This document shows, piece by piece, positions 1 through 64,000 of a stretch of DNA of 64,000 nt. The notes under the pieces were generated by a model, which saw nothing but the letters and a program-made list of their open reading frames with translations, did not search any database and had not been told where the DNA came from. Source of the stretch: an uncultured Alphaproteobacteria bacterium (GTDB lineage: Bacteria; Pseudomonadota; Alphaproteobacteria; Rhizobiales; Beijerinckiaceae). Positions within the stretch are counted from its first letter, which is position 1. The number at the start of each line of letters is the position of its first letter. The stretch spans positions 843,720 to 907,719 of the forward strand of contig CAVRWF010000001.1 in NCBI GenBank assembly GCA_963724845.1, in the 5' to 3' direction. A program made the translations under genes and the position numbers.

Positions 1-1
1 G

Positions 2-928
2 ATCGTGACCCCACGCTGCTTGGCTATAATTGAGGCTTTTGAGCAGAAGGGCGGTCTGGACGAAGAGGATGCGCGCATTTTTGTGTCAGAGGCGATCGAG
101 ACATTCCGCTGGCGTAATGAAGCAACAGTCTCTGCGGAAACCTATCGAAAGCTTCGCGCCGCGCATCCCGTCATAGCCGATGTAGTTTGCTTTAAAGGAC
201 CGCATATTAATCATCTCGCCTTGCACTCGCTCGATATAGACGCGGCGCAGCTTGCGATGGCTGATTTGGGATCCAAGGCGACAATCGAGGGTCCGCCCCG
301 TCGCGACTGCGCTATTCTTTTGCGTCAAAGCAGCTTCAAGGCTATTGAGGAGCCGGTCGTCTTTGAAGAAAGGGATGGGTCCTTTTCGCGGGGAATTCAT
401 GCGGCGCGCTTTGGCGAGATCGAACAGCGGGGCATTGCGCTGACCCTCAAAGGCCGCGCACTCTATGATCGACTTCTCGTAGCGGTCAATGAAGCAGTGT
501 CCACCGCCAGCGATAGCCCAGGCGCAACTGAGTACGCGCTTGAACTGGCGCGCCAATTCAAATCCTTCCCGGACGACTTTGCTACAATGCGGAAAGAAGA
601 CTTGGCTTTTTTTCATTATCGGCCAACGGCGACAGGTCTGAGCCGCACCTACGATACCTCGCTTCCGTTCTCGATCGACAGCTTACTTCGGGACGGCTAC
701 GTTTGTGTTGAGCCCATCGTTTACGAGGATTTCTTGCCAGTAAGCGCGGCAGGCATATTTCGCTCGAACTTAGGAAAATATGAGCGCGCCAATCCAGTAC
801 AACCCTCAAACAAGCGCGCGTTCGAAGAGGCGTTGGGCGCAGAAGTTATTGACGAATTGGCGCTCTACGCCGATATTGCAGCTAACTCGCTCATCGAAAC
901 TCTGAACGCATTTGGATTAAAGGCATGA
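2..928 (+). CDS. DUF1338 / VOC-fold metal-dependent dioxygenase-decarboxylase-like protein (HglS/YdcJ family), C-terminal part; 5' end lies outside the window
   Basis: The reading frame is open to the left window edge. Segments such as HINHLALHSLDID and GIHAARFGEIEQRGIALTLKGRALYD resemble the DUF1338 family as I remember it. The 3' end overlaps murQ convergently by 12 nt. Confidence 0.55.
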   Translation: MVTPRCLAIIEAFEQKGGLDEEDARIFVSEAIETFRWRNEATVSAETYRKLRAAHPVIADVVCFKGPHINHLALHSLDIDAAQLAMADLGSKATIEGPPRRDCAILLRQSSFKAIEEPVVFEERDGSFSRGIHAARFGEIEQRGIALTLKGRALYDRLLVAVNEAVSTASDSPGATEYALELARQFKSFPDDFATMRKEDLAFFHYRPTATGLSRTYDTSLPFSIDSLLRDGYVCVEPIVYEDFLPVSAAGIFRSNLGKYERANPVQPSNKRAFEEALGAEVIDELALYADIAANSLIETLNAFGLKA

Positions 929-1840
929 ATTCGCCTTGTCCAAATGAAATTGGGCGATCAGACTCATTGCTCGGCGCAGGTGTCCATCCGCCCTGTCGAG
1001 AGCCGACTGTGCTTCTCCGCGGCCATAGCCTTGGAGAAGTAGAAAAGCCAGCTTCACGCTTCCATCCGCCCGTTGGAGAGCTTCGCCTATCTTTTCACTG
1101 CTCTGGCCGCTGAGGCGCGACAAAATCTTTTCGCTTCTCCGAACCAACTTTTTGTTTGAAGCCTGAACATCCACCATCAGGCCGTCGTATACGCGACCGA
1201 GTAGAATCATGACCAGGGAGGATAGCAACACGAGCGTAATCCGCTGGGCTGTTCCTGCCTTCATCCGGGTCGAACCGGCGATTGGTTCCGAGCCTGTATC
1301 GAGAAAGATTGAATGGTCGGCTTCCTGCAGGAGTGGCGTTCCTCGATTGTTGGCGACGCCAACTGTCAGAGCGCCTGCCTGTTTTGCTTCCCGCAAAAAC
1401 GCCACCGTGAACGGAGTCGTGCCGCTCGCCGCAACGGCGATAGCTACGTCTGCCGACGCAATTCCGTTGCGGCGCACCAATTCAATTGCATGAGCTTCTT
1501 GATCTTCAGCGCCTTCGACCGACCGTAGGAGAGCCTCGCTTCCGCCCGCAATGATCAGCATAAGTCGATCATGCGGCCAGCCGAATGTCGGCATGAGTTC
1601 CGCTCCGTCCTGCGCCGCCAGGCGGCCGGACGTTCCTGCGCCTACGTAAACAAGTCGCCCCCGCCCCTTTAACCGCTTCTCTATTGCAACTGCCGCCTTC
1701 TCGATAGCTGGTCGGGCGGCCCTCACAGACGCCACGGCGGCAAATTGTCCTTCGACCATCGCATCCAGAATTTCCGCCGGTTCCCAGACGTCGATTGTCG
1801 CGTAGCGGGGGCTCGGACGTTCTGTCTCCATGGGGCTCAT
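917..1840 (-). CDS. murQ: N-acetylmuramic acid 6-phosphate etherase
   Basis: SIS-domain protein with GRLVYVGAGTSGRLAAQDGAELMPTFG and STRMKAGTAQ motifs typical of MurQ. The ORF track extends to 1924 via a TTG. I chose the ATG at 1840 (MSPMETERP...) by length comparison with E. coli MurQ. Confidence 0.85.
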   Translation of the reverse strand: MSPMETERPSPRYATIDVWEPAEILDAMVEGQFAAVASVRAARPAIEKAAVAIEKRLKGRGRLVYVGAGTSGRLAAQDGAELMPTFGWPHDRLMLIIAGGSEALLRSVEGAEDQEAHAIELVRRNGIASADVAIAVAASGTTPFTVAFLREAKQAGALTVGVANNRGTPLLQEADHSIFLDTGSEPIAGSTRMKAGTAQRITLVLLSSLVMILLGRVYDGLMVDVQASNKKLVRRSEKILSRLSGQSSEKIGEALQRADGSVKLAFLLLQGYGRGEAQSALDRADGHLRRAMSLIAQFHLDKANSCL

Positions 1841-2049
1841 CGGCGCAGCGAGGTGATTGTCGACATATGGCCAAGAGCGATAGAAATTCAAGCGAACTCC
1901 CTTCTCCCTTGCAACAGAAGCCAAAGAAGCCGAAGCCTCGGCTGCAGATGCAATTTTGTTTTCTCTGCTCGCGCTATTTACGTTCTTGTGAGATGATCGA
2001 GTTGCTGGGGCCTTGGCAAAGCAATGCTATGCACATCGTTAACGTCCAT

Positions 2050-3060
2050 ATGACTGCCGATCTGCATGCGGCTCCAGAAGTTGTGAGCAGGCAGGAGCGA
2101 ACTCTCTCAGGCATTCTGACGACGCTGGCAGCAAAGTTACGGCGCACGCCGCCGAGAGTCATCGTTACTTGCGCGCGAGGCAGTTCCGCCCATGCGGCAA
2201 CCTTCGGGAAATATCTTTTCGAGCGTTATCTCGGCATACCGGTTGCCGCAGCGGCGCCAAGCGTCACCACGATCTATCACCAGCGCCTTCTTCTGGCCGA
2301 CCAACTGTTTGTGGCCATTTCTCAGTCCGGGGAAAGCGGCGATCTCATTGAACAAGCGATTTCAGCGCGGGCGTCAGGAGCCGTCACAACCTGCATAACA
2401 AATGACGCCGGAAGCGAATTGGCTCAAGCCTGCGAATTCGTGCTGCCCATGGAAGCGGGACCAGAACTTAGCATTCCCGCAACAAAAACCTTTATCGCAT
2501 CGCTCTCGGCTCTCGCGCGTCTGACTGCGGTATGGGCGCAAGACGAAGCGCTTTTGGCAGCCCTGCGGCGATTGCCCGAACGCCTTGCCGCCGCTGGCGG
2601 ACTCGACTGGAGCCAGATGTTAGGGCGCCTGATCGAAGCCGACAGCCTCGTCACGATCGGGCGAGGACCAACTCTAGCAATCGCTCGTGAAGCGGCGCTC
2701 AAATTGAAGGAAACATCCGATCTTCACGCCGAGGCGTTTTCTGCGGCGGAATTCCTACACGGACCGATCGCTTTGGTGTCTTCACAGTATCCAGTGCTCA
2801 TGTTCACGCCTGCAGACGCCGCCGCCCACTGCATGACTCAGTTGGCCTGCGATTTGACGAGGAAAGGAGCGACCGTGTTTATCACCGGGTCTTTCGAGGG
2901 CCCTCCCGACCAACTCGCAACGCTTGCGCCGGACCATCCCGAAACCGATGCGATATGCCTTGTGCAAAGCTTTTATTCCATGGTTGTTCGGCTCGCGGCC
3001 GAGCGAGGACTCAACGCGGACCAACCGCGCCATTTGCAGAAAGTCACGCGAACGCGATGA
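2050..3060 (+). CDS. Two-SIS-domain sugar-phosphate isomerase/deaminase (GlmS isomerase-half-like, NagB-II/AgaS type)
   Basis: Carries CARGSSAHAA and SQSGESGD SIS motifs and a second SIS half (GRGPTLAIAREAALKLKE). It sits between murQ and nagA. The start is uncertain (candidates 1993, 2029, 2050); the longer track ORF would overlap murQ. Confidence 0.75.
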   Translation: MTADLHAAPEVVSRQERTLSGILTTLAAKLRRTPPRVIVTCARGSSAHAATFGKYLFERYLGIPVAAAAPSVTTIYHQRLLLADQLFVAISQSGESGDLIEQAISARASGAVTTCITNDAGSELAQACEFVLPMEAGPELSIPATKTFIASLSALARLTAVWAQDEALLAALRRLPERLAAAGGLDWSQMLGRLIEADSLVTIGRGPTLAIAREAALKLKETSDLHAEAFSAAEFLHGPIALVSSQYPVLMFTPADAAAHCMTQLACDLTRKGATVFITGSFEGPPDQLATLAPDHPETDAICLVQSFYSMVVRLAAERGLNADQPRHLQKVTRTR

Positions 3061-4217
3061 GCCGCAGGCGTCAACATGCTGTTGCGGCGGACTATGTTTT
3101 CGACGGTGTGGACGTGCATCGCGATTGTGGCGTCTTGATCGATGATTCCAGGATCGCAGCAGTGGCGCCGCGTGGCGACCTGTCACCGTCTATAGATCTT
3201 TACCATTCTCCCCCAGGAGCCTGGCTTGCCCCGGGTTTCATCGATGTTCAGGTGAACGGGGGAGGGGACGTCCTGTTCAACGCCGATCCAACGCCGGAGG
3301 GCGTGGCGAAAATCATAAATGCGCATCGGAAGTTTGGAGTCACAGCGCTCTTGCCGACGCTGATCACCGATACGGACGATGTCATGATGGCGGCGCTTAA
3401 GGCGGTTGAGACAATTATGGCTCATGACCCGGGAGTCCTCGGAATTCATCTCGAGGGGCCCTTCCTGTCTCCTGAAAAGCCGGGGGTTCATCGCCGCGAT
3501 CTGATTCGTAAGCCAGAACCTCACCACGCCCATATGCTGGCAACGTTCGTCCATGGCGTGTTGCTTGTTACTTTGGCTCCCGAGCAGGCGTCCGCTGGCT
3601 TCATCGCGACGTTGATTGCGGCGGGAGCCAAGGTTGCGCTCGGACATTCCATGGCGAACTATGCGCAAACTCGAGCCGCGATGGCGCAAGGAGTATTGGG
3701 CTTTACGCATTTATTCAATGCCATGCCACCGCTCTGCGCGCGCGAGCCCGGTCCTGTGGCTGCGGCGCTGGAGTCGACAGACGCATTCTATGGACTGATT
3801 GTCGACGGCGAGCACGTGGCTCCGGCAATGCTCAAACTCGCGATGCGAGGCCTCGGCCATCCCATGCTCGTAAGCGATGCGATGCCACCGGTTGGAGGCT
3901 CCAGTTGTGAATTTACGCTTCAAGGCAAACAGATAACGGTTCGCGACGGTCGCTGCTCTACATCGGAAGGTCTGCTCGCCGGCTCATCGATCGGAATGGC
4001 GACAGCGGTGCGAAACTGCGTGCGGCTGCTGTCACTGCCGTTGGAGAGAGCGTTACAACTCGCTTCGGCCGAACCGGCGAGCTTCCTGGGGTTGGGACGG
4101 TCGTTAGGCCGCCTGTCTCCGGGGTATCGAGCGGACATGGTTGCGTTCGATCCGAGAGATATTTCTGTTCTGACGACATGGGTTGCCGGGAAAAAGTGCG
4201 AGAGTTTGCCCGCTTGA
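3057..4217 (+). CDS. nagA: N-acetylglucosamine-6-phosphate deacetylase
   Basis: Amidohydrolase signature (GFIDVQVNGGGD, HLEGPFLS, ALGHS, HLFNAM, VSDAMP). The ATG at 3057 overlaps the upstream stop as ATGA (3057-3060), suggesting translational coupling. Confidence 0.85.
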   Translation: MSRRRQHAVAADYVFDGVDVHRDCGVLIDDSRIAAVAPRGDLSPSIDLYHSPPGAWLAPGFIDVQVNGGGDVLFNADPTPEGVAKIINAHRKFGVTALLPTLITDTDDVMMAALKAVETIMAHDPGVLGIHLEGPFLSPEKPGVHRRDLIRKPEPHHAHMLATFVHGVLLVTLAPEQASAGFIATLIAAGAKVALGHSMANYAQTRAAMAQGVLGFTHLFNAMPPLCAREPGPVAAALESTDAFYGLIVDGEHVAPAMLKLAMRGLGHPMLVSDAMPPVGGSSCEFTLQGKQITVRDGRCSTSEGLLAGSSIGMATAVRNCVRLLSLPLERALQLASAEPASFLGLGRSLGRLSPGYRADMVAFDPRDISVLTTWVAGKKCESLPA

Positions 4218-4301
4218 TGGTGCGCGCTTTAGCTTTCGGCGGGGAACTTATTCTGGATGTGACGGTTGTTAGTTGAATCTGTCGCGAGAGCGGGGGCCAT
4301 C

Positions 4302-4640
4302 ATGGGTATCAGAAAACTTGAGCGAGAAGACTGGGGTCCATTTCTCGATTACATTTCAAAAATATTCAAGGGCCGCGAGGCGGAAACAGAAACTGCCTCG
4401 CTAGCGCTCGGCGAACAAGTCGAGGCAAAATGGCTACCATTGATAGGGTTAACTTACGATCCGAAAGATGATGTAATCGACTTTGCGTTGGATGGTCTCG
4501 ATCACTTAATCCACAAGCCTCGTGAGGTTTATGTCGACGAGGGAGTCGAGTTAATGACGAGTCTCGAAATCGTCGATGCAGACGGCGTCCACCTGATCGC
4601 AAAATTCAGGGAGCCTTTACTGCTACCGCCTGCTCAGTGA
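4302..4640 (+). CDS. DUF5335-like small conserved protein
   Basis: The pattern KLEREDWGPFLDYISK...EAETETASLALGEQVEAKWLPLIGLTYDPKDDVIDFALDGLDHLIHKPREVYVDE matches DUF5335 as I remember it. Start taken at the internal ATG 4302. Confidence 0.5.
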   Translation: MGIRKLEREDWGPFLDYISKIFKGREAETETASLALGEQVEAKWLPLIGLTYDPKDDVIDFALDGLDHLIHKPREVYVDEGVELMTSLEIVDADGVHLIAKFREPLLLPPAQ

Positions 4641-4716
4641 AATCAAAGGATCATTCGACGTGCTCCCGAGATAAACTTAAGCTGGGTCGTTGTGAAGCTA
4701 ATGGCCGAAATTACCG

Positions 4717-4992
4717 CTAGGTCGGGCGCACGCCGGAAAATTGTTTCAGCAGTTTATTGAGTTCGCCCACCCAGCCTTTTAGGCGGACTATCGTATCTTC
4801 TATCGAGCTTTCGACAACATTCGTTCCGGCCGGCAATTTTCCGGATTCAAGCGCGGTAATTTGCCTTTGAAGTGTCGTGCGAATTTGAATCCACTCTTCG
4901 ATCAAATCGTTGATGGTCATCGTCGGCGCGTCCAAATTGTCGTTGAACTTTGGGGAAAGAACCGTTCCCCGCCCTCGTCGTATAAAAACCAT
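4717..4992 (-). CDS. Hypothetical small coiled-coil-like protein (start uncertain; alternative ATG at 4920)
   Basis: ORF only, with no family recognised. A hairpin plus T-rich run at about 4995-5021 just upstream argues for the shorter 67-aa form MTINDL... Confidence 0.3.
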   Translation of the reverse strand: MVFIRRGRGTVLSPKFNDNLDAPTMTINDLIEEWIQIRTTLQRQITALESGKLPAGTNVVESSIEDTIVRLKGWVGELNKLLKQFSGVRPT

Positions 4993-5077
4993 TAAAGGCG
5001 AAAGCGGACCCCGCTTTCACGTGCAAGGAGAACCACGGAATTATTTCAGACTCTCCTGCAATACCAACACGCGACCA

Positions 5078-5152
5078 TCAAAGGCGCGTCAGGGTAAACG
5101 CGACTATTAGCGCCGCAGCCAACATACATGCGGGGATAAGAAAGCCCATCAT
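5078..5152 (-). CDS. Candidate 24-aa hydrophobic micro-protein (MMGFLIPACMLAAALIVAFTLTRL)
   Basis: Below the ORF-track cutoff. A strong Shine-Dalgarno (GGGAGGTAAAA) lies directly upstream of the ATG on the minus strand, and the sequence has one predicted TM-like span. Confidence 0.25.
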   Translation of the reverse strand: MMGFLIPACMLAAALIVAFTLTRL

Positions 5153-5297
5153 TTTTACCTCCCGTTTTACGAGGACACCTAACTGGCGTCATTGCACAGC
5201 AACGGATATCGGCCTGGAGTGGTGATATCAGACAAACGCTTCAACGGCGCAGTTGGTTCCGTCTTTCTAACTGCTAGACTGCGGCTCAACGCCCACT

Positions 5298-6005
5298 TCA
5301 TTCCAAGCCGCAGATCTCTTTGGGTTCCCCGCCTGTATCGGTGGGATGTTCAGGAAGATGCGACGTCCAGGCTACCAACGCGGCTGCCCCTGCGTCGGAC
5401 AGCGCATAAACGCCACGCTCGACCTTAACGAACCAGCCATAGACATTTCGGAGCAGTATTTTTTGAGCATCCGGTATGCCTGCTTTCAAGTCGCGAGGCC
5501 GCGCCGGCGCTCGCGCTAAGGCAGCAGCGCATTCCAGCGCCTGCTGGCGGTACGCTGTCATAATCGGTTGCCGCGTGCCGCCGCCGGTCGCAGGATCCCC
5601 CTTCCGTCGCCGATGTTCGTCAAGGATTCTTGACCGGCGTTTGGCGTTTCTCCTTGGCCGCCATGGCGCCGGCTCGACCAAGACGTCCACCGTGCCGAAA
5701 CGAGACACCGAAAGCAGGCCGAAGCCAAGCAGGCGACAAAGCTTTTTGACCCTGTGATCCGATTCTCTGCCACGCCCCCGGAGCGAGGTCTGAACTGCTA
5801 GCCAAACTTCGTCGCATGCTGTCGAACGGTCCACGGCCTGAAGGACCAAATCGAGCGTGAAAGTCAGCTTCAATTCGCATATGACGACTGCTATCGGCGA
5901 GCCGCGGTCAACAGCCACAATGTCGCAGCCGCACACCTCGCCTTTGACTTCGAAGTCCAACCCTTCGAGGAAACGCTTCACCGGTAGATAAAGGCTTGTT
6001 TCCAA
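5298..6005 (-). CDS. DUF2161-like protein
   Basis: The N-terminal pattern LYLPVKRFLEGLDFEVKGEVCGCDIVAV...VICELKLTFTLDLVLQAVDR and the C-terminal TAYRQQAL...NVYGWFVKVERGVYALS match DUF2161 as remembered. Confidence 0.55.
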   Translation of the reverse strand: METSLYLPVKRFLEGLDFEVKGEVCGCDIVAVDRGSPIAVVICELKLTFTLDLVLQAVDRSTACDEVWLAVQTSLRGRGRESDHRVKKLCRLLGFGLLSVSRFGTVDVLVEPAPWRPRRNAKRRSRILDEHRRRKGDPATGGGTRQPIMTAYRQQALECAAALARAPARPRDLKAGIPDAQKILLRNVYGWFVKVERGVYALSDAGAAALVAWTSHLPEHPTDTGGEPKEICGLE

Positions 6006-6131
6006 CGCTCGCCCTTGACGCGTCCCGCAGCTCGCCGCCCGTCAACGAATCGCGCTCGTACAGAGAAAGGTTAACTTAGCGATGGCGGCGATATTGGCAA
6101 CTCATCGCCCCCCGCGCGATTCATCGGCCGT

Positions 6132-6929
6132 TCAGTCGAGATGAGCTACGACAACCAGCCGTTTGACCTCGCCGTCTTCAAAAGCCTGCAAAAATGCGTT
6201 GTAATCCTTAAAGGCTACACATCCATTGGAATCTCCCTTTGGACCAAGCATGTAACTGTGAGCGAGGAGACCTGCCCGTCCCAGGACATTATTGTCGCCG
6301 ATGGGTTTCAGACGTAGCGCCTGAACTCCATGGAAGGGCCTTTCCCTTAATGCGAGCTCATAGACATGGGGCGGCGTCGCGCCGCGCATGCGTTCATTCA
6401 CGTAAAGCGGGTTGTCCAGCCTAGCGCCCAGGCCCGAATGCGCCTCCAATGTTGTTCCGTTGGGGAGATAGACGGTGTGCGCCGAGATGTCATAGACGGC
6501 AGTCCATCCATCCAACTCTCGCAGAGAGTCAATTGCAGTTCTTCGCTCATTGCTAATAGCGCCGCCCTCCGGCGTGGCGAATGCCAGGGCGGACTCGGAA
6601 GCTTCTCGCCCACCAATACGTTTCGTCGAGCCAAAAGGCTTCTCGGAAGAAGCGCGTTTTTCTATCGGAGCAACTGTGAACGCGTGATTTCGGCTCTGCT
6701 GCTGAAAATTGACAGGGCTATACAGTCCGCTCATTGCTCCAATCCAAATCAGAGACACGGAGACGAAGAAAGCAATTTCGATTTGTTTTGACGGAGAAAT
6801 AGCGTAACGACGCCAAGTCCAATATGGCAAAGCGAACAGGCAACCAACAATAATTATAGAATAGACGCCAAGTCCGCTCATTGGACTCCCCATCGCGTTC
6901 CAGCTTCCAGAGAACAATAGTCCCTTCAA
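6132..6929 (-). CDS. Membrane-anchored DUF2778 / Tlde1-like (L,D-transpeptidase-fold) protein
   Basis: Two N-terminal hydrophobic spans. The C-terminal region is YDISAHTVYLPNGTTLEAHSGLG...GATPPHVYEL...LLAHSYMLGPKGDSNGCVAF, with the HS...GC active-site-like pattern of DUF2778. Confidence 0.6.
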   Translation of the reverse strand: MKGLLFSGSWNAMGSPMSGLGVYSIIIVGCLFALPYWTWRRYAISPSKQIEIAFFVSVSLIWIGAMSGLYSPVNFQQQSRNHAFTVAPIEKRASSEKPFGSTKRIGGREASESALAFATPEGGAISNERRTAIDSLRELDGWTAVYDISAHTVYLPNGTTLEAHSGLGARLDNPLYVNERMRGATPPHVYELALRERPFHGVQALRLKPIGDNNVLGRAGLLAHSYMLGPKGDSNGCVAFKDYNAFLQAFEDGEVKRLVVVAHLD

Positions 6930-7164
6930 GCGCGTGCGGTAAATCCGTATAGCTCCTAAGCGGGAGCGTTAGGGCGATCAAAAGAGCCGATTCAAGCGTC
7001 CAAAAACCCTAAGCAGGGGCCGTCGCTAATCCAGGGGGCGCTTGTTCCGCAACGCCATACGGGCGACGAGTGCTTCGACATGGAAACGCAAGATTTCCTG
7101 AGTTTTGGATATTTTCGGCGCCTTGAGTGCTGCTGCCGCCACGTACAATGCGCTTGCCCTGTGA

Positions 7165-8466
7165 CTAGAGCGTTTGCAGCACTTCGGTCATCAAAGGGCG
7201 AGCCAGAGTATCACTCTGCACGCAGGATAGCTCAAGATCTCGCAATTTCGTCAGTTCAGCGGGCTTCGGTGTGCAATGCGCAAGCAATTCCCCGAGCAGC
7301 AATCCCCAGGCGCGAACTTCGATACGTCGCCAGGCGTCCCCATCTTCTCCGGTGGGGAGGACGCAAGCCGCGCCGAAATCGCTGAGCGTCGCTTCGCCCG
7401 ATCGACCATCCCAGAGAACATTGTGGGCATAGAGATCGCCGTGCAAAAGGTCTCGGGCGTGAAGGTGAGCTGCCGCGGTGGCGACGCCGCGCGCAATTCG
7501 AAGGAGGCTGGAGGGGTTGATGCACAGACCGGGATCATAGACATCGCGGCTACAGCTCGCGGCGCTCGGTGGTCCCGCAAGGATACGCCAGTGCCCGGGT
7601 AAAAGCGGCATCAGGAGCGCATCCATCCCGTTGGGATGATCTGGCACCCGGCCAAGAGCGGACGTGAGGTTCGGGTGTTCGCCTGCGGCCAAGCAGGTCG
7701 CCATTTCGCGTTCTGGTAGACCGTCGCTGGTCATTGCGCCCTTAAATATTTTTAGCGCGACGGCCCGAGTCCGTCCCGTATCGTCAGCACGCCAGAGGGC
7801 GCGATGCACATGTCCTGACGCTCCTTCGCCGAGACGTTCGTGAATATCGAGATCAGCCCAAGGAACGAACGCAGCGACAGAGGGCGACAGCCGGCGCTCC
7901 ACAGGGTTGCCGGCCCAGGAGATCCAGGCAAGTCTAGGGAGTTTCAGCAGCCAATGCGGCAAAATCTCAAAGCGATTGGCGCTCAGACGAATGAGCTCGA
8001 GCGATTCCGCATCGGCGAGGCTCGCCGGCAAACTTCGGAGACGATTTCCGGCGAGCATCAGCTTCTGCAGATGCGGCCGTTCACCAAGCGCATCGGGCAG
8101 ACGATCGATTCGATTGTCGGTTAGAGTCAGCCAGCGCAGCAGTGGCGGCAGGGATTCGCCAGGAACTTCTCGCAGCCGCGCCCCCCGGAAACCGACCTGG
8201 CTAAGCGAGACGCAATCGCCGAGCGCGGGAGGAAGCAGCTCGAACCTATTGCCAGAACAAAACAGCGCACGCAGCTTGCGGAGCCGGCCCATGTCGTCAG
8301 GAAGCGCCCTCAGCTCGCCGCCGCTCAGATCCAGAATCTCGAGCGTTTCCGCGAGATCGAATATCTCTGACGGAAATTCTGTAAGCCCGGGAAGGCAAAG
8401 CTGTCGCGCGCCGGCGAGATCGCCGCGCCGGAGAGCCTGCAGTTGGGTCTGTGTCGATGCGCGCAT
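7165..8466 (-). CDS. Leucine-rich-repeat protein kinase (N-terminal LRRs plus C-terminal Ser/Thr-kinase-like domain)
   Basis: About 8 LRR units (LxxLxLxxNxLxxLP, e.g. LEILDLSGGELRALPDDMGRLRKLRALFCSGNRFELLP). Kinase motifs are GEGASGHV (G-loop), VALKIF (Lys), HGDLYAHNVL (catalytic loop) and SDFG (DFG). Start taken at ATG 8466; the track ORF extends to 8625. Confidence 0.75.
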   Translation of the reverse strand: MRASTQTQLQALRRGDLAGARQLCLPGLTEFPSEIFDLAETLEILDLSGGELRALPDDMGRLRKLRALFCSGNRFELLPPALGDCVSLSQVGFRGARLREVPGESLPPLLRWLTLTDNRIDRLPDALGERPHLQKLMLAGNRLRSLPASLADAESLELIRLSANRFEILPHWLLKLPRLAWISWAGNPVERRLSPSVAAFVPWADLDIHERLGEGASGHVHRALWRADDTGRTRAVALKIFKGAMTSDGLPEREMATCLAAGEHPNLTSALGRVPDHPNGMDALLMPLLPGHWRILAGPPSAASCSRDVYDPGLCINPSSLLRIARGVATAAAHLHARDLLHGDLYAHNVLWDGRSGEATLSDFGAACVLPTGEDGDAWRRIEVRAWGLLLGELLAHCTPKPAELTKLRDLELSCVQSDTLARPLMTEVLQTL

Positions 8467-8858
8467 GCTCCGTTTTAGCGAACCAACTCGAGAAGCAAAA
8501 GTCCAGTTGGAACGTTTAGAACGGGAGGGCGGCAATGAACGACACCGCGAGCGGCAGCCATAAAGCGTAATCTGATTCATTAAACGATTGGCTGAGGGGT
8601 GTTTGGTCAACTCCGCACCCCTCAATCATTTCCAGCCTGCGTTCGAGACGCCATCAGATGCGCGTAATCTCGAATTACAGCCGCGGAAGAAGCAGGTTTA
8701 GCGGCGGGCCGGTCACTTGCGTCGCCGGCGGTTGCTCTCGCCTGGGATGCGGCCGTTTCGACCGCCCTATGTTAGTATCTCGTGAAAAAGCGAGTACGCG
8801 CGCCGTAGTAGAAAAAGGCTTCGGCCATTTCGAGCTGACTACGATGAAAGGAGCGTAA

Positions 8859-9149
8859 ATGACACGAGTTGTCGAACATCGAAGCGCATTGCCATTCGGG
8901 CCGGTGGTGGAGGTGCATGTCCGACACAACGCCGACGCCGAACTGCCGGTCATCGCCATGATCAGCATCAACTTGTTTGGCGCAAGTCCCGATCCCGAGG
9001 CCTTTTCGCAGCCGTTACCTGCTTCCGACGCATTCCTTCAGGCGCTCGCTTATGCCGAGAGGGCTGGAATCGCATGCGTCTGGATTGATGATCCAGGCGG
9101 GCTCTTCCCGCCTGAGAAGCGCCCAGCGCGAGACTCGAACACCCCCTGA
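8859..9149 (+). CDS. Hypothetical protein
   Basis: 96-aa ORF with a good SD (AAAGGAG, 6 nt before the ATG). No family recognised. Confidence 0.4.
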   Translation: MTRVVEHRSALPFGPVVEVHVRHNADAELPVIAMISINLFGASPDPEAFSQPLPASDAFLQALAYAERAGIACVWIDDPGGLFPPEKRPARDSNTP

Positions 9150-9181
9150 GGAGAGCTAAAGACCAAGCGATCGAAGGCGAG

Positions 9182-9475
9182 TTACGCAGACATGCCTGTC
9201 GATTGCGAAGCCTCGAAGAAAAAACGCAAAACCTTCGCTTCGCCGCTGTCCTCAACGGGAATATGCCAGAATTTCGAATCCATGGTCGGAAAGCGCTCCA
9301 ATGGCACATGGATTTCGGTGAGCTGCGTGCGATTGCGTAATCCCCGCACTAGGGCTTGTTCGAGCATTCCGAGCAATTCTTCTTCATGTTCGGGCGCCTG
9401 GGTTACCGTCAGCGACGTTTGATTAGCAAGATGAAACGCCCCGTCTAATAACTGATCGAAGTGTAACAACGCCAT
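9182..9475 (-). CDS. Hypothetical protein
   Basis: 97-aa ORF with GAGG 6 nt upstream of the ATG. No family recognised. Confidence 0.35.
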   Translation of the reverse strand: MALLHFDQLLDGAFHLANQTSLTVTQAPEHEEELLGMLEQALVRGLRNRTQLTEIHVPLERFPTMDSKFWHIPVEDSGEAKVLRFFFEASQSTGMSA

Positions 9476-10300
9476 ATTCGCCTCAAGTCTTCCGTTCGCT
9501 CGCAGGCGATTACATTCTCACAGATTTGTCATTCTTTCAAAATGCCCATTTGGGTAATCTCGCAATCAATGACCTCGCGATCATTCACAGAATCCCCCAC
9601 GCTGATTGGTATGAGAACCGCTTCAAGGAAGTAGAACCAACTGCCTAGGTAGTTGCCGAGCGGCGTCATGACGCAATAGATTTTTGTTGTTCATCAAATC
9701 AACCGCTCCAGGATTCCTGTAAATGAGTTTCGTCGAAGTTTCCGAGGGATCGAATGCGAAATCGTCGAAATACGGGCGATCTTGTCAAGCTTCTGGCGGC
9801 GATCGCCATTCTGGCAGTGACATCCGTTCCCATGGCGGCGTCACTTACCAGACACAGCAGCTCGGGGACCGGGCTGCCGGAATGGAACAGCCAGCGGTAG
9901 TGACGCCACGACTGCTCGAAAGAGCGGCGCTTGGCACGGCCGAGCGTTTCAGGCGCTATGACCGCGGTGTGAGTAGCCAGATCGGAACGACAAATTTCTC
10001 CCCTTGTTTCCCGCCTTTGCGGCAGCATAAACAGCAATAGCTGCGCGGCCCCCTTGTTCTACCAGAGGATTAGTTGCCGGCAATTCTATTGCAATCGCTT
10101 TGTGCAATTCGGTCGGCACGTTCATCTGCCCTGATTCTGCATCAAGACGGCAGAAATCATCCCATTGCTCGAATCCTCGTCCCGAAACTCGATTGGTTTC
10201 GCCTCCGACGACACAGTAGCTTGTCCATTTCCCGACGAAACTGTTTTATTGTAGGAAATCTCGACCATAAGTTGGCTGAGTTGCGCGGAAGGAAGGAAAC

Positions 10301-10886
10301 ATGACTCAAGGAGATCGAGAATCTCTATCGGCGCGGGAAGTGGTCGGTGTCTTCAGTGACGCGAACGCGCTCGAAACTGCAGCCAGTGAATTGCTGGCTT
10401 CTGGCTTCGAGCGGACGAGAATTCAGCTTGCTCGCAGGCGAGAGCGCTATTGTTGAGAAACTCGGCCACAAATACGAAAAGGTCGAGGAACTTGAGGACA
10501 ACCTGGAAATTCCGAGAACAGTCTACCGATCGAAGGAGACATTTGATTTGGCGAAGGGGGCGCTCCTGGGCAGTTTGGTGTCAATTGGCGCCTTCGCCGC
10601 AGCTGGAGCAATCTTCGCCTCGGGCGGAGCCTTGGCTGTGACGCTCGGGAGTGGCCTGCTGGGGGCTGAAGTTGGTGGTTTTATCGGTGGGGTTCTCGGT
10701 GAGCTTGTCGAGGTCCACCATGCAGAATATCTCCAGGACCAGCTAGACCACGGCGGTCTCCTGCTGTGGGTGCGAACCACGGGGAACGCCGAGGAAAGCT
10801 CCGCTAAGCAAATACTGTCGCGGCATTCTGGACGGGATGTGCACGCTCATACGATTCCCACAAGAGCGGAGGCGCATCGCGTGTGA
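10301..10886 (+). pseudogene. Glycine-zipper membrane/stress-type protein interrupted by an apparent 1-nt frameshift near 10415-10425
   Basis: ATG 10301 has a strong SD (GGAAGGAAAC) and encodes MTQGDRESLSAREVVGVFSDANALETAASELLASGFERTRI, then hits a stop at 10456. The conserved continuation SLLAGESAIVEKLGHKYEKVEELED...GGLLLWVR is in the frame of the track ORF 10347-10886. Removing one nt around att-c-agc joins them. Confidence 0.6.
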
Positions 10887-10988
10887 GTGGAATATTTATC
10901 GTGCTTGCAATATCCCGGTAATCTTCGATCTGCAAGCCATCAGCGACCTGATTTCCCGTCGCTGAATGCGACGCCATGAAAGTGAGCG

Positions 10989-11519
10989 ATGGCGCGTAAC
11001 CAGGAGAAAAGCGGCAGCATCGGAAATTGTGTGAACTGGATTGTCGTGTGCATTGTTCTTGCGGGCCTTTTTTGGCCAAGAACTCCCGGCGTAGTTCTGA
11101 TGGGACTCGCTTTCATCGGGTTGCTCCATCTGGCCGTGCTCGTTTATGAGCAGATCACAGAAGCCAGGTTCGACGAGAATATGAGCCCCGAAGAGTTCGA
11201 GCACTATTGCGCCGCTGTATTGCGTGAGATGAAGTGGAAAGCTCGGGTCACACAAGCCAGTGGCGACCAAGGTGTGGACATCGTCGCCGATAAGCGCCGT
11301 ATGCGCATTGTGATTCAGTGCAAAAAGTATTCAAAGCCCGTCGGAAACCGAGCAGTTCAAGAGATTGTCGCGGCCATAGCTCATGAGGGGGCGCAGCGAG
11401 GCGTTGTCGTCACCACCAGCGCCTATACGCCAGCTGCGGAAAAGCTGGCCGCTTCGAATCAGGTGCTGCTGCTTCATCACGCAGACTTACGCAGAATCGA
11501 CAGGCTTTTAGCCCGGTAA
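10989..11519 (+). CDS. Membrane-anchored Mrr-cat (restriction-endonuclease-like) domain protein
   Basis: Two N-terminal hydrophobic helices followed by FEHYCAAVLREMKWKARVTQASGDQGVDIVAD...IVIQCKKYSKPVGNRAVQEI, the D-x(n)-(Q/E)xK PD-(D/E)xK pattern of the Mrr_cat family. Confidence 0.7.
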   Translation: MARNQEKSGSIGNCVNWIVVCIVLAGLFWPRTPGVVLMGLAFIGLLHLAVLVYEQITEARFDENMSPEEFEHYCAAVLREMKWKARVTQASGDQGVDIVADKRRMRIVIQCKKYSKPVGNRAVQEIVAAIAHEGAQRGVVVTTSAYTPAAEKLAASNQVLLLHHADLRRIDRLLAR

Positions 11520-11670
11520 TCGAACTGCGAGACCTTCTAAGCGTCTTTATTAGGCGCCTCATCTGCGATGGTTCCGGCAGCGTCATAGCGAGGGGAGCCG
11601 CGAAGCGGTCGAAAGTGTTTTGGATGCTTGCGTTCGACGCCCATGGGCCAATATATGATGGTCTGGGAAA

Positions 11671-12498
11671 ATGAGGTATTGCATGCAAATTCGTGCGGGT
11701 TATGAGATTTCCTATGACTGCCCGCAACCGACGCCGATGATTTTGACGCTCAGCGTCCATCCGTCTCGCTTCGCCGATCTTTTAAGCCCCGACCGGATGC
11801 GGCTCGACCCGCCAATACCCGCCAACACATATCACGACAGTTTCGGAAACTTCTGTCATGTAATTCGGGCTCCGACTGGCCGGCTTACCGTTTCAGCGGA
11901 CTTTCTCGTGCATGACGATGGCGAACCGGACGCAATCGTACCGCAGGCGGAGCAGCATGCGCTGGAAGATTTGCCGGTGGAAGTGCTGATTTATCTGCTG
12001 GGCAGCCGGTATTGCGAAACGGATCGCTTATCGGATACGGCGTGGTCGCTTTTTGGGCAGGTTCCGAAGGGGTGGCCGCTGGTGAAGGCGATTTGCGACT
12101 ATGTCCACGACCGCATCAGCTTTGGCTACCAATACGCGAGCCCGACCAAAACGGCTTGGGACGCTCATTCCGAGCGGCGCGGAGTTTGCCGCGATTTCGC
12201 GCATCTCGCCATCACCTTATGCCGCTGTATGAACGTGCCGGCGCGCTACTGCACGGGCTATCTCGGTGACATCGGTGTGCCGGTCGACCCCGCACCCATG
12301 GATTTTAGTGGTTGGTTCGAAGTTTATCTTGGCGGTAACTGGTACACGTTCGACGCCCGCCACAACAAGCCGCGCATCGGGCGTATTCTAATGGCGCGTG
12401 GACGCGACGCCACCGACGTCGCGATTGTGACTTCATTCGGTCCCTGCACGCTTGCAAGCTTCAAGGTTATTACCGAGGAGACGCGCGTGCAGGCGTAG
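11671..12498 (+). CDS. Transglutaminase-like cysteine protease family protein (Bact_transglu_N plus core)
   Basis: The N-terminal domain pattern is IRAGYEISYDCPQPTPMILTLSVHP. The core has the catalytic Cys context RRGVCRDFAHLAITLCRCMNVPARYCTGYL. The start may be ATG 11683. Confidence 0.75.
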   Translation: MRYCMQIRAGYEISYDCPQPTPMILTLSVHPSRFADLLSPDRMRLDPPIPANTYHDSFGNFCHVIRAPTGRLTVSADFLVHDDGEPDAIVPQAEQHALEDLPVEVLIYLLGSRYCETDRLSDTAWSLFGQVPKGWPLVKAICDYVHDRISFGYQYASPTKTAWDAHSERRGVCRDFAHLAITLCRCMNVPARYCTGYLGDIGVPVDPAPMDFSGWFEVYLGGNWYTFDARHNKPRIGRILMARGRDATDVAIVTSFGPCTLASFKVITEETRVQA

Positions 12499-12543
12499 TT
12501 ACTTATCTCGCCGCACAATTTTCTAGCCTTCGGAAAATACCTT

Positions 12544-14619
12544 ATGCCGCATGTCGAAAATCCTCTGCTGATGCCGTGGCCAGGCGCCCATGCTCTTCCG
12601 CCTTTTCGAGCGATCGCGGCGCCTGATTACCGTCCGGCGTTCCAGCGCGCGATTGAGCAACATCGCGCCGAGATCGACCGCATAGTCGAAAATCCGGCGC
12701 TTCCGGATTTCGACAATACCATAGCGGCGCTGGAGCGTTCGGGACGGGCATTGCGGCAAGTCGAGGCCGTGTTCTGGAATATTTGCGCCACCGATTCCAC
12801 TCCCGAGCTTGAGGAAATCGAACGCGAAATGTCCGGCGCACTGGCGCGGCACGTTAGCGAAACCTCGATGAACGCCGCGCTTTTCGCCCGTATCGATGCA
12901 CTGCACGCTCGGCGCGAGAAGCTCGGGCTAACGTCCGAGCAGTTGCGTGTGCTGGACCTCATCCATAAGGATTTCGTGCGCGCGGGCGCGCGGCTTCAAG
13001 GCGACGAGCGCGCGCATATGACCGCGATTGTCGAGCGGCTCGCGCAGCTTGGCGCCGTCTTTTCCCAAAATGTTCTGGCTGATGAAGCCGCCTTCTTGCT
13101 GCTGCTTGAACAAAACGATCTTGAAGGGCTTTCTGAAAGCTTCCGCGCCTCTGCAGCTGCGCTTGCAGCCGAACGCGGCTCTAGCGGCAAATATGGCGTC
13201 TCTCTTTCGCGCTCCTCAGTCGAGGCCTTTCTGCAAGGCGCTTCGCGACGTGATCTCCGCAAGCTGGCCTTCAACGCTTGGGTCAGCCGTGGTGAAATGT
13301 GCGGAGAAACGGACAATCGCGCCATCATAGCCGAAATCCTGAGGCTTCGAGACACCCGTGCGCGGCTGCTCGGCTATGACAATTTCGCGTCCTACAAGCT
13401 TGACGACTCTATGGCCAAAACGCCCGGCGCCGTGCGCGCTCTTCTCGAGAGCGTCTGGGTGGCCGCGTTGGATCAGGCGAAAAAGGAGCGCGCTGCTTTA
13501 CAAGAAAGCGTCGAAGAAGAGGGTGCGAATGTTCGACTTGCCGCCGCAGACTGGCGATATTACGCGGAGCGCGTGCGCAAGGAACGATACGATCTCGATC
13601 AGGCGGAAATCGCACCGTATTTCCAGCTAGACAATATGATCGCCGCGGCCTTCCATGTGGCCGAGCGCCTTTTTGGACTGCGCTTCGTCGAGCAGCATGG
13701 ATTTGAACTCTATAATTCCGAAGTGCGCGCATTCGACGTGTTGAACGAGAAGGGGGAGCACGTAGCGCTCTTTCTTGGCGATTACTTTGCGCGCCCATCG
13801 AAACGCGGCGGCGCCTGGATGTCGGAGTTCCGCACTCAGGAAAAACTTGTTGGCGACATTCGCCCCATCGTCGTCAATGTCATGAATTTCACGAAAGCCC
13901 CTATTGGCGCGCCACAGCTGCTCAGCCTCGACGATGCGCGCACTTTATTTCATGAATTCGGCCATGCGCTGCACGGTATGCTATCCAACGTCACCTATCC
14001 ACGCGTCGCGGGGACGAATGTGGCGCGCGACTTTGTTGAACTTCCCTCGCAGCTTTATGAGCACTGGCTTCTGGAACCCAGTGTGCTGCGCCGTTTCGCC
14101 GTCCATGCGCAGACAGGCGAAACCCTTGGGGAGGACGTGCTGGCGCGCATTATCGCCTCGCGTAATTTCAATCAGGGCTTTGCAACTGTGGAGTTTTGCG
14201 CCTCGGCTTTCGTTGATCTCGATCTGCATGAACGAAATCAGAAGGACGAGATAGATGTGGACGAGCTTGAACGAGCCAGTCTTGCGCGCATCAATATGCC
14301 CCAGGACATTATCATGCGACACCGCCCTCCGCATTTCTCCCACATCTTTTCGGGCGATGCATACTCGTCCGGCTACTACAGCTATCTTTGGGCCGAGGTT
14401 CTTGATGCCGACGCGTTCGAGGCCTTCAAAGAAGCCGGCGATCCCTTCTCGCAAGAAGTGGCGCGGAATCTGTATGAACACATTTACGCAGCAGGTGGCT
14501 GCGTGGATGCGAGAGACGCCTATATCGCATTTCGCGGACGAATGCCGACGGTTGAACCTCTGTTGCGTCAGCGCGGACTAGTGCCGGGGCCGGGCGAATC
14601 AAATATCTGCGAAAATTGA
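12544..14619 (+). CDS. dcp: M3-family zinc metallopeptidase, peptidyl-dipeptidase Dcp-like
   Basis: 691 aa with the HEFGHALH zinc motif and M3 family-wide similarity (FLGDYFARPSKRGGAWM, YSYLWAEVLDADAF). Confidence 0.85.
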   Translation: MPHVENPLLMPWPGAHALPPFRAIAAPDYRPAFQRAIEQHRAEIDRIVENPALPDFDNTIAALERSGRALRQVEAVFWNICATDSTPELEEIEREMSGALARHVSETSMNAALFARIDALHARREKLGLTSEQLRVLDLIHKDFVRAGARLQGDERAHMTAIVERLAQLGAVFSQNVLADEAAFLLLLEQNDLEGLSESFRASAAALAAERGSSGKYGVSLSRSSVEAFLQGASRRDLRKLAFNAWVSRGEMCGETDNRAIIAEILRLRDTRARLLGYDNFASYKLDDSMAKTPGAVRALLESVWVAALDQAKKERAALQESVEEEGANVRLAAADWRYYAERVRKERYDLDQAEIAPYFQLDNMIAAAFHVAERLFGLRFVEQHGFELYNSEVRAFDVLNEKGEHVALFLGDYFARPSKRGGAWMSEFRTQEKLVGDIRPIVVNVMNFTKAPIGAPQLLSLDDARTLFHEFGHALHGMLSNVTYPRVAGTNVARDFVELPSQLYEHWLLEPSVLRRFAVHAQTGETLGEDVLARIIASRNFNQGFATVEFCASAFVDLDLHERNQKDEIDVDELERASLARINMPQDIIMRHRPPHFSHIFSGDAYSSGYYSYLWAEVLDADAFEAFKEAGDPFSQEVARNLYEHIYAAGGCVDARDAYIAFRGRMPTVEPLLRQRGLVPGPGESNICEN

Positions 14620-14851
14620 TTTTTAAAAAGGGCAGCCGCGACGGCCATCGAGAGTTTCAATGCGGAAAAATGAGATGCGGTCGGGCTGACGATTGTGAGA
14701 TGATAGTCACCCAAAGCGAGGCATGGCTTTTACCTTTGTCGAACACAAAAAGTAACCGCGGAGAAGTTCAAGCTGCCCCGCGGTCCGTACTTTGGCGGAA
14801 TGGCATTTCGGTCATTTTGAGACGAAGAACGCGGAAAGTTTTACAGAGGCG

Positions 14852-15085
14852 TCAAAGGAACATGCCGAAAATTCCTGACAGGATCGCCATGACCATCGTG
14901 GTCGCTACGACGATGCCGGTTTCGCCCGTCGCCCAAAGGGCGAGGATCAACCCCAAAATGCCACCTCCTGCAGCGCAAATGAGGACATTTGGGGTTAAAG
15001 CAAACTGCATCTCGCGCATGCCGGCATACTTATCTGCTTGTTTTGCCGTTATGTCAGCATTTTTATCTAATTTATAGTCGTTCAT
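14852..15085 (-). CDS. Small membrane protein (77 aa)
   Basis: The internal ATG at 15085 is preceded by GGAGGAAG. The C-terminal half is two hydrophobic, glycine-rich spans. Confidence 0.4.
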   Translation of the reverse strand: MNDYKLDKNADITAKQADKYAGMREMQFALTPNVLICAAGGGILGLILALWATGETGIVVATTMVMAILSGIFGMFL

Positions 15086-15365
15086 AACTTCCTCCCCTAT
15101 GTGCTGGACGCCCGCTTCAGGTCGCACGATGAAGAGCGTTGAAGCTGAAAGCTTGGCTGATCTAAGCACCGGCACAGGTCGAAGGAAGTAGTGCGACTAA
15201 GGTCGAATTCAAGGCGTGGCCTGCTTTGAAGTGCGAACACCCGAAAGTTGCGCCACTTCCTTTCGCAGCGCAAGACATTGACTACCTGCGGCTGGTCCAG
15301 CTTCAAGGCAGACGCGCCGACGCCGCGACTGCTATCGCGACACCGGCTGGCGAATGTTGCGAAAG

Positions 15366-16550
15366 TCATCGACGCGTCCTTTTTAGCACTTGACTTGGAA
15401 TGGATGCGTCTTTGCTGGCGGCTTCTGCTTTCGATGCGCCCTCGCCAGTATAGAGGTCGGATGCGCCAGCTGCTGGTGGATGCGGAGGAGCCGTTGAATC
15501 GTTTGTCGTGGTTCCACTTGCGGGGCAAGATTGGTTGAAAGGATTTCCGATCGTGCCGTGAGTCGACACCACGTTATTGTCGACGTAATTCTGGGCGCCG
15601 GGTCCGTAACAAATGAGCCCATATTGGAAGTGTCGCACATCATTGCCGGTAATCTGTCCCTTAGACGCTTCAGTACCTGCGCCCGAGTTCTCAGCTCCCA
15701 TCCCCGCCAATAACCTTCCGTCCGCAGTTAGTCCATCGGCGTAGTTGTTGCTGAACGTTGTGGAAATACCCCCATCGCAAACGATCGAATAGGCAGCGCT
15801 GTTGCTATTAGATGGCGGGTTTCCGTCCAGATCATTGTTCCATCCGCCGCCCCACCAGTTGTGATCAATGATCATATTGGCGCAACTGCCGAACTGTTGA
15901 GTATCCTGGATCTCCATGCCCATGCGATGGGTGCCTCCCATACCCCAGTTGTAGGAAAAAACATTGTTTTGACCAGAGACCTTGTTGGAGGCGCCATGCC
16001 CGAAGGAGAAACTGATATCCTGCCAATTGTTTCGAAACGCATTATAGGAGATCGTGCTGTTGTTAAGCCAACCGCCGCCTAGAGCAGCTGGGCGACTATT
16101 GTTGTTGTTGATGTTCAGAAAAGTATTGTGGGTGATATGGGATGACTGCAACGCCAGAGCGTTGATCGCGGCATTGTCAAAGATGCAGTTTGTCACCGTG
16201 ATATTGGTCGTATCGGCAGCGTTATGGCCAATCAGCTGTAGCCCGGCGCTAGAGCCGTCGCCGAGCGTGGAGAAATACAGATTGCTGATGGTGATGTTGC
16301 TCGCAGGTCCGATGACCGTAACCAAAGTACGGACTCGACTGCTTTGCCCAACGATTTTAGCGGCGATCTGGCCGTTAATCAGCGTCGAGGTGTAGGTGAT
16401 GCCGCTTTTAAGCCGGACAGCGCCGTTGCTGATCTTGAACGTGCCGGGACGAAAAAGGATGGTGTCGCCTGCGGCAGCGCGTGCGATTACCGACATTATA
16501 GCGATTCTGTCGTCACTGCAATTGCAAGGAGGGAGGTCCCATATTGTCAT
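15366..16550 (-). CDS. Right-handed parallel beta-helix repeat protein, paralog A
   Basis: Repetitive N/G/T-rich beta-helix rungs (NITISNLYF, NITVTNCIF, SHITHNTF, STISYNAF). Clearly homologous to 43103-44236. Start chosen at ATG 16550 (SD GGGGGA), giving MTIWDLPPCNCSDD, which parallels the paralog. No N-terminal signal peptide seen. Confidence 0.65.
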   Translation of the reverse strand: MTIWDLPPCNCSDDRIAIMSVIARAAAGDTILFRPGTFKISNGAVRLKSGITYTSTLINGQIAAKIVGQSSRVRTLVTVIGPASNITISNLYFSTLGDGSSAGLQLIGHNAADTTNITVTNCIFDNAAINALALQSSHITHNTFLNINNNNSRPAALGGGWLNNSTISYNAFRNNWQDISFSFGHGASNKVSGQNNVFSYNWGMGGTHRMGMEIQDTQQFGSCANMIIDHNWWGGGWNNDLDGNPPSNSNSAAYSIVCDGGISTTFSNNYADGLTADGRLLAGMGAENSGAGTEASKGQITGNDVRHFQYGLICYGPGAQNYVDNNVVSTHGTIGNPFNQSCPASGTTTNDSTAPPHPPAAGASDLYTGEGASKAEAASKDASIPSQVLKRTRR

Positions 16551-16720
16551 GTCAGTCCCCCGAATTTGATGGCGCTCAAGCGGCGGCGCCTCGATCACAA
16601 CAATTACGAAGCGGTTGATCAAGCTTTTTTGTTCGGACATGCTCCAGGCAAGAATTTAGAGCGCTTGTTCACGAGCAGACAATTCGAACGTATGAGCTGC
16701 GACTGAGGGAAATTGAAAAA

Positions 16721-17005
16721 ATGCGGTTTAGCGACTGTGATTTTAGATCGGCCGTTGCTGGTCTCTTTTTAGCTTCTTCTCCCATCGCTTCTTGCGCTAT
16801 GGGTGGTCCATGGCCGTCTGATCTGGACCTTGTTTGCAGCGGAAACAGCTACGCGAAAGGCGGCGATCCATTTCCGACCACCGAAACTGTTTCCTTTCGT
16901 AAGGAAGGGAAAAAGCCGATCTTAATTGGCTTGCCAGAGTCGGATAAGCCGACGAAAGCGCACATAATATCGAGTAACCCGATACAGCTAAAATATATCG
17001 AGTAA
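16721..17005 (+). CDS. Small putative lipoprotein-like ORF, apparently truncated by a 28-bp tandem duplication
   Basis: 94-aa ORF with a hydrophobic N-terminus and a lipobox-like PIASC. The stop at 17003-17005 lies inside the second copy of the duplication. Confidence 0.3.
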   Translation: MRFSDCDFRSAVAGLFLASSPIASCAMGGPWPSDLDLVCSGNSYAKGGDPFPTTETVSFRKEGKKPILIGLPESDKPTKAHIISSNPIQLKYIE

Positions 17006-17024
17006 CCCGATACAGCTAAAATTC
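16969..17024. repeat. Tandem direct duplication, 2 x 28 bp (atcgagtaacccgatacagctaaaat + 2 nt)
   Basis: Read directly: 16969-16996 and 16997-17024 are identical at 26 of 28 positions. Confidence 0.9.
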
Positions 17025-17271
17025 GCCGCCGGAGGCTTGACCGGTGAATATTTCAATTTTACGGGCGATTTGTTTCTCTTCCATAAGGACGGGCGTTTCA
17101 CGAGACTCGTTTGCAAGCCAAAAGCATGAGCTTCAAGCGCCGCATTATACGGAGACGACAGGATTAGCGCGTCAGACGCATCAAAAAACCGCGCAACATG
17201 CGCTGCGCGGCATCTTTGTTGGCTGTTCGCTATTCATATAGGATGCGCCAAGGTGTCACCCGCTCGCGACC

Positions 17272-17391
17272 TCAACCCAGATGCGAAATAACCGGGGCCA
17301 GGGAAATGAGTGTAAAGATCAAGGCGATTGCGCCAATAACCCACACAAGGCCTTTAAGGCGAGTATTTACGCTGCCGCTGGTGCTGCTCAT
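17272..17391 (-). CDS. Candidate 39-aa single-TM micro-protein (MSSTSGSVNTRLKGLVWVIGAIALIFTLISLAPVISHLG)
   Basis: Below the ORF-track cutoff. AAGGAGAAAAAA lies immediately upstream of the ATG on the minus strand, and there is a clear hydrophobic span. Confidence 0.4.
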   Translation of the reverse strand: MSSTSGSVNTRLKGLVWVIGAIALIFTLISLAPVISHLG

Positions 17392-17611
17392 TTTTTTCTC
17401 CTTGGACACGCCTGCGACTAAAGTCGCATAAGCCGAGCGCAGGATGTCCAGAAAAGCTGCAGCCTATGTTCCACCACTACGCGTGACGTAGGACTTACAC
17501 AAGCTGCACTTGGGAGCGGAAGCAGCGGCATGCTGTCGCAGCATAGGCGGCGCTTCGATTAAATTGCGTTATAGTCTTCCCAGAAAAAACTGCGGGCGCG
17601 CGCGAGCGATA

Positions 17612-18412
17612 ATGAACAAGATATCATGCAGTCTTTTGACGGCCGACGATCCGGCGCCGTTCACAGTGCACAATGCAAAAGGACTGTCGCCTTTCGTCAT
17701 TGTGGTCGATCACGCAGGCAATTTGACGCCGCGCGCGTTGGGTCGGCTGGGACTACCGGAAAGCGAATGGGATCGCCACATCGCCTGGGACATTGGTATT
17801 GCTGCGGTTGCTCGTTTTCTGGCGGACGCGATGGACGCCACCTTAGTCCAGCAAAATTATTCGCGCCTGGTCATCGACTGTAACCGCGCTCCCGGCTCGG
17901 AGACTTCCATCGCAAAAATCAGCGAGTTAACACTGATACCCGCTAATATTGGCTTGAACAAAGATCACAAGGACAAGCGCTTTCGCGAAATATTTCAACC
18001 ATACCACGGTCGGATCGGATCCGAGCTCGACCGACGGCGGCTCGCGGGTCAGCGCACTGCATTGATCGCGATGCACAGTTTCACCCCGGTTTTTCTTGGC
18101 GCGACGCGGCCTTGGCATGTCGGCGTGCTTTACAATCGGGATCCACGCTTCGCCAATGTCCTGATGGATGCGCTAAATCGCGAAGCAGGACTGCTCGTTG
18201 GCGATAACGAGCCTTATAGTGTGAGCGATGCATCGGATTACACGATCCCCGTGCACGGCGAACGACGCGGTCTGATCCACGTCGAGATCGAGATTCGTCA
18301 GGATCTGATCACTGACGAGACCGGACAGCAAGCATGGAGCGCTTTACTCGCGCGCTTGTTACCCGGCGCGTATCAAACGCTGCTCGAATTTAGCGGAACC
18401 AACTCCGATTGA
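17612..18412 (+). CDS. N-formylglutamate amidohydrolase (FGase) family protein
   Basis: The pattern FVIVVDHAGN...IAWDIG...NYSRLVIDCNR...MHSFTP...DNEPYS is typical of the FGase/HutG-like family. Start at ATG 17612. Confidence 0.75.
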   Translation: MNKISCSLLTADDPAPFTVHNAKGLSPFVIVVDHAGNLTPRALGRLGLPESEWDRHIAWDIGIAAVARFLADAMDATLVQQNYSRLVIDCNRAPGSETSIAKISELTLIPANIGLNKDHKDKRFREIFQPYHGRIGSELDRRRLAGQRTALIAMHSFTPVFLGATRPWHVGVLYNRDPRFANVLMDALNREAGLLVGDNEPYSVSDASDYTIPVHGERRGLIHVEIEIRQDLITDETGQQAWSALLARLLPGAYQTLLEFSGTNSD

Positions 18413-18704
18413 GGTTTTAGCGGCCGCTCCAGACGTCAGTCCCGCCTATCTCCGCCGGTGTGCTGTTGCTTCTGTCGCTCGGGTTCACTTACTCGCCGCA
18501 TACAATGTTGGAAGCGGCAAGTTTGATCGGCAAGGGTAGCGAGAAAATAAGCGGCTGAATGCAGGCTCGCGGTTCGGCCATTGCCTCACGAAAAAATGGC
18601 TCCCGTCTTTATGCGACCCTTACACGTTAGCCTCGTATTCCGAATAGCGCCTTTATGGCGATCGTTCCTATATCAGCTGAGCAATCCTGCGGTAGGAGCA
18701 AATC

Positions 18705-18788
18705 ATGTCAGATTTCGTTTATGTCGGCCTGGGAATTTTACTGTTTGTCCTGGTGAGCGCTTATGCGCGCGTTTGCGGGCGTCTTTAG
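18705..18788 (+). CDS. Candidate 27-aa hydrophobic peptide upstream of kdpF (MSDFVYVGLGILLFVLVSAYARVCGRL)
   Basis: GGAG lies 8 nt upstream of the ATG. It ends 13 nt before kdpF and is below the ORF-track cutoff. Confidence 0.3.
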   Translation: MSDFVYVGLGILLFVLVSAYARVCGRL

Positions 18789-18801
18789 AGGGGAATGCGC
18801 C

Positions 18802-18888
18802 ATGTATGAACCCATTATCGGTTTGGGCGTCGCCATCCTGCTTGGCGGCTATCTCATTTACACTCTCCTTCATCCCGAGAAGTTCTGA
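18802..18888 (+). CDS. kdpF: K+-transporting ATPase small subunit KdpF
   Basis: The 28-aa [28 protein letters not shown] has the KdpF-like YLxYxLxxPExF C-terminus and lies directly upstream of kdpA. Confidence 0.6.
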
Positions 18889-18914
18889 CGACCCGAGCCT
18901 CAAAAGGTGACATC

Positions 18915-20624
18915 ATGACTTTAGTTGGTTGGGCTCAGATTGCCCTTATCCTTCTCGCTGTGCTCGCTGCTGCGCTTCCGCTGAGCGCTTATATTGCTCG
19001 CGTGCTTGCAGGCGAGCGTACTATGCTGTCGCCGGTTCTCGCGCCGGTTGAGCGCGTTTTCTACAGGCTGTCCGGGGTCGATCCGGCGCGCGAGCAAAGC
19101 TGGTTCGTCTATACGATGGCCATGCTCGCCTTCAGCATTGTCGGGTTTGGTTCGCTTTACGCGCTGCAGCGATTCCAGAATGTGCTGCCGCTCAATCCAC
19201 AAGGCTTCGACCCGGTTCCGGCCGATTTGGCGTTTAATACGTCGATGAGCTTCATCACCAACACAAACTGGCAGAACTACAGCGGCGAGACGACCATGAG
19301 TCATCTCACGCAGATGCTGGGACTGACGGTTCATAACTTCGTTTCCGCGGCGACGGGGCTCGCCATGGCCTTCGCGCTGGTGCGAGGATTTTCCCGCGCA
19401 GAGTCGCCGACGGTCGGAAATTTCTGGGTCGATATGACCCGGGCGACGCTCTATGTGTTGCTGCCGATCTCGATCGTCGTCGCGCTCGCGCTCGTTGCGG
19501 CCGGAAGCCCGCAGACTTTCGCTGGTTCATTCGAAGCGACGACGCTCGAGGGCGCCAAGCAGGTGATCTCCATTGGCCCGGTGGCGAGCCAGGAGGCGAT
19601 CAAGGAGCTGGGCACCAATGGCGGCGGCTTTTTCAACGCCAATGCCGCGCATCCCTATGAGAACCCCAATGCCTTCACCAACATGCTGGAGATTTGGGCG
19701 CTGCTCGTTATCCCGTTCGCGTCAGTCTTCGCCTTTGGGCGCGCGGTCCTCGATTTTCGACAGGGACGGGCCATCGCCATCGCCATGAGCATCGTGCTCG
19801 TCGCCGGCGTTTCGGTCGCCTATTGGGCCGAGTCAAGCGGCAACCCGTTGCTGACGGCGATTGGCGTCGATCCTTCGCCCGGAAATATGGAAGGCAAGGA
19901 ATTACGCTTTGGTCCCGCCATGAGCGCGCTTTACGCCACGGCGACCACTGGCACCAGCACCGGGTCAGTGAACTCGATGCATGATTCATTCATGCCACTC
20001 GGCGGCCTCGTTCCGTTGTTCAACATGTTGCTCGGCTGCATCTCGCCCGGCGGCGTTGGCGCTGGCCTCTATGGCTTCCTCGTGCTTGCTGTCATCGCCG
20101 TCTTTGTCGCAGGACTGATGGTAGGACGCACTCCAGAATATCTTGGCAAAAAAATTGAAACACGTGAGATGAAACTCGCGATGCTGGCGGTGCTGATCTA
20201 TCCGCTCACCGTGCTCGGCTTCTCGGCCGCCTCTGTCCTCGTGAAATCGGCTCTCGACAGCCTGGGTAATTCCGGTCCGCACGGCCTGACCGAGATCCTC
20301 TATGCTTTCGCTTCTACAAACGCCAACAACGGCTCGGCCTTCGCGGGCCTGAGCGGCAACACGCCTTGGTATAATACGACGCTAGGGCTGGCGATGTTCC
20401 TGGGGCGTTTCGCCTATGTAGTTCCGGTGCTGGCGCTCGCAGGATCGTTCGCCGCGAAAAAGAAGGCTCCCGCCTCGGCCGGCACATTTCCGACGCACGG
20501 CCCGCTGTTCATTGGGCTGCTGCTAGGCGTCATCGTCATCCTCTACCTGCTGCAATATTTCCCGGCTCTCGCGCTCGGCCCGATAGTCGAACACTTTTTG
20601 CTGCAAGCCGGCAAAGTCTTCTGA
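18915..20624 (+). CDS. kdpA: Potassium-transporting ATPase subunit A
   Basis: 569-aa polytopic membrane protein with KdpA-wide similarity ([25 protein letters not shown] selectivity-filter-like segments). Confidence 0.95.
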
Positions 20625-20638
20625 ACGGAGTTTCGTCC

Positions 20639-22786
20639 ATGTCTCACAAAGTCGTCGCTCCCGGCCTCTTCGATGCGGCCATCATCAAACGCGCAGCGAT
20701 TGACGCGTTTCGAAAACTCGATCCACGGCGGCTGGCGCGCAATCCGGTGATCTTCGTCACTGAAGCGGTTTCAGCGGTTGTAACGATCCTTTTTATCCGT
20801 GATCTCGTCACGCATAACGGCGTTGCCCTGTTCTCTGGGCAGATTGCGGCGTGGCTCTGGTTCACGGTCTTGTTCGCGAATTTCGCGGAGGCGGTGGCCG
20901 AAGGCCGCGGCAAGGCGCAGGCTGATGCGCTGCGGAAGACACGCAGCGACACTCAGGCGAAGCGGCTTATCGATCCTGACAACAAGAGCGGGATGAAAGA
21001 TGTCGTCGAAGGCGTTTCTGCGCTCGATTTGAGGATTGGCGATATCGTCCTGGTCGAAGTTGGCGATCTGATCCCAGGCGACGGAGAAATCATTGAAGGC
21101 GTCGCCTCAGTCAACGAGTCTGCGATCACCGGCGAATCGGCTCCAGTCATTCGCGAAGCTGGCGGCGACCGCTCGGCCGTAACCGGTGGCACGACCGTTC
21201 TCTCCGATTGGATCAAGGTAAAAATCACGGCGGCCCCAGGTTCAACCTTCATCGATCGCATGATCGCGCTTGTCGAAGGCGCCGAGCGTCAGAAGACGCC
21301 GAATGAACTTGCGCTATCGATCCTGCTGTCGGGCCTTACCATTATCTTCTTGATCGTCTGCGTGACGCTCTGGCCGCTGGCGGGCTATTCGGGAACCGTG
21401 CTTTCGGTTACGGTGCTGATCGCATTGCTGGTCTGCCTTATCCCCACGACGATTGGCGGGCTTTTGTCGGCGATCGGCATCGCCGGCATGGATCGTCTGA
21501 TCCGCTTCAATGTCATCGCCACCTCGGGCCGCGCCGTTGAAGCCGCAGGCGACGTGGATACGCTTCTGCTGGACAAGACCGGCACCGTTACTTTCGGCAA
21601 TCGCATGGCGGACCAATTCGTTCCGGTCGGCGGAATTCCGGAACATGTGCTCGCAGAAGCCGTCTTGTTGGCTTCGCTCGCCGACGAGACGCCGGAAGGT
21701 CGTTCCATTGTCGCGTTGGCGAAGAGCCGTTATGGATTGCCGGCGCCCGACCTCGGTGATGCGCGGATCGTCCCGTTTTCGGCTCACACGCGCATTTCCG
21801 GAGTCGACCTCCCTGGCCGGTCGTTGCGCAAAGGCGCCGTTGACGCGATGTTGACGTTGGCTGGATCTGCTTATGGCTCCGCTTCAAAGGCTGGAGGCGG
21901 CTTTCCGGAATCTGTCGCCTCGCAGACGGTCGACGCTTTAGTGGCGCAACGACCTTTGATTGCTGACCGCAGCGCTGATGAACTTAATCGGGTGGTTGAT
22001 CGTATCTCGCGGTCCGGCGGTACGCCGCTCGCGGTGTCGGAAAATGGGCGCCTGCTCGGCGTCGTCCATTTGAAGGATATCATCAAGCCCGACATCAAGT
22101 CGCGCTTTGCGGAACTGCGGGCCATGGGAATCAAGACCGTGATGGTGACGGGCGACAACCCAATCACCGCAGCCGCGATCGCGTCAGAGGCTGGAGTCGA
22201 TGATTTTATCGCGCAGGCGACGCCGGAGGACAAGCTGACATACATTCGCAGGGAACAGCAGGGCGGCCGTCTAATCGCCATGTGTGGCGACGGCACGAAT
22301 GACGCGCCGGCTTTGGCGCAAGCCGATGTTGGCGTCGCCATGCAGACGGGCACACAGGCTGCGCGAGAAGCTGGTAATATGGTCGATCTGGACTCTGATC
22401 CGACCAAGCTGATCGAGATTGTAGCTATCGGCAAGCAATTGTTGATGACCCGTGGTTCGCTTACCACTTTCTCGATCGCCAATGACGTAGCAAAGTACTT
22501 TGCGATCATCCCAGCGTTGTTCGTCGTGACTTATCCAGAACTTGAGGCGATTAACGTGATGAAGCTGGCGTCGCCGCAGTCGGCGATTCTTTCCGCGGTC
22601 ATCTTCAACGCGCTGATTATCATTGCGTTGATTCCCTTGGCGTTGAAGGGTGTCGCCTATAGACCCGTTGGCGCCGCCGCCCTGTTGCGTCGCAATCTGC
22701 TGATCTACGGTTTAGGCGGCATCGTCGTACCGTTCGTTGGCATAAAATTCATCGATCTCGTCGTCTCGGCTTTGCATCTGGCTTGA
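20639..22786 (+). CDS. kdpB: Potassium-transporting P-type ATPase subunit B
   Basis: P-type ATPase motifs DKTGT(V)T, TGDN and GDGTNDAP. 715 aa, longer than the roughly 680 aa I remember for E. coli KdpB. Confidence 0.95.
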
Positions 22787-22796
22787 GGAGTCCGTC

Positions 22797-23396
22797 ATGT
22801 TGGCTCAACTGCGTTCCGCGATCGTGATGATCGCATTGTTCACTGCTTTAACCGGTCTCGCTTACCCTTTGGCGATTACCGGCATCGCTCAGCTCGCTTT
22901 CTCTGGCAAGGCCAATGGCAGTGTCATAGAACGTGATGGCAAAATCGTCGGATCCACATTGATCGGCCAGAACTTCACGACTGATCGCTATTTTCATGGC
23001 CGCCCGTCGGCGACCAGCACGCCCGATCCCGCGGACTCCACCAAGACTATTGATGCGCCCTATAACGCAGCGAATTCGTCCGGCTCCAATCTCGGCCCAA
23101 CGTCACAAAAGTTGGTCGATCGCGTGAATAGCGCCATCGAGGCGGAATTCGCGACGGGACGGGTAGACATCGTGGCGGCCAACGCGGTCACGACTTCCGC
23201 CTCCGGTCTCGATCCGCACATTTCGCCTCAATTTGCATTGGCTCAGGTTCCGGCCATCGCCGCGGCGCGCGGCTTGAACGAGGGCCGGCTTCGCTCTCTG
23301 GTGGAGGCTCGTGTCGAGCAGCGCTTCGCCGGATTCATCGGGGAGCCACGCGTGAATGTCCTTTTACTCAATCTTGACCTGGACGCCTTGCAATAG
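22797..23396 (+). CDS. kdpC: Potassium-transporting ATPase subunit C
   Basis: 199 aa with an N-terminal TM and KdpC-like NSSGSNLGPTS and SASGLDPHISP motifs. Confidence 0.9.
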   Translation: MLAQLRSAIVMIALFTALTGLAYPLAITGIAQLAFSGKANGSVIERDGKIVGSTLIGQNFTTDRYFHGRPSATSTPDPADSTKTIDAPYNAANSSGSNLGPTSQKLVDRVNSAIEAEFATGRVDIVAANAVTTSASGLDPHISPQFALAQVPAIAAARGLNEGRLRSLVEARVEQRFAGFIGEPRVNVLLLNLDLDALQ

Positions 23397-23489
23397 TCGA
23401 ACGACTGCGATGCGCCGGGATCCGCGCTTAGAGCGCGGGTCCTGGAGTTGAGTTCTTGACGCAAACCGGCAGAAAAGGTGGAGGAAGTG

Positions 23490-23684
23490 ATGACCGGCCT
23501 CGCGTTAGTCAAAGTGCTTCTCTTGTCTCTGATGATGGTAGGTCTCGCACGACTGTTTGTGGTTGTCTTTTTGGGCGACTCCCGAGTTGGTCCGGCGATC
23601 AGCCGCATCAAGCGACGACCCAAAGTCTCGTCGGCCGCTCACGTCGAGATCGGGAAGCTGGCAATGCGCGACCTAAATCAGTGA
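23490..23684 (+). CDS. Candidate small membrane protein (64 aa)
   Basis: The ATG at 23490 is preceded by GGTGGAGGAAGTG. It has an N-terminal hydrophobic span and a basic tail. No family recognised. Confidence 0.3.
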   Translation: MTGLALVKVLLLSLMMVGLARLFVVVFLGDSRVGPAISRIKRRPKVSSAAHVEIGKLAMRDLNQ

Positions 23685-24127
23685 ACTAAATGGCGGTGGA
23701 GCCGCGTGGTCACGCAACCGAGATAGATCGATGTCTCGAATGGGTCGGCGCTAAACACGGATTCTTCTCGCGCTGGCGCTGAATGCAGCTTTGACGTCGG
23801 GAAACACATCGGACCAACTGCAACTCATCAAAGATAATTGGATGATGGCGTCGGGGCGGACCTACTTCAGTCTTAAACGAGCAGCGCTAAATGCACTATG
23901 GCGTTGATGCATGCATCAGAAGCTGAGCAGAAGGAAGCGACCGTTTCAAACCCAATTTGTTCTCAGGGAAGTCTTCCACGTTTAACAATTGGCAAAAAGG
24001 CATAGTGGATTAGCACTCGGAGGCTCAAGCTGCGCAACAGCACATGGCCTTCGTGCGCCAGCGTAGCTGCGGAGGAAGGCAGTTGATTGCGAATATGCTA
24101 GCTCCCTGGGGATCGCGCGTCGATCAG

Positions 24128-25756
24128 ATGTTTCCCGTCCTCCAAGCGTCGGAAATAGCGCGAATGCGAAGATTTGGCGCGATCTGCCACTACCCCGATA
24201 GAACGCGGATAGCCGAAACCGGAAAGGCTGGTCCAGGCATGATCGTGGTCATAGGAGGCCAGATCGCTGTCACGCAACACGACGGACTGGGTCATATCAA
24301 CCCTGTGATCGACCACGGCCCGGGCGGGTTTTTTGGAGAGGTAGGACAACTTTCCGGGCGCCCATCGTTCGTTGACGCCCATGCTGAAGGTGACGTCGAA
24401 GGACTCGTTATCTCTCCGGAAAGGTTGCGGAGTATGCTTGTCGCAGAGGCGGATCTTGGCGAGCGCGTAATGCGAGCCCTGATTTTGCGGCGAGTGGCGT
24501 TGCTCCAGAGCGAAATAGGTGGTCCGCTCTTAATCGGCGCCGCCACAAACCCGGACGTAATGCGGTTGCAAGCCTTTCTTTCGCGCAATGGATACCCGCA
24601 TCACCTTGTCGACCCGGCTTTGGATCCTGAGGCTGCATCTTTTATCACCGTCTCCTCGATGAAGCTGCGCGGTCTGCCCTGGGTGGTTTGTGCAGATAGT
24701 TCTGTATTGTATAACCCCACCGAAGCGCAGCTTGCCCGCGCAATCGGCATGGTCGGATCGCGTCCAACCGGGATGCATTACGATGTAGCTGTCGTTGGCG
24801 CCGGGCCAGCGGGACTCGCGACGGCAGTTTATTCAGCGTCCGAAGGGTTGTCTGTTGCGGTTTTCGACGCTTGGGCATTTGGCGGTCAGGCCGGCGCCAG
24901 CGCCCGAATTGAGAATTACCTCGGCTTTCCAACTGGGATCTCGGGACAAGCCCTGGCCGGACGCGCCTTCGTTCAGGCACAAAAGTTCGGAGCCGACATT
25001 ACAATTCCCGCCGAAGTGAAAAATCTGCAGTGTCACGGAGCGGACGGCTTGTTCGAACTTAAGCTCGACAGCGGCGAATGCGTAACTGCCCGTTCGATCA
25101 TTATTGCGACCGGTGCGCATTACAGACGCCCATCTGTCCCGGACCTCAAGGCCTATGAAGGCAAGGGAGTTTGGTACTGGGCATCGCCGATCGAAGCCAA
25201 GTTTTGTGCAGGGGAAGACGTAATCGTCGTCGGAGGCGGCAACTCGGCCGCGCAGGCAGCGGTGTTTCTCTCCAAAGTCGCGGCCAGGGTTCTGATGTTG
25301 GTGCGCGGGCGCGGTTTGTCGGAAACTATGTCGCAATACCTTATAGACCGCATCGCCGCTGCGCCCAATATCGTTCTGCATACCAGCACGGAACTGGTCG
25401 CTCTTGGAGGGAGCGTCGAGCGTGGGCTGGAGCGAGTGAGATGGCGCAACCACAACAGCGGTATTGAGGAGGAGGAGAACATTCGGAACGTCTTCCTATT
25501 TATAGGCGCCGATCCCGCAACAGCTTGGCTTTCAGGTTGTGGGGTTGGTCTTGACGGCGCGGGTTTTGTGAAGACGGGCGGAGACGAAAATCCCGCGCAC
25601 AATGCACTCGAGACTAACATCCCCGGAATCTTCGCAGTCGGCGATGTTAGATGCGGGTCAGTCAAACGGGTGGGCAGCGCGATTGGCGAGGGTGCTCAAG
25701 TCGTTGCTGAGCTCCATGCATATCTATCCCGGTCTGATCAATCTAGTGCTTCATGA
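24128..25756 (+). CDS. Cyclic-nucleotide-binding-domain protein fused to a thioredoxin-reductase-like FAD/NAD(P) oxidoreductase
   Basis: The N-terminal cNMP-binding-like segment is GGFFGEVGQLSGRPS. The C-terminal half has VVGAGPAGLATAVY, VVGGGNSAAQAA and GIFAVGDVR dinucleotide-binding motifs. Confidence 0.8.
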   Translation: MFPVLQASEIARMRRFGAICHYPDRTRIAETGKAGPGMIVVIGGQIAVTQHDGLGHINPVIDHGPGGFFGEVGQLSGRPSFVDAHAEGDVEGLVISPERLRSMLVAEADLGERVMRALILRRVALLQSEIGGPLLIGAATNPDVMRLQAFLSRNGYPHHLVDPALDPEAASFITVSSMKLRGLPWVVCADSSVLYNPTEAQLARAIGMVGSRPTGMHYDVAVVGAGPAGLATAVYSASEGLSVAVFDAWAFGGQAGASARIENYLGFPTGISGQALAGRAFVQAQKFGADITIPAEVKNLQCHGADGLFELKLDSGECVTARSIIIATGAHYRRPSVPDLKAYEGKGVWYWASPIEAKFCAGEDVIVVGGGNSAAQAAVFLSKVAARVLMLVRGRGLSETMSQYLIDRIAAAPNIVLHTSTELVALGGSVERGLERVRWRNHNSGIEEEENIRNVFLFIGADPATAWLSGCGVGLDGAGFVKTGGDENPAHNALETNIPGIFAVGDVRCGSVKRVGSAIGEGAQVVAELHAYLSRSDQSSAS

Positions 25757-25768
25757 AAGAGTTGGAAC

Positions 25769-26077
25769 ATGGCTGAACAATGCAGCCACATCTCCGAAAT
25801 CCGAGTTGTCACTCCGAGTGCGTTGGGATGTGAGGAATGTTTGAAGATCGGCAGCACGTGGGTTCACCTGCGCCTGTGCCGCACTTGTGGGCATGTGGGA
25901 TGTTGTGACGACTCGCCCAACAAGCACGCCACACGGCACTATAAAGCGACGGGACATCCAATTATCGAAGGCTATGATCCGCCGGAAGGTTGGGGCTGGT
26001 GCTACGTGGATAAAGTTTTCCTTGATCTTTCTGATCGCATGACGCCCCACGACGGACCCATCCCGCGTTATTATTGA
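25769..26077 (+). CDS. UBP-type zinc-finger domain protein
   Basis: CEECLKIGSTWVHLRLCRTCGHVGCCDDSPNKHATRHYKATGHP is the zf-UBP Cys/His pattern. It starts 12 nt after the reductase stop. Confidence 0.8.
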   Translation: MAEQCSHISEIRVVTPSALGCEECLKIGSTWVHLRLCRTCGHVGCCDDSPNKHATRHYKATGHPIIEGYDPPEGWGWCYVDKVFLDLSDRMTPHDGPIPRYY

Positions 26078-26155
26078 TCCAAATAACGTGTGCTTCTTCT
26101 TCACGTTCGATAGTGTTGCTGCCGCGTTAAGCTCATAAGCACGGAGAGAACGCTT

Positions 26156-28322
26156 GTGACGTTCAAGGTTCAGGTTGGACCGGCGCAGATCGCGATCCAT
26201 CAGGGACAGACCGTGTTGGTGACCGAACCCGACGGACAGGTGAACTCGCCCAGCAGACGCGGTTTATTTTTTCGCGATACAAGAATGATCAGCGCCTGGG
26301 CGATTTATGCCAATGGCGAGCCGTGGAATCTGCTGAATGGCGGGGCGGTCGCACATAATGCGGCGCGTATTTTCCTGACCAATCGTGCATTCATGAGCGA
26401 GGAGGGATCGATCGCGGAGCGTACTTTGGGTTTAATTATCAGCCGTCACATCGACGGCGGGATGCACGAGGACTTGGATGTCACCAATAACAGTCATACT
26501 TCCGTGCGCTTTAACCTAGAGATCGCGATCCGAGCCGATTTCGCCGACATTTTTGAGGTGAAGCAGGACCAAATCGTGCGACGCGGCCGCATCACCACGG
26601 CTTGGGCGCCATCCCGCCAGACGCTTCGCATCAGTTATCGCAACAGAGATTTCAGCCGTGAGATAATCGTTCACACAGGTGAGGGAGACGGCGAGCCAAC
26701 AGTGAACGCAAACGGTCGGTTGAGTTTCAATATTGTATTGGATGCGGGGCGAACGTGGCATCGTTGCCTTGTTTATAATCTCGTGGACTGCTCGAAACGC
26801 ATTCAGGCGCCACGCGGATGCATTCATTCGAGTCACGCATCTGATCACGCCCGCAATATGGAAGAGTGGCAGAGAAAGAGTACTCAAGATATTCAGCAGC
26901 AACGAGGAATTTTATCGTTGCTACGATCAGGGGGTGCGGGACATAGCCGCCTTGAGACTGCCGCTCAAAGGTACAGATCATATGGTGTTCGTGCCTGCCG
27001 CCGGGCTGCCGTGGTTTGTGGCGTTGTTTGGTCGTGACACACTGATAGCCTCGCTGCAGACGATGATTGTCTACCCTGAATTCGCGGCCGGAACTCTCGA
27101 GGTGCTGGGGCAGTATCAAGCAACGGAGCTTGACGACTACCGCGACGCCGAGCCCGGCAAAATTCTGCACGAGCTGCGCTACGGAGAACTAGCGCATTTC
27201 AAGTTGATTCCACACACGCCATACTATGGCACCGCGGATGCAACGCCTCTGTATCTGGTGGCGCTGCACGCCGCATGGCGTGCGACGGGAGATCAAGGGC
27301 TTATAGAGCGGCATTTGCCGAACGCGGAGGCTTGCCTCAGTTGGATCGACAAATATGGCGATCGCGATGGAGACGGTTTCCAGGAATATGAGACCCGCTC
27401 GACCGCCGGTTACGAGAACATGGCGTGGAAGGATTCCGGTGACGCGGTGATGTATGCCGATGGCGCGCTCGTCAAGGGGCCTAAGGCGCTATGTGAGCTC
27501 CAGGGCTATGTTTATGACGCGTGGCTTCGCATGGCCGACATCTACGATGAGTTAGGAAACAAGCGCCGCGCCAACGCCTTGCGTAAAAAGGCCGCGGCGC
27601 TCTTTGAGAAATTCAATGACGTTTTCTGGGACGAGGAGGCTGGTTTCTACGCCTATGCATTGGATGGGGAAAAGAAAAAGGTGTTGTCGGTGACTTCGAA
27701 TGTCGGCCAATGCCTTTGGTCTGGAATCATCGATCCGAAGCGCGCAGCAAAGGTGGTGAATCGCTTGATGCGCAACGACATGTGGAGCGGGTGGGGGATC
27801 CGAACCCTTTCGGCTGACCATCCCTCTTTCAATCCGTATAACTACCAGACCGGAGCGGTGTGGCCACACGATAACTCGCTCATTGCGCTCGGCATGCGGC
27901 GCTACGGGTTTGCGACCGAGGCTGCTGCGGTAGCCCGGGACATCAGCGGAGCCGCGAGCCATTTCTTGCTGAACCAGCTTCCGGAGCTTTACGCCGGCCT
28001 GCAACGTGATCCCTTAAGTTTTCCGGTGCAGTATCTGGGAGCAAATGTTCCGCAAGCCTGGGCGGCCGGGACACCGTTCATGCTCTTGCAAACCTTGCTT
28101 GGACTACAGCAAGATGCGCCACGCGGTAAGCTCTACGTTGATCCTGCGCTGCCCGACTGGCTGCCCGATGTGACATTGACAGATTTCCGGCTTGGCCGGC
28201 GACGCTTCGATATCAGCTTCTGGCGCGAGGGCAAGGACACGCTCTTCAGGGTTCTGAAAGGTGAACGCGGCGCGGTGGAGCGAATGAGCATCGCTCAATT
28301 CCGCTGCAAACCAGGATTGTAA
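26156..28322 (+). pseudogene. Glycogen-debranching-type protein (GDE N-terminal domain plus amylo-alpha-1,6-glucosidase (alpha/alpha)6 domain) split by an apparent frameshift near 26870-26897
   Basis: Track ORF 26156-27037 carries the N-terminal domain up to ...NMEEWQRK. Track ORF 26733-28322, in another frame, carries ...IFSSNEEFYRCYDQGVRDIAALRL...AAGLPWFVALFGRD...EPGKILHE...YYGTADATPL...WKDS. In homologs these are contiguous in one roughly 720-aa protein. Confidence 0.75.
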
Positions 28323-28529
28323 CCAACGATCTAAACTGCGTCGCAGACGGCGCGCTTGCTGGTCAGAAGTCTGTGTAATGCAAAATGGCGATTCTCTTTC
28401 CGCAAGGATTGTCTTCTTCCGTCACTGCCGCAAATGGGATGTATCTCCGCCGCTCCTTTGCCGAGCGCGAGCTTGTGTTGAGCCTCGTTGGAAAGGCCAA
28501 GTCCTTCTAGATCCACAGAGGGGAAACCG

Positions 28530-30728
28530 ATGACGGATCAACATCGCTCTCAGGAATCCACGAAGCCTGCAAAGGCGAAGTCGAAGGCAGGACGTTCCGG
28601 GCGTGTGCTTTCAGGTGAAGTCAAAATGCTCCTGAATTCCGGCGACGAACTCCAGGCCAATGAACACTCGATCGATGAGCTTTGCATCAACACGATCCGC
28701 ACCTTGTCTATGGATGCCGTGCAACAGGCGAATTCTGGGCATCCGGGAACACCGATGGCGATGGCTCCGGTGGCTTATACTTTATGGCAGAACTATCTGC
28801 GTTTTGACCCCGAAGATCCTATCTGGCCGAACCGTGACCGCTTTGTCCTGTCCGCCGGGCACGCATCCATGCTGCTATATGCGATTCTGCATTTGACTGG
28901 CGTTAAAGCAGTTGACGCCAAATACGAACGCTTGGGCGAACTCTCTGTCACACTCGATGATATAAAACGCTTTCGTCAGCTCGGCAGCAAGTGTACAGGC
29001 CATCCCGAATACCGCCTCACCTCCGGAGTCGAAACCACGACCGGGCCATTGGGACAGGGTTGTGCCACCAGCGTAGGCATGGCGATAGCGGCGAAATGGG
29101 CTGCACAACATTTCAACCGGCCGGATTTCACGATATTCGACTATGACGTTTATGTGTTGTGCAGCGACGGCGACATGATGGAGGGCGTGGCGAGCGAGGG
29201 CGCATCGATCGCCGGCCATTTGATGCTGGGGAACCTGTGCTGGATTTACGACAGCAACCGCGTGACGATCGAAGGTCACACGGATCTCGCCTTTAGCGAC
29301 GACGTCGCCGCACGTTTCCTAGCCTATGGCTGGAATGTTTTGCGCGTCAGCGATGCGAACGACACGGAACGGCTGGCGCGGGCTATGGACAAATTCCGCC
29401 ACACCGAAGATGTGCCGACTCTGATCATAGTCGAGAGCCATATCGGGTATGGGGCTCCGCATAAGCATGACACCAGCGCTGCACACGGCGAACCGCTCGG
29501 CGAGGAAGAAATCCGACTTACGAAGCGTCGTTATGGCTGGCCAGAGGACGCGAAATTTCTTGTCCCGGATGGCGTGCGCGAGCATTTTCGGGCTGGCATG
29601 GGCAAGCGGGGTCGAAGCCTTCGCGAAAACTGGTTCGCCAAGCTGGACAATTACCGCGCACAATACCCGGAACTTGCCGACCAGCTCGAACGGATGCAGA
29701 AGCGCGCCCTCCCGGAAGGGTGGGACAAGGAGTTGCCTAGTTTTCCTGTTGACGCAAAGGGTCTGCCAAGCCGCGCCGCCTCTGGAAAAGTGCTAAACGC
29801 CATCGCGCCACGCTATCCCTGGCTCGTTGGCGGCGCCGCCGACCTTGGACCGTCGACCATGACCCGGCTTACCTTCGAGGGAGCAGGGGATTTCGAGGCG
29901 GACCACTATGGCGGACGTAACCTTCACTTCGGCATTCGCGAACATGGCATGGCGGCTGTTTTAAACGGGCTCGCTTTGTCAAAGATTCGCGCTTTCGGTT
30001 CGACTTACCTCATCTTCAGCGACTATTTAAAGCCGGCTCTGAGGTTGAGCGCTATAATGGAGATTCCAGTCATCTTCATCTTTACCCATGATTCAATCGG
30101 GGTAGGCGAAGACGGCCCAACTCACCAGCCGGTCGAGCAGCTTGTCTCACTGCGCGCAATTCCCGGAATGATCACATTGCGGCCCGCGGACGCGAACGAG
30201 GTGACCGAAGCCTGGCGTGTCATAGGGGTTCTGGAGCATCAGCCGGCTTGCCTGGTGTTGAGCCGTCAAGCGCTTCCCACGTTGGACCGCAAGCGTTATG
30301 CGCCGGCCGAAGGAGTTGCTCGTGGCGCCTATGTGCTGGCCGATGCGGAGAACGGCAAACCAGAGGTTTTGCTCATAGGCTCGGGCGGCGAGGTCGCCTT
30401 TTGCATCGATGCATATGAATCGCTCAAGAAGGATGGCATAGGCGCTCGAGTTGTCAGCATGCCGTCATGGGAGCTGTTTGAGCAGCAAGATTCGACCTAC
30501 CGAGATTATGTGCTTCCGCCTGAAGTCAAGGCCCGGGTTTCAGTCGAAGAAGGCTCGGTTCTGGGTTGGGACCGCTATGTTGGCGCGAGCGGCGCGACGA
30601 TAGGCATGCACACGTTTGGCTCCTCCGCGCCGCTTAAGGATCTCTTGACCAAGTTTGGCTTCACACCCGAGAAAATTCACTCCGCCGCAATGGAGCAGAT
30701 CGCCAAATGTAGGCGGGAGATGATCTGA
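28530..30728 (+). CDS. tkt: Transketolase
   Basis: Motifs: SMDAVQQANSGHPGTPM, GPLGQGCATSVGMA and the HDSIGVGEDGPTHQP TPP-binding segment. Start uncertain: ATG 28530 (SD GAGGGG) or ATG 28626 (SD GGTGA). Confidence 0.9.
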   Translation: MTDQHRSQESTKPAKAKSKAGRSGRVLSGEVKMLLNSGDELQANEHSIDELCINTIRTLSMDAVQQANSGHPGTPMAMAPVAYTLWQNYLRFDPEDPIWPNRDRFVLSAGHASMLLYAILHLTGVKAVDAKYERLGELSVTLDDIKRFRQLGSKCTGHPEYRLTSGVETTTGPLGQGCATSVGMAIAAKWAAQHFNRPDFTIFDYDVYVLCSDGDMMEGVASEGASIAGHLMLGNLCWIYDSNRVTIEGHTDLAFSDDVAARFLAYGWNVLRVSDANDTERLARAMDKFRHTEDVPTLIIVESHIGYGAPHKHDTSAAHGEPLGEEEIRLTKRRYGWPEDAKFLVPDGVREHFRAGMGKRGRSLRENWFAKLDNYRAQYPELADQLERMQKRALPEGWDKELPSFPVDAKGLPSRAASGKVLNAIAPRYPWLVGGAADLGPSTMTRLTFEGAGDFEADHYGGRNLHFGIREHGMAAVLNGLALSKIRAFGSTYLIFSDYLKPALRLSAIMEIPVIFIFTHDSIGVGEDGPTHQPVEQLVSLRAIPGMITLRPADANEVTEAWRVIGVLEHQPACLVLSRQALPTLDRKRYAPAEGVARGAYVLADAENGKPEVLLIGSGGEVAFCIDAYESLKKDGIGARVVSMPSWELFEQQDSTYRDYVLPPEVKARVSVEEGSVLGWDRYVGASGATIGMHTFGSSAPLKDLLTKFGFTPEKIHSAAMEQIAKCRREMI

Positions 30729-30800
30729 ATCCTTTCTGCCTCGTTTTGAAAGGGGCAGGATAGGGTTCGATCAATTTGGGTGTCGTTTCGAGAATGCGTG

Positions 30801-32324
30801 ATGTCGACACAAGCGAAGGTTCCTGATCCCTGCATCCTCGTCATATTCGGCGCGACGGGGGACCTCACGAAACGTCTGCTTGTACCGGCTTTGTGCAATC
30901 TGAAACGAGCCAAACTTCTACCAGAGCGCTTCGCTCTCATAGGGGTCTCGCGCGCCGACAAAACCGACGAAACTTTCCGTCGCGATCTTTGTGCAGCTTT
31001 GAATGAATTTGTCTCTTGCAGGGTTACGTCCGGCGAAGAGCAATGGTTTGCAGAACGCGCGCGCTATCTACGGGGCGACTTTGATGACTCTTCCACATAT
31101 AAGGCGCTGGCGCGACTTTTGAGTGAAATGAGCGAGAAGTATAGCGTCGGGGATAATTGCTTGTTTTATCTTGCAACTCCGGCGAGTGTTTTCTCAACCA
31201 TTGTGCGTCGCCTCGGTGAGGCCGAACTCGTGCGTGAGGATGGTAATTTTTGGCGCCGGGTAATTATCGAGAAGCCATTCGGTTCTGACCTCAGCTCAGC
31301 GCAAGCGCTCAACCGCGACATCCTCGCAGTATTAGCTGAAACACAAATTTATCGCATCGATCATTACCTTGGAAAAGAAACGGTTCAGAACATCATGGTC
31401 CTTCGTTTCGCGAACGGACTTTTCGAACCGCTTTGGAACCGCGATCACATTGATCATGTGCAGATTACCGTGGCGGAGACTGTCGGGGTCGAGCGACGCG
31501 GAGCGTTCTACGATGCTACCGGTGCTCTGCGAGACATGGTGCCAAACCATCTCTTTCAACTGCTCACGCTTGCCGCGATGGAGCCGCCGACGTGTTTTGA
31601 CGCTGATGCTTTGCGGTCGGAAAAGGCGAAGGTGCTGGACGCTGTCCACTATTTCGATTGCGATGACGCACGGAAGAACGTGGTGCGCGCGCAATATGGC
31701 GCCGGCGCGATCCGCGGAGAACCCGTTGTTCCATACCGGAGTGCGCCCAATGTCGCGCCAAATTCGGTTACGGAAACCTATGTCGCACTCAAGCTGATGA
31801 TCGACAATTGGCGTTGGGTTGGTGTGCCTTTTTATTTGCGGACAGGCAAGGCGCTGGCCGCACAGCACACTGAGATTTCGATCCAGTTCAAGCAGGCCCC
31901 ATTGACACTTTTTCGTGACACGCCGGTGGAGCGCTTAACGCCGAACGACCTGGTGCTGCATATCCAGCCCGATGAGGCCGTCACCCTGTTGTTCGGCGCC
32001 AAGATGCCAGGACCGAATATGCGTATATCCGGGGTCGAGATGAAGTTTAATTACGAGGATTATTTCAAAGTTCCGGCGAGCACCGGCTACGAAACGCTGG
32101 TCTATGACAGTATGGTAGGCGACGCGTCGTTATTCCAGCGCGCCGACAACATTGAGGCGGGATGGCGCGTGGTGCAGCCTGTTCTCGACGCCTGGGCTCA
32201 GGACCACGTGTCAGAACTGCCGATCTATCCAGCGGGCGGCGAAGGACCGAGAGAGGCTGATGCGCTTGTGGAGCGTGATGGCCGGCGCTGGCGTTCTATT
32301 GGCGAACATGGAAAATCGGCATGA
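30801..32324 (+). CDS. zwf: Glucose-6-phosphate 1-dehydrogenase
   Basis: Motifs: [21 protein letters not shown] and EKPFG. Confidence 0.9.
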
Positions 32325-33940
32325 GTTCCCATGAGTGTTGCCCAGCGAACCGGATATCAGCCTTAATATCTGACGTCGACGGCACTCTAGTGACTGACGA
32401 CAAAGTTCTGACCGAGCGCACGCTCGCTGCGGTGAATGAGCTTCGGTCTGCCCTTATCGCTTTCACCATCATCAGCAGTCGCTCCCCGCGCGGCTTGCGC
32501 GGGTTGATCAACTCACTACACATCACCACACCGATTGCGGCTTTCAACGGCGGTGCAATTTTAGCGCCGGACGCGTCTGTAATTGAAGAGCATGTTCTTT
32601 CGCCAGAGCTAGCTCGGCAAGCCCTGAACTTGCTATCCAGCTACGGAGTTGAAGTCTGGCTTTTTAGCGGAGTGGATTGGCTCGCTCGCAGTCTAAGCAG
32701 TCCTTATGTCGATTTGGAAAAGCGGTCGGTGGGCTTCGAGCCAACCGTGGTCGACGAATTCGGGGAAGCGCTTGACCGCGCCTACAAGATCGTCGGCGTC
32801 AGTGACGACTTTTCGCTTTTGTCCCGCTGCGAAGGTGATATTCGCAGGGTATTTGCGGACAGGGCGTCGGTCGCGCGATCTCAGCGATATTATCTCGACA
32901 TCACCGATCTAAAAGCGAACAAGGGAACGGCTGTGCTCACGCTGTCGAAATTGCTCGGGATCCCGGTAACGGAGATCGCGGTCATTGGCGATGGCGCCAA
33001 CGACATCGCGATGTTCAAGCGAAGTGGTCTCAGCATCGCAATGGGAAACGCCGCACCCGAAGTTCAGTCAGCGGCAAACCTCGTGGCTGACAGCAATCAA
33101 AAGGAGGGTTTCTCTATGGCTGTCGAGCGCTTCATTCTTGGCGACGCGCACAGTGCCGAAGAGCGGCAGACGCAAACTTCCAGCCCGCCACGAGCCAGGT
33201 TTGAGATCATGGTCGACAAGGAAGCCCTTGCGCGTCGCGCCGCCGAATGGCTGCTTGCTCTCGCCGTTGCAAAGAGCGGAATCTTCACTATTGCACTTTC
33301 CGGAGGCAGCACTCCGCGCGGGCTATATGAGCTGTTAGCGGAACCACCGTACCGAGACAATTTTCCGTGGGATCGCACGCACTGGTTTTGGGGCGATGAG
33401 CGATTCGTTCCCCGGAACGATCAGCGGAGCAATTACCGGATGGTTCGGGAGGCGCTGTTGACGCGCGCCCCAATTCCAGCCGCTAATATCCACCCAATTG
33501 ACACCGATTATCCAACGGTTGAGGCAGCGGCGGTCGCATATGAGAAAACGCTACAATCATTCTATGGCGCGAGCAGTTTGGATTCGAACCGACCCTTGTT
33601 TGACGCAACTCTGCTCGGGCTTGGACCGGATGGGCACACCGCGTCGCTGTTTCCTGGATCTTCGGCGTTGGACGAACGCAACAGATGGGTCGCTGCTGTT
33701 CTCGACGGCGGACCGGAGCCTCGCATTACGCTGACTTATCCCACTTTGGAGAGTAGTCGTCGCACAGCTTTTCTGGTTGCTGGAACGGATAAGCGGGAGA
33801 TCTTCCAGCACCTTCGATCCGGAGATCGGCAAATTCCTGCCGGGCGCTTCCAACCGGTGGGCGCCGTGTGCTGGTTTGTCGATAAGGCCGCCGCTGGCGA
33901 TAGCGGCGTAGCAGAAAGTAGTTCGATCTTTAATCGCTGA
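32321..33940 (+). CDS. pgl: Fusion protein: Cof-type HAD-IIB phosphatase (N-terminal about 270 aa) plus 6-phosphogluconolactonase (C-terminal about 240 aa)
   Basis: A single uninterrupted 539-aa ORF. HAD motifs are ISDVDGTL (motif I) and [10 protein letters not shown] (motif IV). The Pgl part has [20 protein letters not shown] and [16 protein letters not shown]. The ATG overlaps the zwf stop (ATGA at 32321-32324). Confidence 0.8.
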
Positions 33941-34097
33941 TTTTGTCTGTCGAGCAATGGTGTTAAAACGTGCTGCGACGGTTTAATGCGGCGCTTTTGG
34001 GTCAACCAAAGGGAAGCAGACCAGCCTGAACGCAAGCGAAGGGTTCTCCCTCGCGTTCCGTTCGATTGACGCTTGAATCGATTGATGCTTGAACCAT

Positions 34098-34805
34098 TCA
34101 TCGAAGCGCGTTCTTTGTTGCAATACAGCTGGCGTCGCGGATGCCTGCAATCGCCGCCGCGTAATCGTCTGATCCAAAGATGGCCGTGCCTGCCACTATA
34201 GCGTTCGCCCCCGCACTGCATGCTCGTCCAGCGCTTTCACAGTTCTGGCCCCCGTCAACCTCGATAAACGGTTCAAAACCGCGCGCGTCGCATAGCTTGC
34301 GTATTTTGCGGATCTTGGGGAGCATTTCCGACAAGAATTGCTGTCCGCCAAATCCAGGATTGACGGTCATGACCATGACGACTTCGCAAAGGTGCAGCAC
34401 ATATTCGATCAGCTCTACCGGGGTCGCGGGATCGAGCACAACGCCACATTTCATCCCCATTTCCCGGATTTGTGAAAGAGTTTTGTGGAGATGAATTGTC
34501 GAGGAAGGCTCTGCCTGGATCAGCAGATGGTCTGCTCCGGCTTTGGCGAAGGCGGCTAGATAGCGTTCGGGCTCGATAACCATCAAATGCACATTAAGCG
34601 GCTTTTGCGTACAACGGCGAACCGCCTCGACCACTTTAGGACCCATGGTGATATTAGGGACAAATCGCCCATCCATGACATCGATATGGATCCAGTCGGC
34701 TCCAGCCGCATCGACCGTACGGATTTCCTCGCCAAGCCTAGTGAAGTCAGCCGACAATATCGAGGGCGCAACCACGATTGAACTCTGTGACGCGACTCTG
34801 ATCAT
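34098..34805 (-). CDS. rpe: Ribulose-phosphate 3-epimerase
   Basis: Motifs: APSILSADF, HIDVMDGRFVPN, MTVNPGFGGQ and VDGG. The ATG overlaps the upstream HAD stop (ATGA). Confidence 0.9.
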   Translation of the reverse strand: MIRVASQSSIVVAPSILSADFTRLGEEIRTVDAAGADWIHIDVMDGRFVPNITMGPKVVEAVRRCTQKPLNVHLMVIEPERYLAAFAKAGADHLLIQAEPSSTIHLHKTLSQIREMGMKCGVVLDPATPVELIEYVLHLCEVVMVMTVNPGFGGQQFLSEMLPKIRKIRKLCDARGFEPFIEVDGGQNCESAGRACSAGANAIVAGTAIFGSDDYAAAIAGIRDASCIATKNALR

Positions 34806-35794
34806 GTCTGTTTACGTTCCGCGCTTTTCTCACCGTGACAAGAGTTAGTTTGGTGGCTGGTCCTTGTATGAGCCGCGTAATGCGATCGCAGGTCATCCAG
34901 ACGCAACAGTAGTTCATGCACGGCTTTGGCGAAGCCATCGTTTTCATTGCTGTCAGTCACCACATCTGCCCGCGCCTTTACCTCGTCGTTTGCGTTAGCC
35001 ATAGCGATGGAGAAGCCACTCTTGCAGAACATCGGAATGTCTGTCGGCATGTCTCCTATTGTAGCAATCTGCTCCAAGGGGATGCTCAGCAGATTCGACA
35101 GAGTCTGCACGACCATTCCCTTATTGGCCTGCGGATGGGTTACGTCGAGATAGTAAGGCTGGGAACACGCGGCGTTTGCCTTCGGACCTAGGGTGTTTTG
35201 CACGGCCTTGGCGCAGGCTGCGACAAGCTCAAAGTCGTCAGAAACGCCGACGATCTTCACTGCCTCCGACAATTGTGCATCGGAAAAGCGCTCTACAGTT
35301 TCTGGATCAAATTTCACCGTCCATGCTTCACGCGCTACATGTGGAGCATTCGCGTTGCGGATGAGCCATTCATTCCCCGTATAGATCCATGCGTCAAGTC
35401 CTTGATCTATCATCAGCGTAAGGGTCTGTTTCGCCGCCGCAGGATCGAGAGTGAAGCTGCTGACGACCGAGAAGTCAGGATTTACGAGCAGGCCTCCGTT
35501 GAAACCTGCGATGACGGTATCAAGAGCGAGAGGCTTGATCAGCATTTTCATGCCGCGCGGCGGGCGACCGCTTGTGATCGCCAATCTAACGCCAGCGCGG
35601 CGAAGTTGACCCGAGGCTTCCTTCGCTTCTTCAGTCAACACTTTTTCTTGTGTTAGCAGCGTGCCGTCAACGTCAGCAAGCAGTAAGCGGATGTCGTGTT
35701 GAAGGGTCTTGAATCGCGCTCCCCTATAGCTATCGTTTGGGGCGGGACCCTTTTTGCCATCCTGGCGTCGCCTCTGCGGAAAGTCCATGGCCAT
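34802..35794 (-). CDS. Cof-type HAD-IIB family hydrolase (paralog of the N-terminal half of 32321-33940)
   Basis: Contains LADVDGTLL, ITSGRPPRG, YYLDVTHPQANKG and GDMPTDIPMF. It aligns by eye with the fusion protein (IAGFNGG / [16 protein letters not shown] in both). Confidence 0.8.
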   Translation of the reverse strand: MAMDFPQRRRQDGKKGPAPNDSYRGARFKTLQHDIRLLLADVDGTLLTQEKVLTEEAKEASGQLRRAGVRLAITSGRPPRGMKMLIKPLALDTVIAGFNGGLLVNPDFSVVSSFTLDPAAAKQTLTLMIDQGLDAWIYTGNEWLIRNANAPHVAREAWTVKFDPETVERFSDAQLSEAVKIVGVSDDFELVAACAKAVQNTLGPKANAACSQPYYLDVTHPQANKGMVVQTLSNLLSIPLEQIATIGDMPTDIPMFCKSGFSIAMANANDEVKARADVVTDSNENDGFAKAVHELLLRLDDLRSHYAAHTRTSHQTNSCHGEKSAERKQT

Positions 35795-35803
35795 TGCTCC
35801 GCG

Positions 35804-36844
35804 CTACTTTGTTGGGCTTTGGTCCACGGAATTTGCTGATGTCGCATTCGATTCAGGAACAGGCAAACTACCACCCTCCAGGTGACCGCCGAACTCAAAA
35901 CGCAAGGCGGACAATATCTTTTCTCCAAATGTGTGCTCACGCCGCGAACCGAATCGCGCGTACAGCGCCGCAGACAGGACATTCGCCGCCACTGATTCCT
36001 CAATTGCTGCTTCAATTGTCCAGCGACCTTCGCCGGAATCTTGAACAAAGCCGCTGTAACGACCCAGTTGCGGGTCCTGCGCGAGCGCAGCGGCGCCAAG
36101 GTCGAGCAGCCATGAGGAAATAACGCTGCCTCGACGCCAGACCTCGGCAATGTCCGGAAGGTTGAGTTCGAAACGCTCGTGCTCGGGCAAATCGCTCGAC
36201 GCCTTATTGCGCAGGATATCGAACCCCTCGGCATAAGCCTGCATTAATCCGTATTCGATGCCGTTATGAACCATTTTGACAAAATGACCCGCGCCTGAGG
36301 GGCCAGCATGGATATATCCGCGCTCAGCCCGCTTATCAGTCGATCGCCGGTCGGGGGTACGCGGAATATCTCCCGTGCCGGGAGCTAGAGCGTCGAAGAT
36401 GGGGTCGAGATAATCGATTACGTCTTTTGGGCCACCGATCATCATGCAATAGCCGCGATCGAGGCCCCACACGCCACCCGAAGTTCCACAATCGACATAG
36501 CGAATTCCCTTATGGCTCAGTTTTTCGGCGCGGCGAATATCGTCTTTGTAAAACGAGTTGCCGCCATCAATAAGGATATCTTCTGGCTCTAACAGTCGAC
36601 CAAGAGCCTCCACGGTTTCTTCAGTGATTTGGCCGGCTGGCAACATCAACCATATCGCGCGCGGGTTCTCGCGAAGCGACCTGGAAAGTTGCTCGAGCGA
36701 ACCTGCTTCGGCGGCCCCAAACTTGGCCAGCGTCTCGCGAGCCTGAGCGTCTACATCGAACACCACGCAACTATGCCCCGCCTTTATCAGGCGGCGACAA
36801 ATATTACCTCCCATGCGGCCTAGCCCGACGATGCCGATCTCCAT
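35804..36844 (-). CDS. gnd: 6-phosphogluconate dehydrogenase, decarboxylating (short Gnd/YqeC-like form)
   Basis: Has the [11 protein letters not shown] Rossmann motif plus [14 protein letters not shown] and DSGEGRWT, typical of 6PGDH. Confidence 0.85.
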
Positions 36845-36869
36845 GGTTTTACTCCTTGGAATCTCGCAG

Positions 36870-39701
36870 CTACTGCAAAGCGCTTTCTACCGCCCGGGCC
36901 AGTGTTGGAAGTCCCGTCTCGACATCCTCCAGATGAATGCGCAAAGCGCGCCGCCCTCGCTCGACCAGCACTTCAAGATCGCTCCGCGCCTGCGCCGCCT
37001 TGACAACTCCAAAGCTGTAGTGGTGTCCGGGCACCGTGATGTTTTTCGGATCGTCGCACGTAAGCTGCAAGAATACTCCCGAATTAGGGCCTCCCTTATA
37101 AGCCTGCCCCGTCGAATGTTGGAAGCGAGGTCCAAAGCCTAGGCATGTCGCGGCGCGGGTTTTGTCGCGCAGACGCTCGCGTATTGCGGCCAGCATTCGG
37201 CTATGCTTATCATTGCGCTCCACATAAGCCAGCAAGGCTAGATAATCAGTCCCTCCGCGTGCGCGCGCGATATGATTACGCAAATAGCCGGATAACGTGT
37301 TGCTTCGGCCGAGTTCCTCAGCGTTGCGCGGGTCGGCGTAGAGCGCAACGCCATTTTCGCGATATATGGGCTCGTCCCGGGGGAGAGACTGAGACGCCTC
37401 AAATTGCTCAGTCAGTGTGCGGGTCCTGCTCTTGCTTGCCTCGACATCTGGCTGATCATATGGGTTGACGCCGATAATGGCGCTCGCCACCGCAGTGGCG
37501 ATTTCCCAGCGGAAGAATTCCCGGCCGAGTCGCCAAACATCTTTGATGCTTATGTGGGCTACTGGATGGCCCGCGTGCTCTAGCGCCTTCATCGCTTGGC
37601 GCATCGCTGGATCTATTCGCCCGTCGAGTTCCAAAAACACAAAAAAGCGATCGTCCGAATAGCGGTCGGGAGTTGCCACCGGCTCTCCGACTACAGGAAT
37701 CAATCCTCGACCCTGCTTGCCAGTGCTCTCCGCGAGAAGCTGCTCCAACCAAGCGCCAAAGGGTGCGATCGGTTCGGAAGCTATGATTGTTATCTTGTCA
37801 CGGCTAAAGCGCGTCGCTGCGATGCCAATGGCGACGCCCAGCTTCACCCCCGGGTTTTCCTTCGGCGGAACATCGGGTCCGCAGGCGCGCTGCATAGGAC
37901 GTGTCGTCTCCAGAAGGCGTTTGACATCTAGGCCCATGGCCGCGGCAGGTGCGAGACCGAATTTCGAAAGCACCGAATAACGCCCGCCAATCGAGGGCGC
38001 GCCAAAAAAAACATTGGCGAAGTTCAGTTCTTTAGCCCGATGTTCCAGCGAGGAGCCCGGATCGGTGATTGCGACGAATTGCTCACCCGCCTTGTCGTCG
38101 CCTCTTTGACTAGCGACGCGATCGAAAAAATAATCCAGCAGGATATTTGGCTCCAAGGTGCTTCCGGATTTGGACGAGACGATAAACATCGCTTTTGGCA
38201 AATTAATCGCCTGCTCTGTTGTCTCAATCTGTGCCGGGTCGGTGCTATCAAGCATATGAAAGCGTGGCCAATGGGACTGACGGCCGAAGATTTCACTCAG
38301 CACTTCTGGCCCCAGGCTGGAGCCGCCCATTCCCAACAGGAGCACATCTTCAATCCCGCGATGTCTAATCTGGTTCACAAACGCCTGCACCACGTCGAGT
38401 TCCGCCAACTCCTTCTCGACGATGCGCAGCCAGCCAATCCATTTATTCTCGTTCGTTCCAGTCCAAAGCGATTTGTCTCCGGCCCATAAGCGGCGTATGC
38501 GCCCCTCCTTGCGCCATGCCTCCAGCTCGCTCTCGATCGCCGCCGTGATTTCTAGGGAAGTTGTTTTGATTTCCAGGGGATCATCGCCGCCCTCATGCAA
38601 ATCGCTGCGTTTCTGCGCAATCGCGCCCAATAGTTTGTCGAATGCGTCTGAGAACTTTTGTACGCCGTCCTCGACCAGTTCCTGTGTTATTTCTTTTAGC
38701 GAAACGCCTTGTTCCTCAAGAGTTGCAAGTGTCGTCCAGGCATCGCCAACATTTCGCGTTATGGTGTTCGCAGTCGCTTTACCGTGGTCGCGAAATGCCT
38801 CCATCGTCGCGGGCGGCATAGTGTTCACGGTGTCAGAGCCTATCAGCTCGTCGACATACCGAGTGTCTGGATAGGAGGGATCTTTTGTTCCGGTCGAGGC
38901 CCAGAGCAGGCGCTGCCGCTTGGCGCCCAACGATGCAAGTAAGCGCCAACGAGGAGAAGAGAACAGCGCCTCGTATCGACTGTAAGCAATCTTTGCATTG
39001 GCGATCGCCGCTCTGCCACGCAAGCGTTTCGCCACCTCCCTGTCGCTGATTTGTTCGAGTCGCTTGTCGACCGCCGTGTCGATGCGGCTGACAAAGAAAC
39101 TCGCGACGCTTGCAACTTTCGAAACATCGCCGCCGCCTTGTTTCAAATCTTCCAGACCGGACATATAGGCATCGACAACCTGTTCGTATACGTCCACGGA
39201 AAACAGCAAAGTTACGTTGATGTTCACTCCCTTGCCGATCAATACACGAATCGCAGGAATACCGGCCGCCGTCGCAGGCACCTTCACCATCAGATTGGGA
39301 CGATCGACGGCCGCCCACAATCGCAGCGCTTCATCGACTGTTGCGGCGGTATTTTTAGCTACATAGGGCGAGCATTCCAGGCTGATGAATCCATCCGCGC
39401 CTCGTTTTTGCAGGTAAATCGAATGCAAAACGTCGGCCGCACTGCGTATGTCGGTAATAGCCAAGTGCTCGTAGATTTCGGAGATTGAATGGTCGGCTTG
39501 CTCCTGGAACGTTTTAATGGCGCCGTAATATTCATCGCTTTCGCCAATCGCCTTCTCGAAGATGGACGGATTCGAAGTTATACCCTTGAGCCCGTCGCTC
39601 TCGATAAGGTTGTGGAGGTCCCCGCTTTCAATCAGGCTGCGCTTGAGATAGTCAAGCCAGACAGATTGCCCAAATTGTTCCAGTTGTTGCAGGGCATTCA
39701 T
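36870..39701 (-). CDS. Bifunctional transaldolase / glucose-6-phosphate isomerase
   Basis: 943 aa. The N-terminal transaldolase has [17 protein letters not shown] and MVKVPAT. The C-terminal PGI has a SIS-like region ([23 protein letters not shown]). This fusion type is known from other proteobacteria. Confidence 0.9.
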
Positions 39702-40675
39702 AACGGGGCCCTTTCGGCTCCGCGTTAGTTTCCGCGGACAGACTTCAATACTTTCGGCTGGCTATATGTCGTTGCAGATTCGAAAGGCCAGCGTCGCATA
39801 TGATTAAAAAACAACTTGGCTCTGTGCCTGAGCCGTGCGTTGCCTTGACTCAGCTGTATTGAGCCCCAGACATCTTTCGCGCAGGTGCGACCTTTGGAAC
39901 AGCTACCGGTCGAATCGCCAGCTAATAGTTGCACCTACGAGGGCGTCGTCATCGGTTCTCGAAAGCTCGCAAACTGGGATGGTGCTCCGGCCGCCGGCGT
40001 GAGGGCTTCACCCGCGGCCAATTGGCTTCACGCTCCAACCGACCACGCGAAACGCCAGCGCAGATTCAGACCTCCGTGCGCGCGGTTCTCCAGAGATATT
40101 AGAGTCATCGGCGACACCGCGACTATAGATGCGCGGATAGGAAAGCCTACGCTGGGAATCGCGCCGGCGAAACAGCAAGACCGTCATGCAGCCGCAACAA
40201 TCAGCTTGCGCCTTAGGGACGACATGGCGCTATAGGCGCTCCGCGAAGATTGGCGAGCGAGCCGTCGTCGAATTCGGGCGTTTGAAATCCCTGGTGGGTT
40301 GCCTGACGGCTATGGAGTCTCGCCCTGACGCGTCTGCCGCCGTCTCGATGAAAGTAGCGGATTGCTTTGCGAAGGCTCTGTCATTTCCCCGATCGTTTTT
40401 GCGATCAACTAAGTAGCATTCCGCAATTTCAAGAAATGTCGCCGCCTATTAAGAGAAGGCTAGAATGCGTGTGGCCACATGCTGCTGCATTACGGGAGTA
40501 GCCCTCACAACGAGCAATTTGGAGCGTCACCTCATGCGCAATATCTTTTCCAAAACTTTCCAATGCGCTCGCCTTGGAATTTCGACGCAATCCTGTGGCC
40601 ATGAACTGGCACAGGAATTGATTGTGCGCTCAAGGCATATTTGTCGTAAAAAATATTGATGGCGGAGGGAAGCGC

Positions 40676-40915
40676 ATGATGAAGTTCGACTTCATGGTGC
40701 AGACGCGCGATATGGAGATCAATACGGTGGCACGGTCGGTCGCAGTGCCGGAGTCGATCGCGCTATGGCCTATGATTGCTAGGCTCGCAAATGGGCTTGA
40801 TGAGCCTGGAAGCCTGATTCTGGTGGCGAACGAAGCAGGAGAAGTGGTGATCCGCATTGGTATGGAAAGCGCCCGCCGTTTGACCTTTTCGGGATCCCAA
40901 GCAGCCGCTTCGTGA
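40676..40915 (+). CDS. Hypothetical small protein (possibly DUF6894-like)
   Basis: 79-aa ORF from ATG 40676 with SD GGAGGGAAG. Only a loose resemblance to the small DUF6894 family, so the family call is low confidence. Confidence 0.35.
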   Translation: MMKFDFMVQTRDMEINTVARSVAVPESIALWPMIARLANGLDEPGSLILVANEAGEVVIRIGMESARRLTFSGSQAAAS

Positions 40916-41140
40916 CGCATTCGTCTATAAGTGTTGGATCAAGTCGATAGCTTGGATTTTTGGAAATGCTTTGTGATTTGCCAATTATTTGAGGTCGTCG
41001 AGGCAATTACGCGAAAGGGGCGCCGATTTTCTCCTAGGTGGAATCTCGATCCGCTCTATTTCGAACCTGAAATTCCAGAGGTTTTTCGAACGGCCACCGC
41101 CCGCTGGTCTGTCAGGCGTCATTCGACAATGGCTTAATTA

Positions 41141-41174
41141 AAAAAAGGGCCGCCAGTAACGGCGACCCTTTTTG
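41141..41174 (-). terminator. Rho-independent terminator downstream of cspA (A-tract / GC stem / T-tract, potentially bidirectional)
   Basis: The sequence aaaaaagggccgccagtaacggcgaccctttttg has a GGGCCGCC / GGCGACCC stem with one mismatch, flanked by A and T runs, 39 nt past the cspA stop. Confidence 0.6.
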
Positions 41175-41212
41175 AGAGCGTGGGTGGCGGCGAACCGTCA
41201 GCCCATGTCGCC

Positions 41213-41422
41213 TCAGATTTCCTTAAGCTGATCAGCCGAAGACTTGCCCGTCCGGCGGTCTTGAGCGATCTCGTAGCTCACCTTCTGGCCTTCGCGCAGA
41301 TCGCGCAGGCCAGCGCGCTCCACCGCGCTGATATGAACAAAAATATCCGCGCCGCCGTCATCGGGCTGGATGAAGCCAAAGCCCTTTTGACCATTAAACC
41401 ATTTTACAGTTCCGGTAGCCAT
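41213..41422 (-). CDS. cspA: Cold-shock protein, CspA family
   Basis: [30 protein letters not shown] carries the RNP1 (KGFGFI) and RNP2 (IFVH) motifs. Confidence 0.9.
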
Positions 41423-41812
41423 GTCATCTCTCCAAACATGTTTTAGGAGAAGGCCCGCATTCGCGGGGCCGGTTCGATCGAAGTTTGGAAGAGGTCGTCA
41501 GCGGCTTCGTTACCAAAGCAAGTCCAAGTCGTCAGGCCGAAAATCGATGCCCGAAGCATAATGGCCCTCAAAACCGATTGCAACCGAGAGCGTCAGGCTC
41601 AAACGCAAACTGGCCGCGTACCAGACCCTTGGCGGCATTTTTGTCGCTCAGTTTTTGGCCATCGCTCGGAACGCAGTCATCTCAAAAGGACGGCGAATTG
41701 CATGATTCCGTTAGGGTGCGGGCGCCAAGTTCACTGGTCCTCGCCTCATATTGATGGACATGTTGCCATTTGGCATGGATTTGATTATTTTATGCCGAAG
41801 AAGAGGTGTTTC

Positions 41813-42229
41813 ATGGCCGCGCTGCTTCCCGTCGACACAGCTGCAGGAGACTTTTCCCCCGCGCCAATCACCGACATCGAAGCCGCCGCCATGTTTCGGG
41901 CTGTCACCAACCTTTTCCGTCTTTGGTCGGTAAACGATGAGCAGGCGGCGATTTTGCTGGACTTGCCTGTTCGCTCCTATCGACGATGGAAGGCGGGGGA
42001 GATCGGTCGCTTTGATCGTGACCGTAAAGCGCGTCTTTCAAATGTCTTGGGCATCCATAAGGCATTGAGAATTATCTTTCGCGAACCTCAGCGAGGCTAT
42101 GCCTGGATGCAGGCGCCCAATTCTGCTTTCGGGGGGCGGACCGCTCTTCACGTCATGCTCGGCGGAGAGCTAACTGATTTAATGCGGGTTCGTCGATATT
42201 TGGACAGCGAACGGGGGGCTGGTGAATGA
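41813..42229 (+). CDS. Xre/MbcA/ParS-type antitoxin (C-terminal DUF2384-like domain)
   Basis: WSVNDEQAAILLDLPVRSYRRWKAG (HTH-like) and GGRTALHVMLGGELTDLMRVRRYLD (DUF2384-like). It overlaps the RES gene by 8 nt. Start is 41813 or 41792. Confidence 0.75.
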   Translation: MAALLPVDTAAGDFSPAPITDIEAAAMFRAVTNLFRLWSVNDEQAAILLDLPVRSYRRWKAGEIGRFDRDRKARLSNVLGIHKALRIIFREPQRGYAWMQAPNSAFGGRTALHVMLGGELTDLMRVRRYLDSERGAGE

Positions 42230-42935
42230 ACCCGTCTGTCCGCCAGTCGAATCAGTTAATTGGCGAAACGCGGTCGGGATCATTCGCAGTGTCTTTCCGC
42301 TGCTCGACTTATTTGAGGATATAGCGGACCCCGCCGACTGGGCGCTCCTCATTTCTGCGGAGCAGAAGACCAATCCCAGGCTTATGGAGTTGATCGGCAA
42401 CCTGGACCTGGTGCCAGCAAATCGCCGGTTGAGTGGTCCGGGCGCCAGTTTCCTGATGGCGCCTTTCGCGCACACGAGCGTCGATCGACCGAGCCGGTTT
42501 AGCGACGGTTCCTTCGGCGTGCTTTATGTTGGCAGTTCCTTCGAAGTCGCTCTTTTCGAAACCATCCATCACCATGAACAGTTTATGGCGCGCACTAAAG
42601 AAACGGCTGGATGGACGTCGGAGTTCCGGGAAATTGTCGTCAACGTGGAGGCGCGACTGCATGATCTGAGAGGGCTGGAGCCACAATTTCTGTCCTTGCT
42701 GGATCCGGTTAATTATAAGGAAAGCCAAGTGTTTGGCGCTCGACTGCGACGCGCGAATTCGGACGGCATTGTATATGCGAGCCGACGTTACGAAGGTGAA
42801 GAATGCGCGGGGCTGTTTTATCCAGATTGCGCGGGCAGTCCGATCCAGGGACGACATCTCCAGTACCATTGGAACGGAGCGCGAATAGATTTTTTTCGGG
42901 TTCCTGGCGGCGGTCAGGTCTATAAAATCGTTTAA
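42222..42935 (+). CDS. RES-domain toxin (NAD+-targeting RES family)
   Basis: Has the R...E...S context: RPSRFSDGSFGVLYVGSSFEVALFE and a later YASRRYEG. GTG start overlapping the antitoxin stop. Confidence 0.8.
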   Translation: MNEPVCPPVESVNWRNAVGIIRSVFPLLDLFEDIADPADWALLISAEQKTNPRLMELIGNLDLVPANRRLSGPGASFLMAPFAHTSVDRPSRFSDGSFGVLYVGSSFEVALFETIHHHEQFMARTKETAGWTSEFREIVVNVEARLHDLRGLEPQFLSLLDPVNYKESQVFGARLRRANSDGIVYASRRYEGEECAGLFYPDCAGSPIQGRHLQYHWNGARIDFFRVPGGGQVYKIV

Positions 42936-43030
42936 AGGTGAGATGGCCGATGCGTCGCGGGCCGGTTAGCGCGGAAGACAGCACTTCTCCTCGTCCGTCG
43001 CGCGAACCCGGGCATGGCCCCATAGGCAAG

Positions 43031-43061
43031 GCGGCCCGCCGTTTTTTTTTCGGCGGGCCGC
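43031..43061. terminator. Perfect 11-bp GC-rich hairpin with a T9 loop between convergent genes (possible terminator)
   Basis: The sequence is gcggcccgccg-ttttttttt-cggcgggccgc, read directly. It lies between the RES stop (42935) and the beta-helix paralog B stop (43103). There is no canonical U-tail after the stem. Confidence 0.4.
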
Positions 43062-43102
43062 TTGTCAAAATAACCGATTTTTAAGACATGCCACTGGCGA
43101 TT

Positions 43103-44236
43103 TTATCCCCCCCTGTGGTGCCTTCCAGACGGGGGTGGGCTGCTCGGCGGCGACTGGGTCGGCGGCGTTGATGCTTGCATTGCTCCCGCTGCGGGCGGCG
43201 TTGGGATCGCTTTACTGGAACTGCTCGTCGTTCCGGTGGCGTTGCAAGTGGCTCCGCTAAACACGTTAATCGGTGGCGCACTTTTTACAACAAGATTGTT
43301 GTTGCTGAAGGTGTCGACACTGTAACACCACGGACCCCAACCGAAATTGCGCAGATCATTTCCCTGCACGGAGGCTGTTCCAGAAACTTCCATCGCCATG
43401 TTTGCAGTGGCGCCGCCGCTCTGCGTGGTTCCATCGGCATAATTAGCGCTGATCAGGGTACCCGTGCCGCCGTCCGGGACAATTGAATACGCTTCACTGT
43501 TGCCGTCGGCTACTAGTGCGTTGTTCCAATTCGTCCAGTAGTTTCCACTCACCTTCAGGTTCCGCGTCTCGCCGGTAATTGGAGGATCGTTACCCTGTAT
43601 CTCGATCGCCATGCGCTGCGTGCCGCCAGCCCCGACGTTATTGGAGACGACGACATTGTTGCCCTGGTTTGTCAGCGGTACGCCAGCAGCGCCGAAGACG
43701 AGGCTTATGTCTTGAAAATTGTTCTCAAAGAGGTTGTTCGAAAAGGTGACATTGTTGGCGTACCAGCCTCCGAGCGCGGCCGAGCCGTTGCCGATATTCT
43801 CGAACGTGTTGTAAGTGATCTGAGAGTTTTGCAGCCACGAATAAAGAATTGGCGCACTGTTAAAAATGCAGTTTGTGATCACAATATTTGATGTGTCGCC
43901 GTTCGTGTTTCCCGCGATGGAGATCGCTCCAGTATAGGCAACAGCGGCGGGTAGGCTAAACGCGAGATTGCTTATGGTGATGCCGGTCGCTGGACCATTG
44001 ATAGCCCAGAGCTGGCTCACACCCGCGCCACCATTGATGAATGTAACGATCTGGTTGTTCTGCAAAGTCGAGGTATAGAGGATCTGACCTTTCAGCGTAA
44101 TTGTCGCGTTTTGGGCGATGGTGAAATTACCAGCGTTGAACGAGATCGTGTCGCCGGCTTGCGCATTGGCGATGGCTTGCACGATCGCCGGCGTATCGTC
44201 TCCGCAATTGCACGGTGGGATTGCATGTACTGTCAC
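43103..44236 (-). CDS. Right-handed parallel beta-helix repeat protein, paralog B
   Basis: Homologous to 15366-16550 (GITISNLAF, NIVITNCIF, SQITYNTF, VTFSNNLF, QDISLVFG). Start chosen at GTG 44236 with SD AAGGAG 5 nt upstream, giving (M)TVHAIPPCNCGDD. Pro/Ser-rich C-terminal tail. Confidence 0.65.
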   Translation of the reverse strand: MTVHAIPPCNCGDDTPAIVQAIANAQAGDTISFNAGNFTIAQNATITLKGQILYTSTLQNNQIVTFINGGAGVSQLWAINGPATGITISNLAFSLPAAVAYTGAISIAGNTNGDTSNIVITNCIFNSAPILYSWLQNSQITYNTFENIGNGSAALGGWYANNVTFSNNLFENNFQDISLVFGAAGVPLTNQGNNVVVSNNVGAGGTQRMAIEIQGNDPPITGETRNLKVSGNYWTNWNNALVADGNSEAYSIVPDGGTGTLISANYADGTTQSGGATANMAMEVSGTASVQGNDLRNFGWGPWCYSVDTFSNNNLVVKSAPPINVFSGATCNATGTTSSSSKAIPTPPAAGAMQASTPPTQSPPSSPPPSGRHHRGG

Positions 44237-44586
44237 AGAAACTCCTTGGGTTTCGGAGCCCCCCATCTGCGGTAACTCGCAGCGCCCCCTGCGCTCACTA
44301 TGGTTACGATCAGGTTTAAACATCGGAATTTTAATGACCATTTCGTGGCGCCGCTTTAGTATTAGCGTTGACGATTTGAGCTAGTTTTGGGTTTCGCTGA
44401 AAACGATTTGTACTGCATGCGGCAGCAATCAAATCGCGTCGCGAACCCTTTTGCCTCGGAGCGCCCTGCGGGACGCCAATGACGCCGCGGGCGCAGCCGG
44501 GCGATCGGGAAGGAGCTGCAGCTGAACTTACAGCGGCAGGACTCTATTAAAGAACTGCCTATTGCAATTCACTGGAGAGCTTCCAT

Positions 44587-45042
44587 ATGCCATCCATATG
44601 GATGGTGGATGGAGGTCGCGACTTGCCCGAATCAATACCTCGACCGCGCGATAGGTTTGGTGAAACCGAGAAAATCACGATCAATGTCGGTTTCGTGGAT
44701 CTGGGCCATATCGATTTGCTGGTTCGTGAGGGCTTTTATTCCAATCGCACCGACTTCATCAGGACTGCGATCCGCAACCAGCTCGCGGTTCACGCCGATG
44801 CCATCAAGCAGTCGATCGTGAGACGCACTCTCGAACTCGGCCTGAGGCGCGTTAGCCGCGAAGAGTTGGAGTCGGTGAGAGAGGCCGGCGGCAAGCTGCG
44901 CATTCAGGTCGTCGGGCTCGCAACAATCGACGAAGACGTCACTCCCGAACTTGCGCTTGCAACCATTGAGTCAATCACCGTGCTTGGCGCTCTTCAAGCC
45001 AGCAAAGCAGTCAAGGCGGCGCTCTCCGAGCGTATCGGCTGA
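44587..45042 (+). CDS. Ribbon-helix-helix (CopG-like) family protein
   Basis: EKITINVGFVDLGHIDLLVREGFYSNRTDFIRTAIRNQL is an RHH-like N-terminal domain. This protein type is commonly found next to PHB-depolymerase-like esterases in Hyphomicrobiales (from memory). Confidence 0.55.
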   Translation: MPSIWMVDGGRDLPESIPRPRDRFGETEKITINVGFVDLGHIDLLVREGFYSNRTDFIRTAIRNQLAVHADAIKQSIVRRTLELGLRRVSREELESVREAGGKLRIQVVGLATIDEDVTPELALATIESITVLGALQASKAVKAALSERIG

Positions 45043-45079
45043 TCGACCCGAACATCGTTTTCCCATGAGGACACAAGAA

Positions 45080-46330
45080 ATGAATACGTTCATCAGCGCC
45101 GCCATGCGTGAAGCAACAAGGCTTACCCGGGCTCGAAACGTCCTAGAGGCGACCAGGGTAATCCAACGCGCATTACGGAGAGGAGAGCGCGACTTATCAC
45201 CTTCGACGCCGGAGCGCCTCCCAAACGCCGAACATTCCGATCGCGCAAATACCGCGGAAGCGTTTGAGCCAATTGGGTCGGGCGCAGGAACTGCGAACTC
45301 TCGCTTCGAGCAGGCTACCGCCGAACAGCAAACTTCGCAGCGGATAAGAAAGCCATTGGGAGAAGTCCTGACGCTATTGCGCCAGGTGAACATGTCGGGT
45401 TTGAATCAGCCTGCGCCACTCGCGAGAACGCATAAACCGCCATTGGTGCTGGTTCCGTGCGGGGCGGCTTATGTCAAACGAACTTTCACCTGCGAGGCGG
45501 GTTCCAGAGAATACAAGATTTATATTCCCAGCAGCGCGGCAGGCAAAACGCTGCCTTTGCTTATGATGTTGCATGGTTGCACTCAGGATCCCGACGACTT
45601 CGCGGTGGGTACTCGCATGAACCGGCTCGCCGAAGAGCATGGTCTCATCGTCGCCTATCCGAGGCAACCGATGCACGCCAATCAATCAGCCTGTTGGAAT
45701 TGGTTCAATATAAGCGATCAGATGCGCGACGCGGGCGAACCCAGCATTATCGCAGGAATAACGCGTGCAATAATGGGGGAGTTCAAGGTCGATCCCGAGC
45801 GGGTTTATGTTGCAGGCCTCTCGGCGGGGGGCGCTATGGCTGCGATCATGAGCGTCACATATCCCGATCTTTTCGCCGCGACGGGCGTTCACTCGGGACT
45901 TGCTTACGGAGCCGCCAACGACCTGGTTTCGGCGTTTGCCGCCATGCGCGGTGGGCCAAGATCATCTGCGCCGAAATCGAAGAACAACCTTCGCAACAGG
46001 ACAAATAGCCGCGTTCGCATGATTGTTTTTCATGGCAAAGCAGATCAAACAGTCCATCCTTCAAACGGCGAAATGATCCACGCCGAAGCTCGCGCCCAAT
46101 TCGCCAATTCAGTCCAGGAGGCGCGTCATGACAGCTCCGTCGGAGGGCGCAGATATACGCGCCGCCTGATCGCCGACGCCAATGGCGTTTCCCAGGCCGA
46201 ACACTGGGCGATTGAAGGATTGGGACACGCGTGGTCTGGAGGAAGCTCAGAGGGTTCCTACACAGATCAGAATGGGCCTGATGCGTCACGCGAAATGGTG
46301 CGCTTCTTTCTCCAAAGGCCTCCTTTTTGA
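45080..46330 (+). CDS. PHB/PHA-depolymerase-family esterase (alpha/beta hydrolase)
   Basis: Contains LPLLMMLHGCTQDPDDFA, CWNWF and the nucleophile elbow VAGLSAGGAMA, as in the esterase/PHB depolymerase family. Start at ATG 45080 (SD GAGGA). Confidence 0.75.
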   Translation: MNTFISAAMREATRLTRARNVLEATRVIQRALRRGERDLSPSTPERLPNAEHSDRANTAEAFEPIGSGAGTANSRFEQATAEQQTSQRIRKPLGEVLTLLRQVNMSGLNQPAPLARTHKPPLVLVPCGAAYVKRTFTCEAGSREYKIYIPSSAAGKTLPLLMMLHGCTQDPDDFAVGTRMNRLAEEHGLIVAYPRQPMHANQSACWNWFNISDQMRDAGEPSIIAGITRAIMGEFKVDPERVYVAGLSAGGAMAAIMSVTYPDLFAATGVHSGLAYGAANDLVSAFAAMRGGPRSSAPKSKNNLRNRTNSRVRMIVFHGKADQTVHPSNGEMIHAEARAQFANSVQEARHDSSVGGRRYTRRLIADANGVSQAEHWAIEGLGHAWSGGSSEGSYTDQNGPDASREMVRFFLQRPPF

Positions 46331-46515
46331 ATCTCGCAAGCAGCTAAGTTTGCACGACAGGTAGGGCGTGTTCGGAGGCTCGCCGTCCAACCTGGCACAG
46401 CCAGAGCAAGTGGGGTCTGTAACAACTGGAATTCGCCCCCGCTCGTTGTTTGTTCAGGTCGACATTCAACACCACATCACGAAAAGGGGCGGAAATCACG
46501 CTTGGGAGATCCTTA

Positions 46516-47043
46516 ATGCCTCAACAGCCGCAGAACCAAATTCCGCCATTCATCCACGAGAATATCGACGCTATCATTGAGGCGGAGCAAGAAGCACACC
46601 GCTCGCGATCGTTCAGCGAAATAGTGTACGAATTGGTTGGCGGCTTCATCGGCACCTTAAGCTTTGTTGTGATCCAGGTGTTCGGCATCGTGCTCTGGGT
46701 GATTATCAACCTCGGCCTTACACCGCTGATTGCAGCATTCGATCCTTTCCCGTTCCCCGTCTTGAGCCTGATCCTTACGTTGGAGGCCGTGCTCGTCGCC
46801 GCATTCGTGCTGATGAAACAAAATCGTATGAGCAAGCTGGCGGACCGGCGGGCTCATCTTGATCTTCAGATCAACTTGATGACTGAACGGGAGACAACCA
46901 AAATAATCGGCATGTTGTTGCAAATCGGCGAGCGACTCGACATTCAGCACAAGGTGCTCGACGAAGAAAGCCAGCAACTTAGCCGGCTGCTTACCATCGA
47001 GTCCCTAATGGAGACGATGCAAAACAAGTTTCCGGACCAATGA
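46516..47043 (+). CDS. DUF1003 membrane protein
   Basis: Two TM spans followed by FDPFPFPVLSLILTLEAVLVAAFVLMKQNR...DLQINLMTE, the DUF1003 pattern. Confidence 0.7.
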   Translation: MPQQPQNQIPPFIHENIDAIIEAEQEAHRSRSFSEIVYELVGGFIGTLSFVVIQVFGIVLWVIINLGLTPLIAAFDPFPFPVLSLILTLEAVLVAAFVLMKQNRMSKLADRRAHLDLQINLMTERETTKIIGMLLQIGERLDIQHKVLDEESQQLSRLLTIESLMETMQNKFPDQ

Positions 47044-47105
47044 CAAGCGGACACAGGCGCGTCGCCCAGGTCGCAACCGCGCCGGCGACGGCGAACTCAA
47101 GGTTA

Positions 47106-47900
47106 TCAGATGTCTAGGTCGCGATAAACGGACACTTCCCGCTCGCGGGCGGTGCGTGCGTCGTCACCCGCCTTAACGCCGCGCCATACGTCAAACATCA
47201 GGACAAGCGTCGAGAATAGTCCCGAAACTTTGCCAATAATGAAGCCCAACGGAAATATCACTTTTTCAGGTGGTATGACGAATTGCGAACCGAGAAATAT
47301 CGAGATCGCGTTGAAGAAATACGCGGGCCTGTATAGTGACGTCTCCTTCCATGCGCTCCGGGCGTAGGGCCGAGAGCTTTTTTTCACAGCGCGGTTATAT
47401 TTTGGATTGGGAAACATTCCCCAGAAGCGGCGCTTTGGGGGCAACGCATTCGGGCCTGCGACAAGAGCCTGAAAGTTTTCCAGCACCTGCAGATGAGCAG
47501 TCGCCGCCAGAATAACGTTGACTGCAAAAAACACCAGCTTCAATTGTGGCAATGAAACGTACAATTGCGCTGCAAGATCGACGAATGCAAGTTGAGTGAT
47601 TGCGTTGAGCACGAATGAAGAGCGGTGGAACGCGCCCCGGTTCATGCTCTCGACTTTTTCATCTATAAACGCCGCACCGGCTTTTGTGTTGCCGAGCTCA
47701 AGCAGAAATTGACGCTGCTTTTCGTCGAGCTTCCATTTCTTGCCAATTTCTTCGATGGTTTCAGGCGGCGTTCCCCGCTTGATCTTGAACGTAACCTCGC
47801 CGAGCAATGTCGACAGTCTCGCTAGGAAGCTCCGCCCCATGGCGTAGCGCGACGTCAAGGAACTTAGAAAATGTTCAGGCTCTGCCCCCATCCTGCGCAC
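47106..47900 (-). CDS. Hypothetical membrane protein (orphan; no family recognised)
   Basis: 264-aa ORF with several hydrophobic spans. The region looks AT-richer than its surroundings by eye. Confidence 0.45.
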   Translation of the reverse strand: MRRMGAEPEHFLSSLTSRYAMGRSFLARLSTLLGEVTFKIKRGTPPETIEEIGKKWKLDEKQRQFLLELGNTKAGAAFIDEKVESMNRGAFHRSSFVLNAITQLAFVDLAAQLYVSLPQLKLVFFAVNVILAATAHLQVLENFQALVAGPNALPPKRRFWGMFPNPKYNRAVKKSSRPYARSAWKETSLYRPAYFFNAISIFLGSQFVIPPEKVIFPLGFIIGKVSGLFSTLVLMFDVWRGVKAGDDARTAREREVSVYRDLDI

Positions 47901-48003
47901 TCCGATCGGATCCGCAAATTACGTTCGATTCCACATCCGTGATTAATAACTGGTGGAGGCAGGGATGAAAAGTTACCCAGAGAGCGCCCTTTTTGCTACG
48001 AAC

Positions 48004-49626
48004 TTAACCGTGCAGGCCGGGAGCCTCATGGCCTGTGCGCGCCACATATTCCGTATAACCCCCGCCGTAATTGTGAATGCCCTCGGGCGTTAGTTCCAGC
48101 ACTCGATTAGAAAGCGCAGCAAGGAAACGTCGATCGTGTGAAACAAACAGCATGGCGCCTTCATATTGCGAAAGCGCGGTGATGAGCATTTCCTTCGTGC
48201 TCATGTCCAGATGGTTCGTCGGTTCGTCCAGCACAAGAAAATTTGGTGGGTCGTATAACATCTTAGCCATGACCAACCGAGCCTTTTCCCCGCCCGAGAG
48301 CACGCGACATTTCTTCTCCACTTCGTCGCCCGAAAATCCAAAGCTGCCGGCCAGCGCGCGCAGAGACCCCTGTCCTGCCTGCGGAAACCAGTCTTCCAGT
48401 GATTGGAACACGGTGCGTTCGCCGTCCAGCAATTCCATCGCGTGTTGCGCGAAGTAGCCCATCTTCACGGTGCCGCCAAGCGCGACCGTGCCGATGTCTG
48501 GCTGCGTCGAACCAGCAACCAGCTTTAGCAGCGTGGACTTGCCAGCGCCATTGACACCCATCACGCACCAGCGCTCATTACGACGGATCTGAAAGTTTAG
48601 CGCCTCGTATATGTTTCGCGTCCCATAGCTTTTGTGCAGGTTGCTCAGAGTTACGACATCTTCACCGGAGCGAGGCGCCGGCCGGAACTCGAATAACACG
48701 GTCTGGCGACGCTTGGGCGGCTCCACCCGGTCGATCTTTTCCAGCTTCTTCACTCGACTCTGCACCTGCGCGGCGTGGGAGGCGCGCGCCTTGAAGCGTT
48801 CGATGAATTTGATTTCCTTGGCGAGCATCGCCTGCTGACGCTCGAATTGGGCCTGTTGCTGCTTCTCATTTTGCGCGCGCTGCTGCTCGTAAAACTCATA
48901 GTCGCCCGAATACGTCGTCAGCGCGCCTCCGTCGATCTCCACCACTTTGCCGACAATGCGATTCATGAACTCACGGTCGTGTGACGTCATGAGCAGTGCG
49001 CCTTCATAGCCCTTAAGGAACTCTTCCAGCCAGATCAGGCTTTCCAGGTCCAGGTGGTTGCTTGGCTCGTCCAACAGCATTGCGTCGGGGCGCATGAGCA
49101 GGATGCGGGCGAGCGCTACGCGCATCTTCCAGCCGCCCGACAAGGCGCTTACGTCGCCGTCCATCATTTCCTGGCTGAAGTTCAAGCCGGCCAGTACTTC
49201 GCGCGCGCGACCCTCGAGAGCGTAGCCGTCCAGTTCCTCGAAGCGACCCTGCACCTCGCCATAGCGTTCTACGATTTCTTCGAGGTCTTCCGCTCGCTCG
49301 GGGTCCGCCATGGCGGCCTCCAACGCCTTTAGCTCAGTCGCCACGGCGCTCACCGGCCCGGCGCCGTCCATCACCTCGGACACAGCGCTGCGGCCCAGCA
49401 TCTCCCCTACATCCTGGCTGAAGTAGCCGATGGTGACGCCTCGGTCGACGGCCACCTGGCCCTCGTCGGGAAGCTCCTGTCCTGTAATCATCCGAAAAAG
49501 CGTCGTCTTGCCGGCTCCATTGGGACCGACGAGGCCGACCTTTTCTCCTCTCAGGAGGGCTGCGGAAGCCTCGATGAAGAGGATCTGGTGACCATTCTGT
49601 TTGCTGATGTTTTCGAGACGAATCAT
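48004..49626 (-). CDS. ABC-F family ATPase (two ABC domains, no TMD)
   Basis: Two Walker A motifs (GPNGAGKTT, GVNGAGKST), two LSGG signatures and a Q/E/K-rich inter-domain linker. Start at ATG 49626 (MIRLENISK). Confidence 0.85.
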   Translation of the reverse strand: MIRLENISKQNGHQILFIEASAALLRGEKVGLVGPNGAGKTTLFRMITGQELPDEGQVAVDRGVTIGYFSQDVGEMLGRSAVSEVMDGAGPVSAVATELKALEAAMADPERAEDLEEIVERYGEVQGRFEELDGYALEGRAREVLAGLNFSQEMMDGDVSALSGGWKMRVALARILLMRPDAMLLDEPSNHLDLESLIWLEEFLKGYEGALLMTSHDREFMNRIVGKVVEIDGGALTTYSGDYEFYEQQRAQNEKQQQAQFERQQAMLAKEIKFIERFKARASHAAQVQSRVKKLEKIDRVEPPKRRQTVLFEFRPAPRSGEDVVTLSNLHKSYGTRNIYEALNFQIRRNERWCVMGVNGAGKSTLLKLVAGSTQPDIGTVALGGTVKMGYFAQHAMELLDGERTVFQSLEDWFPQAGQGSLRALAGSFGFSGDEVEKKCRVLSGGEKARLVMAKMLYDPPNFLVLDEPTNHLDMSTKEMLITALSQYEGAMLFVSHDRRFLAALSNRVLELTPEGIHNYGGGYTEYVARTGHEAPGLHG

Positions 49627-49806
49627 GTGCGCGTGGGACCTGGAGAGAGATTGAGGCGTCCTTATGCCACGTGTCGCAGCGAGGAAGGAGTGTCCTGAAG
49701 CGACCATCGCCGCTTTTTGCGCGCAAATAGGGGGAAATGGGTTTTGCGTTGCGAAGAACTCGACATTCGAGGCATTCGCTCTAACTCGTCAGTGCAGGGC
49801 AATGAA

Positions 49807-52239
49807 ATGGATGAATTCTCGCGCGCTGAACACAAGCTGTACGTGCAATCCAAAGATCTTAGATCAACTGAGATCCGGGTGCGCGGAAGAGTCCAAGGCG
49901 TGGGCTTTCGCCCGTCGGTCTGGCGCATTGCGCGCATGCTTGATTTGTGCGGAGAGGTTTTGAACGACGCTGAAGGCGTTCTTGTTCGACTAAGGGGTCC
50001 CGCTCAGACTATTTCGATTTTCTTAACCCGATTGGAGCAGGAACAGCCGCCGCTGGCGCGGATAGACAGCATCGAATGCAAAGAGTTTGATGGAGACCTT
50101 CCAAATAGATTTTATATTGTGCCGAGCCTGACCGGCCCTTCACATACGCAGATTACGCCAGACGCCGCAATCTGTCCAGCTTGCGCTCTCGAAATCGCCG
50201 ATCCTCGGGAACGGCGTTTCAAATACCCTTTCTCAAATTGCACGCATTGTGGGCCGCGCCTCACGATCGTTAACAGGATCCCTTATGATCGCGCTAACAC
50301 GACGATGGCGCCCTTTGTTATGTGCGAGGCGTGCGAAGCAGAATATCTTGACCCTGAGGACCGCCGCTTTCATGCCGAAGCGATCGCCTGTAGTGCATGC
50401 GGTCCTCGGTTGGCATTGCTGCGCATGGAAGACGGCGCGCCAAAACAGGAAAAACTGTCTCCCCATCAATGCATCGAAGCGGCGCGACGTTTGATCGCTA
50501 TGGGCGCAATAGTCGCTTTAAAAGGGTTGGGTGGCTACCATCTCGCTTGCGACGCCACGAACTCCGATGTTGTAGCGCGGCTACGGCGACTGAAACACCG
50601 CGACTCAAAGCCCTTTGCACTGATGGCGAGAGATCTCGGCGTTATCCGCGAATACTGCGAGGTTGACATCGAGGAAGAGAGACAACTCTGCAGTTCGGCT
50701 GCGCCCATCGTCCTGCTGCCCGCAAACGGGAGGAAGAAACTTCCCAGCGAAATCGCGCCTGGAGTGCACACTCTCGGATTTATGTTGCCGACAACTCCGC
50801 TTCACTTACTCCTGCTGCGGCGCGTCGATCATCCTCTCGTGATGACAAGCGGCAACTTGTCCGACGAACCTCAAGCGACAGAAGACCAGGACGCCATGAT
50901 CCGGCTTCGCGACATCGCAAGTCATGCGCTCATCCATGATCGGCAGATCGCAAACCGTCTGGACAACTCCGTCGTGCGGTTGATGGGTGGTCGTCCGCGT
51001 GTCCTGCGTCGCGCGAGAGGCTATGCTCCCGCTCCTCTCAGATTGCCTTTGGGGTTTAAGGCGGCGCCGCAGATTCTCGCAATGGGCGGCGAACTAAAGG
51101 CGACGTTTTGTCTGCTCAAGGACGGAGAAGCTACGCTTTCACAACACCAGGGGGACTTGGAAGACGTAAGTACATTTGACCAATATCGAAAGAACTTGGC
51201 CCTATATGCTGGACTATTTGACCATTGCCCAGCGGCGCTCGTGGTCGACAGTCATCCGGAATATGTATCCTCGAAATTTGGCCACACACAAGGGCTCACG
51301 AATTCATTACGGGTGCTGAGGGTCCAACACCACCACGCTCATGTAGCGACATGCCTGGCCGAAAACAATTACGCTTTGGACGCGCCGCCAGTTCTTGGCA
51401 TCGTCTTGGATGGCGCGGGTTATGGCGACGACGGAACAATATGGGGAGGGGAGTTTCTGTTCGCCGATTTCCGCCGATATGAGCGGCTTGGGGCGTTGAA
51501 ACCTGTCGCGATGCCGGGAGGGGTTCAGGCCGTCCGTGAGCCTTGGCGCAACCTTTACGCACATCTTAGCGGTGCATTTGACCGGGTTGAGTTCGAAAGG
51601 AAGTTTGCGCAACTTTCTGTCTTCGGCGGCTTGGCCGAGAGGCGCCGCGCGACTCTCGACGCAATGATACGAAACGGCGTCAATTCGCCCAAGGCCTCGT
51701 CCTGCGGAAGACTGTTTGATGCTGTCGCGGCCGCCCTCGATATTTGTCCGGAACGCCAATCCTATGAGGGCGAGGCTGCAGTGCGTCTCGAGGCCATTGT
51801 AAGCACCGATACTCTCAAAAACGAAGGCGATAATCGCTCTTACATCTTTGAGGTTGCGCGCCTGAGCACCGAGCAACCATATTACCTTGAGCCGATGACT
51901 ATGTGGTCTGCTCTTCTCGCAGACCTCAATTCAAAGACGCCAATTCCCGTAATAGCCGCCCGGTTTCACAAAGGTCTCGCCATGGGGATCGGCGCTATGG
52001 CTCAGCTGCTTGCCAGCAAAGATAGCGGTGGCGCTCGCTTATTCGATACCGTCGCACTGTCAGGCGGGTGCTTTCAGAACCATATTCTTTTTGAAGAGGT
52101 GGTCCACCGCCTTAGAAAACTGGATTTTACGGTATTGACCCAGGTTGAGATCCCGATGAACGACGGTGGTCTTTCCCTCGGGCAAGCGACAATCGGAGCT
52201 GCATGGTTGATTCAGGAAGGCAGACGGTTAACTCTTTAA
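49807..52239 (+). CDS. hypF: [NiFe]-hydrogenase maturation carbamoyltransferase HypF
   Basis: An acylphosphatase domain (VRGRVQGVGFRP), two CxxC...CxxC zinc fingers, a YrdC-like domain and a Kae1-like C-terminus. Confidence 0.9.
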   Translation: MDEFSRAEHKLYVQSKDLRSTEIRVRGRVQGVGFRPSVWRIARMLDLCGEVLNDAEGVLVRLRGPAQTISIFLTRLEQEQPPLARIDSIECKEFDGDLPNRFYIVPSLTGPSHTQITPDAAICPACALEIADPRERRFKYPFSNCTHCGPRLTIVNRIPYDRANTTMAPFVMCEACEAEYLDPEDRRFHAEAIACSACGPRLALLRMEDGAPKQEKLSPHQCIEAARRLIAMGAIVALKGLGGYHLACDATNSDVVARLRRLKHRDSKPFALMARDLGVIREYCEVDIEEERQLCSSAAPIVLLPANGRKKLPSEIAPGVHTLGFMLPTTPLHLLLLRRVDHPLVMTSGNLSDEPQATEDQDAMIRLRDIASHALIHDRQIANRLDNSVVRLMGGRPRVLRRARGYAPAPLRLPLGFKAAPQILAMGGELKATFCLLKDGEATLSQHQGDLEDVSTFDQYRKNLALYAGLFDHCPAALVVDSHPEYVSSKFGHTQGLTNSLRVLRVQHHHAHVATCLAENNYALDAPPVLGIVLDGAGYGDDGTIWGGEFLFADFRRYERLGALKPVAMPGGVQAVREPWRNLYAHLSGAFDRVEFERKFAQLSVFGGLAERRRATLDAMIRNGVNSPKASSCGRLFDAVAAALDICPERQSYEGEAAVRLEAIVSTDTLKNEGDNRSYIFEVARLSTEQPYYLEPMTMWSALLADLNSKTPIPVIAARFHKGLAMGIGAMAQLLASKDSGGARLFDTVALSGGCFQNHILFEEVVHRLRKLDFTVLTQVEIPMNDGGLSLGQATIGAAWLIQEGRRLTL

Positions 52240-52246
52240 GGGAACG

Positions 52247-52945
52247 ATGCATGTGTCCATCGACCATGACCTGAATGCGCTTTATCCATTTTTACATGGA
52301 ATCGCTCAGGATCCCTCGCGGCTTGACGCCTCGCTGCTTCAGTCTGTTGGAGAGAAGGCGCAAGAGTCCCGCGAAACAAACTCCCGCTTCTTTGAGGATC
52401 AGGGCGCCACACTCGTTGAAGCGTCGCGAGCGGTCGCGAAGGTCTATCGGCGGAGCGGTCGAATGTTTTCAGTCGGCAACGGTGGATCAAGTTGCGACGC
52501 GTCGCATTTTGCAGTGGAATTCGTGCATCCAATAACCGCCGGTCGACCGGCGCTCGCTGTTATCAATCTCATGTCTGACCTGGCGACCATATCTGCAATA
52601 GCGAACGATGTCGGCTTCGATCACATATTCGCACGTCAGTTACTTGCTCATGGTCAGCCCGGCGACGGTCTCATCGGGTTTTCGACGAGCGGAAACTCCT
52701 CAAATCTCATGCTCGCCTTCGCCAAGGCGCGAGAGATCGGTATTACAACGATCGGATTTGCAGGAGGAAATGGCGGAGCGATGGCCGCGAGCGGTCTGGT
52801 GGATCATTGCCTCATTGTTCCAACGACGTCGATCCATCGCGTTCAGGAATGTCACGTCGCCGCATATCATATCCTTTGGGACTTGGTGCATACCCTACTT
52901 GCAGATTATCGCGGCTCCGCGACGTCGAAAGGACACGCGGAATGA
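52247..52945 (+). CDS. GmhA-like SIS-domain protein (phosphoheptose-isomerase fold) embedded in the hyp operon
   Basis: Motifs: VGNGGSSCDASHFAVEF, ANDVGFDHIFARQ, STSGNSSN and RVQECH, as in GmhA/DiaA-type SIS proteins. Its stop overlaps the hypD ATG (ATGA at 52942-52945). Confidence 0.8.
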   Translation: MHVSIDHDLNALYPFLHGIAQDPSRLDASLLQSVGEKAQESRETNSRFFEDQGATLVEASRAVAKVYRRSGRMFSVGNGGSSCDASHFAVEFVHPITAGRPALAVINLMSDLATISAIANDVGFDHIFARQLLAHGQPGDGLIGFSTSGNSSNLMLAFAKAREIGITTIGFAGGNGGAMAASGLVDHCLIVPTTSIHRVQECHVAAYHILWDLVHTLLADYRGSATSKGHAE

Positions 52946-54073
52946 AATATGTCGATGAATTTCGTGACTCCACAAAGGCTCGAGTTCTCGTCAAGGAGAT
53001 AGAACTCGCTAATTTCGACAATGTGCGTGCCGGCAAGTCGACCGCTTCATATCATGGAAGTATGTGGCGGACATACCCACTCGATTTTCCGCTATGGCCT
53101 GGAAGCTATGCTTCCGAAGTCGATCGAGCTGGTGCATGGACCGGGATGTCCGGTATGCGTGCTCCCGATGGGGCGCGTCGACGACTGCGTAAGCATAGCC
53201 GAGCGCGACGGCGTCATCTTCGCTACCTTTGGCGACGCTATGCGCGTGCCGGGCTCGCGAAAAAGCCTTCTGCAAGCGAAGGCCGACGGCGCCGACGTGC
53301 GAATGGTTTATTCGCCTATGGATGCGCTCGCGCTGGCCCGAAAGAATCTGGATCGTGAAGTCGTTTTCTTCGGTCTCGGCTTTGAGACCACAATGCCGTC
53401 GACCGCGCTAACGATTTTGCATGCCGAGCGCGAAGGTCTCGTCAATTTCTCTGTCTTTTGCAACCATATCACCATCGTGCCGACGATAAAGGCGATATTG
53501 GATAGCCCCGATATACGGATCGACGGATTTTTGGGTCCAGGTCACGTCTCGATGGTTATTGGAACGGCGCCATATAAATTCATCGCGAACTACTACAACA
53601 AGCCAATGGTGGTTTCAGGCTTTGAACCCCTTGATATTCTGCAGTCAATCTGGATGTTGGTTAAACAAATCAAGCAAGGAAAATGCGAAATAGAAAATCA
53701 ATATGCCCGTGTCGTTCCAGAGGGAGGGAATGCATCAGCACTAAAAGCCGTATCGGAGGTCTATGAGTTACGAGAGTACTTTGAATGGCGTGGCCTCGGT
53801 TCGATCGACCATTCAGGAGTTAGGTTGCGGGGTAGCTACGCGCGTTACGACGCCGAGCGAAAGTTCGCAATCCCAAATGTGAAGATAGCGGATCCGAAAT
53901 CCTGTCAGTGCGGAGAGGTGCTGAAAGGAGTTATCAAACCTTGGCAATGCAAAGTGTTCGGTTCAAGCTGCACTCCGGAGTCCCCACTCGGCGCCTTAAT
54001 GGTGTCGTCGGAAGGCGCATGCGCCGCCTATTATCAATATGGCGGGTTGAAGCGTCATGAGGCCGCTCAATGA
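52942..54073 (+). pseudogene. hypD: Hydrogenase maturation protein HypD with an apparent 1-nt frameshift near 53020-53042
   Basis: The canonical N-terminus MKYVDEFRDSTKARVLVKEIE starts at ATG 52942 in frame 1. The rest (RPLHIMEVCGGHTHSIFRYG...GPGCPVCV...) is in frame 2 (track ORF 53021-54073). Skipping one nt around 53038-53041 restores a roughly 376-aa HypD. Confidence 0.8.
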
Positions 54074-55140
54074 ATAGCGATCCGTCTATTATCCGTCCAC
54101 GTCCGCTGGGAAGACTTTTTGTGCCCAAGGTGACCTTGGCGCATGGTGGTGGCGGCAAAGCGATGAAAGATTTGATCGACGATGTATTTGTCGAAGCATT
54201 TGACAATGCCGCGCTGGCGCCGTTGGAGGATCAGGCCCGTTTCGATCTCGCGTCTTTTTGCGCATATGGAGACCGACTGGCTTTCACCACCGATGCCTTC
54301 GTTGTCGATCCTTTGTTCTTCCCGGGCGGCGACATTGGAAAACTAGCGGTTTGCGGCACGATAAATGACCTATGCGTCGGTGGCGCGAAGCCGCTTTACC
54401 TTTCCTGCGCGGCCATTATCGAGGAGGGCGTCGAAATCGAGTTGCTGCGGAAGCTCGCGGAATCCATGGCGAAAACGGCGTGCGAAGCCAATGTAAAAAT
54501 TGTAACCGGGGACACCAAGGTTGTTCATAAGGGTGCTTGCGACAAACTTTTTTTTACGACAAGCGGGATTGGCGTTATTCCAGAAGGACTCAACCTCGGC
54601 GCGCATTTGGCACAGCCCGGCGACGTCATTCTGGTGAATGGACGTTTGGGAGATCACGGGGCAGCGATTCTAAGCGCACGCGGAGATATGGCGCTGGACA
54701 CCACGATTGAGAGCGACTGCGCTGCGCTTCATCAACTTGTCGAAGTGTTACTCGTCGCTGCGCCCGGAATTCGAGCGATGCGCGACGCGACACGGGGCGG
54801 TGTGGCTACAGTCTTAAATGAAATCGCGCAAGCGTCACGAGTTGAAGTCGAGATTGACGAGTCACGAACTCCAATTCGTGACGAGGTGCGAGGCTTCTGC
54901 GAAATTCTGGGGCTGGATCCGCTTTACCTGGCCAATGAAGGCAAAATTGTTATTGTCTTGCCGCCAGAACAATGCGAGGCCGCGCTGGCCGCAATGCATG
55001 CGCATCCGTTTGGCGCTCAGGCCTGCGCGATTGGACGTATCGTGGAAGGCGAGCCGGGCCGCGCGACAATGCGGACTGTCCTTGGCGGAAGGCGCATCGT
55101 CGACATGCTAGTGGGCGAACAATTGCCGCGTATATGCTGA
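54070..55140 (+). CDS. hypE: Hydrogenase maturation protein HypE
   Basis: AIR-synthase-like fold with the C-terminal PRIC motif. Its ATG overlaps the hypD stop. Confidence 0.9.
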   Translation: MNSDPSIIRPRPLGRLFVPKVTLAHGGGGKAMKDLIDDVFVEAFDNAALAPLEDQARFDLASFCAYGDRLAFTTDAFVVDPLFFPGGDIGKLAVCGTINDLCVGGAKPLYLSCAAIIEEGVEIELLRKLAESMAKTACEANVKIVTGDTKVVHKGACDKLFFTTSGIGVIPEGLNLGAHLAQPGDVILVNGRLGDHGAAILSARGDMALDTTIESDCAALHQLVEVLLVAAPGIRAMRDATRGGVATVLNEIAQASRVEVEIDESRTPIRDEVRGFCEILGLDPLYLANEGKIVIVLPPEQCEAALAAMHAHPFGAQACAIGRIVEGEPGRATMRTVLGGRRIVDMLVGEQLPRIC

Positions 55141-55154
55141 AAACGGAGGGGATT

Positions 55155-56048
55155 ATGTGCGGGCACTGTGGATGCGAAAATGAGGGGAAGGCGACAGTCC
55201 TTGACCTTCAGACCGGCAAAGAGCTCAAGATCAAATCCGATTCCCACGATCATCCTCATGACCAGGACCAGAATCACGATCACGATCACGATCACGATCA
55301 TCAACATCACCATGTGCATGAGGACGGGATCCGGCATCGCCATGCGCTCGAGCAGCAGAATGAAAAAGTGCCAAAAGGTGAAACTATCACGCTCCAAGAG
55401 CGCATTTTGGCAAAGAACGACATAGTGGCCCAGCGCAATCGCGCCTGGTTTCGTGGACGCGAAATACTCGCACTCAATCTTGTAAGTTCCCCGGGGTCGG
55501 GTAAGACGACCTTGCTTGAGCGTACCATCAAGGATCTAAAGTCTGAAATTGAAATGTTCGTTGTCGAGGGGGATCAGGCGACCACGCACGACGGCGAGAG
55601 AATACGCGCAGCCGGCGCGGCGGCAATACAAATAAACACTGGTTCTGGATGCCATCTTGAAGCCGATATGGTCGGTCGAGCGTTGCAGCAATTGAGACCG
55701 AACACCGATTCTGTCGTTATGATAGAAAACGTTGGAAATCTCGTTTGTCCAGCGTTGTTTGATCTGGGAGAACGCTGCAAGATCATTATTTTTTCTGTCG
55801 CGGAAGGAGAGGACAAGCCACTGAAGTATCCCAATATGTTTCGCGCTGCGGCGATCATGATCTTGAACAAGATCGATTTACTTCCGCATATCGATTTCGA
55901 CGTGGAACGCGCTATCGTCAACGCGAGGCAGATTAATCCTGATATCCGTATATTTCAGTTATCAGCGCGAACAGGTGAGGGGCTTGAGGTCTGGTATAAC
56001 TGGCTCAGAGAAGAGGCTAAGGCATCGCAGGGTGCGGCTTTTGGCTAA
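55155..56048 (+). CDS. hypB: Hydrogenase nickel-incorporation GTPase HypB with a His-rich tract
   Basis: N-terminal MCGHCGC motif, an H/D-rich stretch and the P-loop SSPGSGKTT. SD GGAGGGG lies upstream of ATG 55155. Confidence 0.9.
   Translation: MCGHCGCENEGKATVLDLQTGKELKIKSDSHDHPHDQDQNHDHDHDHDHQHHHVHEDGIRHRHALEQQNEKVPKGETITLQERILAKNDIVAQRNRAWFRGREILALNLVSSPGSGKTTLLERTIKDLKSEIEMFVVEGDQATTHDGERIRAAGAAAIQINTGSGCHLEADMVGRALQQLRPNTDSVVMIENVGNLVCPALFDLGERCKIIIFSVAEGEDKPLKYPNMFRAAAIMILNKIDLLPHIDFDVERAIVNARQINPDIRIFQLSARTGEGLEVWYNWLREEAKASQGAAFG
55275..55298 (+). repeat. Hexanucleotide microsatellite (CACGAT)x4 inside hypB, encoding (HD)n
   Basis: Read directly. It is part of the His/Asp-rich metal-binding tract. 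Confidence 0.9.
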
Positions 56049-56386
56049 GTGGATTCAGGCTCCACTTCTATGCTTCGAACTAAAAGTTCGCCCCCGCGCA
56101 CAAGTATGTGACGGAAAGAACCGCAATCGCAGATGAAAGTGGTGGAGGTGACTGCAAATTCCCCTCCACAGTTCTCACAACGGGCGGCTGCCGGTATCTC
56201 AAGGATATTAAGAAACGCGCCTTGAACGCATGTTCCTTCTGCGACAAGTTCGAAGCTGAAGGTCACCGCTTCTGGCAATACTCCTGAGGCGGCGCCTATT
56301 TCGACATTGACTGATCTTACACGTTTACCCTTGGCCGCTTCGCTGGCCAACTCTACAATGCCCTGAGCTATAGCCAACTCGTGCAT
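56045..56386 (-). CDS. hypA: Hydrogenase nickel insertion protein HypA
   Basis: N-terminal MHE motif (MHELAIAQ) and a zinc site CENCGGEF...CDCGS. Confidence 0.85.
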   Translation of the reverse strand: MHELAIAQGIVELASEAAKGKRVRSVNVEIGAASGVLPEAVTFSFELVAEGTCVQGAFLNILEIPAAARCENCGGEFAVTSTTFICDCGSFRHILVRGGELLVRSIEVEPEST

Positions 56387-56420
56387 TTTGTCAGCTCGTT
56401 AAGGGCGTTGGCGGATGATT

Positions 56421-56702
56421 TCAAAGCCGGGGCGATGCTTGCATCGTCTCAAGCTCCGCTTGCGCTTCTCCAAGCTCCGTTAATATTTGAAGAGTACTGA
56501 TGGCTATAGCGTTGTCGATCCGGCTCATGGCGAAGCCGACGTGAACCAGCACCCACTCTCCGACGCAGGTCTCAATAGGATGCTCAGGGTCGACGATGCA
56601 TGACACATTTATCTGCCTTCTCACTCCGCAGATGTCCACCGTTGCAAGCTGGTCCAGGTTGTCATCTATCGAGACAATGCGTCCGGGGATGCCAAGGCAC
56701 AT
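56421..56702 (-). CDS. hypC: Hydrogenase assembly chaperone HypC/HupF family
   Basis: The N-terminal MCLGIPGRIV motif is diagnostic of HypC. Confidence 0.85.
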   Translation of the reverse strand: MCLGIPGRIVSIDDNLDQLATVDICGVRRQINVSCIVDPEHPIETCVGEWVLVHVGFAMSRIDNAIAISTLQILTELGEAQAELETMQASPRL

Positions 56703-56732
56703 AAACTTGTTCCGTCGTGATGATCCAGAAAC

Positions 56733-56840
56733 TCACATGCTGCTGATTTTGATGTAACGGTACAGATCCCTCAGGTTGAACAGGAGCAGCGCGACAACGA
56801 TGACGGCGATCACGATCCAAAAGACTTCCCAGCCAGTCAT
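56733..56840 (-). CDS. 35-aa single-TM micro-protein (MTGWEVFWIVIAVIVVALLLFNLRDLYRYIKISSM), possibly DUF6893-like
   Basis: Below the ORF-track cutoff. SD AAAGGAG lies 7 nt upstream. Its ATG overlaps the endopeptidase stop (ATGA at 56837-56840). Similar tiny TM proteins with a basic R-Y-h-+-h-+-S-M tail occur in actinobacterial hydrogenase loci (from memory). Confidence 0.5.
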   Translation of the reverse strand: MTGWEVFWIVIAVIVVALLLFNLRDLYRYIKISSM

Positions 56841-57376
56841 TGCAGACTCCTTTCGATGTGGCATGGTAACGCGTATTCAGCGGCGCTCGAGCTCGAGGCA
56901 TCCTCTTGGAGGAAAGATGCCACTAGACGCTCTACGACCTCCGCCGCCGATTCGACTGCTACGGATACAGTTCTAGTCAGGCCGAGCAAGCCTTCATCAC
57001 CGCCCAACCTTTCAGGCTCACAGAGGACTAGAACAATCTTTCCGCAGGCTCCTTTGCATCCGGACGCTAATCGTAGCACGGTTGCAGGATCAAGATTATG
57101 CGTGACCATCGCCACATTTTGCAGCGATGGCGTATCAGATGGCTCCACGACCGAGATTGTTCCCGGCGCTTCGCCTCGTTGAGCGGCATCGAGCAGGATG
57201 GCCATACTGTAACCTTCGCTCAAAGCATAGGCTAGGTCGACCCCGCAAATCCCAAAGTCGGATAATTCCACCTCCAACGGCATTGTGCGCGCGGATAAGT
57301 GGCGGATGACCTCAACACCAAAGGCGTCGTCTCCCTCAAAGATATTGCCGATGCCCCCTACAAGAATACGCTTCAT
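56837..57376 (-). CDS. Hydrogenase maturation endopeptidase (HyaD/HupD family)
   Basis: Contains ILVGGIGNIFEGDDAFGVEV and a later LLDA motif, the Asp/His metal-ligand pattern of the family. Confidence 0.85.
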   Translation of the reverse strand: MKRILVGGIGNIFEGDDAFGVEVIRHLSARTMPLEVELSDFGICGVDLAYALSEGYSMAILLDAAQRGEAPGTISVVEPSDTPSLQNVAMVTHNLDPATVLRLASGCKGACGKIVLVLCEPERLGGDEGLLGLTRTVSVAVESAAEVVERLVASFLQEDASSSSAAEYALPCHIERSLQ

Positions 57377-58692
57377 GGACGTGCTTCCGGGTTGATCGGT
57401 TCGATTTCGTCGCGCGAGAAATAGAAGCGGTGACCCGGAAAGCCTGCGGAGCCCAAATCGCTGCCGGGGTCATCAACGAGCGTTACAGCGAAATGCACTC
57501 GATTTTCGAAGTCCCGATCGATCCGTTCAATTTTCGCCAATCTTCCTTTAAGAGCGATGTCAAAGACGTCGCCCCGTGTCTTTGGATTTAAACGAACATG
57601 ACGACCGACTAAAAAGTCTGGCTGCGCATGCGAAAGCCCCGGTGATGGTTTTGAGTGCATGTGAAAAGGTTTCAACGCACCGTGAAGGGCTTCAAATTGC
57701 TGACTGCTCAATGACTCGCACCGGGCAAGAATAGCACTGGTCCGCGGGTCTGTAGCCGCCATCTCAAGTTTCTCAGAATCTGTCATTGTGAGCACGCGTA
57801 AAGTGAGCATTTCGTCGATTTCCGCGCTATCAAAAAATGGACCGTTGCTTTCGGGGGCGACCTTTGGATAGTCGTATAAAATAATTGAGGAGGAGAGGAC
57901 GGTGTCCCGTTTCCCCTCGTCGCCGACCAGAACGGGCCAAGTTCCCTGATTACAACAGTCGCTCGCCGGTTGGCTAAAGTGATCGGGCGGTTCAAGCAAA
58001 GAAACGAACTCACCGCTGGATGTTTGCACCAATGTGTGGGTCGACATAAAAGCGTAATTCTGAGCATCAGTTCTAGAGAGTTGGGACATTAGCGGTAGCG
58101 GGGACCTGTTCTCGATGGTGATGCTAAGACGTAACACGCTATCTGAGATCTCTTTAGCGGCTACTTCTATTTGGCCCTTCAGCAGCCAAGTATTTCTCGT
58201 GATCAAGCCGACGACGGACCCATTACGCGCACGAATTTGTTCGACATTGTTTTGCGGGGGTAGTTCGAAGGTCAGCTGTCTCGAACGCGACAAAACGTCA
58301 GCTACAGAAATATCGGCTGTAAAAATCTCCCGTTCGATTGCCTCGTCCCACGAGACGTATTGTTGGCCGTCGACATCAAGGTTCGCAACAGTCTGATAAC
58401 GCGCCGTATCCAAGGCGTCTTGCTCTTTGTCGACCAACGTTTCGACCTGTCGTCTTTGTGACTGCAGGAAGCGAAGAATTATGTCCAGCTTCGTCTCGGG
58501 TGTCTCCCGAAGCAGAAGAATTTCAGTCTTCATAGTGGAGACTTCGTCCCCGATGCCCTGGTATTCGTCGGGAAAAACGCTTCCGAAGGCCCAGCGGGTT
58601 CGATTTTTTATTGCCGAGGCGCGATAGGGATAAAGCACATATCCTTCATACAAAATTGCGTCGGCGAGCTTCCTGGTGCGATCGGAAATCAT
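57373..58692 (-). CDS. Conserved hydrogenase-locus protein of unknown function (439 aa)
   Basis: Large ORF translationally coupled at both ends (4-nt overlaps). The N-terminus is LYEGYVLYPYRASAIKNRTRWAFG. I recognise no characterised domain. Confidence 0.7.
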   Translation of the reverse strand: MISDRTRKLADAILYEGYVLYPYRASAIKNRTRWAFGSVFPDEYQGIGDEVSTMKTEILLLRETPETKLDIILRFLQSQRRQVETLVDKEQDALDTARYQTVANLDVDGQQYVSWDEAIEREIFTADISVADVLSRSRQLTFELPPQNNVEQIRARNGSVVGLITRNTWLLKGQIEVAAKEISDSVLRLSITIENRSPLPLMSQLSRTDAQNYAFMSTHTLVQTSSGEFVSLLEPPDHFSQPASDCCNQGTWPVLVGDEGKRDTVLSSSIILYDYPKVAPESNGPFFDSAEIDEMLTLRVLTMTDSEKLEMAATDPRTSAILARCESLSSQQFEALHGALKPFHMHSKPSPGLSHAQPDFLVGRHVRLNPKTRGDVFDIALKGRLAKIERIDRDFENRVHFAVTLVDDPGSDLGSAGFPGHRFYFSRDEIEPINPEARP

Positions 58693-59339
58693 AGTGTGTG
58701 TTCCTTCGCTGTCATATCAAGAAGCTGGTTGAGAGCGGCGTCAAAAGTCAGATAGCCGCCGCGTCTTTTGAATTGATGCAGGCGATCGAAAGTGTAACGA
58801 TCGACTTGAAGCCAGTCGCTATGCGGATAATAGAGGTCCATGAGCGACTGCCACACACTCGCCAGCAGTTGGAAAGTCGTCTCCTTGGTCCACGAAATTT
58901 GAGTAACCTGAAGGGGACCATCATCTGCACAGTAAAAGACTGAACCGCTGAAAAGGAACACGAGCGGAATTACGCCCTCGCGAACGCCGCTGAAATATTT
59001 TGTGATTGCTAAATTAAAATCACGCGTGCACGGCGCCGGTAAATATACCTGGGTGTCGTGGTCGAACTCAGGTATCGCGACATTCGCGTGCGTCCACAGC
59101 AGGCTTCTTACTGTTTCACCCCATTGCTGGGGCGAACCGAACAGTTCAACTAGGCGTTCACGTTCACTGGCGTTGTAACTGCGGCGTCCGGGGTCAATTC
59201 GGATTTGGCAGGATAGGAGAATGTTTTTGACACATATTGACGCGCTGTCACTCGTTACGCGCAGAACAAAACGCAACATCGGACATGTCGAGTGTTTTTC
59301 GACTTCCACTTGCTCTATCTCGAAATCAAGTTCAACCAT
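58689..59339 (-). CDS. Conserved hydrogenase-locus protein of unknown function (DUF6084-like)
   Basis: 216-aa ORF overlapping both neighbours. Resembles the DUF6084 family seen in group 1h loci (from memory). Confidence 0.65.
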   Translation of the reverse strand: MVELDFEIEQVEVEKHSTCPMLRFVLRVTSDSASICVKNILLSCQIRIDPGRRSYNASERERLVELFGSPQQWGETVRSLLWTHANVAIPEFDHDTQVYLPAPCTRDFNLAITKYFSGVREGVIPLVFLFSGSVFYCADDGPLQVTQISWTKETTFQLLASVWQSLMDLYYPHSDWLQVDRYTFDRLHQFKRRGGYLTFDAALNQLLDMTAKEHTL

Positions 59340-59964
59340 GGATACAACTTCCGGGATCGATTACTGCGCTTTGGTCCAGGGAATCGAAGAAATCACTTAC
59401 GCCGTTCCATACATCCTGACCTCCGGAAACCCCGCGCCACCGCGTACGAATGAGCCCAACAAGTGCGTAGCATCGGTCGATAGAAACCCGAAAATAGTCC
59501 CGCGCGTTCCTGGTGCGATTAATCAGCAATGCCTCGACATGAGGAGCCATATCGGCGAGCGAAGGATCAATGGTCAAGAGATTATCCCATGCATGCGCGC
59601 TTAGCGCCGACTCCATTGCACCGGCCGGACCAGGATAAATGGCTGTGGCCCTGTCTCCATCGCCGTTCAAGAAGAAAAACACGATGTCGATGGGCAGTTG
59701 CATGCTTTCCCATTCTGAATCGGTGACATGGAATTTGCTCAGGCGAGTTGTTAAAGGGTACACCGCTCGAAATCTCGCGCCGGTCCCAAGAGTCAACGCG
59801 CACCCTTCACAAGCGCAAAGAATACGACGTGTCGAGATTTCTAGGAGATGGCGATGTTGTAAAGGGAGCGGCTTTGAGCACAGTTCACAGGTCTCTGCGC
59901 TCGCTTTTGTATTGACGAAACGCCGGATGGTTGCAACCCAGTTGCTATGCGCTCTGGCGTCCAT
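59332..59964 (-). CDS. Conserved hydrogenase-locus protein of unknown function (DUF5947-like) with an N-terminal Cys cluster
   Basis: CELCSKPL...HRHLL...ILCACEGC is a CxxC...CxCxxC motif. 210 aa. Confidence 0.65.
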   Translation of the reverse strand: MDARAHSNWVATIRRFVNTKASAETCELCSKPLPLQHRHLLEISTRRILCACEGCALTLGTGARFRAVYPLTTRLSKFHVTDSEWESMQLPIDIVFFFLNGDGDRATAIYPGPAGAMESALSAHAWDNLLTIDPSLADMAPHVEALLINRTRNARDYFRVSIDRCYALVGLIRTRWRGVSGGQDVWNGVSDFFDSLDQSAVIDPGSCIHG

Positions 59965-60532
59965 GTTGGCTCACTTCAACGGCCGAAGAGGCGGAAGGCG
60001 TTAAGTTTCTCTGGGCTAGCGACGAGTAGAGATTGAAATCCTCGATAATAATCCTGTCGAGATCCGGCGCCGCTTCGGTCAAGGCTTGTTCGATCTCTGC
60101 AATCAGTCCCGCACGGGCTTCATGAGTCTGTTCGCCGGAGATCGATACCCGAATTCGCGCGGTGGTCTGATCGACATCAATCAAATCCACACGAACCCCT
60201 TGGACGCCCCAATGCGCTCGCAATTCTGCGACTTTTCTTTGCAGGCGTGCTTCGGGTTCCTCTGGATGAAGGCCATGTAACAGGATCACGGCGGCGAAGT
60301 ATTCTTCATCAAGGAGGTTACGCATAAGCAACTCGCCATTTTCTGAATTCTGGCAAATGGTGATGGCTTTGGCGAGTGCAATTCCATGAAGGGTTAGTAG
60401 CGAATCCACCAACTCACGTGCGATACTGTGACAATCATGGTTGTCGACGCTGTTCAGAGCTTCAATCAACGTTTCAATGCGCGATAGACATTGACCCAGT
60501 GCGCTTGTTGGCGTCGACATTCCATCTGTCAT
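59945..60532 (-). CDS. NifU-C-terminal-domain-like protein of the hydrogenase locus
   Basis: LLTLHGIALAKAI...AAVILLHGLHPEEPEARLQRKVAELRAHWG...VDLIDVD...RIRVSISG resembles NifU-like proteins encoded after group 1h large subunits. The expected CxxC position reads SGEQTHE here. Confidence 0.6.
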   Translation of the reverse strand: MTDGMSTPTSALGQCLSRIETLIEALNSVDNHDCHSIARELVDSLLTLHGIALAKAITICQNSENGELLMRNLLDEEYFAAVILLHGLHPEEPEARLQRKVAELRAHWGVQGVRVDLIDVDQTTARIRVSISGEQTHEARAGLIAEIEQALTEAAPDLDRIIIEDFNLYSSLAQRNLTPSASSAVEVSQHGRQSA

Positions 60533-62346
60533 GGCGCGTTTCCGCGCGCAACTCCAAACATCGGAGAGTGCAATGTCTCGAGTGTCTTTCCACCGCCGAT
60601 ATACATATGTACACCGCAGGGCAGGCAGGGATCGAAACTGCGCACAGCGCGCATAATATCGATGCCTTTGAACTTGTCCTGACCATTTTCTTCAAAAATC
60701 GGGGTGTTCTGAACGGCATCCTCATAGGGGCCAGGCGTGCCGTAAATATCCCGCGGCGTCGCATTCCAAGGGGTTGGCGGATAAGGGTGGTAGTTTGCAA
60801 TTTTGCCCTTCCTGATAACAAGATGGTGAGAAAGTACACCGCGGACTGCCTCATGAAACCCGCAGCCGATTGCTTCGTCAGGTACTTTGAAGTCGGTGAA
60901 AGTTTTGGTTCTCCCCGCTTGCACTTCCGTCAGCGCCTTGTCGATGAAATGATAGGCGAGCGCCGCACAATAGGCCTGGAAATAGGTTCGCGCCCGGTCA
61001 CGCTCGATCGCGTTGCTCCATTTTGGAATCTTCCATTCGAATTCCTTCTCTGGCTTGAGCGCAGTTTTCGGCAAATATATCTTGACGCTTTCGCCTGTCG
61101 CCTTGACGTATCCAACGTCAACTAATCCGGCGAGCGCTGTCGCCCACAAGCGAGCGATTGCTCCGCCGCCGGTGTCAAGCGCGAGGTGATCGCCCGTTCG
61201 CCTATCGAGCCAACGAGGGCACATCACCCACGAGTAGTGGCCGTCGAAATTGCGCTTTTGCGGTCGTGGAATAGTGGTCTGATTCCAAGGGTGCTTCTGG
61301 TCCACTGGATTGCCGAGCGGGTCGGACTTAACGAATGTCTCGCAATTGTCCCAATCATCATAGAACGAGCTTCCAAGCAGAATGCGAATGTTCAAGTTGA
61401 TATCAACCAGGTCCGTTGTGACCAGCTTGCCATCAACTACTACGCCCGGGGTGACGAACATCGCACGGCCCCAATCCGTCATCGTCTTATATTGATAGTC
61501 GCATTTATCGGGATCTTGGAAGGCTCCCCAGCAACCGAGCAAAATGCGACGTCGTCCGACTTCCTCGTATCCGGGAAGGGCTTCATAAAAGAAGTCGAAT
61601 AGATCGTCGTGCAATGGCACGCATTTTTTCATAAACTCAACATATCTGACCAAACGCATCAGATAGTCGGTGAACAACTGCACCGAAGGCGTGGTTCCGA
61701 CTCCGCCAGGATATAGCGTCGATGGATGGACATGGCGTCCCTCCATGAGGCTGAACATTTCACGGGTGTAACGGCTGACAACAAGTGTTTCGCGATAAAA
61801 ATCTCCAGTGAAGGGATTGAGCGCCGTCATAATGTCGGCAATGGTGCGGTAACCGTGGTCGGCCGAGTGGGGCGCGAGTGTAGTTTGTGCTTTTGCCCAA
61901 ACCTTGGGGTTCGTCTCTTTCACCATCTGCTCGCAAAAATCTACACCGACTAGATTGTCCTGATAAATGTTATGGTCGAACATATATTCAGCCGCTTCGC
62001 CAAGATTGACGATCCATTCAGCTAGGGCGGGCGGCTTGACGCCATAAGCCATGTTTTGGGCGTAGACTGAGCAAGTGGCGTGGTTGTCGCCACAAATCCC
62101 GCAAATTCGACTGGTAATGAAGTGTGAGTCGCGCGGATCCTTTCCTTTCATAAACACGCTATACCCGCGGAATATGGACGACGTGCTATGGCATTCCGCA
62201 ATGCGCCGCGCATCGAAGTCGATCTTCGTGAAAATTCCGAGGCTGCCGACGATGCGAGTAATTGGGTCCCAGTTCATCTCGACCAAATTGGGTGACGATT
62301 TGCTTTGAGCGGGTCGAGTTCCCGACACTACGTCGTCCATGATCAA
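60529..62346 (-). CDS. hhyL: [NiFe]-hydrogenase large subunit, group 1h (formerly group 5) type
   Basis: The L1 motif TSRICGICGDNH and L2 motif SFDPCLPCGVH are present verbatim. 605 aa, with a C-terminal tail after the His for endopeptidase cleavage. Confidence 0.95.
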   Translation of the reverse strand: MIMDDVVSGTRPAQSKSSPNLVEMNWDPITRIVGSLGIFTKIDFDARRIAECHSTSSIFRGYSVFMKGKDPRDSHFITSRICGICGDNHATCSVYAQNMAYGVKPPALAEWIVNLGEAAEYMFDHNIYQDNLVGVDFCEQMVKETNPKVWAKAQTTLAPHSADHGYRTIADIMTALNPFTGDFYRETLVVSRYTREMFSLMEGRHVHPSTLYPGGVGTTPSVQLFTDYLMRLVRYVEFMKKCVPLHDDLFDFFYEALPGYEEVGRRRILLGCWGAFQDPDKCDYQYKTMTDWGRAMFVTPGVVVDGKLVTTDLVDINLNIRILLGSSFYDDWDNCETFVKSDPLGNPVDQKHPWNQTTIPRPQKRNFDGHYSWVMCPRWLDRRTGDHLALDTGGGAIARLWATALAGLVDVGYVKATGESVKIYLPKTALKPEKEFEWKIPKWSNAIERDRARTYFQAYCAALAYHFIDKALTEVQAGRTKTFTDFKVPDEAIGCGFHEAVRGVLSHHLVIRKGKIANYHPYPPTPWNATPRDIYGTPGPYEDAVQNTPIFEENGQDKFKGIDIMRAVRSFDPCLPCGVHMYIGGGKTLETLHSPMFGVARGNAP

Positions 62347-62349
62347 CTC

Positions 62350-63429
62350 CTACAAAGGATAGGTCTGCTCGGGTCTGTCGGGACGGAAGCCTGTTGTGCT
62401 CACTGGCCGGTTGTGCCGCCACTTCGGCTCCTTATTGAGAGTGTTGTTGGTGAGGCGACGCAGATTACGAATAAGGACGCCATAGGGCTTCACCAGGACC
62501 GAGGAGATTCGGGCGCCAGGAGGCTCGTCCATGAAGGGCATGAATTTATCCGGGAATCCAGGCATTGTGCAGCCGATGCAAATGCCTCCGACATTGGGAC
62601 ACCCGCCAATGCCGGATATCCACCCGCGCTTTGGTACGTTGCATTGAACGACCGGTCCCCAACAGCCTATTTTAACCAGACATTTCCGGGAGCCATACTC
62701 CTTGGTGAAATCAGCCTGCTCGTAGTAGGCAGCTCGATCGCAACCCTGATGCACAGTCATCCCAAACAGCCATTTGGGACGCAGTACATCGTCAAGGGGA
62801 ATCATTGGCGCCAGCCCCGCCAACTGACGTAAAAGGTATAAGAGCGTCTCCATGAAATTATCGGGCTGAACCGGGCATCCGGGTACGTTCACAATTGGCA
62901 GTCCCGCTTTGGATTTCCAATCCCAGCCGAGATAATCAGCAATGCCCATGCAACCTGTCGGATTGCCTTTCATCGCGTGAATGCCCCCGAATGTTGCGCA
63001 TGTCCCAGCGGCGACAATGCCGAGCGCTTTCGGCGCGAGACGATCAATCCACTCGGTAGTTTTGATGGGTTGATCCGTTGTGGTGTCGGTTCCTAACGCC
63101 GCCCAATATCCTTCGCCGCTCAAATGTTCATTAGGGATGGATCCCTCGACGACGAGCACGAAATGTTCCAGTTCGCCTCGCGCTGCTTTGTGAAACCAGG
63201 ACAGAAACTCATCGCCAACTTCATATGCGAGGACGGGATTATGCAAATGTACTTTTGGCAAACCGGGTACGGAACCAAGAATTACGTCTTCGATGCTGGG
63301 CTCGCTCGCGGCTGTAATAGACACGCTGTCGCCGTCGCACCCCAATCCAGCTGTAATCCATAATATGTGAACTTCTTCGATTGCAGGTTTGTGTTGCGTC
63401 TTACGACCGTAGGGAGTCTTTTCATCCAT
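62350..63429 (-). CDS. hhyS: [NiFe]-hydrogenase small subunit, group 1h type (no twin-arginine signal)
   Basis: Contains ITAGLGCDGDS, GTCATFGG, PGCP and CIGC Fe-S cysteine patterns. The N-terminus MDEKTPYGRKTQHK lacks an RRxF Tat motif. It ends 3 nt upstream of the large subunit start. Confidence 0.9.
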   Translation of the reverse strand: MDEKTPYGRKTQHKPAIEEVHILWITAGLGCDGDSVSITAASEPSIEDVILGSVPGLPKVHLHNPVLAYEVGDEFLSWFHKAARGELEHFVLVVEGSIPNEHLSGEGYWAALGTDTTTDQPIKTTEWIDRLAPKALGIVAAGTCATFGGIHAMKGNPTGCMGIADYLGWDWKSKAGLPIVNVPGCPVQPDNFMETLLYLLRQLAGLAPMIPLDDVLRPKWLFGMTVHQGCDRAAYYEQADFTKEYGSRKCLVKIGCWGPVVQCNVPKRGWISGIGGCPNVGGICIGCTMPGFPDKFMPFMDEPPGARISSVLVKPYGVLIRNLRRLTNNTLNKEPKWRHNRPVSTTGFRPDRPEQTYPL

Positions 63430-63802
63430 GAAACACCCCTATCGACTAGCGTTACCTTCGCAAAGGGGACAAGCCGCCATATTTTCGAAACGTAAGGCGC
63501 ACAATTTTGGTTCCCAATCGCGAAGCCTATGATGAGATGAAGTCTTGTGGGATTGATTGTATCCAACACTCGCGATGTCGCAATGTGATCCTCATTGAGA
63601 CTTTCGATGCGTTGACATGGTGGAGAGTTTCTTTGCTAATATGCATCGCCAGCACATTTGCTCGCGCGTCGCAACACGAAACGCCCAAGCTTTGGCCGCC
63701 GGGCGGCATGCGGTTGTTCGTCTTGATGAGGTTTTGAGCACCAGAGCTTTCATCCGATTCTGCAACTTCAGACCAGGTCATCGCAATGGAGCTAATCGGC
63801 AA

Positions 63803-64000
63803 ATGATCACGTCTCAGCTGTTTACTCCTTTTCGTGTTGCCGGGCATGAACTCGCCAACCGTATCGTCATTGCGCCAATGTGTCAGTATTCGGCGGAAGA
63901 GGGCTGTATGACGGACTGGCACCTGATTCACCTGGGGCAGCTTGCATTGTCTGGCGCAGCCATGCTGACCATCGAGGCCACCGCCGTTTTACCCGAAGGG
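63803..64000 (+). CDS. NADH:flavin oxidoreductase (Old Yellow Enzyme family), N-terminal fragment running off the window
   Basis: Not in the ORF track because it is open-ended. ATG 63803 gives MITSQLFTPFRVAGHELANRIVIAPMCQYSAEEGCMTDWHLIHLGQLALSGAAMLTIEATAVLPEG, the canonical OYE N-terminus. Confidence 0.7.
   Translation, partial: MITSQLFTPFRVAGHELANRIVIAPMCQYSAEEGCMTDWHLIHLGQLALSGAAMLTIEATAVLPEG

Follow-up and report, generated by a model that had tools for sequence, protein, structure and literature searches.

The 64,000-nucleotide stretch of DNA analysed here, hereafter the window, carries two convergent groups of pentose phosphate pathway (PPP) genes (Table 1). The plus-strand group ends in one open reading frame (ORF) that joins a Cof-type HAD-IIB phosphatase domain to a 6-phosphogluconolactonase (Pgl) domain, and the minus-strand group includes a second, free Cof-type HAD gene whose product shares 47% identity with the HAD domain of the fusion by BLASTP and retains intact DVDGT, SGR, NKG and GDMPTD motifs. 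The GDE-like gene at the head of the plus-strand group is split between two frames, with GDE_N_bis on 26156-27037 and GDE_C plus MGH1-like domains on 26733-28322, and a tblastn search with the intact 721-aa ortholog of the nearest relative (L001) as query placed the frame switch at about 26871-26878. No gntK was found within the 64-kb window. Scans for promoters and terminators over 26000-40500 returned no more sites than shuffled sequence, and the 157-bp gap between the convergent groups contains weak inverted repeats; no operon boundaries were drawn from either.

Table 1 Features of the HAD::Pgl locus, in window coordinates
Feature	Position	Strand	Basis
GDE-like (glycogen-debranching/MGH1-like) glycoside hydrolase, two frames	26156..28322	+	Pfam
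tkt (transketolase), same plus-strand operon	28488..30728	+	Pfam Transketolase_N, Transket_pyr and C-terminal domains
zwf (glucose-6-phosphate dehydrogenase), directly upstream of the fusion, overlapping	30780..32324	+	TIGR00871, 613.7 bits
ATGA start/stop overlap of the fusion with zwf (translational coupling)	32321..32324	+	direct sequence reading
HAD::Pgl fusion CDS, ATG start, 539 aa plus stop, without internal stop	32321..33940	+	ORF listing
Cof-type HAD-IIB domain, residues 12-272, paralog clade A	32354..33136	+	PF08282, TIGR00099
Inter-domain linker, residues 273-295, polar, Pro/Ser/Thr-rich, disordered	33137..33205	+	pLDDT, alignment
DevB-type 6-phosphogluconolactonase domain, residues 296-527	33206..33901	+	PF01182, TIGR01198
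rpe (ribulose-phosphate 3-epimerase), last gene of convergent PPP operon	34098..34805	-	PF00834, 265.6 bits
Free Cof-type HAD-IIB hydrolase, 330 aa, paralog clade B	34802..35794	-	TIGR00099, 163 bits
gnd (short-type 6-phosphogluconate dehydrogenase), 346 aa	35804..36844	-	NF007161, 459.5 bits; TIGR00872 gnd_rel, 371 bits
Bifunctional transaldolase/phosphoglucose isomerase, 943 aa	36870..39701	-	NF007080, 1385.9 bits

The preliminary description of this DNA had reported a single 539-aa ORF with a complete HAD-IIB and a complete Pgl domain, and the ORF listing, Pfam and NCBIfam all agree with it. PF08282 (Hydrolase_3) matched residues 15-266 over profile positions 1-253 of 255 (185 bits, E 2.8e-54), and PF01182 (Glucosamine_iso) matched residues 299-517 over positions 2-224 of 225 (230.5 bits, E 3e-68). 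The NCBIfam models TIGR00099 (Cof subfamily; 158.7 bits, cutoff 137) and TIGR01198 (pgl; 200 bits, cutoff 124.45) were likewise exceeded, and as profile matches these scores lie far beyond chance expectation for both domains. The motifs quoted in that description were located at residues 18-23 (DVDGTL) and 223-232 of the HAD half and at residues 325-333 (ALSGGSTPR) and 435-446 of the Pgl half. Its linker of about 20 aa is a fair figure, as the Pfam envelopes leave residues 267-298 between them and pLDDT falls below 50 at residues 276-290. The proposed translational coupling to zwf also holds, the ATG at 32321 overlapping the zwf TGA at 32322-32324 (...cggcATGAgt...); in L001 the corresponding junction overlaps by 14 nt.

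The four HAD motifs (DxDxT, S/T, K and GDxxxD) are present as D18-V-D20-G-T22 (motif I), S52 (II), K201 (III) and G-D224-GAN-D228 (IV), and 173 of the 174 aligned HAD domains of the family keep all of these catalytic Asp, Ser and Lys residues. Between motifs II and III, the AlphaFold2 model has an alpha/beta insertion (about residues 80-195, pLDDT >90) that forms the C2B cap. The Pgl active site was defined by SGG(S/T)TP, GDER and a glycine-led motif with the catalytic His, in the roles known from structures of the T. brucei and T. maritima enzymes. In the fusion these motifs occur as SGGSTP (S327 to T331 and the following P), GDERFVP (G358 to R361 for its GDER core) and a stretch that runs from D437 through His439 to G446, and they are invariant in six fusion proteins aligned to DevB (1y89). 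Models of glucosamine-6-P deaminase scored far below their cutoffs on this half, which favours Pgl over NagB. Among PDB sequences the Pgl domain best matched 1y89 DevB and 3ico M. tuberculosis Pgl, with H6PD also among the matches, and the HAD half best matched YidA (E 3.5e-26). No PDB chain covered both halves, and no record in the plasmid collection covered at least 80% of the fusion. Public annotations name the fusion only '6-phosphogluconolactonase' or '6-phosphogluconolactonase/HAD-superfamily hydrolase'.

The AlphaFold2 model of the fusion reached pLDDT 85 (about 95 in the HAD domain) and pTM 0.62, with disorder confined to the linker; the pTM and the disordered linker say only that the orientation of the domains is not fixed. 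Foldseek retrieved Cof sugar phosphatases as structural neighbours of the HAD half, with target-normalised TM scores of 0.86-0.91 against the Cof-type structures 4dwo, 1rkq and 3pgv and about 0.9 against YidA, BT HAD and PfHAD1, and Pgl structures as neighbours of the other half.

An indel error that merged two adjacent overlapping genes, HAD and pgl, could in principle produce such an ORF. The frameshifted GDE-like gene 5 kb upstream indicates that indels or pseudogenes occur within the window, broken or merged genes are numerous in related long-read assemblies (one, L018, yields a spurious-looking Zwf-HAD 'fusion', P0019), and HAD and pgl are separate overlapping ORFs in an Acetobacter MAG. 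However, the in-frame fusion with a homologous linker recurs in three species-level relatives from different projects, namely the window, a JGI contig (P0002, 84% identity), and P0003 (about 79% identity; 77-84% over the two), which is found on a 3.78-Mb ENA MAG contig and in a separate Logan assembly. Over the 181-nt junction, comparison with L001 showed substitutions only and zero gaps. The linker of about 23 residues has no counterpart in the free proteins and is not what a merged overlap of 4 to 37 nt would yield, and more distant cases lie on short-read contigs assembled with MEGAHIT from several samples. Moreover, dN/dS against L001 was 0.16 for the HAD domain and 0.13 for the Pgl domain, compared with about 1.1 over the 23 indel-free codons of the linker, so that by this measure both domains are under purifying selection and the linker is evolving neutrally; linker length and sequence also differ among lineages. 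The recurrence in independent assemblies, the substitution-only junction and the purifying selection together confirm from comparative sequence that the fusion is real, and an assembly artefact, already largely refuted, retains a negligible chance. The gene thus very probably encodes a genuine two-domain enzyme, in which an ordinary DevB-type Pgl, the only one in the cluster, is combined with a catalytically intact clade A Cof-type HAD.

To place the fusion among its relatives, we defined a PPP-operon Cof-HAD family (our own definition, not a curated one) by an identity of roughly 40% or more to the HAD domain of the window together with a zwf, pgl, gntK or gnd neighbour; the window gene, which overlaps zwf, belongs to it. 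Conserved cap residues peculiar to the family include W113 and W120. Its members are normally free genes, single or paired, that lie between zwf and pgl/gntK in a widespread operon, exemplified by the order tkt-tal::pgi-gnd-zwf-HAD_A-HAD_B-rpe-pgl-gntK-GH15 in L019 and similar ones in L017 and L003. Among 80 metagenomic loci with the nearest HAD relatives, PPP or gntK genes were present in 31 of the 39 that span at least 5 kb, although gntK itself was found in only 11 of these; the remaining eight lacked any PPP gene, one of them (L067) having a canonical pgi directly upstream. The upstream neighbour was zwf in 19 of 44 informative loci, and the downstream neighbour was pgl in 11, rpe in 8 and gntK in 7 of 52. 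HAD-bearing operons without a nearby pgl also exist (L008, L009 and L011). In addition, the cultured Sphingomonas sanxanigenens NX02 carries the canonical HAD-containing operon, the Acetobacter MAG has gnd-HAD-pgl, Streptomyces has a HAD-zwf pair, and a Fischerella homolog adjoins a fructose-bisphosphate aldolase fragment. GDE-like, GH15 and GH130 glucan or trehalose hydrolases lie beside many of these operons. Judged by gene order, the fusion is no isolated oddity but a rare state derived from a common operon, (tkt-tal::pgi)-gnd-zwf-HAD_A-HAD_B-(rpe)-pgl-gntK. In the lineage of the window, this ancestral operon has in all probability been rearranged into convergent GDE-tkt-zwf-HAD_A::pgl and tal::pgi-gnd-HAD_B-rpe units, with HAD_A joined to pgl through a flexible, neutrally evolving linker.

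The preliminary description knew of no described HAD::Pgl bifunctional enzyme, and literature searches for such a fusion indeed gave no paper. The architecture is rare, with a Pgl fusion in none of the 80 nearest HAD relatives, but it recurs in about 10 protein clusters and in both domain orders. Pgl is fused to a clade A HAD in the window, to clade B in P0006 and P0007 and to a third branch in P0008 (three assemblies), and in reverse order, collinearly and at 33-65% identity, in P0039, P0015, P0121 and P0145. We estimate at least four independent HAD/Pgl fusions, an approximate count since the neighbour-joining tree of HAD domains carries no bootstrap support and members were assigned to clade A or B by differences in identity that are consistent and amount to 6-15 points. 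Other fusions in the family are HAD_A::HAD_B and HAD::Tal (P0157 and L097), and Pgl is also fused to gluconokinase-like kinases (P0084 and P0100). The Acetobacter MAG locus (L012), whose match over residues 8-526 had suggested a fusion, translates as two overlapping ORFs in different frames and was counted as unfused; P0019 (G6PD_C-HAD) and P0102 (G6PD_C-HAD-Pgl), which come from truncated or heavily frameshifted contigs, were left out of the counts.

The independent joining of Pgl to either paralog, and in both domain orders, argues strongly at the genomic level for a shared function at the lactone/gluconate node. In an E. coli delta-pgl strain, the whole oxidative PPP (oxPPP) flux passes from 6-phosphogluconolactone (6PGL) through dephosphorylation to gluconolactone, gluconate and GntK/IdnK, with no gene assigned to the phosphatase step; moreover, gamma-6PGL forms faster than delta-6PGL is hydrolysed, and both are reactive electrophiles (bioRxiv 10.1101/2023.11.29.569206). 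Our preferred reading, to which we give a probability of about 35%, is that the HAD domain dephosphorylates 6-phosphogluconolactone escaping Pgl and that the gluconate formed returns through GntK. The phosphatase would then share its metabolite node with Zwf, Pgl and gluconokinase. Zwf would produce delta-6-phosphogluconolactone, whose delta form Pgl would hydrolyse to 6-phosphogluconate (6PG), while escaped lactone, particularly the spontaneously formed gamma isomer, would be converted to gluconolactone by the HAD domain; gluconolactone would open to gluconate, and gluconokinase would return it to the pathway as 6PG. The fusion could accordingly be viewed as a clearance module for 6-phosphogluconolactone, with both disposal routes for a reactive intermediate on one polypeptide held at a fixed ratio to Zwf by translational coupling. 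The earlier suggestion of a shunt by dephosphorylation, or of proofreading, at the second step of the oxPPP is plausible, and is now better motivated by the gene context and the independent fusions. As substrate, the lactone is a more coherent candidate than 6PG, because a shunt from 6PG to gluconate would form a futile cycle with the gluconokinase that is often the last gene of the operon.

Several observations speak against the lactone as substrate. The HAD::Tal fusions point to the non-oxidative branch; gntK is scarce, some operons have no pgl nearby and some loci no PPP gene; the nearest relatives with characterised activity are only 20-30% identical; and the model, with its flexible linker and moderate pTM, offers no evidence that a fixed channel connects the two active sites. 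The lactone reading also gives no account of the existence of two paralogs, A and B. Cof-type HADs are notoriously promiscuous, and sequence does not reveal their specificity; prediction of the substrate from cap residues was abandoned as unreliable.

In a reading nearly as likely as lactone clearance, although still tentative, the HAD is a promiscuous overflow valve for such substrates as G6P, 6PG, pentose phosphates, E4P and S7P, bleeding off excess intermediates to adjust pool sizes and relieve sugar-phosphate stress around the PPP as described for other Cof-type enzymes, and fusion to Pgl does no more than ensure co-expression, with no special mechanistic meaning. The closest relatives are generalist sugar phosphatases (YidA 1rkq, YbiV 1rlm, PfHAD1 4zev and BT4131 1ymq), the family is fused or adjacent to partners as varied as Pgl, Tal, a second HAD, a HAD-IA domain and PGI, the packing between the domains is modelled without confidence, and the fusion is far rarer than the free gene. 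Nevertheless, a constitutive G6P/6PG phosphatase coupled to zwf, and often accompanied by a gluconokinase, would run a futile ATP-burning cycle. The neighbour preference is specific, with zwf upstream and pgl or gntK downstream, rather than even over the PPP genes, and repeated independent Pgl fusions exceed the needs of co-expression, as operon neighbours are already co-expressed.

An improbable alternative is that one or both HADs hydrolyse fructose-1,6- or sedoheptulose-1,7-bisphosphate and so close a cyclic oxidative PPP, in which trioses would return via F6P and G6P (Tal::Pgi) to Zwf for complete glucose oxidation as in acetic acid bacteria. The operon has every step of such a cycle (tkt, tal::pgi, gnd, zwf, pgl and rpe) except the triose-recycling phosphatase, and the HAD::Tal fusions, the PGI gene immediately 5' of the HAD in L067 and the aldolase fragment beside the Fischerella homolog fit it. 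The free clade B paralog also scored 92.9 bits on the NCBIfam model PRK10530 (pyridoxal phosphatase), which we take to represent E. coli YbhA, an enzyme that presumably also hydrolyses FBP; this score is, however, far under the cutoff of 274. The commonest partners of the family are Zwf, Pgl and GntK rather than Tal, Pgi or aldolase, and no FBPase class is known to be HAD-IIB. In Gluconobacter oxydans, which apparently shares this operon, GOX1516 is annotated as a canonical FBPase of its own (PMC6191907). The candidate HAD of that species may be GOX1706, as suggested by its absence from the published GOX1703-1709 list and by the locus in Acetobacter; a literature search on GOX1706 returned nothing relevant.

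Still more remote is a role other than that of a phosphatase, either as a HAD-IIB phosphomutase (G1P<->G6P) feeding Zwf from glucan or as an OpcA-like structural or regulatory partner of Zwf and Pgl. Eukaryotic phosphomannomutases (PMMs) are HAD-IIB proteins, and the glucan and trehalose hydrolases flanking many of the operons would suit such a mutase. The partner role draws on the slot analogy with tkt-tal-zwf-opcA-devB of C. glutamicum (PMC2230225). On the other side, the fully invariant phosphoryl-transfer residues favour catalysis over scaffolding, Pfam returned no match to PMM (PF03332, E <= 1e-3) or OpcA families, and the top 50 Foldseek neighbours were Cof phosphatases with no PMM structure among them. 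The HAD-zwf pair of Streptomyces, which has OpcA, also argues against this role.

Extended to the whole family, lactone clearance would make the PPP-operon Cof-HADs the missing 6-phosphogluconolactone phosphatase, and an enzyme-catalysed, intracellular branch for damage control and salvage, from 6PGL through gluconolactone and gluconate to GntK and 6PG, would be built into the operons of soil bacteria that include many Alphaproteobacteria, Actinomycetota and Acidobacteriota; paralogs A and B may then divide the delta and gamma lactones between them or form a heterodimer. We give this broader proposal somewhat less probability than that for the window enzyme. No paper was found in our searches on this HAD family, on '6-phosphogluconolactone phosphatase' or on a HAD phosphatase with a PPP cluster. 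A conserved phosphatase gene, often two, thus sits unaccounted for in the middle of the oxPPP operon of many bacteria, probably including the industrial G. oxydans, while no gene is assigned to the phosphatase step of the E. coli Pgl bypass, known for 50 years, and 6-phosphogluconolactones are reactive, protein-modifying electrophiles. If the family is a lactone phosphatase, central metabolism would gain a defined repair or salvage branch, flux models for PPP-dependent production strains would change and unwanted protein gluconoylation would acquire a handle; if it is a generic overflow valve, the gain would be a modest improvement in annotation. The window fusion, as the most explicit 'Rosetta stone' of the family, exposes a widespread group of phosphatases between zwf and pgl in many soil-bacterial PPP operons.

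Compared with known systems, the HAD half resembles the Cof-type HAD-IIB phosphatases YidA, YbiV/SupH, BT4131 and PfHAD1 in fold, C2B cap and the four motifs, but it is just 20-30% identical to YidA, YbiV, PfHAD1 and BT4131. With 100.7 bits on the YidA equivalog NF007806 (cutoff 273), it is no YidA ortholog, and it also falls far below the NCBIfam cutoffs for YbhA, YigL, Cof/HMP-PP and MPGP. An oxPPP-operon setting and fusions to Pgl, Tal or a second HAD are undescribed for YidA-like Cof phosphatases but are found in the family of the window. The C-terminal 240 residues constitute a complete member of the DevB-type Pgl enzymes (V. cholerae 1y89, M. tuberculosis 3ico and T. maritima TM1154), sharing SGGSTP, GDER and the His-containing ten-residue motif and differing from them in a 295-residue N-terminal extension of HAD plus linker. 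To our knowledge, bacterial Pgl enzymes described so far are single-domain.

Fusion of a PPP enzyme to a pathway neighbour is also seen in G6PD::6PGL (Plasmodium GluPho and human H6PD, PDB 8em2) and in bacterial Tal::Pgi, which is encoded within the window's own cluster. In contrast to these, whose partners catalyze consecutive canonical steps, the window enzyme has a phosphatase from outside the textbook pathway as its partner, and it is not a G6PD::6PGL, since its ORF contains neither G6PD_N nor G6PD_C and zwf is a separate, overlapping gene. OpcA, a G6PDH assembly factor or activator, occupies the same slot of the zwf-pgl operon as the HAD (PMC2230225) but has neither sequence nor fold kinship to it, whereas the HAD retains its full catalytic apparatus. 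A physiological precedent with the same enzyme types, namely a phosphatase, a lactonase and a gluconokinase, is the Pgl bypass of E. coli (Kupor & Fraenkel; quantified in bioRxiv 10.1101/2023.11.29.569206). That bypass is seen in pgl mutants and is partly extracellular, whereas in the window Pgl is present and fused to a candidate phosphatase; the connection between the two is a proposed one.

The fusion gene of the window is a single ORF of 539 aa which starts with ATG, contains no internal stop codons and shares an ATGA overlap with the TGA of zwf, and both of its halves were matched by Pfam and NCBIfam profiles (see table). The glucosamine-6-P deaminase models stayed below their cutoffs in the NCBIfam profile search. 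The preliminary description had claimed a single ORF joining HAD and Pgl, with their motifs, a linker and coupling to zwf, and all of these elements were recovered. In membership tests, the HAD half passed as Cof-type HAD-IIB and the Pgl half as DevB-type Pgl, and the fusion protein failed every test for characterised HAD equivalogs, G6PD::6PGL fusions and PMM-type mutases. An AlphaFold2 model built on a 50-row alignment (mean pLDDT 85.2, pTM 0.62) gave pLDDT values of ~95 for the HAD, ~80-95 for the Pgl core and <50 for residues 276-290. Foldseek paired the two halves with Cof-type sugar phosphatases and with Pgl structures, respectively, and found no PDB chain covering both. A Cof phosphatase that looks active and a canonical Pgl share one chain, and would be made in a fixed ratio with Zwf.

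Features of the fusion protein, the window and related loci (window positions unless residues or a locus are named)
Feature	Position	Strand	Description
Region from kdp to oxidoreductase fusion	18915-25756	+	gene order as in L001
Putative kdpA and kdpB	18915-22786	+	probable
kdpC	22797-23396	+	confirmed
Oxidoreductase fusion	24044-25756	+	cNMP-binding and pyridine-nucleotide-disulfide oxidoreductase
GDE-like hydrolase	26156-28322	+	GDE_N_bis and GDE_C/MGH1-like; frame change at ~26871-26878
HAD::Pgl	32321-33940	+	fusion gene
HAD, Pfam Hydrolase_3	residues 15-266		profile 1-253 of 255; 185 bits
HAD, NCBIfam TIGR00099 (Cof-type HAD-IIB)	residues 15-265		profile 2-253 of 256; 158.7 bits, cutoff 137
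Pgl, Pfam Glucosamine_iso	residues 299-517		profile 2-224 of 225; 230.5 bits
Pgl, NCBIfam TIGR01198 (pgl)	residues 312-525		profile 20-231 of 234; 200 bits, cutoff 124
Free Cof-type HAD-IIB paralog	34802-35794	-	330 aa; 47% identity to fused HAD; between gnd and rpe
Short gnd_rel-type 6-phosphogluconate dehydrogenase	35804-36844	-	346 aa
Bifunctional transaldolase/phosphoglucose isomerase	36870-39701	-	943 aa; NF007080, 1386 bits
Xre-like antitoxin	41561-42229	+	Xre-like-HTH and Xre_MbcA_ParS_C
RES-domain toxin	42222-42935	+	8-nt overlap with antitoxin gene
PHB-depolymerase-type esterase	44951-46330	+	Esterase_PHB, 147 bits; no relation to fusion
HAD::Tal	L097:7748-9868
PPP operon of plasmid pNXO2	L100:685-14035

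In the window, the GDE-like gene that lies 5 kb upstream is broken across two frames, its ortholog in the nearest relative, L001, being intact (721 aa, 94% identical), and broken or merged genes are abundant in some related long-read contigs, so that the fusion might itself be read as an assembly or gene-calling error. However, a JGI contig (P0002, 84% identity), a 3.78-Mb alphaproteobacterial MAG contig and a separate assembly from Logan (both P0003, 79% identity; loci L001 and L002) encode the same HAD-linker-Pgl protein, the window and L001 differ by substitutions only over the 181 nt of the junction, and more distant HAD::Pgl proteins (P0006, 52%; P0007, 47%; P0008, 45%) come from other projects, some of them on MEGAHIT contigs assembled from short reads of several samples. 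An error of this kind has a negligible probability; the fusion is real. The dN/dS values between the window and L001 are 0.16 for the HAD, 0.13 for the Pgl and ~1.1 for the 23-codon linker, and therefore describe two constrained domains and a freely drifting tether kept in frame. Either recent pseudogene formation or an indel error of this assembly accounts for the frame break in the GDE-like gene.

The PPP genes of the window form two convergent operons, one on the plus strand (GDE-like hydrolase, tkt, zwf and HAD::pgl) and one on the minus strand (tal::pgi, short gnd, a second, free Cof-type HAD and rpe), and L001 has the same arrangement. Neither gluconokinase nor GH15 genes were found within the 64 kb. 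The tal::pgi and short gnd are of known kinds, typical of cyclic PPP clusters like those of acetic acid bacteria. The free HAD retains intact catalytic motifs (motif IV, GDMPTD) and has extra N-terminal (30 aa) and C-terminal (35 aa) extensions relative to the fused one. Just past the PPP cluster lies a type II toxin-antitoxin pair, and L001 carries an antitoxin homolog at the matching position.

In relatives the operon is common in an unfused form, the ancestral state, of which HAD::pgl represents a rare derived version. Locus L019 has the order tkt, tal::pgi, gnd, zwf, HAD_A, HAD_B, rpe, pgl, gluconokinase and GH15, where HAD_A and HAD_B are the two paralogs of the family; L017 differs in having HAD_A::HAD_B fused, and L003 has zwf, HAD_A, HAD_B::pgl and gluconokinase. 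An Acetobacter MAG carries tkt, tal::pgi, gnd, HAD and pgl, the last two being separate overlapping ORFs. On the map published for G. oxydans (PMC6191907), tkt (GOX1703), tal/pgi (1704), gnd (1705), pgl (1707), rpi (1708) and gnk (1709) are listed without a 1706, which may be a putative HAD in the same slot as in the relatives' operons. Among cultured carriers, Streptomyces viridifaciens has a HAD-zwf pair, and Sphingomonas sanxanigenens NX02 has tkt, tal::pgi, gnd, zwf, Cof-HAD, HAD-IIB, GH130 and pgl on plasmid pNXO2, all of these HADs being annotated solely as 'Cof-type HAD-IIB family hydrolase'. The NX02 operon (L100), a complete PPP operon, contains genes for a mannose-6-phosphate isomerase and a glycoside phosphorylase-family protein (GH130) besides both HADs, the free proteins of this strain being WP_245648919.1 and WP_047100359.1. 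Since pNXO2 is conjugative (374 kb), the module as a whole can be mobile.

Scanning metagenome contigs by pattern with a HAD-clade alignment gave 80 loci (46-62% identity), none with a HAD::Pgl fusion, and only ~10 of 891 protein clusters combine both domains (matches at E <= 1e-20). PPP or gntK genes were present at 31 of the 39 loci of at least 5 kb (zwf at 22, gnd at 20, pgl at 19 and gntK at 11). The immediate upstream neighbour was zwf at 19 of 44 informative loci, and the immediate downstream neighbour was pgl (11/52), rpe (8/52) or gntK (7/52). The phosphatase family is tied genomically to Zwf, Pgl and gluconokinase.

Identity and an NJ tree place the fused HAD of the window in clade A, together with the majority of free proteins and the leading domain of HAD-HAD tandems; clade B comprises the window's free HAD, the second tandem domain and the HADs joined to Pgl in P0006 and P0007, and P0008 falls elsewhere. 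In other lineages, the paralog joined to Pgl is the one that is free in the window and not the one that is fused there. The reverse order, Pgl::HAD, occurs in four mutually collinear proteins (P0039, P0015, P0121 and P0145; 33-65% identity), and therefore this architecture is itself conserved. Besides HAD::Tal (P0157, L097), we found Cof-HAD::HAD-IA (P0133, P0162) and fusions of Pgl with Rpe (P0036, P0043, P0061, P0085, P0091, P0098), RpiA (P0068, P0081, P0092, P0120) or a gluconokinase-like kinase (P0084, P0100). So many pairwise PPP fusions with Pgl or HAD suggest that neighbours often fuse in compact operons, though part of the Pgl+Rpe, Pgl+RpiA, Pgl+kinase and HAD+Tal set may be gene-calling merges. 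Two, three or four tandem complete Pgl domains were seen in P0123 (1093 aa), P0134 (830 aa), P0149 and P0252, which is odd for a small housekeeping enzyme.

The nucleophile Asp, the acid/base Asp, the Ser of motif II, the Lys of motif III and the two Asp of motif IV do not vary among 174 fused and free HAD domains, apart from one exception, which argues that the HAD is an enzyme and not a scaffold. A mutase or a non-catalytic OpcA-like role is suggested by tkt-tal-zwf-opcA-devB operons, where OpcA occupies the same slot (PMC2230225), but is very improbable given these invariant residues and the absence of similarity to PMM or OpcA in Pfam and Foldseek.

Zwf, Pgl and gluconokinase have 6PGL, 6PG and gluconate as common metabolites. 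A phosphatase acting on 6PG or G6P and co-transcribed with gluconokinase and zwf would create a futile cycle; one whose substrate is lactone missed by Pgl would avoid this. In E. coli delta-pgl, all oxPPP flux runs via 6PGL dephosphorylation to gluconolactone and gluconate, followed by GntK/IdnK; the gene for this dephosphorylation is, per the authors, still to be identified, and gamma-6PGL formation outpaces delta-6PGL hydrolysis, both lactones being reactive (bioRxiv 10.1101/2023.11.29.569206). Because of the shared metabolites, the futile-cycle argument and the E. coli bypass, we tentatively propose, with a probability of roughly one in three, that HAD::Pgl is a lactone-clearance module, in which Pgl would convert delta-6PGL to 6PG, the HAD would remove phosphate from lactone that Pgl cannot process, and gluconokinase, in genomes having one, would return the carbon to the pathway. 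The nearest characterised relatives are generalists (YidA, YbiV, PfHAD1 and BT4131; 20-30% identity), the fusion partners are varied and the linker is flexible, all of which would also suit a promiscuous sugar-phosphate overflow valve whose fusion serves co-expression only, a reading only slightly less probable than lactone clearance. An FBPase/SBPase closing a cyclic oxidative PPP would agree with the HAD::Tal fusions and with the PGI and aldolase neighbours of relatives' HADs; however, Zwf/Pgl/GntK adjacency dominates and G. oxydans is annotated with a separate FBPase (PMC6191907), making this quite improbable. The side-by-side retention of two paralogs, HAD operons without pgl nearby and the 8 of 39 long loci without any PPP gene are accounted for neither by lactone clearance nor by its rivals.

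A literature search found no description of the HAD::Pgl architecture or of the HAD family of oxPPP operons, in agreement with the earlier statement that no such bifunctional enzyme is known to have been described; public annotations are limited to 'Cof-type HAD-IIB family hydrolase' or '6-phosphogluconolactonase'. The finding is solid and testable, with culturable carriers, and its importance hinges on the substrate of the HAD. The wider point is a conserved phosphatase family without described function inside oxPPP operons. Fusions between PPP enzymes are well known, such as G6PD::6PGL and Tal::Pgi, the latter also being encoded in the PPP cluster of the window. In contrast to these, the partner in HAD::Pgl is a phosphatase without an assigned pathway step, and it is this phosphatase partner that is novel.

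Follow-up and report, generated by a model that had tools for sequence, protein, structure and literature searches.

Which function is served by the four tightly packed genes that lie between the large-subunit gene of a group 1h [NiFe]-hydrogenase and the gene of its maturation endopeptidase? The question is raised by a 64,000-nucleotide stretch of DNA (the window) from an uncultured alphaproteobacterium of the Beijerinckiaceae. Organisms take up atmospheric H2 in large part through group 1h hydrogenases, which also aid the survival of soil bacteria (PMC6883350, PMC7174314).

Organization and conservation of the locus

The hydrogenase block lies on the minus strand, to which all coordinates below refer. 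It opens with hhyS (62350..63429), encoding the group 1h small subunit (Pfam Oxidored_q6 and NiFe_hyd_SSU_C), in which no twin-arginine motif indicative of a Tat signal was found within the first 40 residues. The large-subunit gene hhyL (60529..62346; Pfam NiFeSe_Hases) comes next, then g1 (59945..60532), g2 (59332..59964), g3 (58689..59339), g4 (57373..58692) and hupD (56837..57376), which encodes a HycI/HupD-type maturation endopeptidase (Pfam HycI, TIGR00072). The first-pass annotation had described four minus-strand genes of 195, 210, 216 and 439 aa between hhyL and the endopeptidase, overlapping their neighbours by 4-20 nt. The coordinates of the open reading frames match exactly, and reading of the junctions gives overlaps of 4 nt (ATGA) for hhyL/g1, 20 nt for g1/g2, 8 nt for g2/g3 and 4 nt (ATGA) for both g3/g4 and g4/hupD. 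Since over 5,800 homologues of g4 are on record and the whole block keeps its synteny in 80 genome loci, g1-g4 are real genes rather than chance reading frames. No cytochrome b gene was found among the listed open reading frames of the operon.

The assignment to group 1h follows from HhyL, which contains the L1 (TSRICGICGDNH) and L2 (SFDPCLPCGVH) motifs reported to be conserved among 1h enzymes (PMC5364354) and scores 1206 bits against HofG of PDB 5AA5. Conservation beside other 1h hydrogenases had been set beforehand as a test of the claim, and we counted it over the 62 informative loci that have enough flanking sequence, coming from at least seven phyla (Acidobacteriota, Actinomycetota, Verrucomicrobiota, Pseudomonadota, Planctomycetota, Chloroflexota and others). 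The gene set adjoins a 1h large subunit in 62/62, and every full-length large subunit next to it bears the 1h L1 and L2 motifs. Both hhyL and g1 occur in 62 loci, g2 and g3 in 61 each, and hupD, after a tblastn re-check, in 62/62; g2 or g3 is missing from L026 and L077. Judged by this neighbourhood, the four genes accompany group 1h (Hhy/AH-type) [NiFe]-hydrogenases as a lineage-wide accessory module.

The gene set is not new, as it corresponds to PHG066-069 of the Cupriavidus necator plasmid pHG1, and to mycobacterial HhyE with three hypothetical proteins. The actinobacterial-type hydrogenase (AH, group 1h/5) operon of C. necator H16 has the same order of small and large subunit, PHG066-069 and protease, at about 40-50% identity to the window. 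Downstream of the protease, however, C. necator carries hypF, hypC, a SIS-domain gene and hypDEAB, whereas hypF-SIS-hypDE-hypB of the window is located on the strand opposite to the hydrogenase block and not downstream of it. PHG066-069 are described in PMC4377017 as four ORFs of unknown function, and genes of this type were still called hypothetical in a 2026 paper. The earlier statement that their roles are not biochemically defined is therefore true, but the set itself is not unknown, because PHG066-069 have been published and HhyE is genetically essential for Hhy activity in Mycobacterium smegmatis.

The four products and the HhyL propeptide

The architecture of g1 consists of a helical N-domain, an HGLHP motif (residues 86-90, 60263..60277; in 73 sequences L88 98%, H89 98%, P90 100%) and an Nfu-fold domain devoid of cluster-binding cysteines. 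Although g1 has no match to Pfam NifU (PF01106) at E <= 0.01 and only a sub-threshold one to DUF211, its distant homologues carry PF01106 (E 9e-13 to 6e-4) and its family profile matches Nfu structures, e.g. PDB 2z51 (E 1.3e-18), so that the proposed NifU relationship is real. The absence of the CxxC was also correctly noticed: residues 130-138 (60119..60145) read SISGEQTHE in place of the canonical GSCxGCxSS, and the only cysteines of the protein are C15, C34 and C60. M. smegmatis HhyE (MSMEG_2718) resembles g1 in its position directly after hhyL and in its helical N-domain, HGLHP motif and Nfu-fold domain; unlike g1, the mycobacterial type retains the CxxC of the Nfu domain and extends into a further C-terminal domain, about 140 aa long, that bears two CxxC motifs. 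The latter domain is absent from g1, whose tail is 36 residues without CxxC. By alignment, census and family profile, g1 is thus a degenerate HhyE that cannot bind a cluster via the Nfu CxxC.

This loss is recurrent. In our census the Nfu CxxC is missing from 28/73 g1 homologues, including PHG066 of C. necator, a NifU-family protein of 192 aa, which supports and extends the early hint of a non-Fe-S role. A comparable domain is known from plant NFU2/CnfU, as the g1 profile aligns to both domains of 2z51, the first containing GACGSCPSS and the second, which keeps the Nfu fold without CxxC, containing GPAAG. In NFU2/CnfU, however, a single chain pairs the degenerate domain with a functional Nfu domain in tandem, while g1 has no attached functional copy. 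Canonical HhyE proteins keep their CxxC motifs and may have an Fe-S function in their lineages. Nevertheless, the existence of a cluster-free variant means that HhyE must fulfil its conserved role independently of the Nfu CxxC. Deletion of hhyE in M. smegmatis abolishes Hhy activity, the defect is complemented, and the loss persists in a zymogram with an artificial acceptor (PMC6883350).

The calls of g2 as DUF5947 and g3 as DUF6084 both hold. g2, the counterpart of PHG067 and MSMEG_2717, matches PF19372 (E 6.8e-62; 208.7 bits, cut-off 25) over model positions 1-176 of 177, and g3, the counterpart of PHG068, matches PF19562 (E 1.2e-74; 250.8 bits, cut-off 25) over positions 1-211 of 213. The CxxC...CxCxxC pattern noted in g2 is indeed present (C26, C29, C50, C52, C55) but is part of a larger invariant set with H37, H39 and C165. 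The candidate metal-ligand cluster C26-x2-C29-x7-H37-x-H39-x10-C50-x-C52-x2-C55 (59800..59889) is 100% invariant at all seven ligand positions in 76 sequences, with identical spacing in 75/76; C165 (59470..59472), in the C-terminal alpha/beta domain, is likewise 100% invariant, making eight invariant Cys/His candidate ligands overall. Despite a confident AF2 model of g2 (pLDDT 87.8, pTM 0.83), Foldseek retrieved no similar fold from the PDB (best E 0.017, TM <= 0.21). Among 65 DUF5947 members no rubredoxin- or ferredoxin-type Pfam match was seen even at E <= 1, and the weak secondary matches are to zinc-finger or zinc-ribbon families only; we treat the zinc-finger matches as noise rather than as a second family. 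The invariant residues of g3 are D107, Y115, P125, F130, G132, W150, W163 and P172, with no invariant Cys or His in the family alignment.

No Pfam or NCBIfam family covers the g4 body (residues 1-345, 57658..58692), in agreement with the earlier remark that this 439-aa protein has no recognised domain. Its counterpart PHG069 has 476 aa and is 40.6% identical. In the AF2 model (pLDDT 81.3, pTM 0.71) the body starts with a helix at the N-terminus, followed by a large domain rich in beta structure (53-268) and by a helical bundle (293-339). The N-terminal motif A.LYEGY.LYPYR....KN..RW.FG...P (residues 12-41, 58570..58659) is 96-100% identical across 81 sequences that span at least seven phyla, and is modelled at moderate confidence only (pLDDT 56-79). 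A low-confidence linker (337-354) joins the body to a predicted SH3/Tudor-like small barrel (residues 355-439, 57376..57630), for which Foldseek found PetP, the nitrile hydratase beta C-domain, eS4 and a Tudor domain. Only this barrel was matched in the PDB, and the body gave no convincing fold match; the top full-length hit, DrmA (7s9v), is uninformative at TM 0.26 and rmsd 22 A.

The g4-type module stands alone in 16 loci and is fused to the N-terminus of HupD in 8. From a library of 1.84 billion proteins, 10 were sampled in which the module is not C-terminal; 9 of these have Pfam HycI directly downstream, and no other fusion partner was seen in the loci or among the sampled proteins. From these sequences, the module is a separable unit with the endopeptidase as its only other fusion partner. 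Because the module lies immediately upstream of hupD, where a fusion is the easiest rearrangement, this evidence is weaker than it would be for unlinked genes. We retained the module-HupD fusions since the 8 loci share a consistent new gene boundary and independent library proteins repeat it. A g3-g4 fusion in L025, a locus that shows many frameshift-split genes, was discounted, and so were fusions of whole g4 to HupD in L013 and L027; a 1-nt error at an ATGA overlap would produce fusions of either kind.

The substrate of the endopeptidase is conserved as well. The HofG chain in 5AA5 stops at the residue aligned with HhyL H580, and the segment beyond it, downstream of the CGVH cleavage motif (residues 581-605, 60532..60606, MYIGGGKTLETLHSPMFGVARGNAP), is, on sequence grounds, the C-terminal propeptide cut off by the endopeptidase. 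For a tail removed by cleavage, its alignment is unusually conserved, with M1, G6 and H13 in 61/61 sequences and P15 in 59/61.

Searches of g2, g3 and g4, as sequences and as family profiles, against all PDB chains found nothing, although the C. necator 1h enzyme is solved, which argues that g2-g4 are not stable subunits; at 40.6% identity to g4, PHG069 would have been detected in 5AA5. None of the four proteins is present in this sole solved 1h structure, and no transmembrane segment was found in any of them. In hhalign comparisons of g1-g4 with ten profiles, HypA-F, HupD and HhyS/L among them, probabilities remained below 10%, and profile-profile tests reject both cryptic homology of the set to HypA-F, HupD, HhyS, HhyL or the SIS protein and mutual paralogy of g2, g3 and g4. 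Weak-signal Pfam scans of 67, 33 and 65 family members yielded no consistent second family beyond the zinc-finger noise of g2.

Assembly, electron relay or protection

As possible roles, electron relay, O2 protection and 1h-specific maturation had been offered. The evidence favours maturation over relay and suggests that the set takes part in enzyme assembly, not in electron transfer. We hold, with moderate confidence, that the set is a 1h-specific assembly platform, soluble and cytoplasmic, that is active until the proteolytic step. Its target would be the HhyL/HhyS precursor, on which it would work together with HypA-F until the final HupD cleavage, and it would be neither a subunit nor an electron carrier of the finished enzyme. 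The g4 body would hold the HhyL precursor while its tethered module provides docking for either the protease or the conserved propeptide; g2 would combine a zinc ribbon with a second site, of 2His/2Cys type, that handles or senses metal, and g1 and g3 would serve as adaptors. For this assembly platform speak the strict synteny with the 1h structural genes and the protease, the fusions of the g4 module to HupD and the conserved propeptide, together with the hhyE deletion not rescued by an artificial acceptor (PMC6883350), the loss of the Nfu CxxC in 28/73 homologues, the lack of a membrane link and the absence from 5AA5. Against it, a full HypA-F and HupD set is already present, canonical HhyE keeps its CxxC, and the set is not universal. 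In Methylacidiphilum fumariolicum SolV, the 1h genes hhyS, hhyL and hupD have consecutive IDs with nothing between them, yet the enzyme is active with high affinity (PMC5364354, PMC7174314); about 9.5% of hydrogenase-positive species have neither HucE nor HhyE (Islam et al., PMC6883350), and L026 and L077 are incomplete.

In a relay, one or more of the four proteins, chiefly HhyE and PHG067-type DUF5947, would carry a redox centre and hand the electrons of the distal HhyS cluster on to the respiratory chain or quinone pool, in place of the cytochrome b subunit that 1h enzymes lack. For HhyE and PHG067 this is the working hypothesis of the literature (PMC6883350), and the eight invariant Cys/His residues of g2, the CxxC and the C-terminal CxxC pair of canonical HhyE and the operon without a cytochrome b gene all agree with it. 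We nevertheless consider such a relay unlikely, as g1 and 28/73 loci lack the cluster-binding cysteines, an artificial acceptor does not bypass the hhyE deletion (PMC6883350), all four proteins are devoid of membrane segments and absent from the solved enzyme, the weak secondary matches of DUF5947 are of zinc type rather than rubredoxin or ferredoxin, and the g4 fusions lead to a protease and not to a redox partner. The proteins might instead have no part in cofactor insertion and modulate the affinity of the mature enzyme by stabilising, oligomerising, membrane-tethering or O2-protecting it. A structural scaffold was named as an option by Islam et al. (PMC6883350), the apparent affinity of 1h enzymes is raised by their association with the membrane (PMC7174314), and invariant surface-type residues are numerous in g3 and the g4 body, which show no catalytic signature. 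This seems quite improbable given that the SolV enzyme is membrane-associated and of high affinity with no such set at its locus (PMC5364354, PMC7174314), that g1-g4 have no hydrophobic segments and are absent from the 5AA5 crystal, and that the protease link would be left unexplained. Finally, the four genes could be functionally unrelated passengers or regulators merely sharing the transcript, but conservation of order and content across at least seven phyla, dozens of invariant residues per protein and the lack of any DNA-binding or signalling domain in Pfam make this scarcely credible.

Isoenzyme-specific assembly has precedents in concept. In O2-tolerant membrane-bound hydrogenases, factors such as HoxL/O/Q/R/T/V, HyaE/HyaF and HybE are encoded between the structural and hyp genes and are needed for assembling one particular hydrogenase in air. 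The likeness of g1-g4 to them is without sequence relationship, and members of the g2, g3 and g4 families gave no match, even at E <= 1, to the Pfam families of these factors. As a tentative extension of the assembly platform, g2-g4 could possibly represent isoenzyme-specific maturation machinery of a class so far unrecognised among [NiFe]-hydrogenases, in which the g4 body clamps the HhyL precursor. The tethered SH3-like module would recognise the conserved propeptide M-Y-L-G-x-G-K...H-S-P and/or dock HupD, resulting in gated cleavage, and DUF5947 would bind metal through a new fold that combines a structural zinc ribbon with a 2His/2Cys site delivering or proof-reading metal.

Implications for group 1h hydrogenases

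What the present analysis adds is the degenerate HhyE (g1), the eight-ligand candidate site of g2, the separable module of g4 and the conserved propeptide. The label of conserved hypotheticals can thereby be replaced with specific tests of the protease-linked g4 module and the candidate metal site of DUF5947; the cluster-free HhyE variant and the HhyL propeptide as a candidate recognition element provide further testable points. If g2-g4 were indeed such maturation machinery, they would together permit starving cells to assemble an O2-insensitive enzyme under fully aerobic conditions. Heterologous expression of O2-insensitive hydrogenases is a further reason for knowing the minimal accessory set.

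Gene arrangement and conservation of the accessory set

The hydrogenase genes in the window lie on the minus strand, where hhyS (62350-63429, 359 aa) and hhyL (60529-62346, 605 aa), encoding the small and large subunits, are followed by the HhyE/NifU-like gene g1 (59945-60532, 195 aa), the DUF5947 gene g2 (59332-59964, 210 aa), the DUF6084 gene g3 (58689-59339, 216 aa), g4 (57373-58692, 439 aa) and a HupD-type maturation endopeptidase (56837-57376, 179 aa). Reading the junctions directly from hhyL to hupD yields overlaps of 4 (ATGA), 20, 8, 4 (ATGA) and 4 (ATGA) nt, as the first-pass annotation had claimed. No convincing minus-strand terminator was found between hhyS and hupD, consistent with a single transcript; the sole consensus match (58962-58977, inside g3) is within chance expectation. 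A sigma-70-like promoter match, TTGCGA-16-TACAAT (63556-63583, minus strand), precedes the hhyS start by about 130 nt.

The large subunit carries the L1 motif TSRICGICGDNH and the L2 motif SFDPCLPCGVH, which have been quoted as conserved among group 1h/5 enzymes (PMC5364354), and it matches HofG, the large subunit of the solved Cupriavidus necator 1h enzyme (PDB 5AA5), with 1206 bits. hypC (56421-56702, 93 aa) and hypA (56045-56386, 113 aa) are also on the minus strand, and the ORF listing and Pfam place hypF, a SIS-domain gene, hypD, hypE and hypB on the opposite strand. HypB contains a long His/Asp-rich stretch, HDHPHDQDQNHDHDHDHDHQHHHVHEDGIRHRH (about 55230-55330, plus strand), whose composition presumably reflects nickel storage or binding. 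The SIS-domain gene (52247-52945, plus strand; GmhA-like phosphoheptose isomerase fold) lies within the hyp cluster. In other phyla, too, most 1h loci (most of L002-L079) have one next to hypC/hypD, as does C. necator pHG1, and it is sometimes duplicated in Actinomycetota.

A survey of one genome per species recovered 80 loci encoding a g4 relative, in Acidobacteriota, Actinomycetota, Verrucomicrobiota, Pseudomonadota, Planctomycetota, Chloroflexota and others. The presence of each gene was counted over the 62 loci that have 4.5 kb or more of upstream sequence: hhyL and g1 occur in 62/62 and g2 and g3 in 61/62 each, so that the set is indeed conserved beside other 1h hydrogenases. hupD is likewise present in 62/62, one ORF missed at first having been recovered by tblastn, and the 60 neighbouring large subunits of full length all show the 1h motifs. 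Almost every locus follows the order hhyS-hhyL-g1-g2-g3-g4-hupD, and the nearest relative of the window (g4 80% identical) shares both this operon and its overlaps. Several Verrucomicrobiota loci (L008, L013, L015, L020, L021, L062) are rearranged to g2-g3-g4-hupD-hhyS-hhyL-hypB-hypA-g1, keeping the g2-g3-g4-hupD block intact with g1 split off to after hypA. The true exceptions are L026 (Ktedonobacteraceae), in which g1 is followed directly by g3 and no DUF5947 gene is detectable, and L077 (Steroidobacteraceae), which is without DUF6084 and has a shortened g4. Several Acidobacteriota loci (L009, L035, L038, L044, L048, L051, L059, L074) contain a second hydrogenase-small-subunit-like ORF, which precedes the genuine hhyS by about 2.5-4 kb.

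The same arrangement is annotated on C. necator pHG1 as small subunit, large subunit, 'NifU family protein', 'DUF5947 family protein', 'DUF6084 family protein', 'hypothetical protein' (40.6% identical to g4) and 'hydrogenase maturation protease', then hypF, hypC, SIS and hypDEAB. These genes were still termed hypothetical in a 2026 comparative paper, and the literature searched contained no discussion of a function for DUF5947 or DUF6084. The set is already known and widely conserved, and the window locus is securely identified as a further example of a 1h accessory module; the first-pass observation as a whole was correct and careful. Several database names look wrong: RefSeq calls the 1h small subunit of pHG1 (L081 4226-5281) 'hydrogenase expression protein HypE', one g1 homologue (P0128) is named 'acetolactate synthase small subunit', and JGI calls many g4 homologues (P0004 and others) 'hydrogenase maturation protease', a name possibly propagated from module-protease fusions.

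Features of the four accessory proteins

The g1 protein scores below the Pfam NifU threshold, but PF01106 is found in those of its database relatives that are more distant. The family profile matches Nfu structures (2z51, E 1.3e-18), in agreement with the initial NifU-like call. The reported lack of a CxxC also holds, as SISGEQTHE aligns to GSCxGCxSS of canonical relatives. Among 73 g1 homologues, 26 have the Nfu CxxC together with a C-terminal domain bearing two CxxC (the mycobacterial HhyE type), 19 have the Nfu CxxC alone and in 28 it is lost. Among these 28 are every proteobacterial locus, many Acidobacteriaceae, some Actinomycetota and PHG066, the C. necator counterpart. A function common to the whole family can therefore not rely on a cluster bound through the Nfu CxxC. 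For a cluster-free Nfu fold that was kept, plant NFU2 is a precedent. L88, H89, P90, R96 and P156 of g1 are 98-100% conserved.

Pfam assigns g2 to DUF5947 (E 6.8e-62) and g3 to DUF6084 (E 1.2e-74). In g2, C26, C29, H37, H39, C50, C52, C55 and C165 are invariant in all 76 sequences, 75 of which share the spacing CxxC-x7-HxH-x10-CxCxxC. The AlphaFold model is confident (pLDDT 87.8, pTM 0.83) and resembles no fold in the PDB. By its predicted secondary structure, C26/C29 sit on a knuckle, a helix starts at C55, and H37/H39 and C50/C52 lie on neighbouring strands. On this model, C26, C29, C52 and C55 could form a zinc-ribbon or treble-clef site, and H37, H39, C50 and C165 a putative second 2His/2Cys site bridging to the alpha/beta domain. 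Weak secondary Pfam matches of 65 DUF5947 members are to zinc-finger families only. The invariant residues of g3 are aromatic, Gly, Pro and one Asp, with no Cys or His; it has no sequence relatives in the PDB and matches no other Pfam family. Paralogy of g2, g3 and g4 with one another, or with HypA-F, HupD, HhyS, HhyL or the SIS protein, was rejected.

The g4 protein belongs to no family in Pfam or NCBIfam, in line with the initial reading, which recognised no domain in it. Its model (pLDDT 81.3, pTM 0.71) begins with an N-terminal helix, followed by a large beta-rich domain (53-268) and a helical bundle (293-339); a low-confidence linker (337-354) then leads to a small beta barrel (365-432). 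Foldseek matched the barrel alone, to SH3/Tudor/KOW-like domains such as PetP. Two segments hardly vary across 81 sequences, the N-terminal motif LYEGYxLYPYRx4KNxxRWxFG and the acidic DxxEIDE. The barrel is separable from the rest: 54 loci have this module joined to the body, 16 encode it as an ORF of its own between body and hupD, and 8 carry it as a fusion to the HupD N-terminus. A search of 1.84 billion representative proteins gave 925 relatives of the module; among 10 proteins picked for its non-C-terminal position, the Pfam HycI endopeptidase domain follows directly in 9, and no other partner was seen.

Possible role in maturation

The protease removes a tail of 21-32 residues from HhyL. 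In this propeptide (residues 581-605 of the HhyL encoded in the window; 60532-60606, minus strand), M1, G6 and H13 occur in 61/61 sequences, P15 in 59/61, and Y2, G4, K/R7 and S/T14 each in at least 58/61; such conservation across phyla seems unusual for a peptide discarded after maturation. The large-subunit chain of 5AA5 ends at the residue aligned with H580, the predicted cleavage site. The PDB holds no chain like PHG067-069, the C. necator counterparts of g2-g4, implying that the 1h enzyme was crystallised without these proteins. No stretch hydrophobic enough for a membrane helix occurs in any of g1-g4 (Kyte-Doolittle 19-residue window maximum 1.52), and HhyS has no Tat motif.

We cautiously favour, as somewhat better than an even chance, that g1-g4 provide an assembly platform specific to this isoenzyme, which would work until the proteolytic step. 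Several findings speak for this. The genes always lie between hhyL and the protease gene, and in one lineage a part of g4 has moved onto the protease. An artificial acceptor does not rescue the Mycobacterium smegmatis hhyE deletion phenotype. The g1-g4 proteins are soluble and missing from the finished enzyme, the conserved HhyE core needs no cluster, and the propeptide is conserved enough for a recognition element. The SH3-like module of g4 might then bind the propeptide or HupD. Its fusion to HupD is weaker evidence than a fusion of unlinked genes, since adjacent overlapping genes fuse easily. Counting against a platform, the published locus of Methylacidiphilum fumariolicum SolV has hhyS, hhyL and hupD consecutively (PMC5364354), and its 1h enzyme is nonetheless active, high-affinity and membrane-associated (PMC5364354, PMC7174314). 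A further caveat is that canonical HhyE proteins keep their cysteines.

Electron relay, mainly via DUF5947, seems rather unlikely to us. In M. smegmatis, the first accessory gene, hhyE (MSMEG_2718), which is followed by three others (presumably MSMEG_2715-2717), is needed for Hhy activity, including artificial-acceptor activity staining, and the defect was complemented; the authors of that study favoured electron relay but judged assembly or scaffolding an equally good fit (PMC6883350). A scaffold or protection role after assembly is unlikely as well, slightly more so than relay.

The two exceptional loci, lacking DUF5947 (L026) or DUF6084 (L077), may serve as natural knock-outs for comparison.
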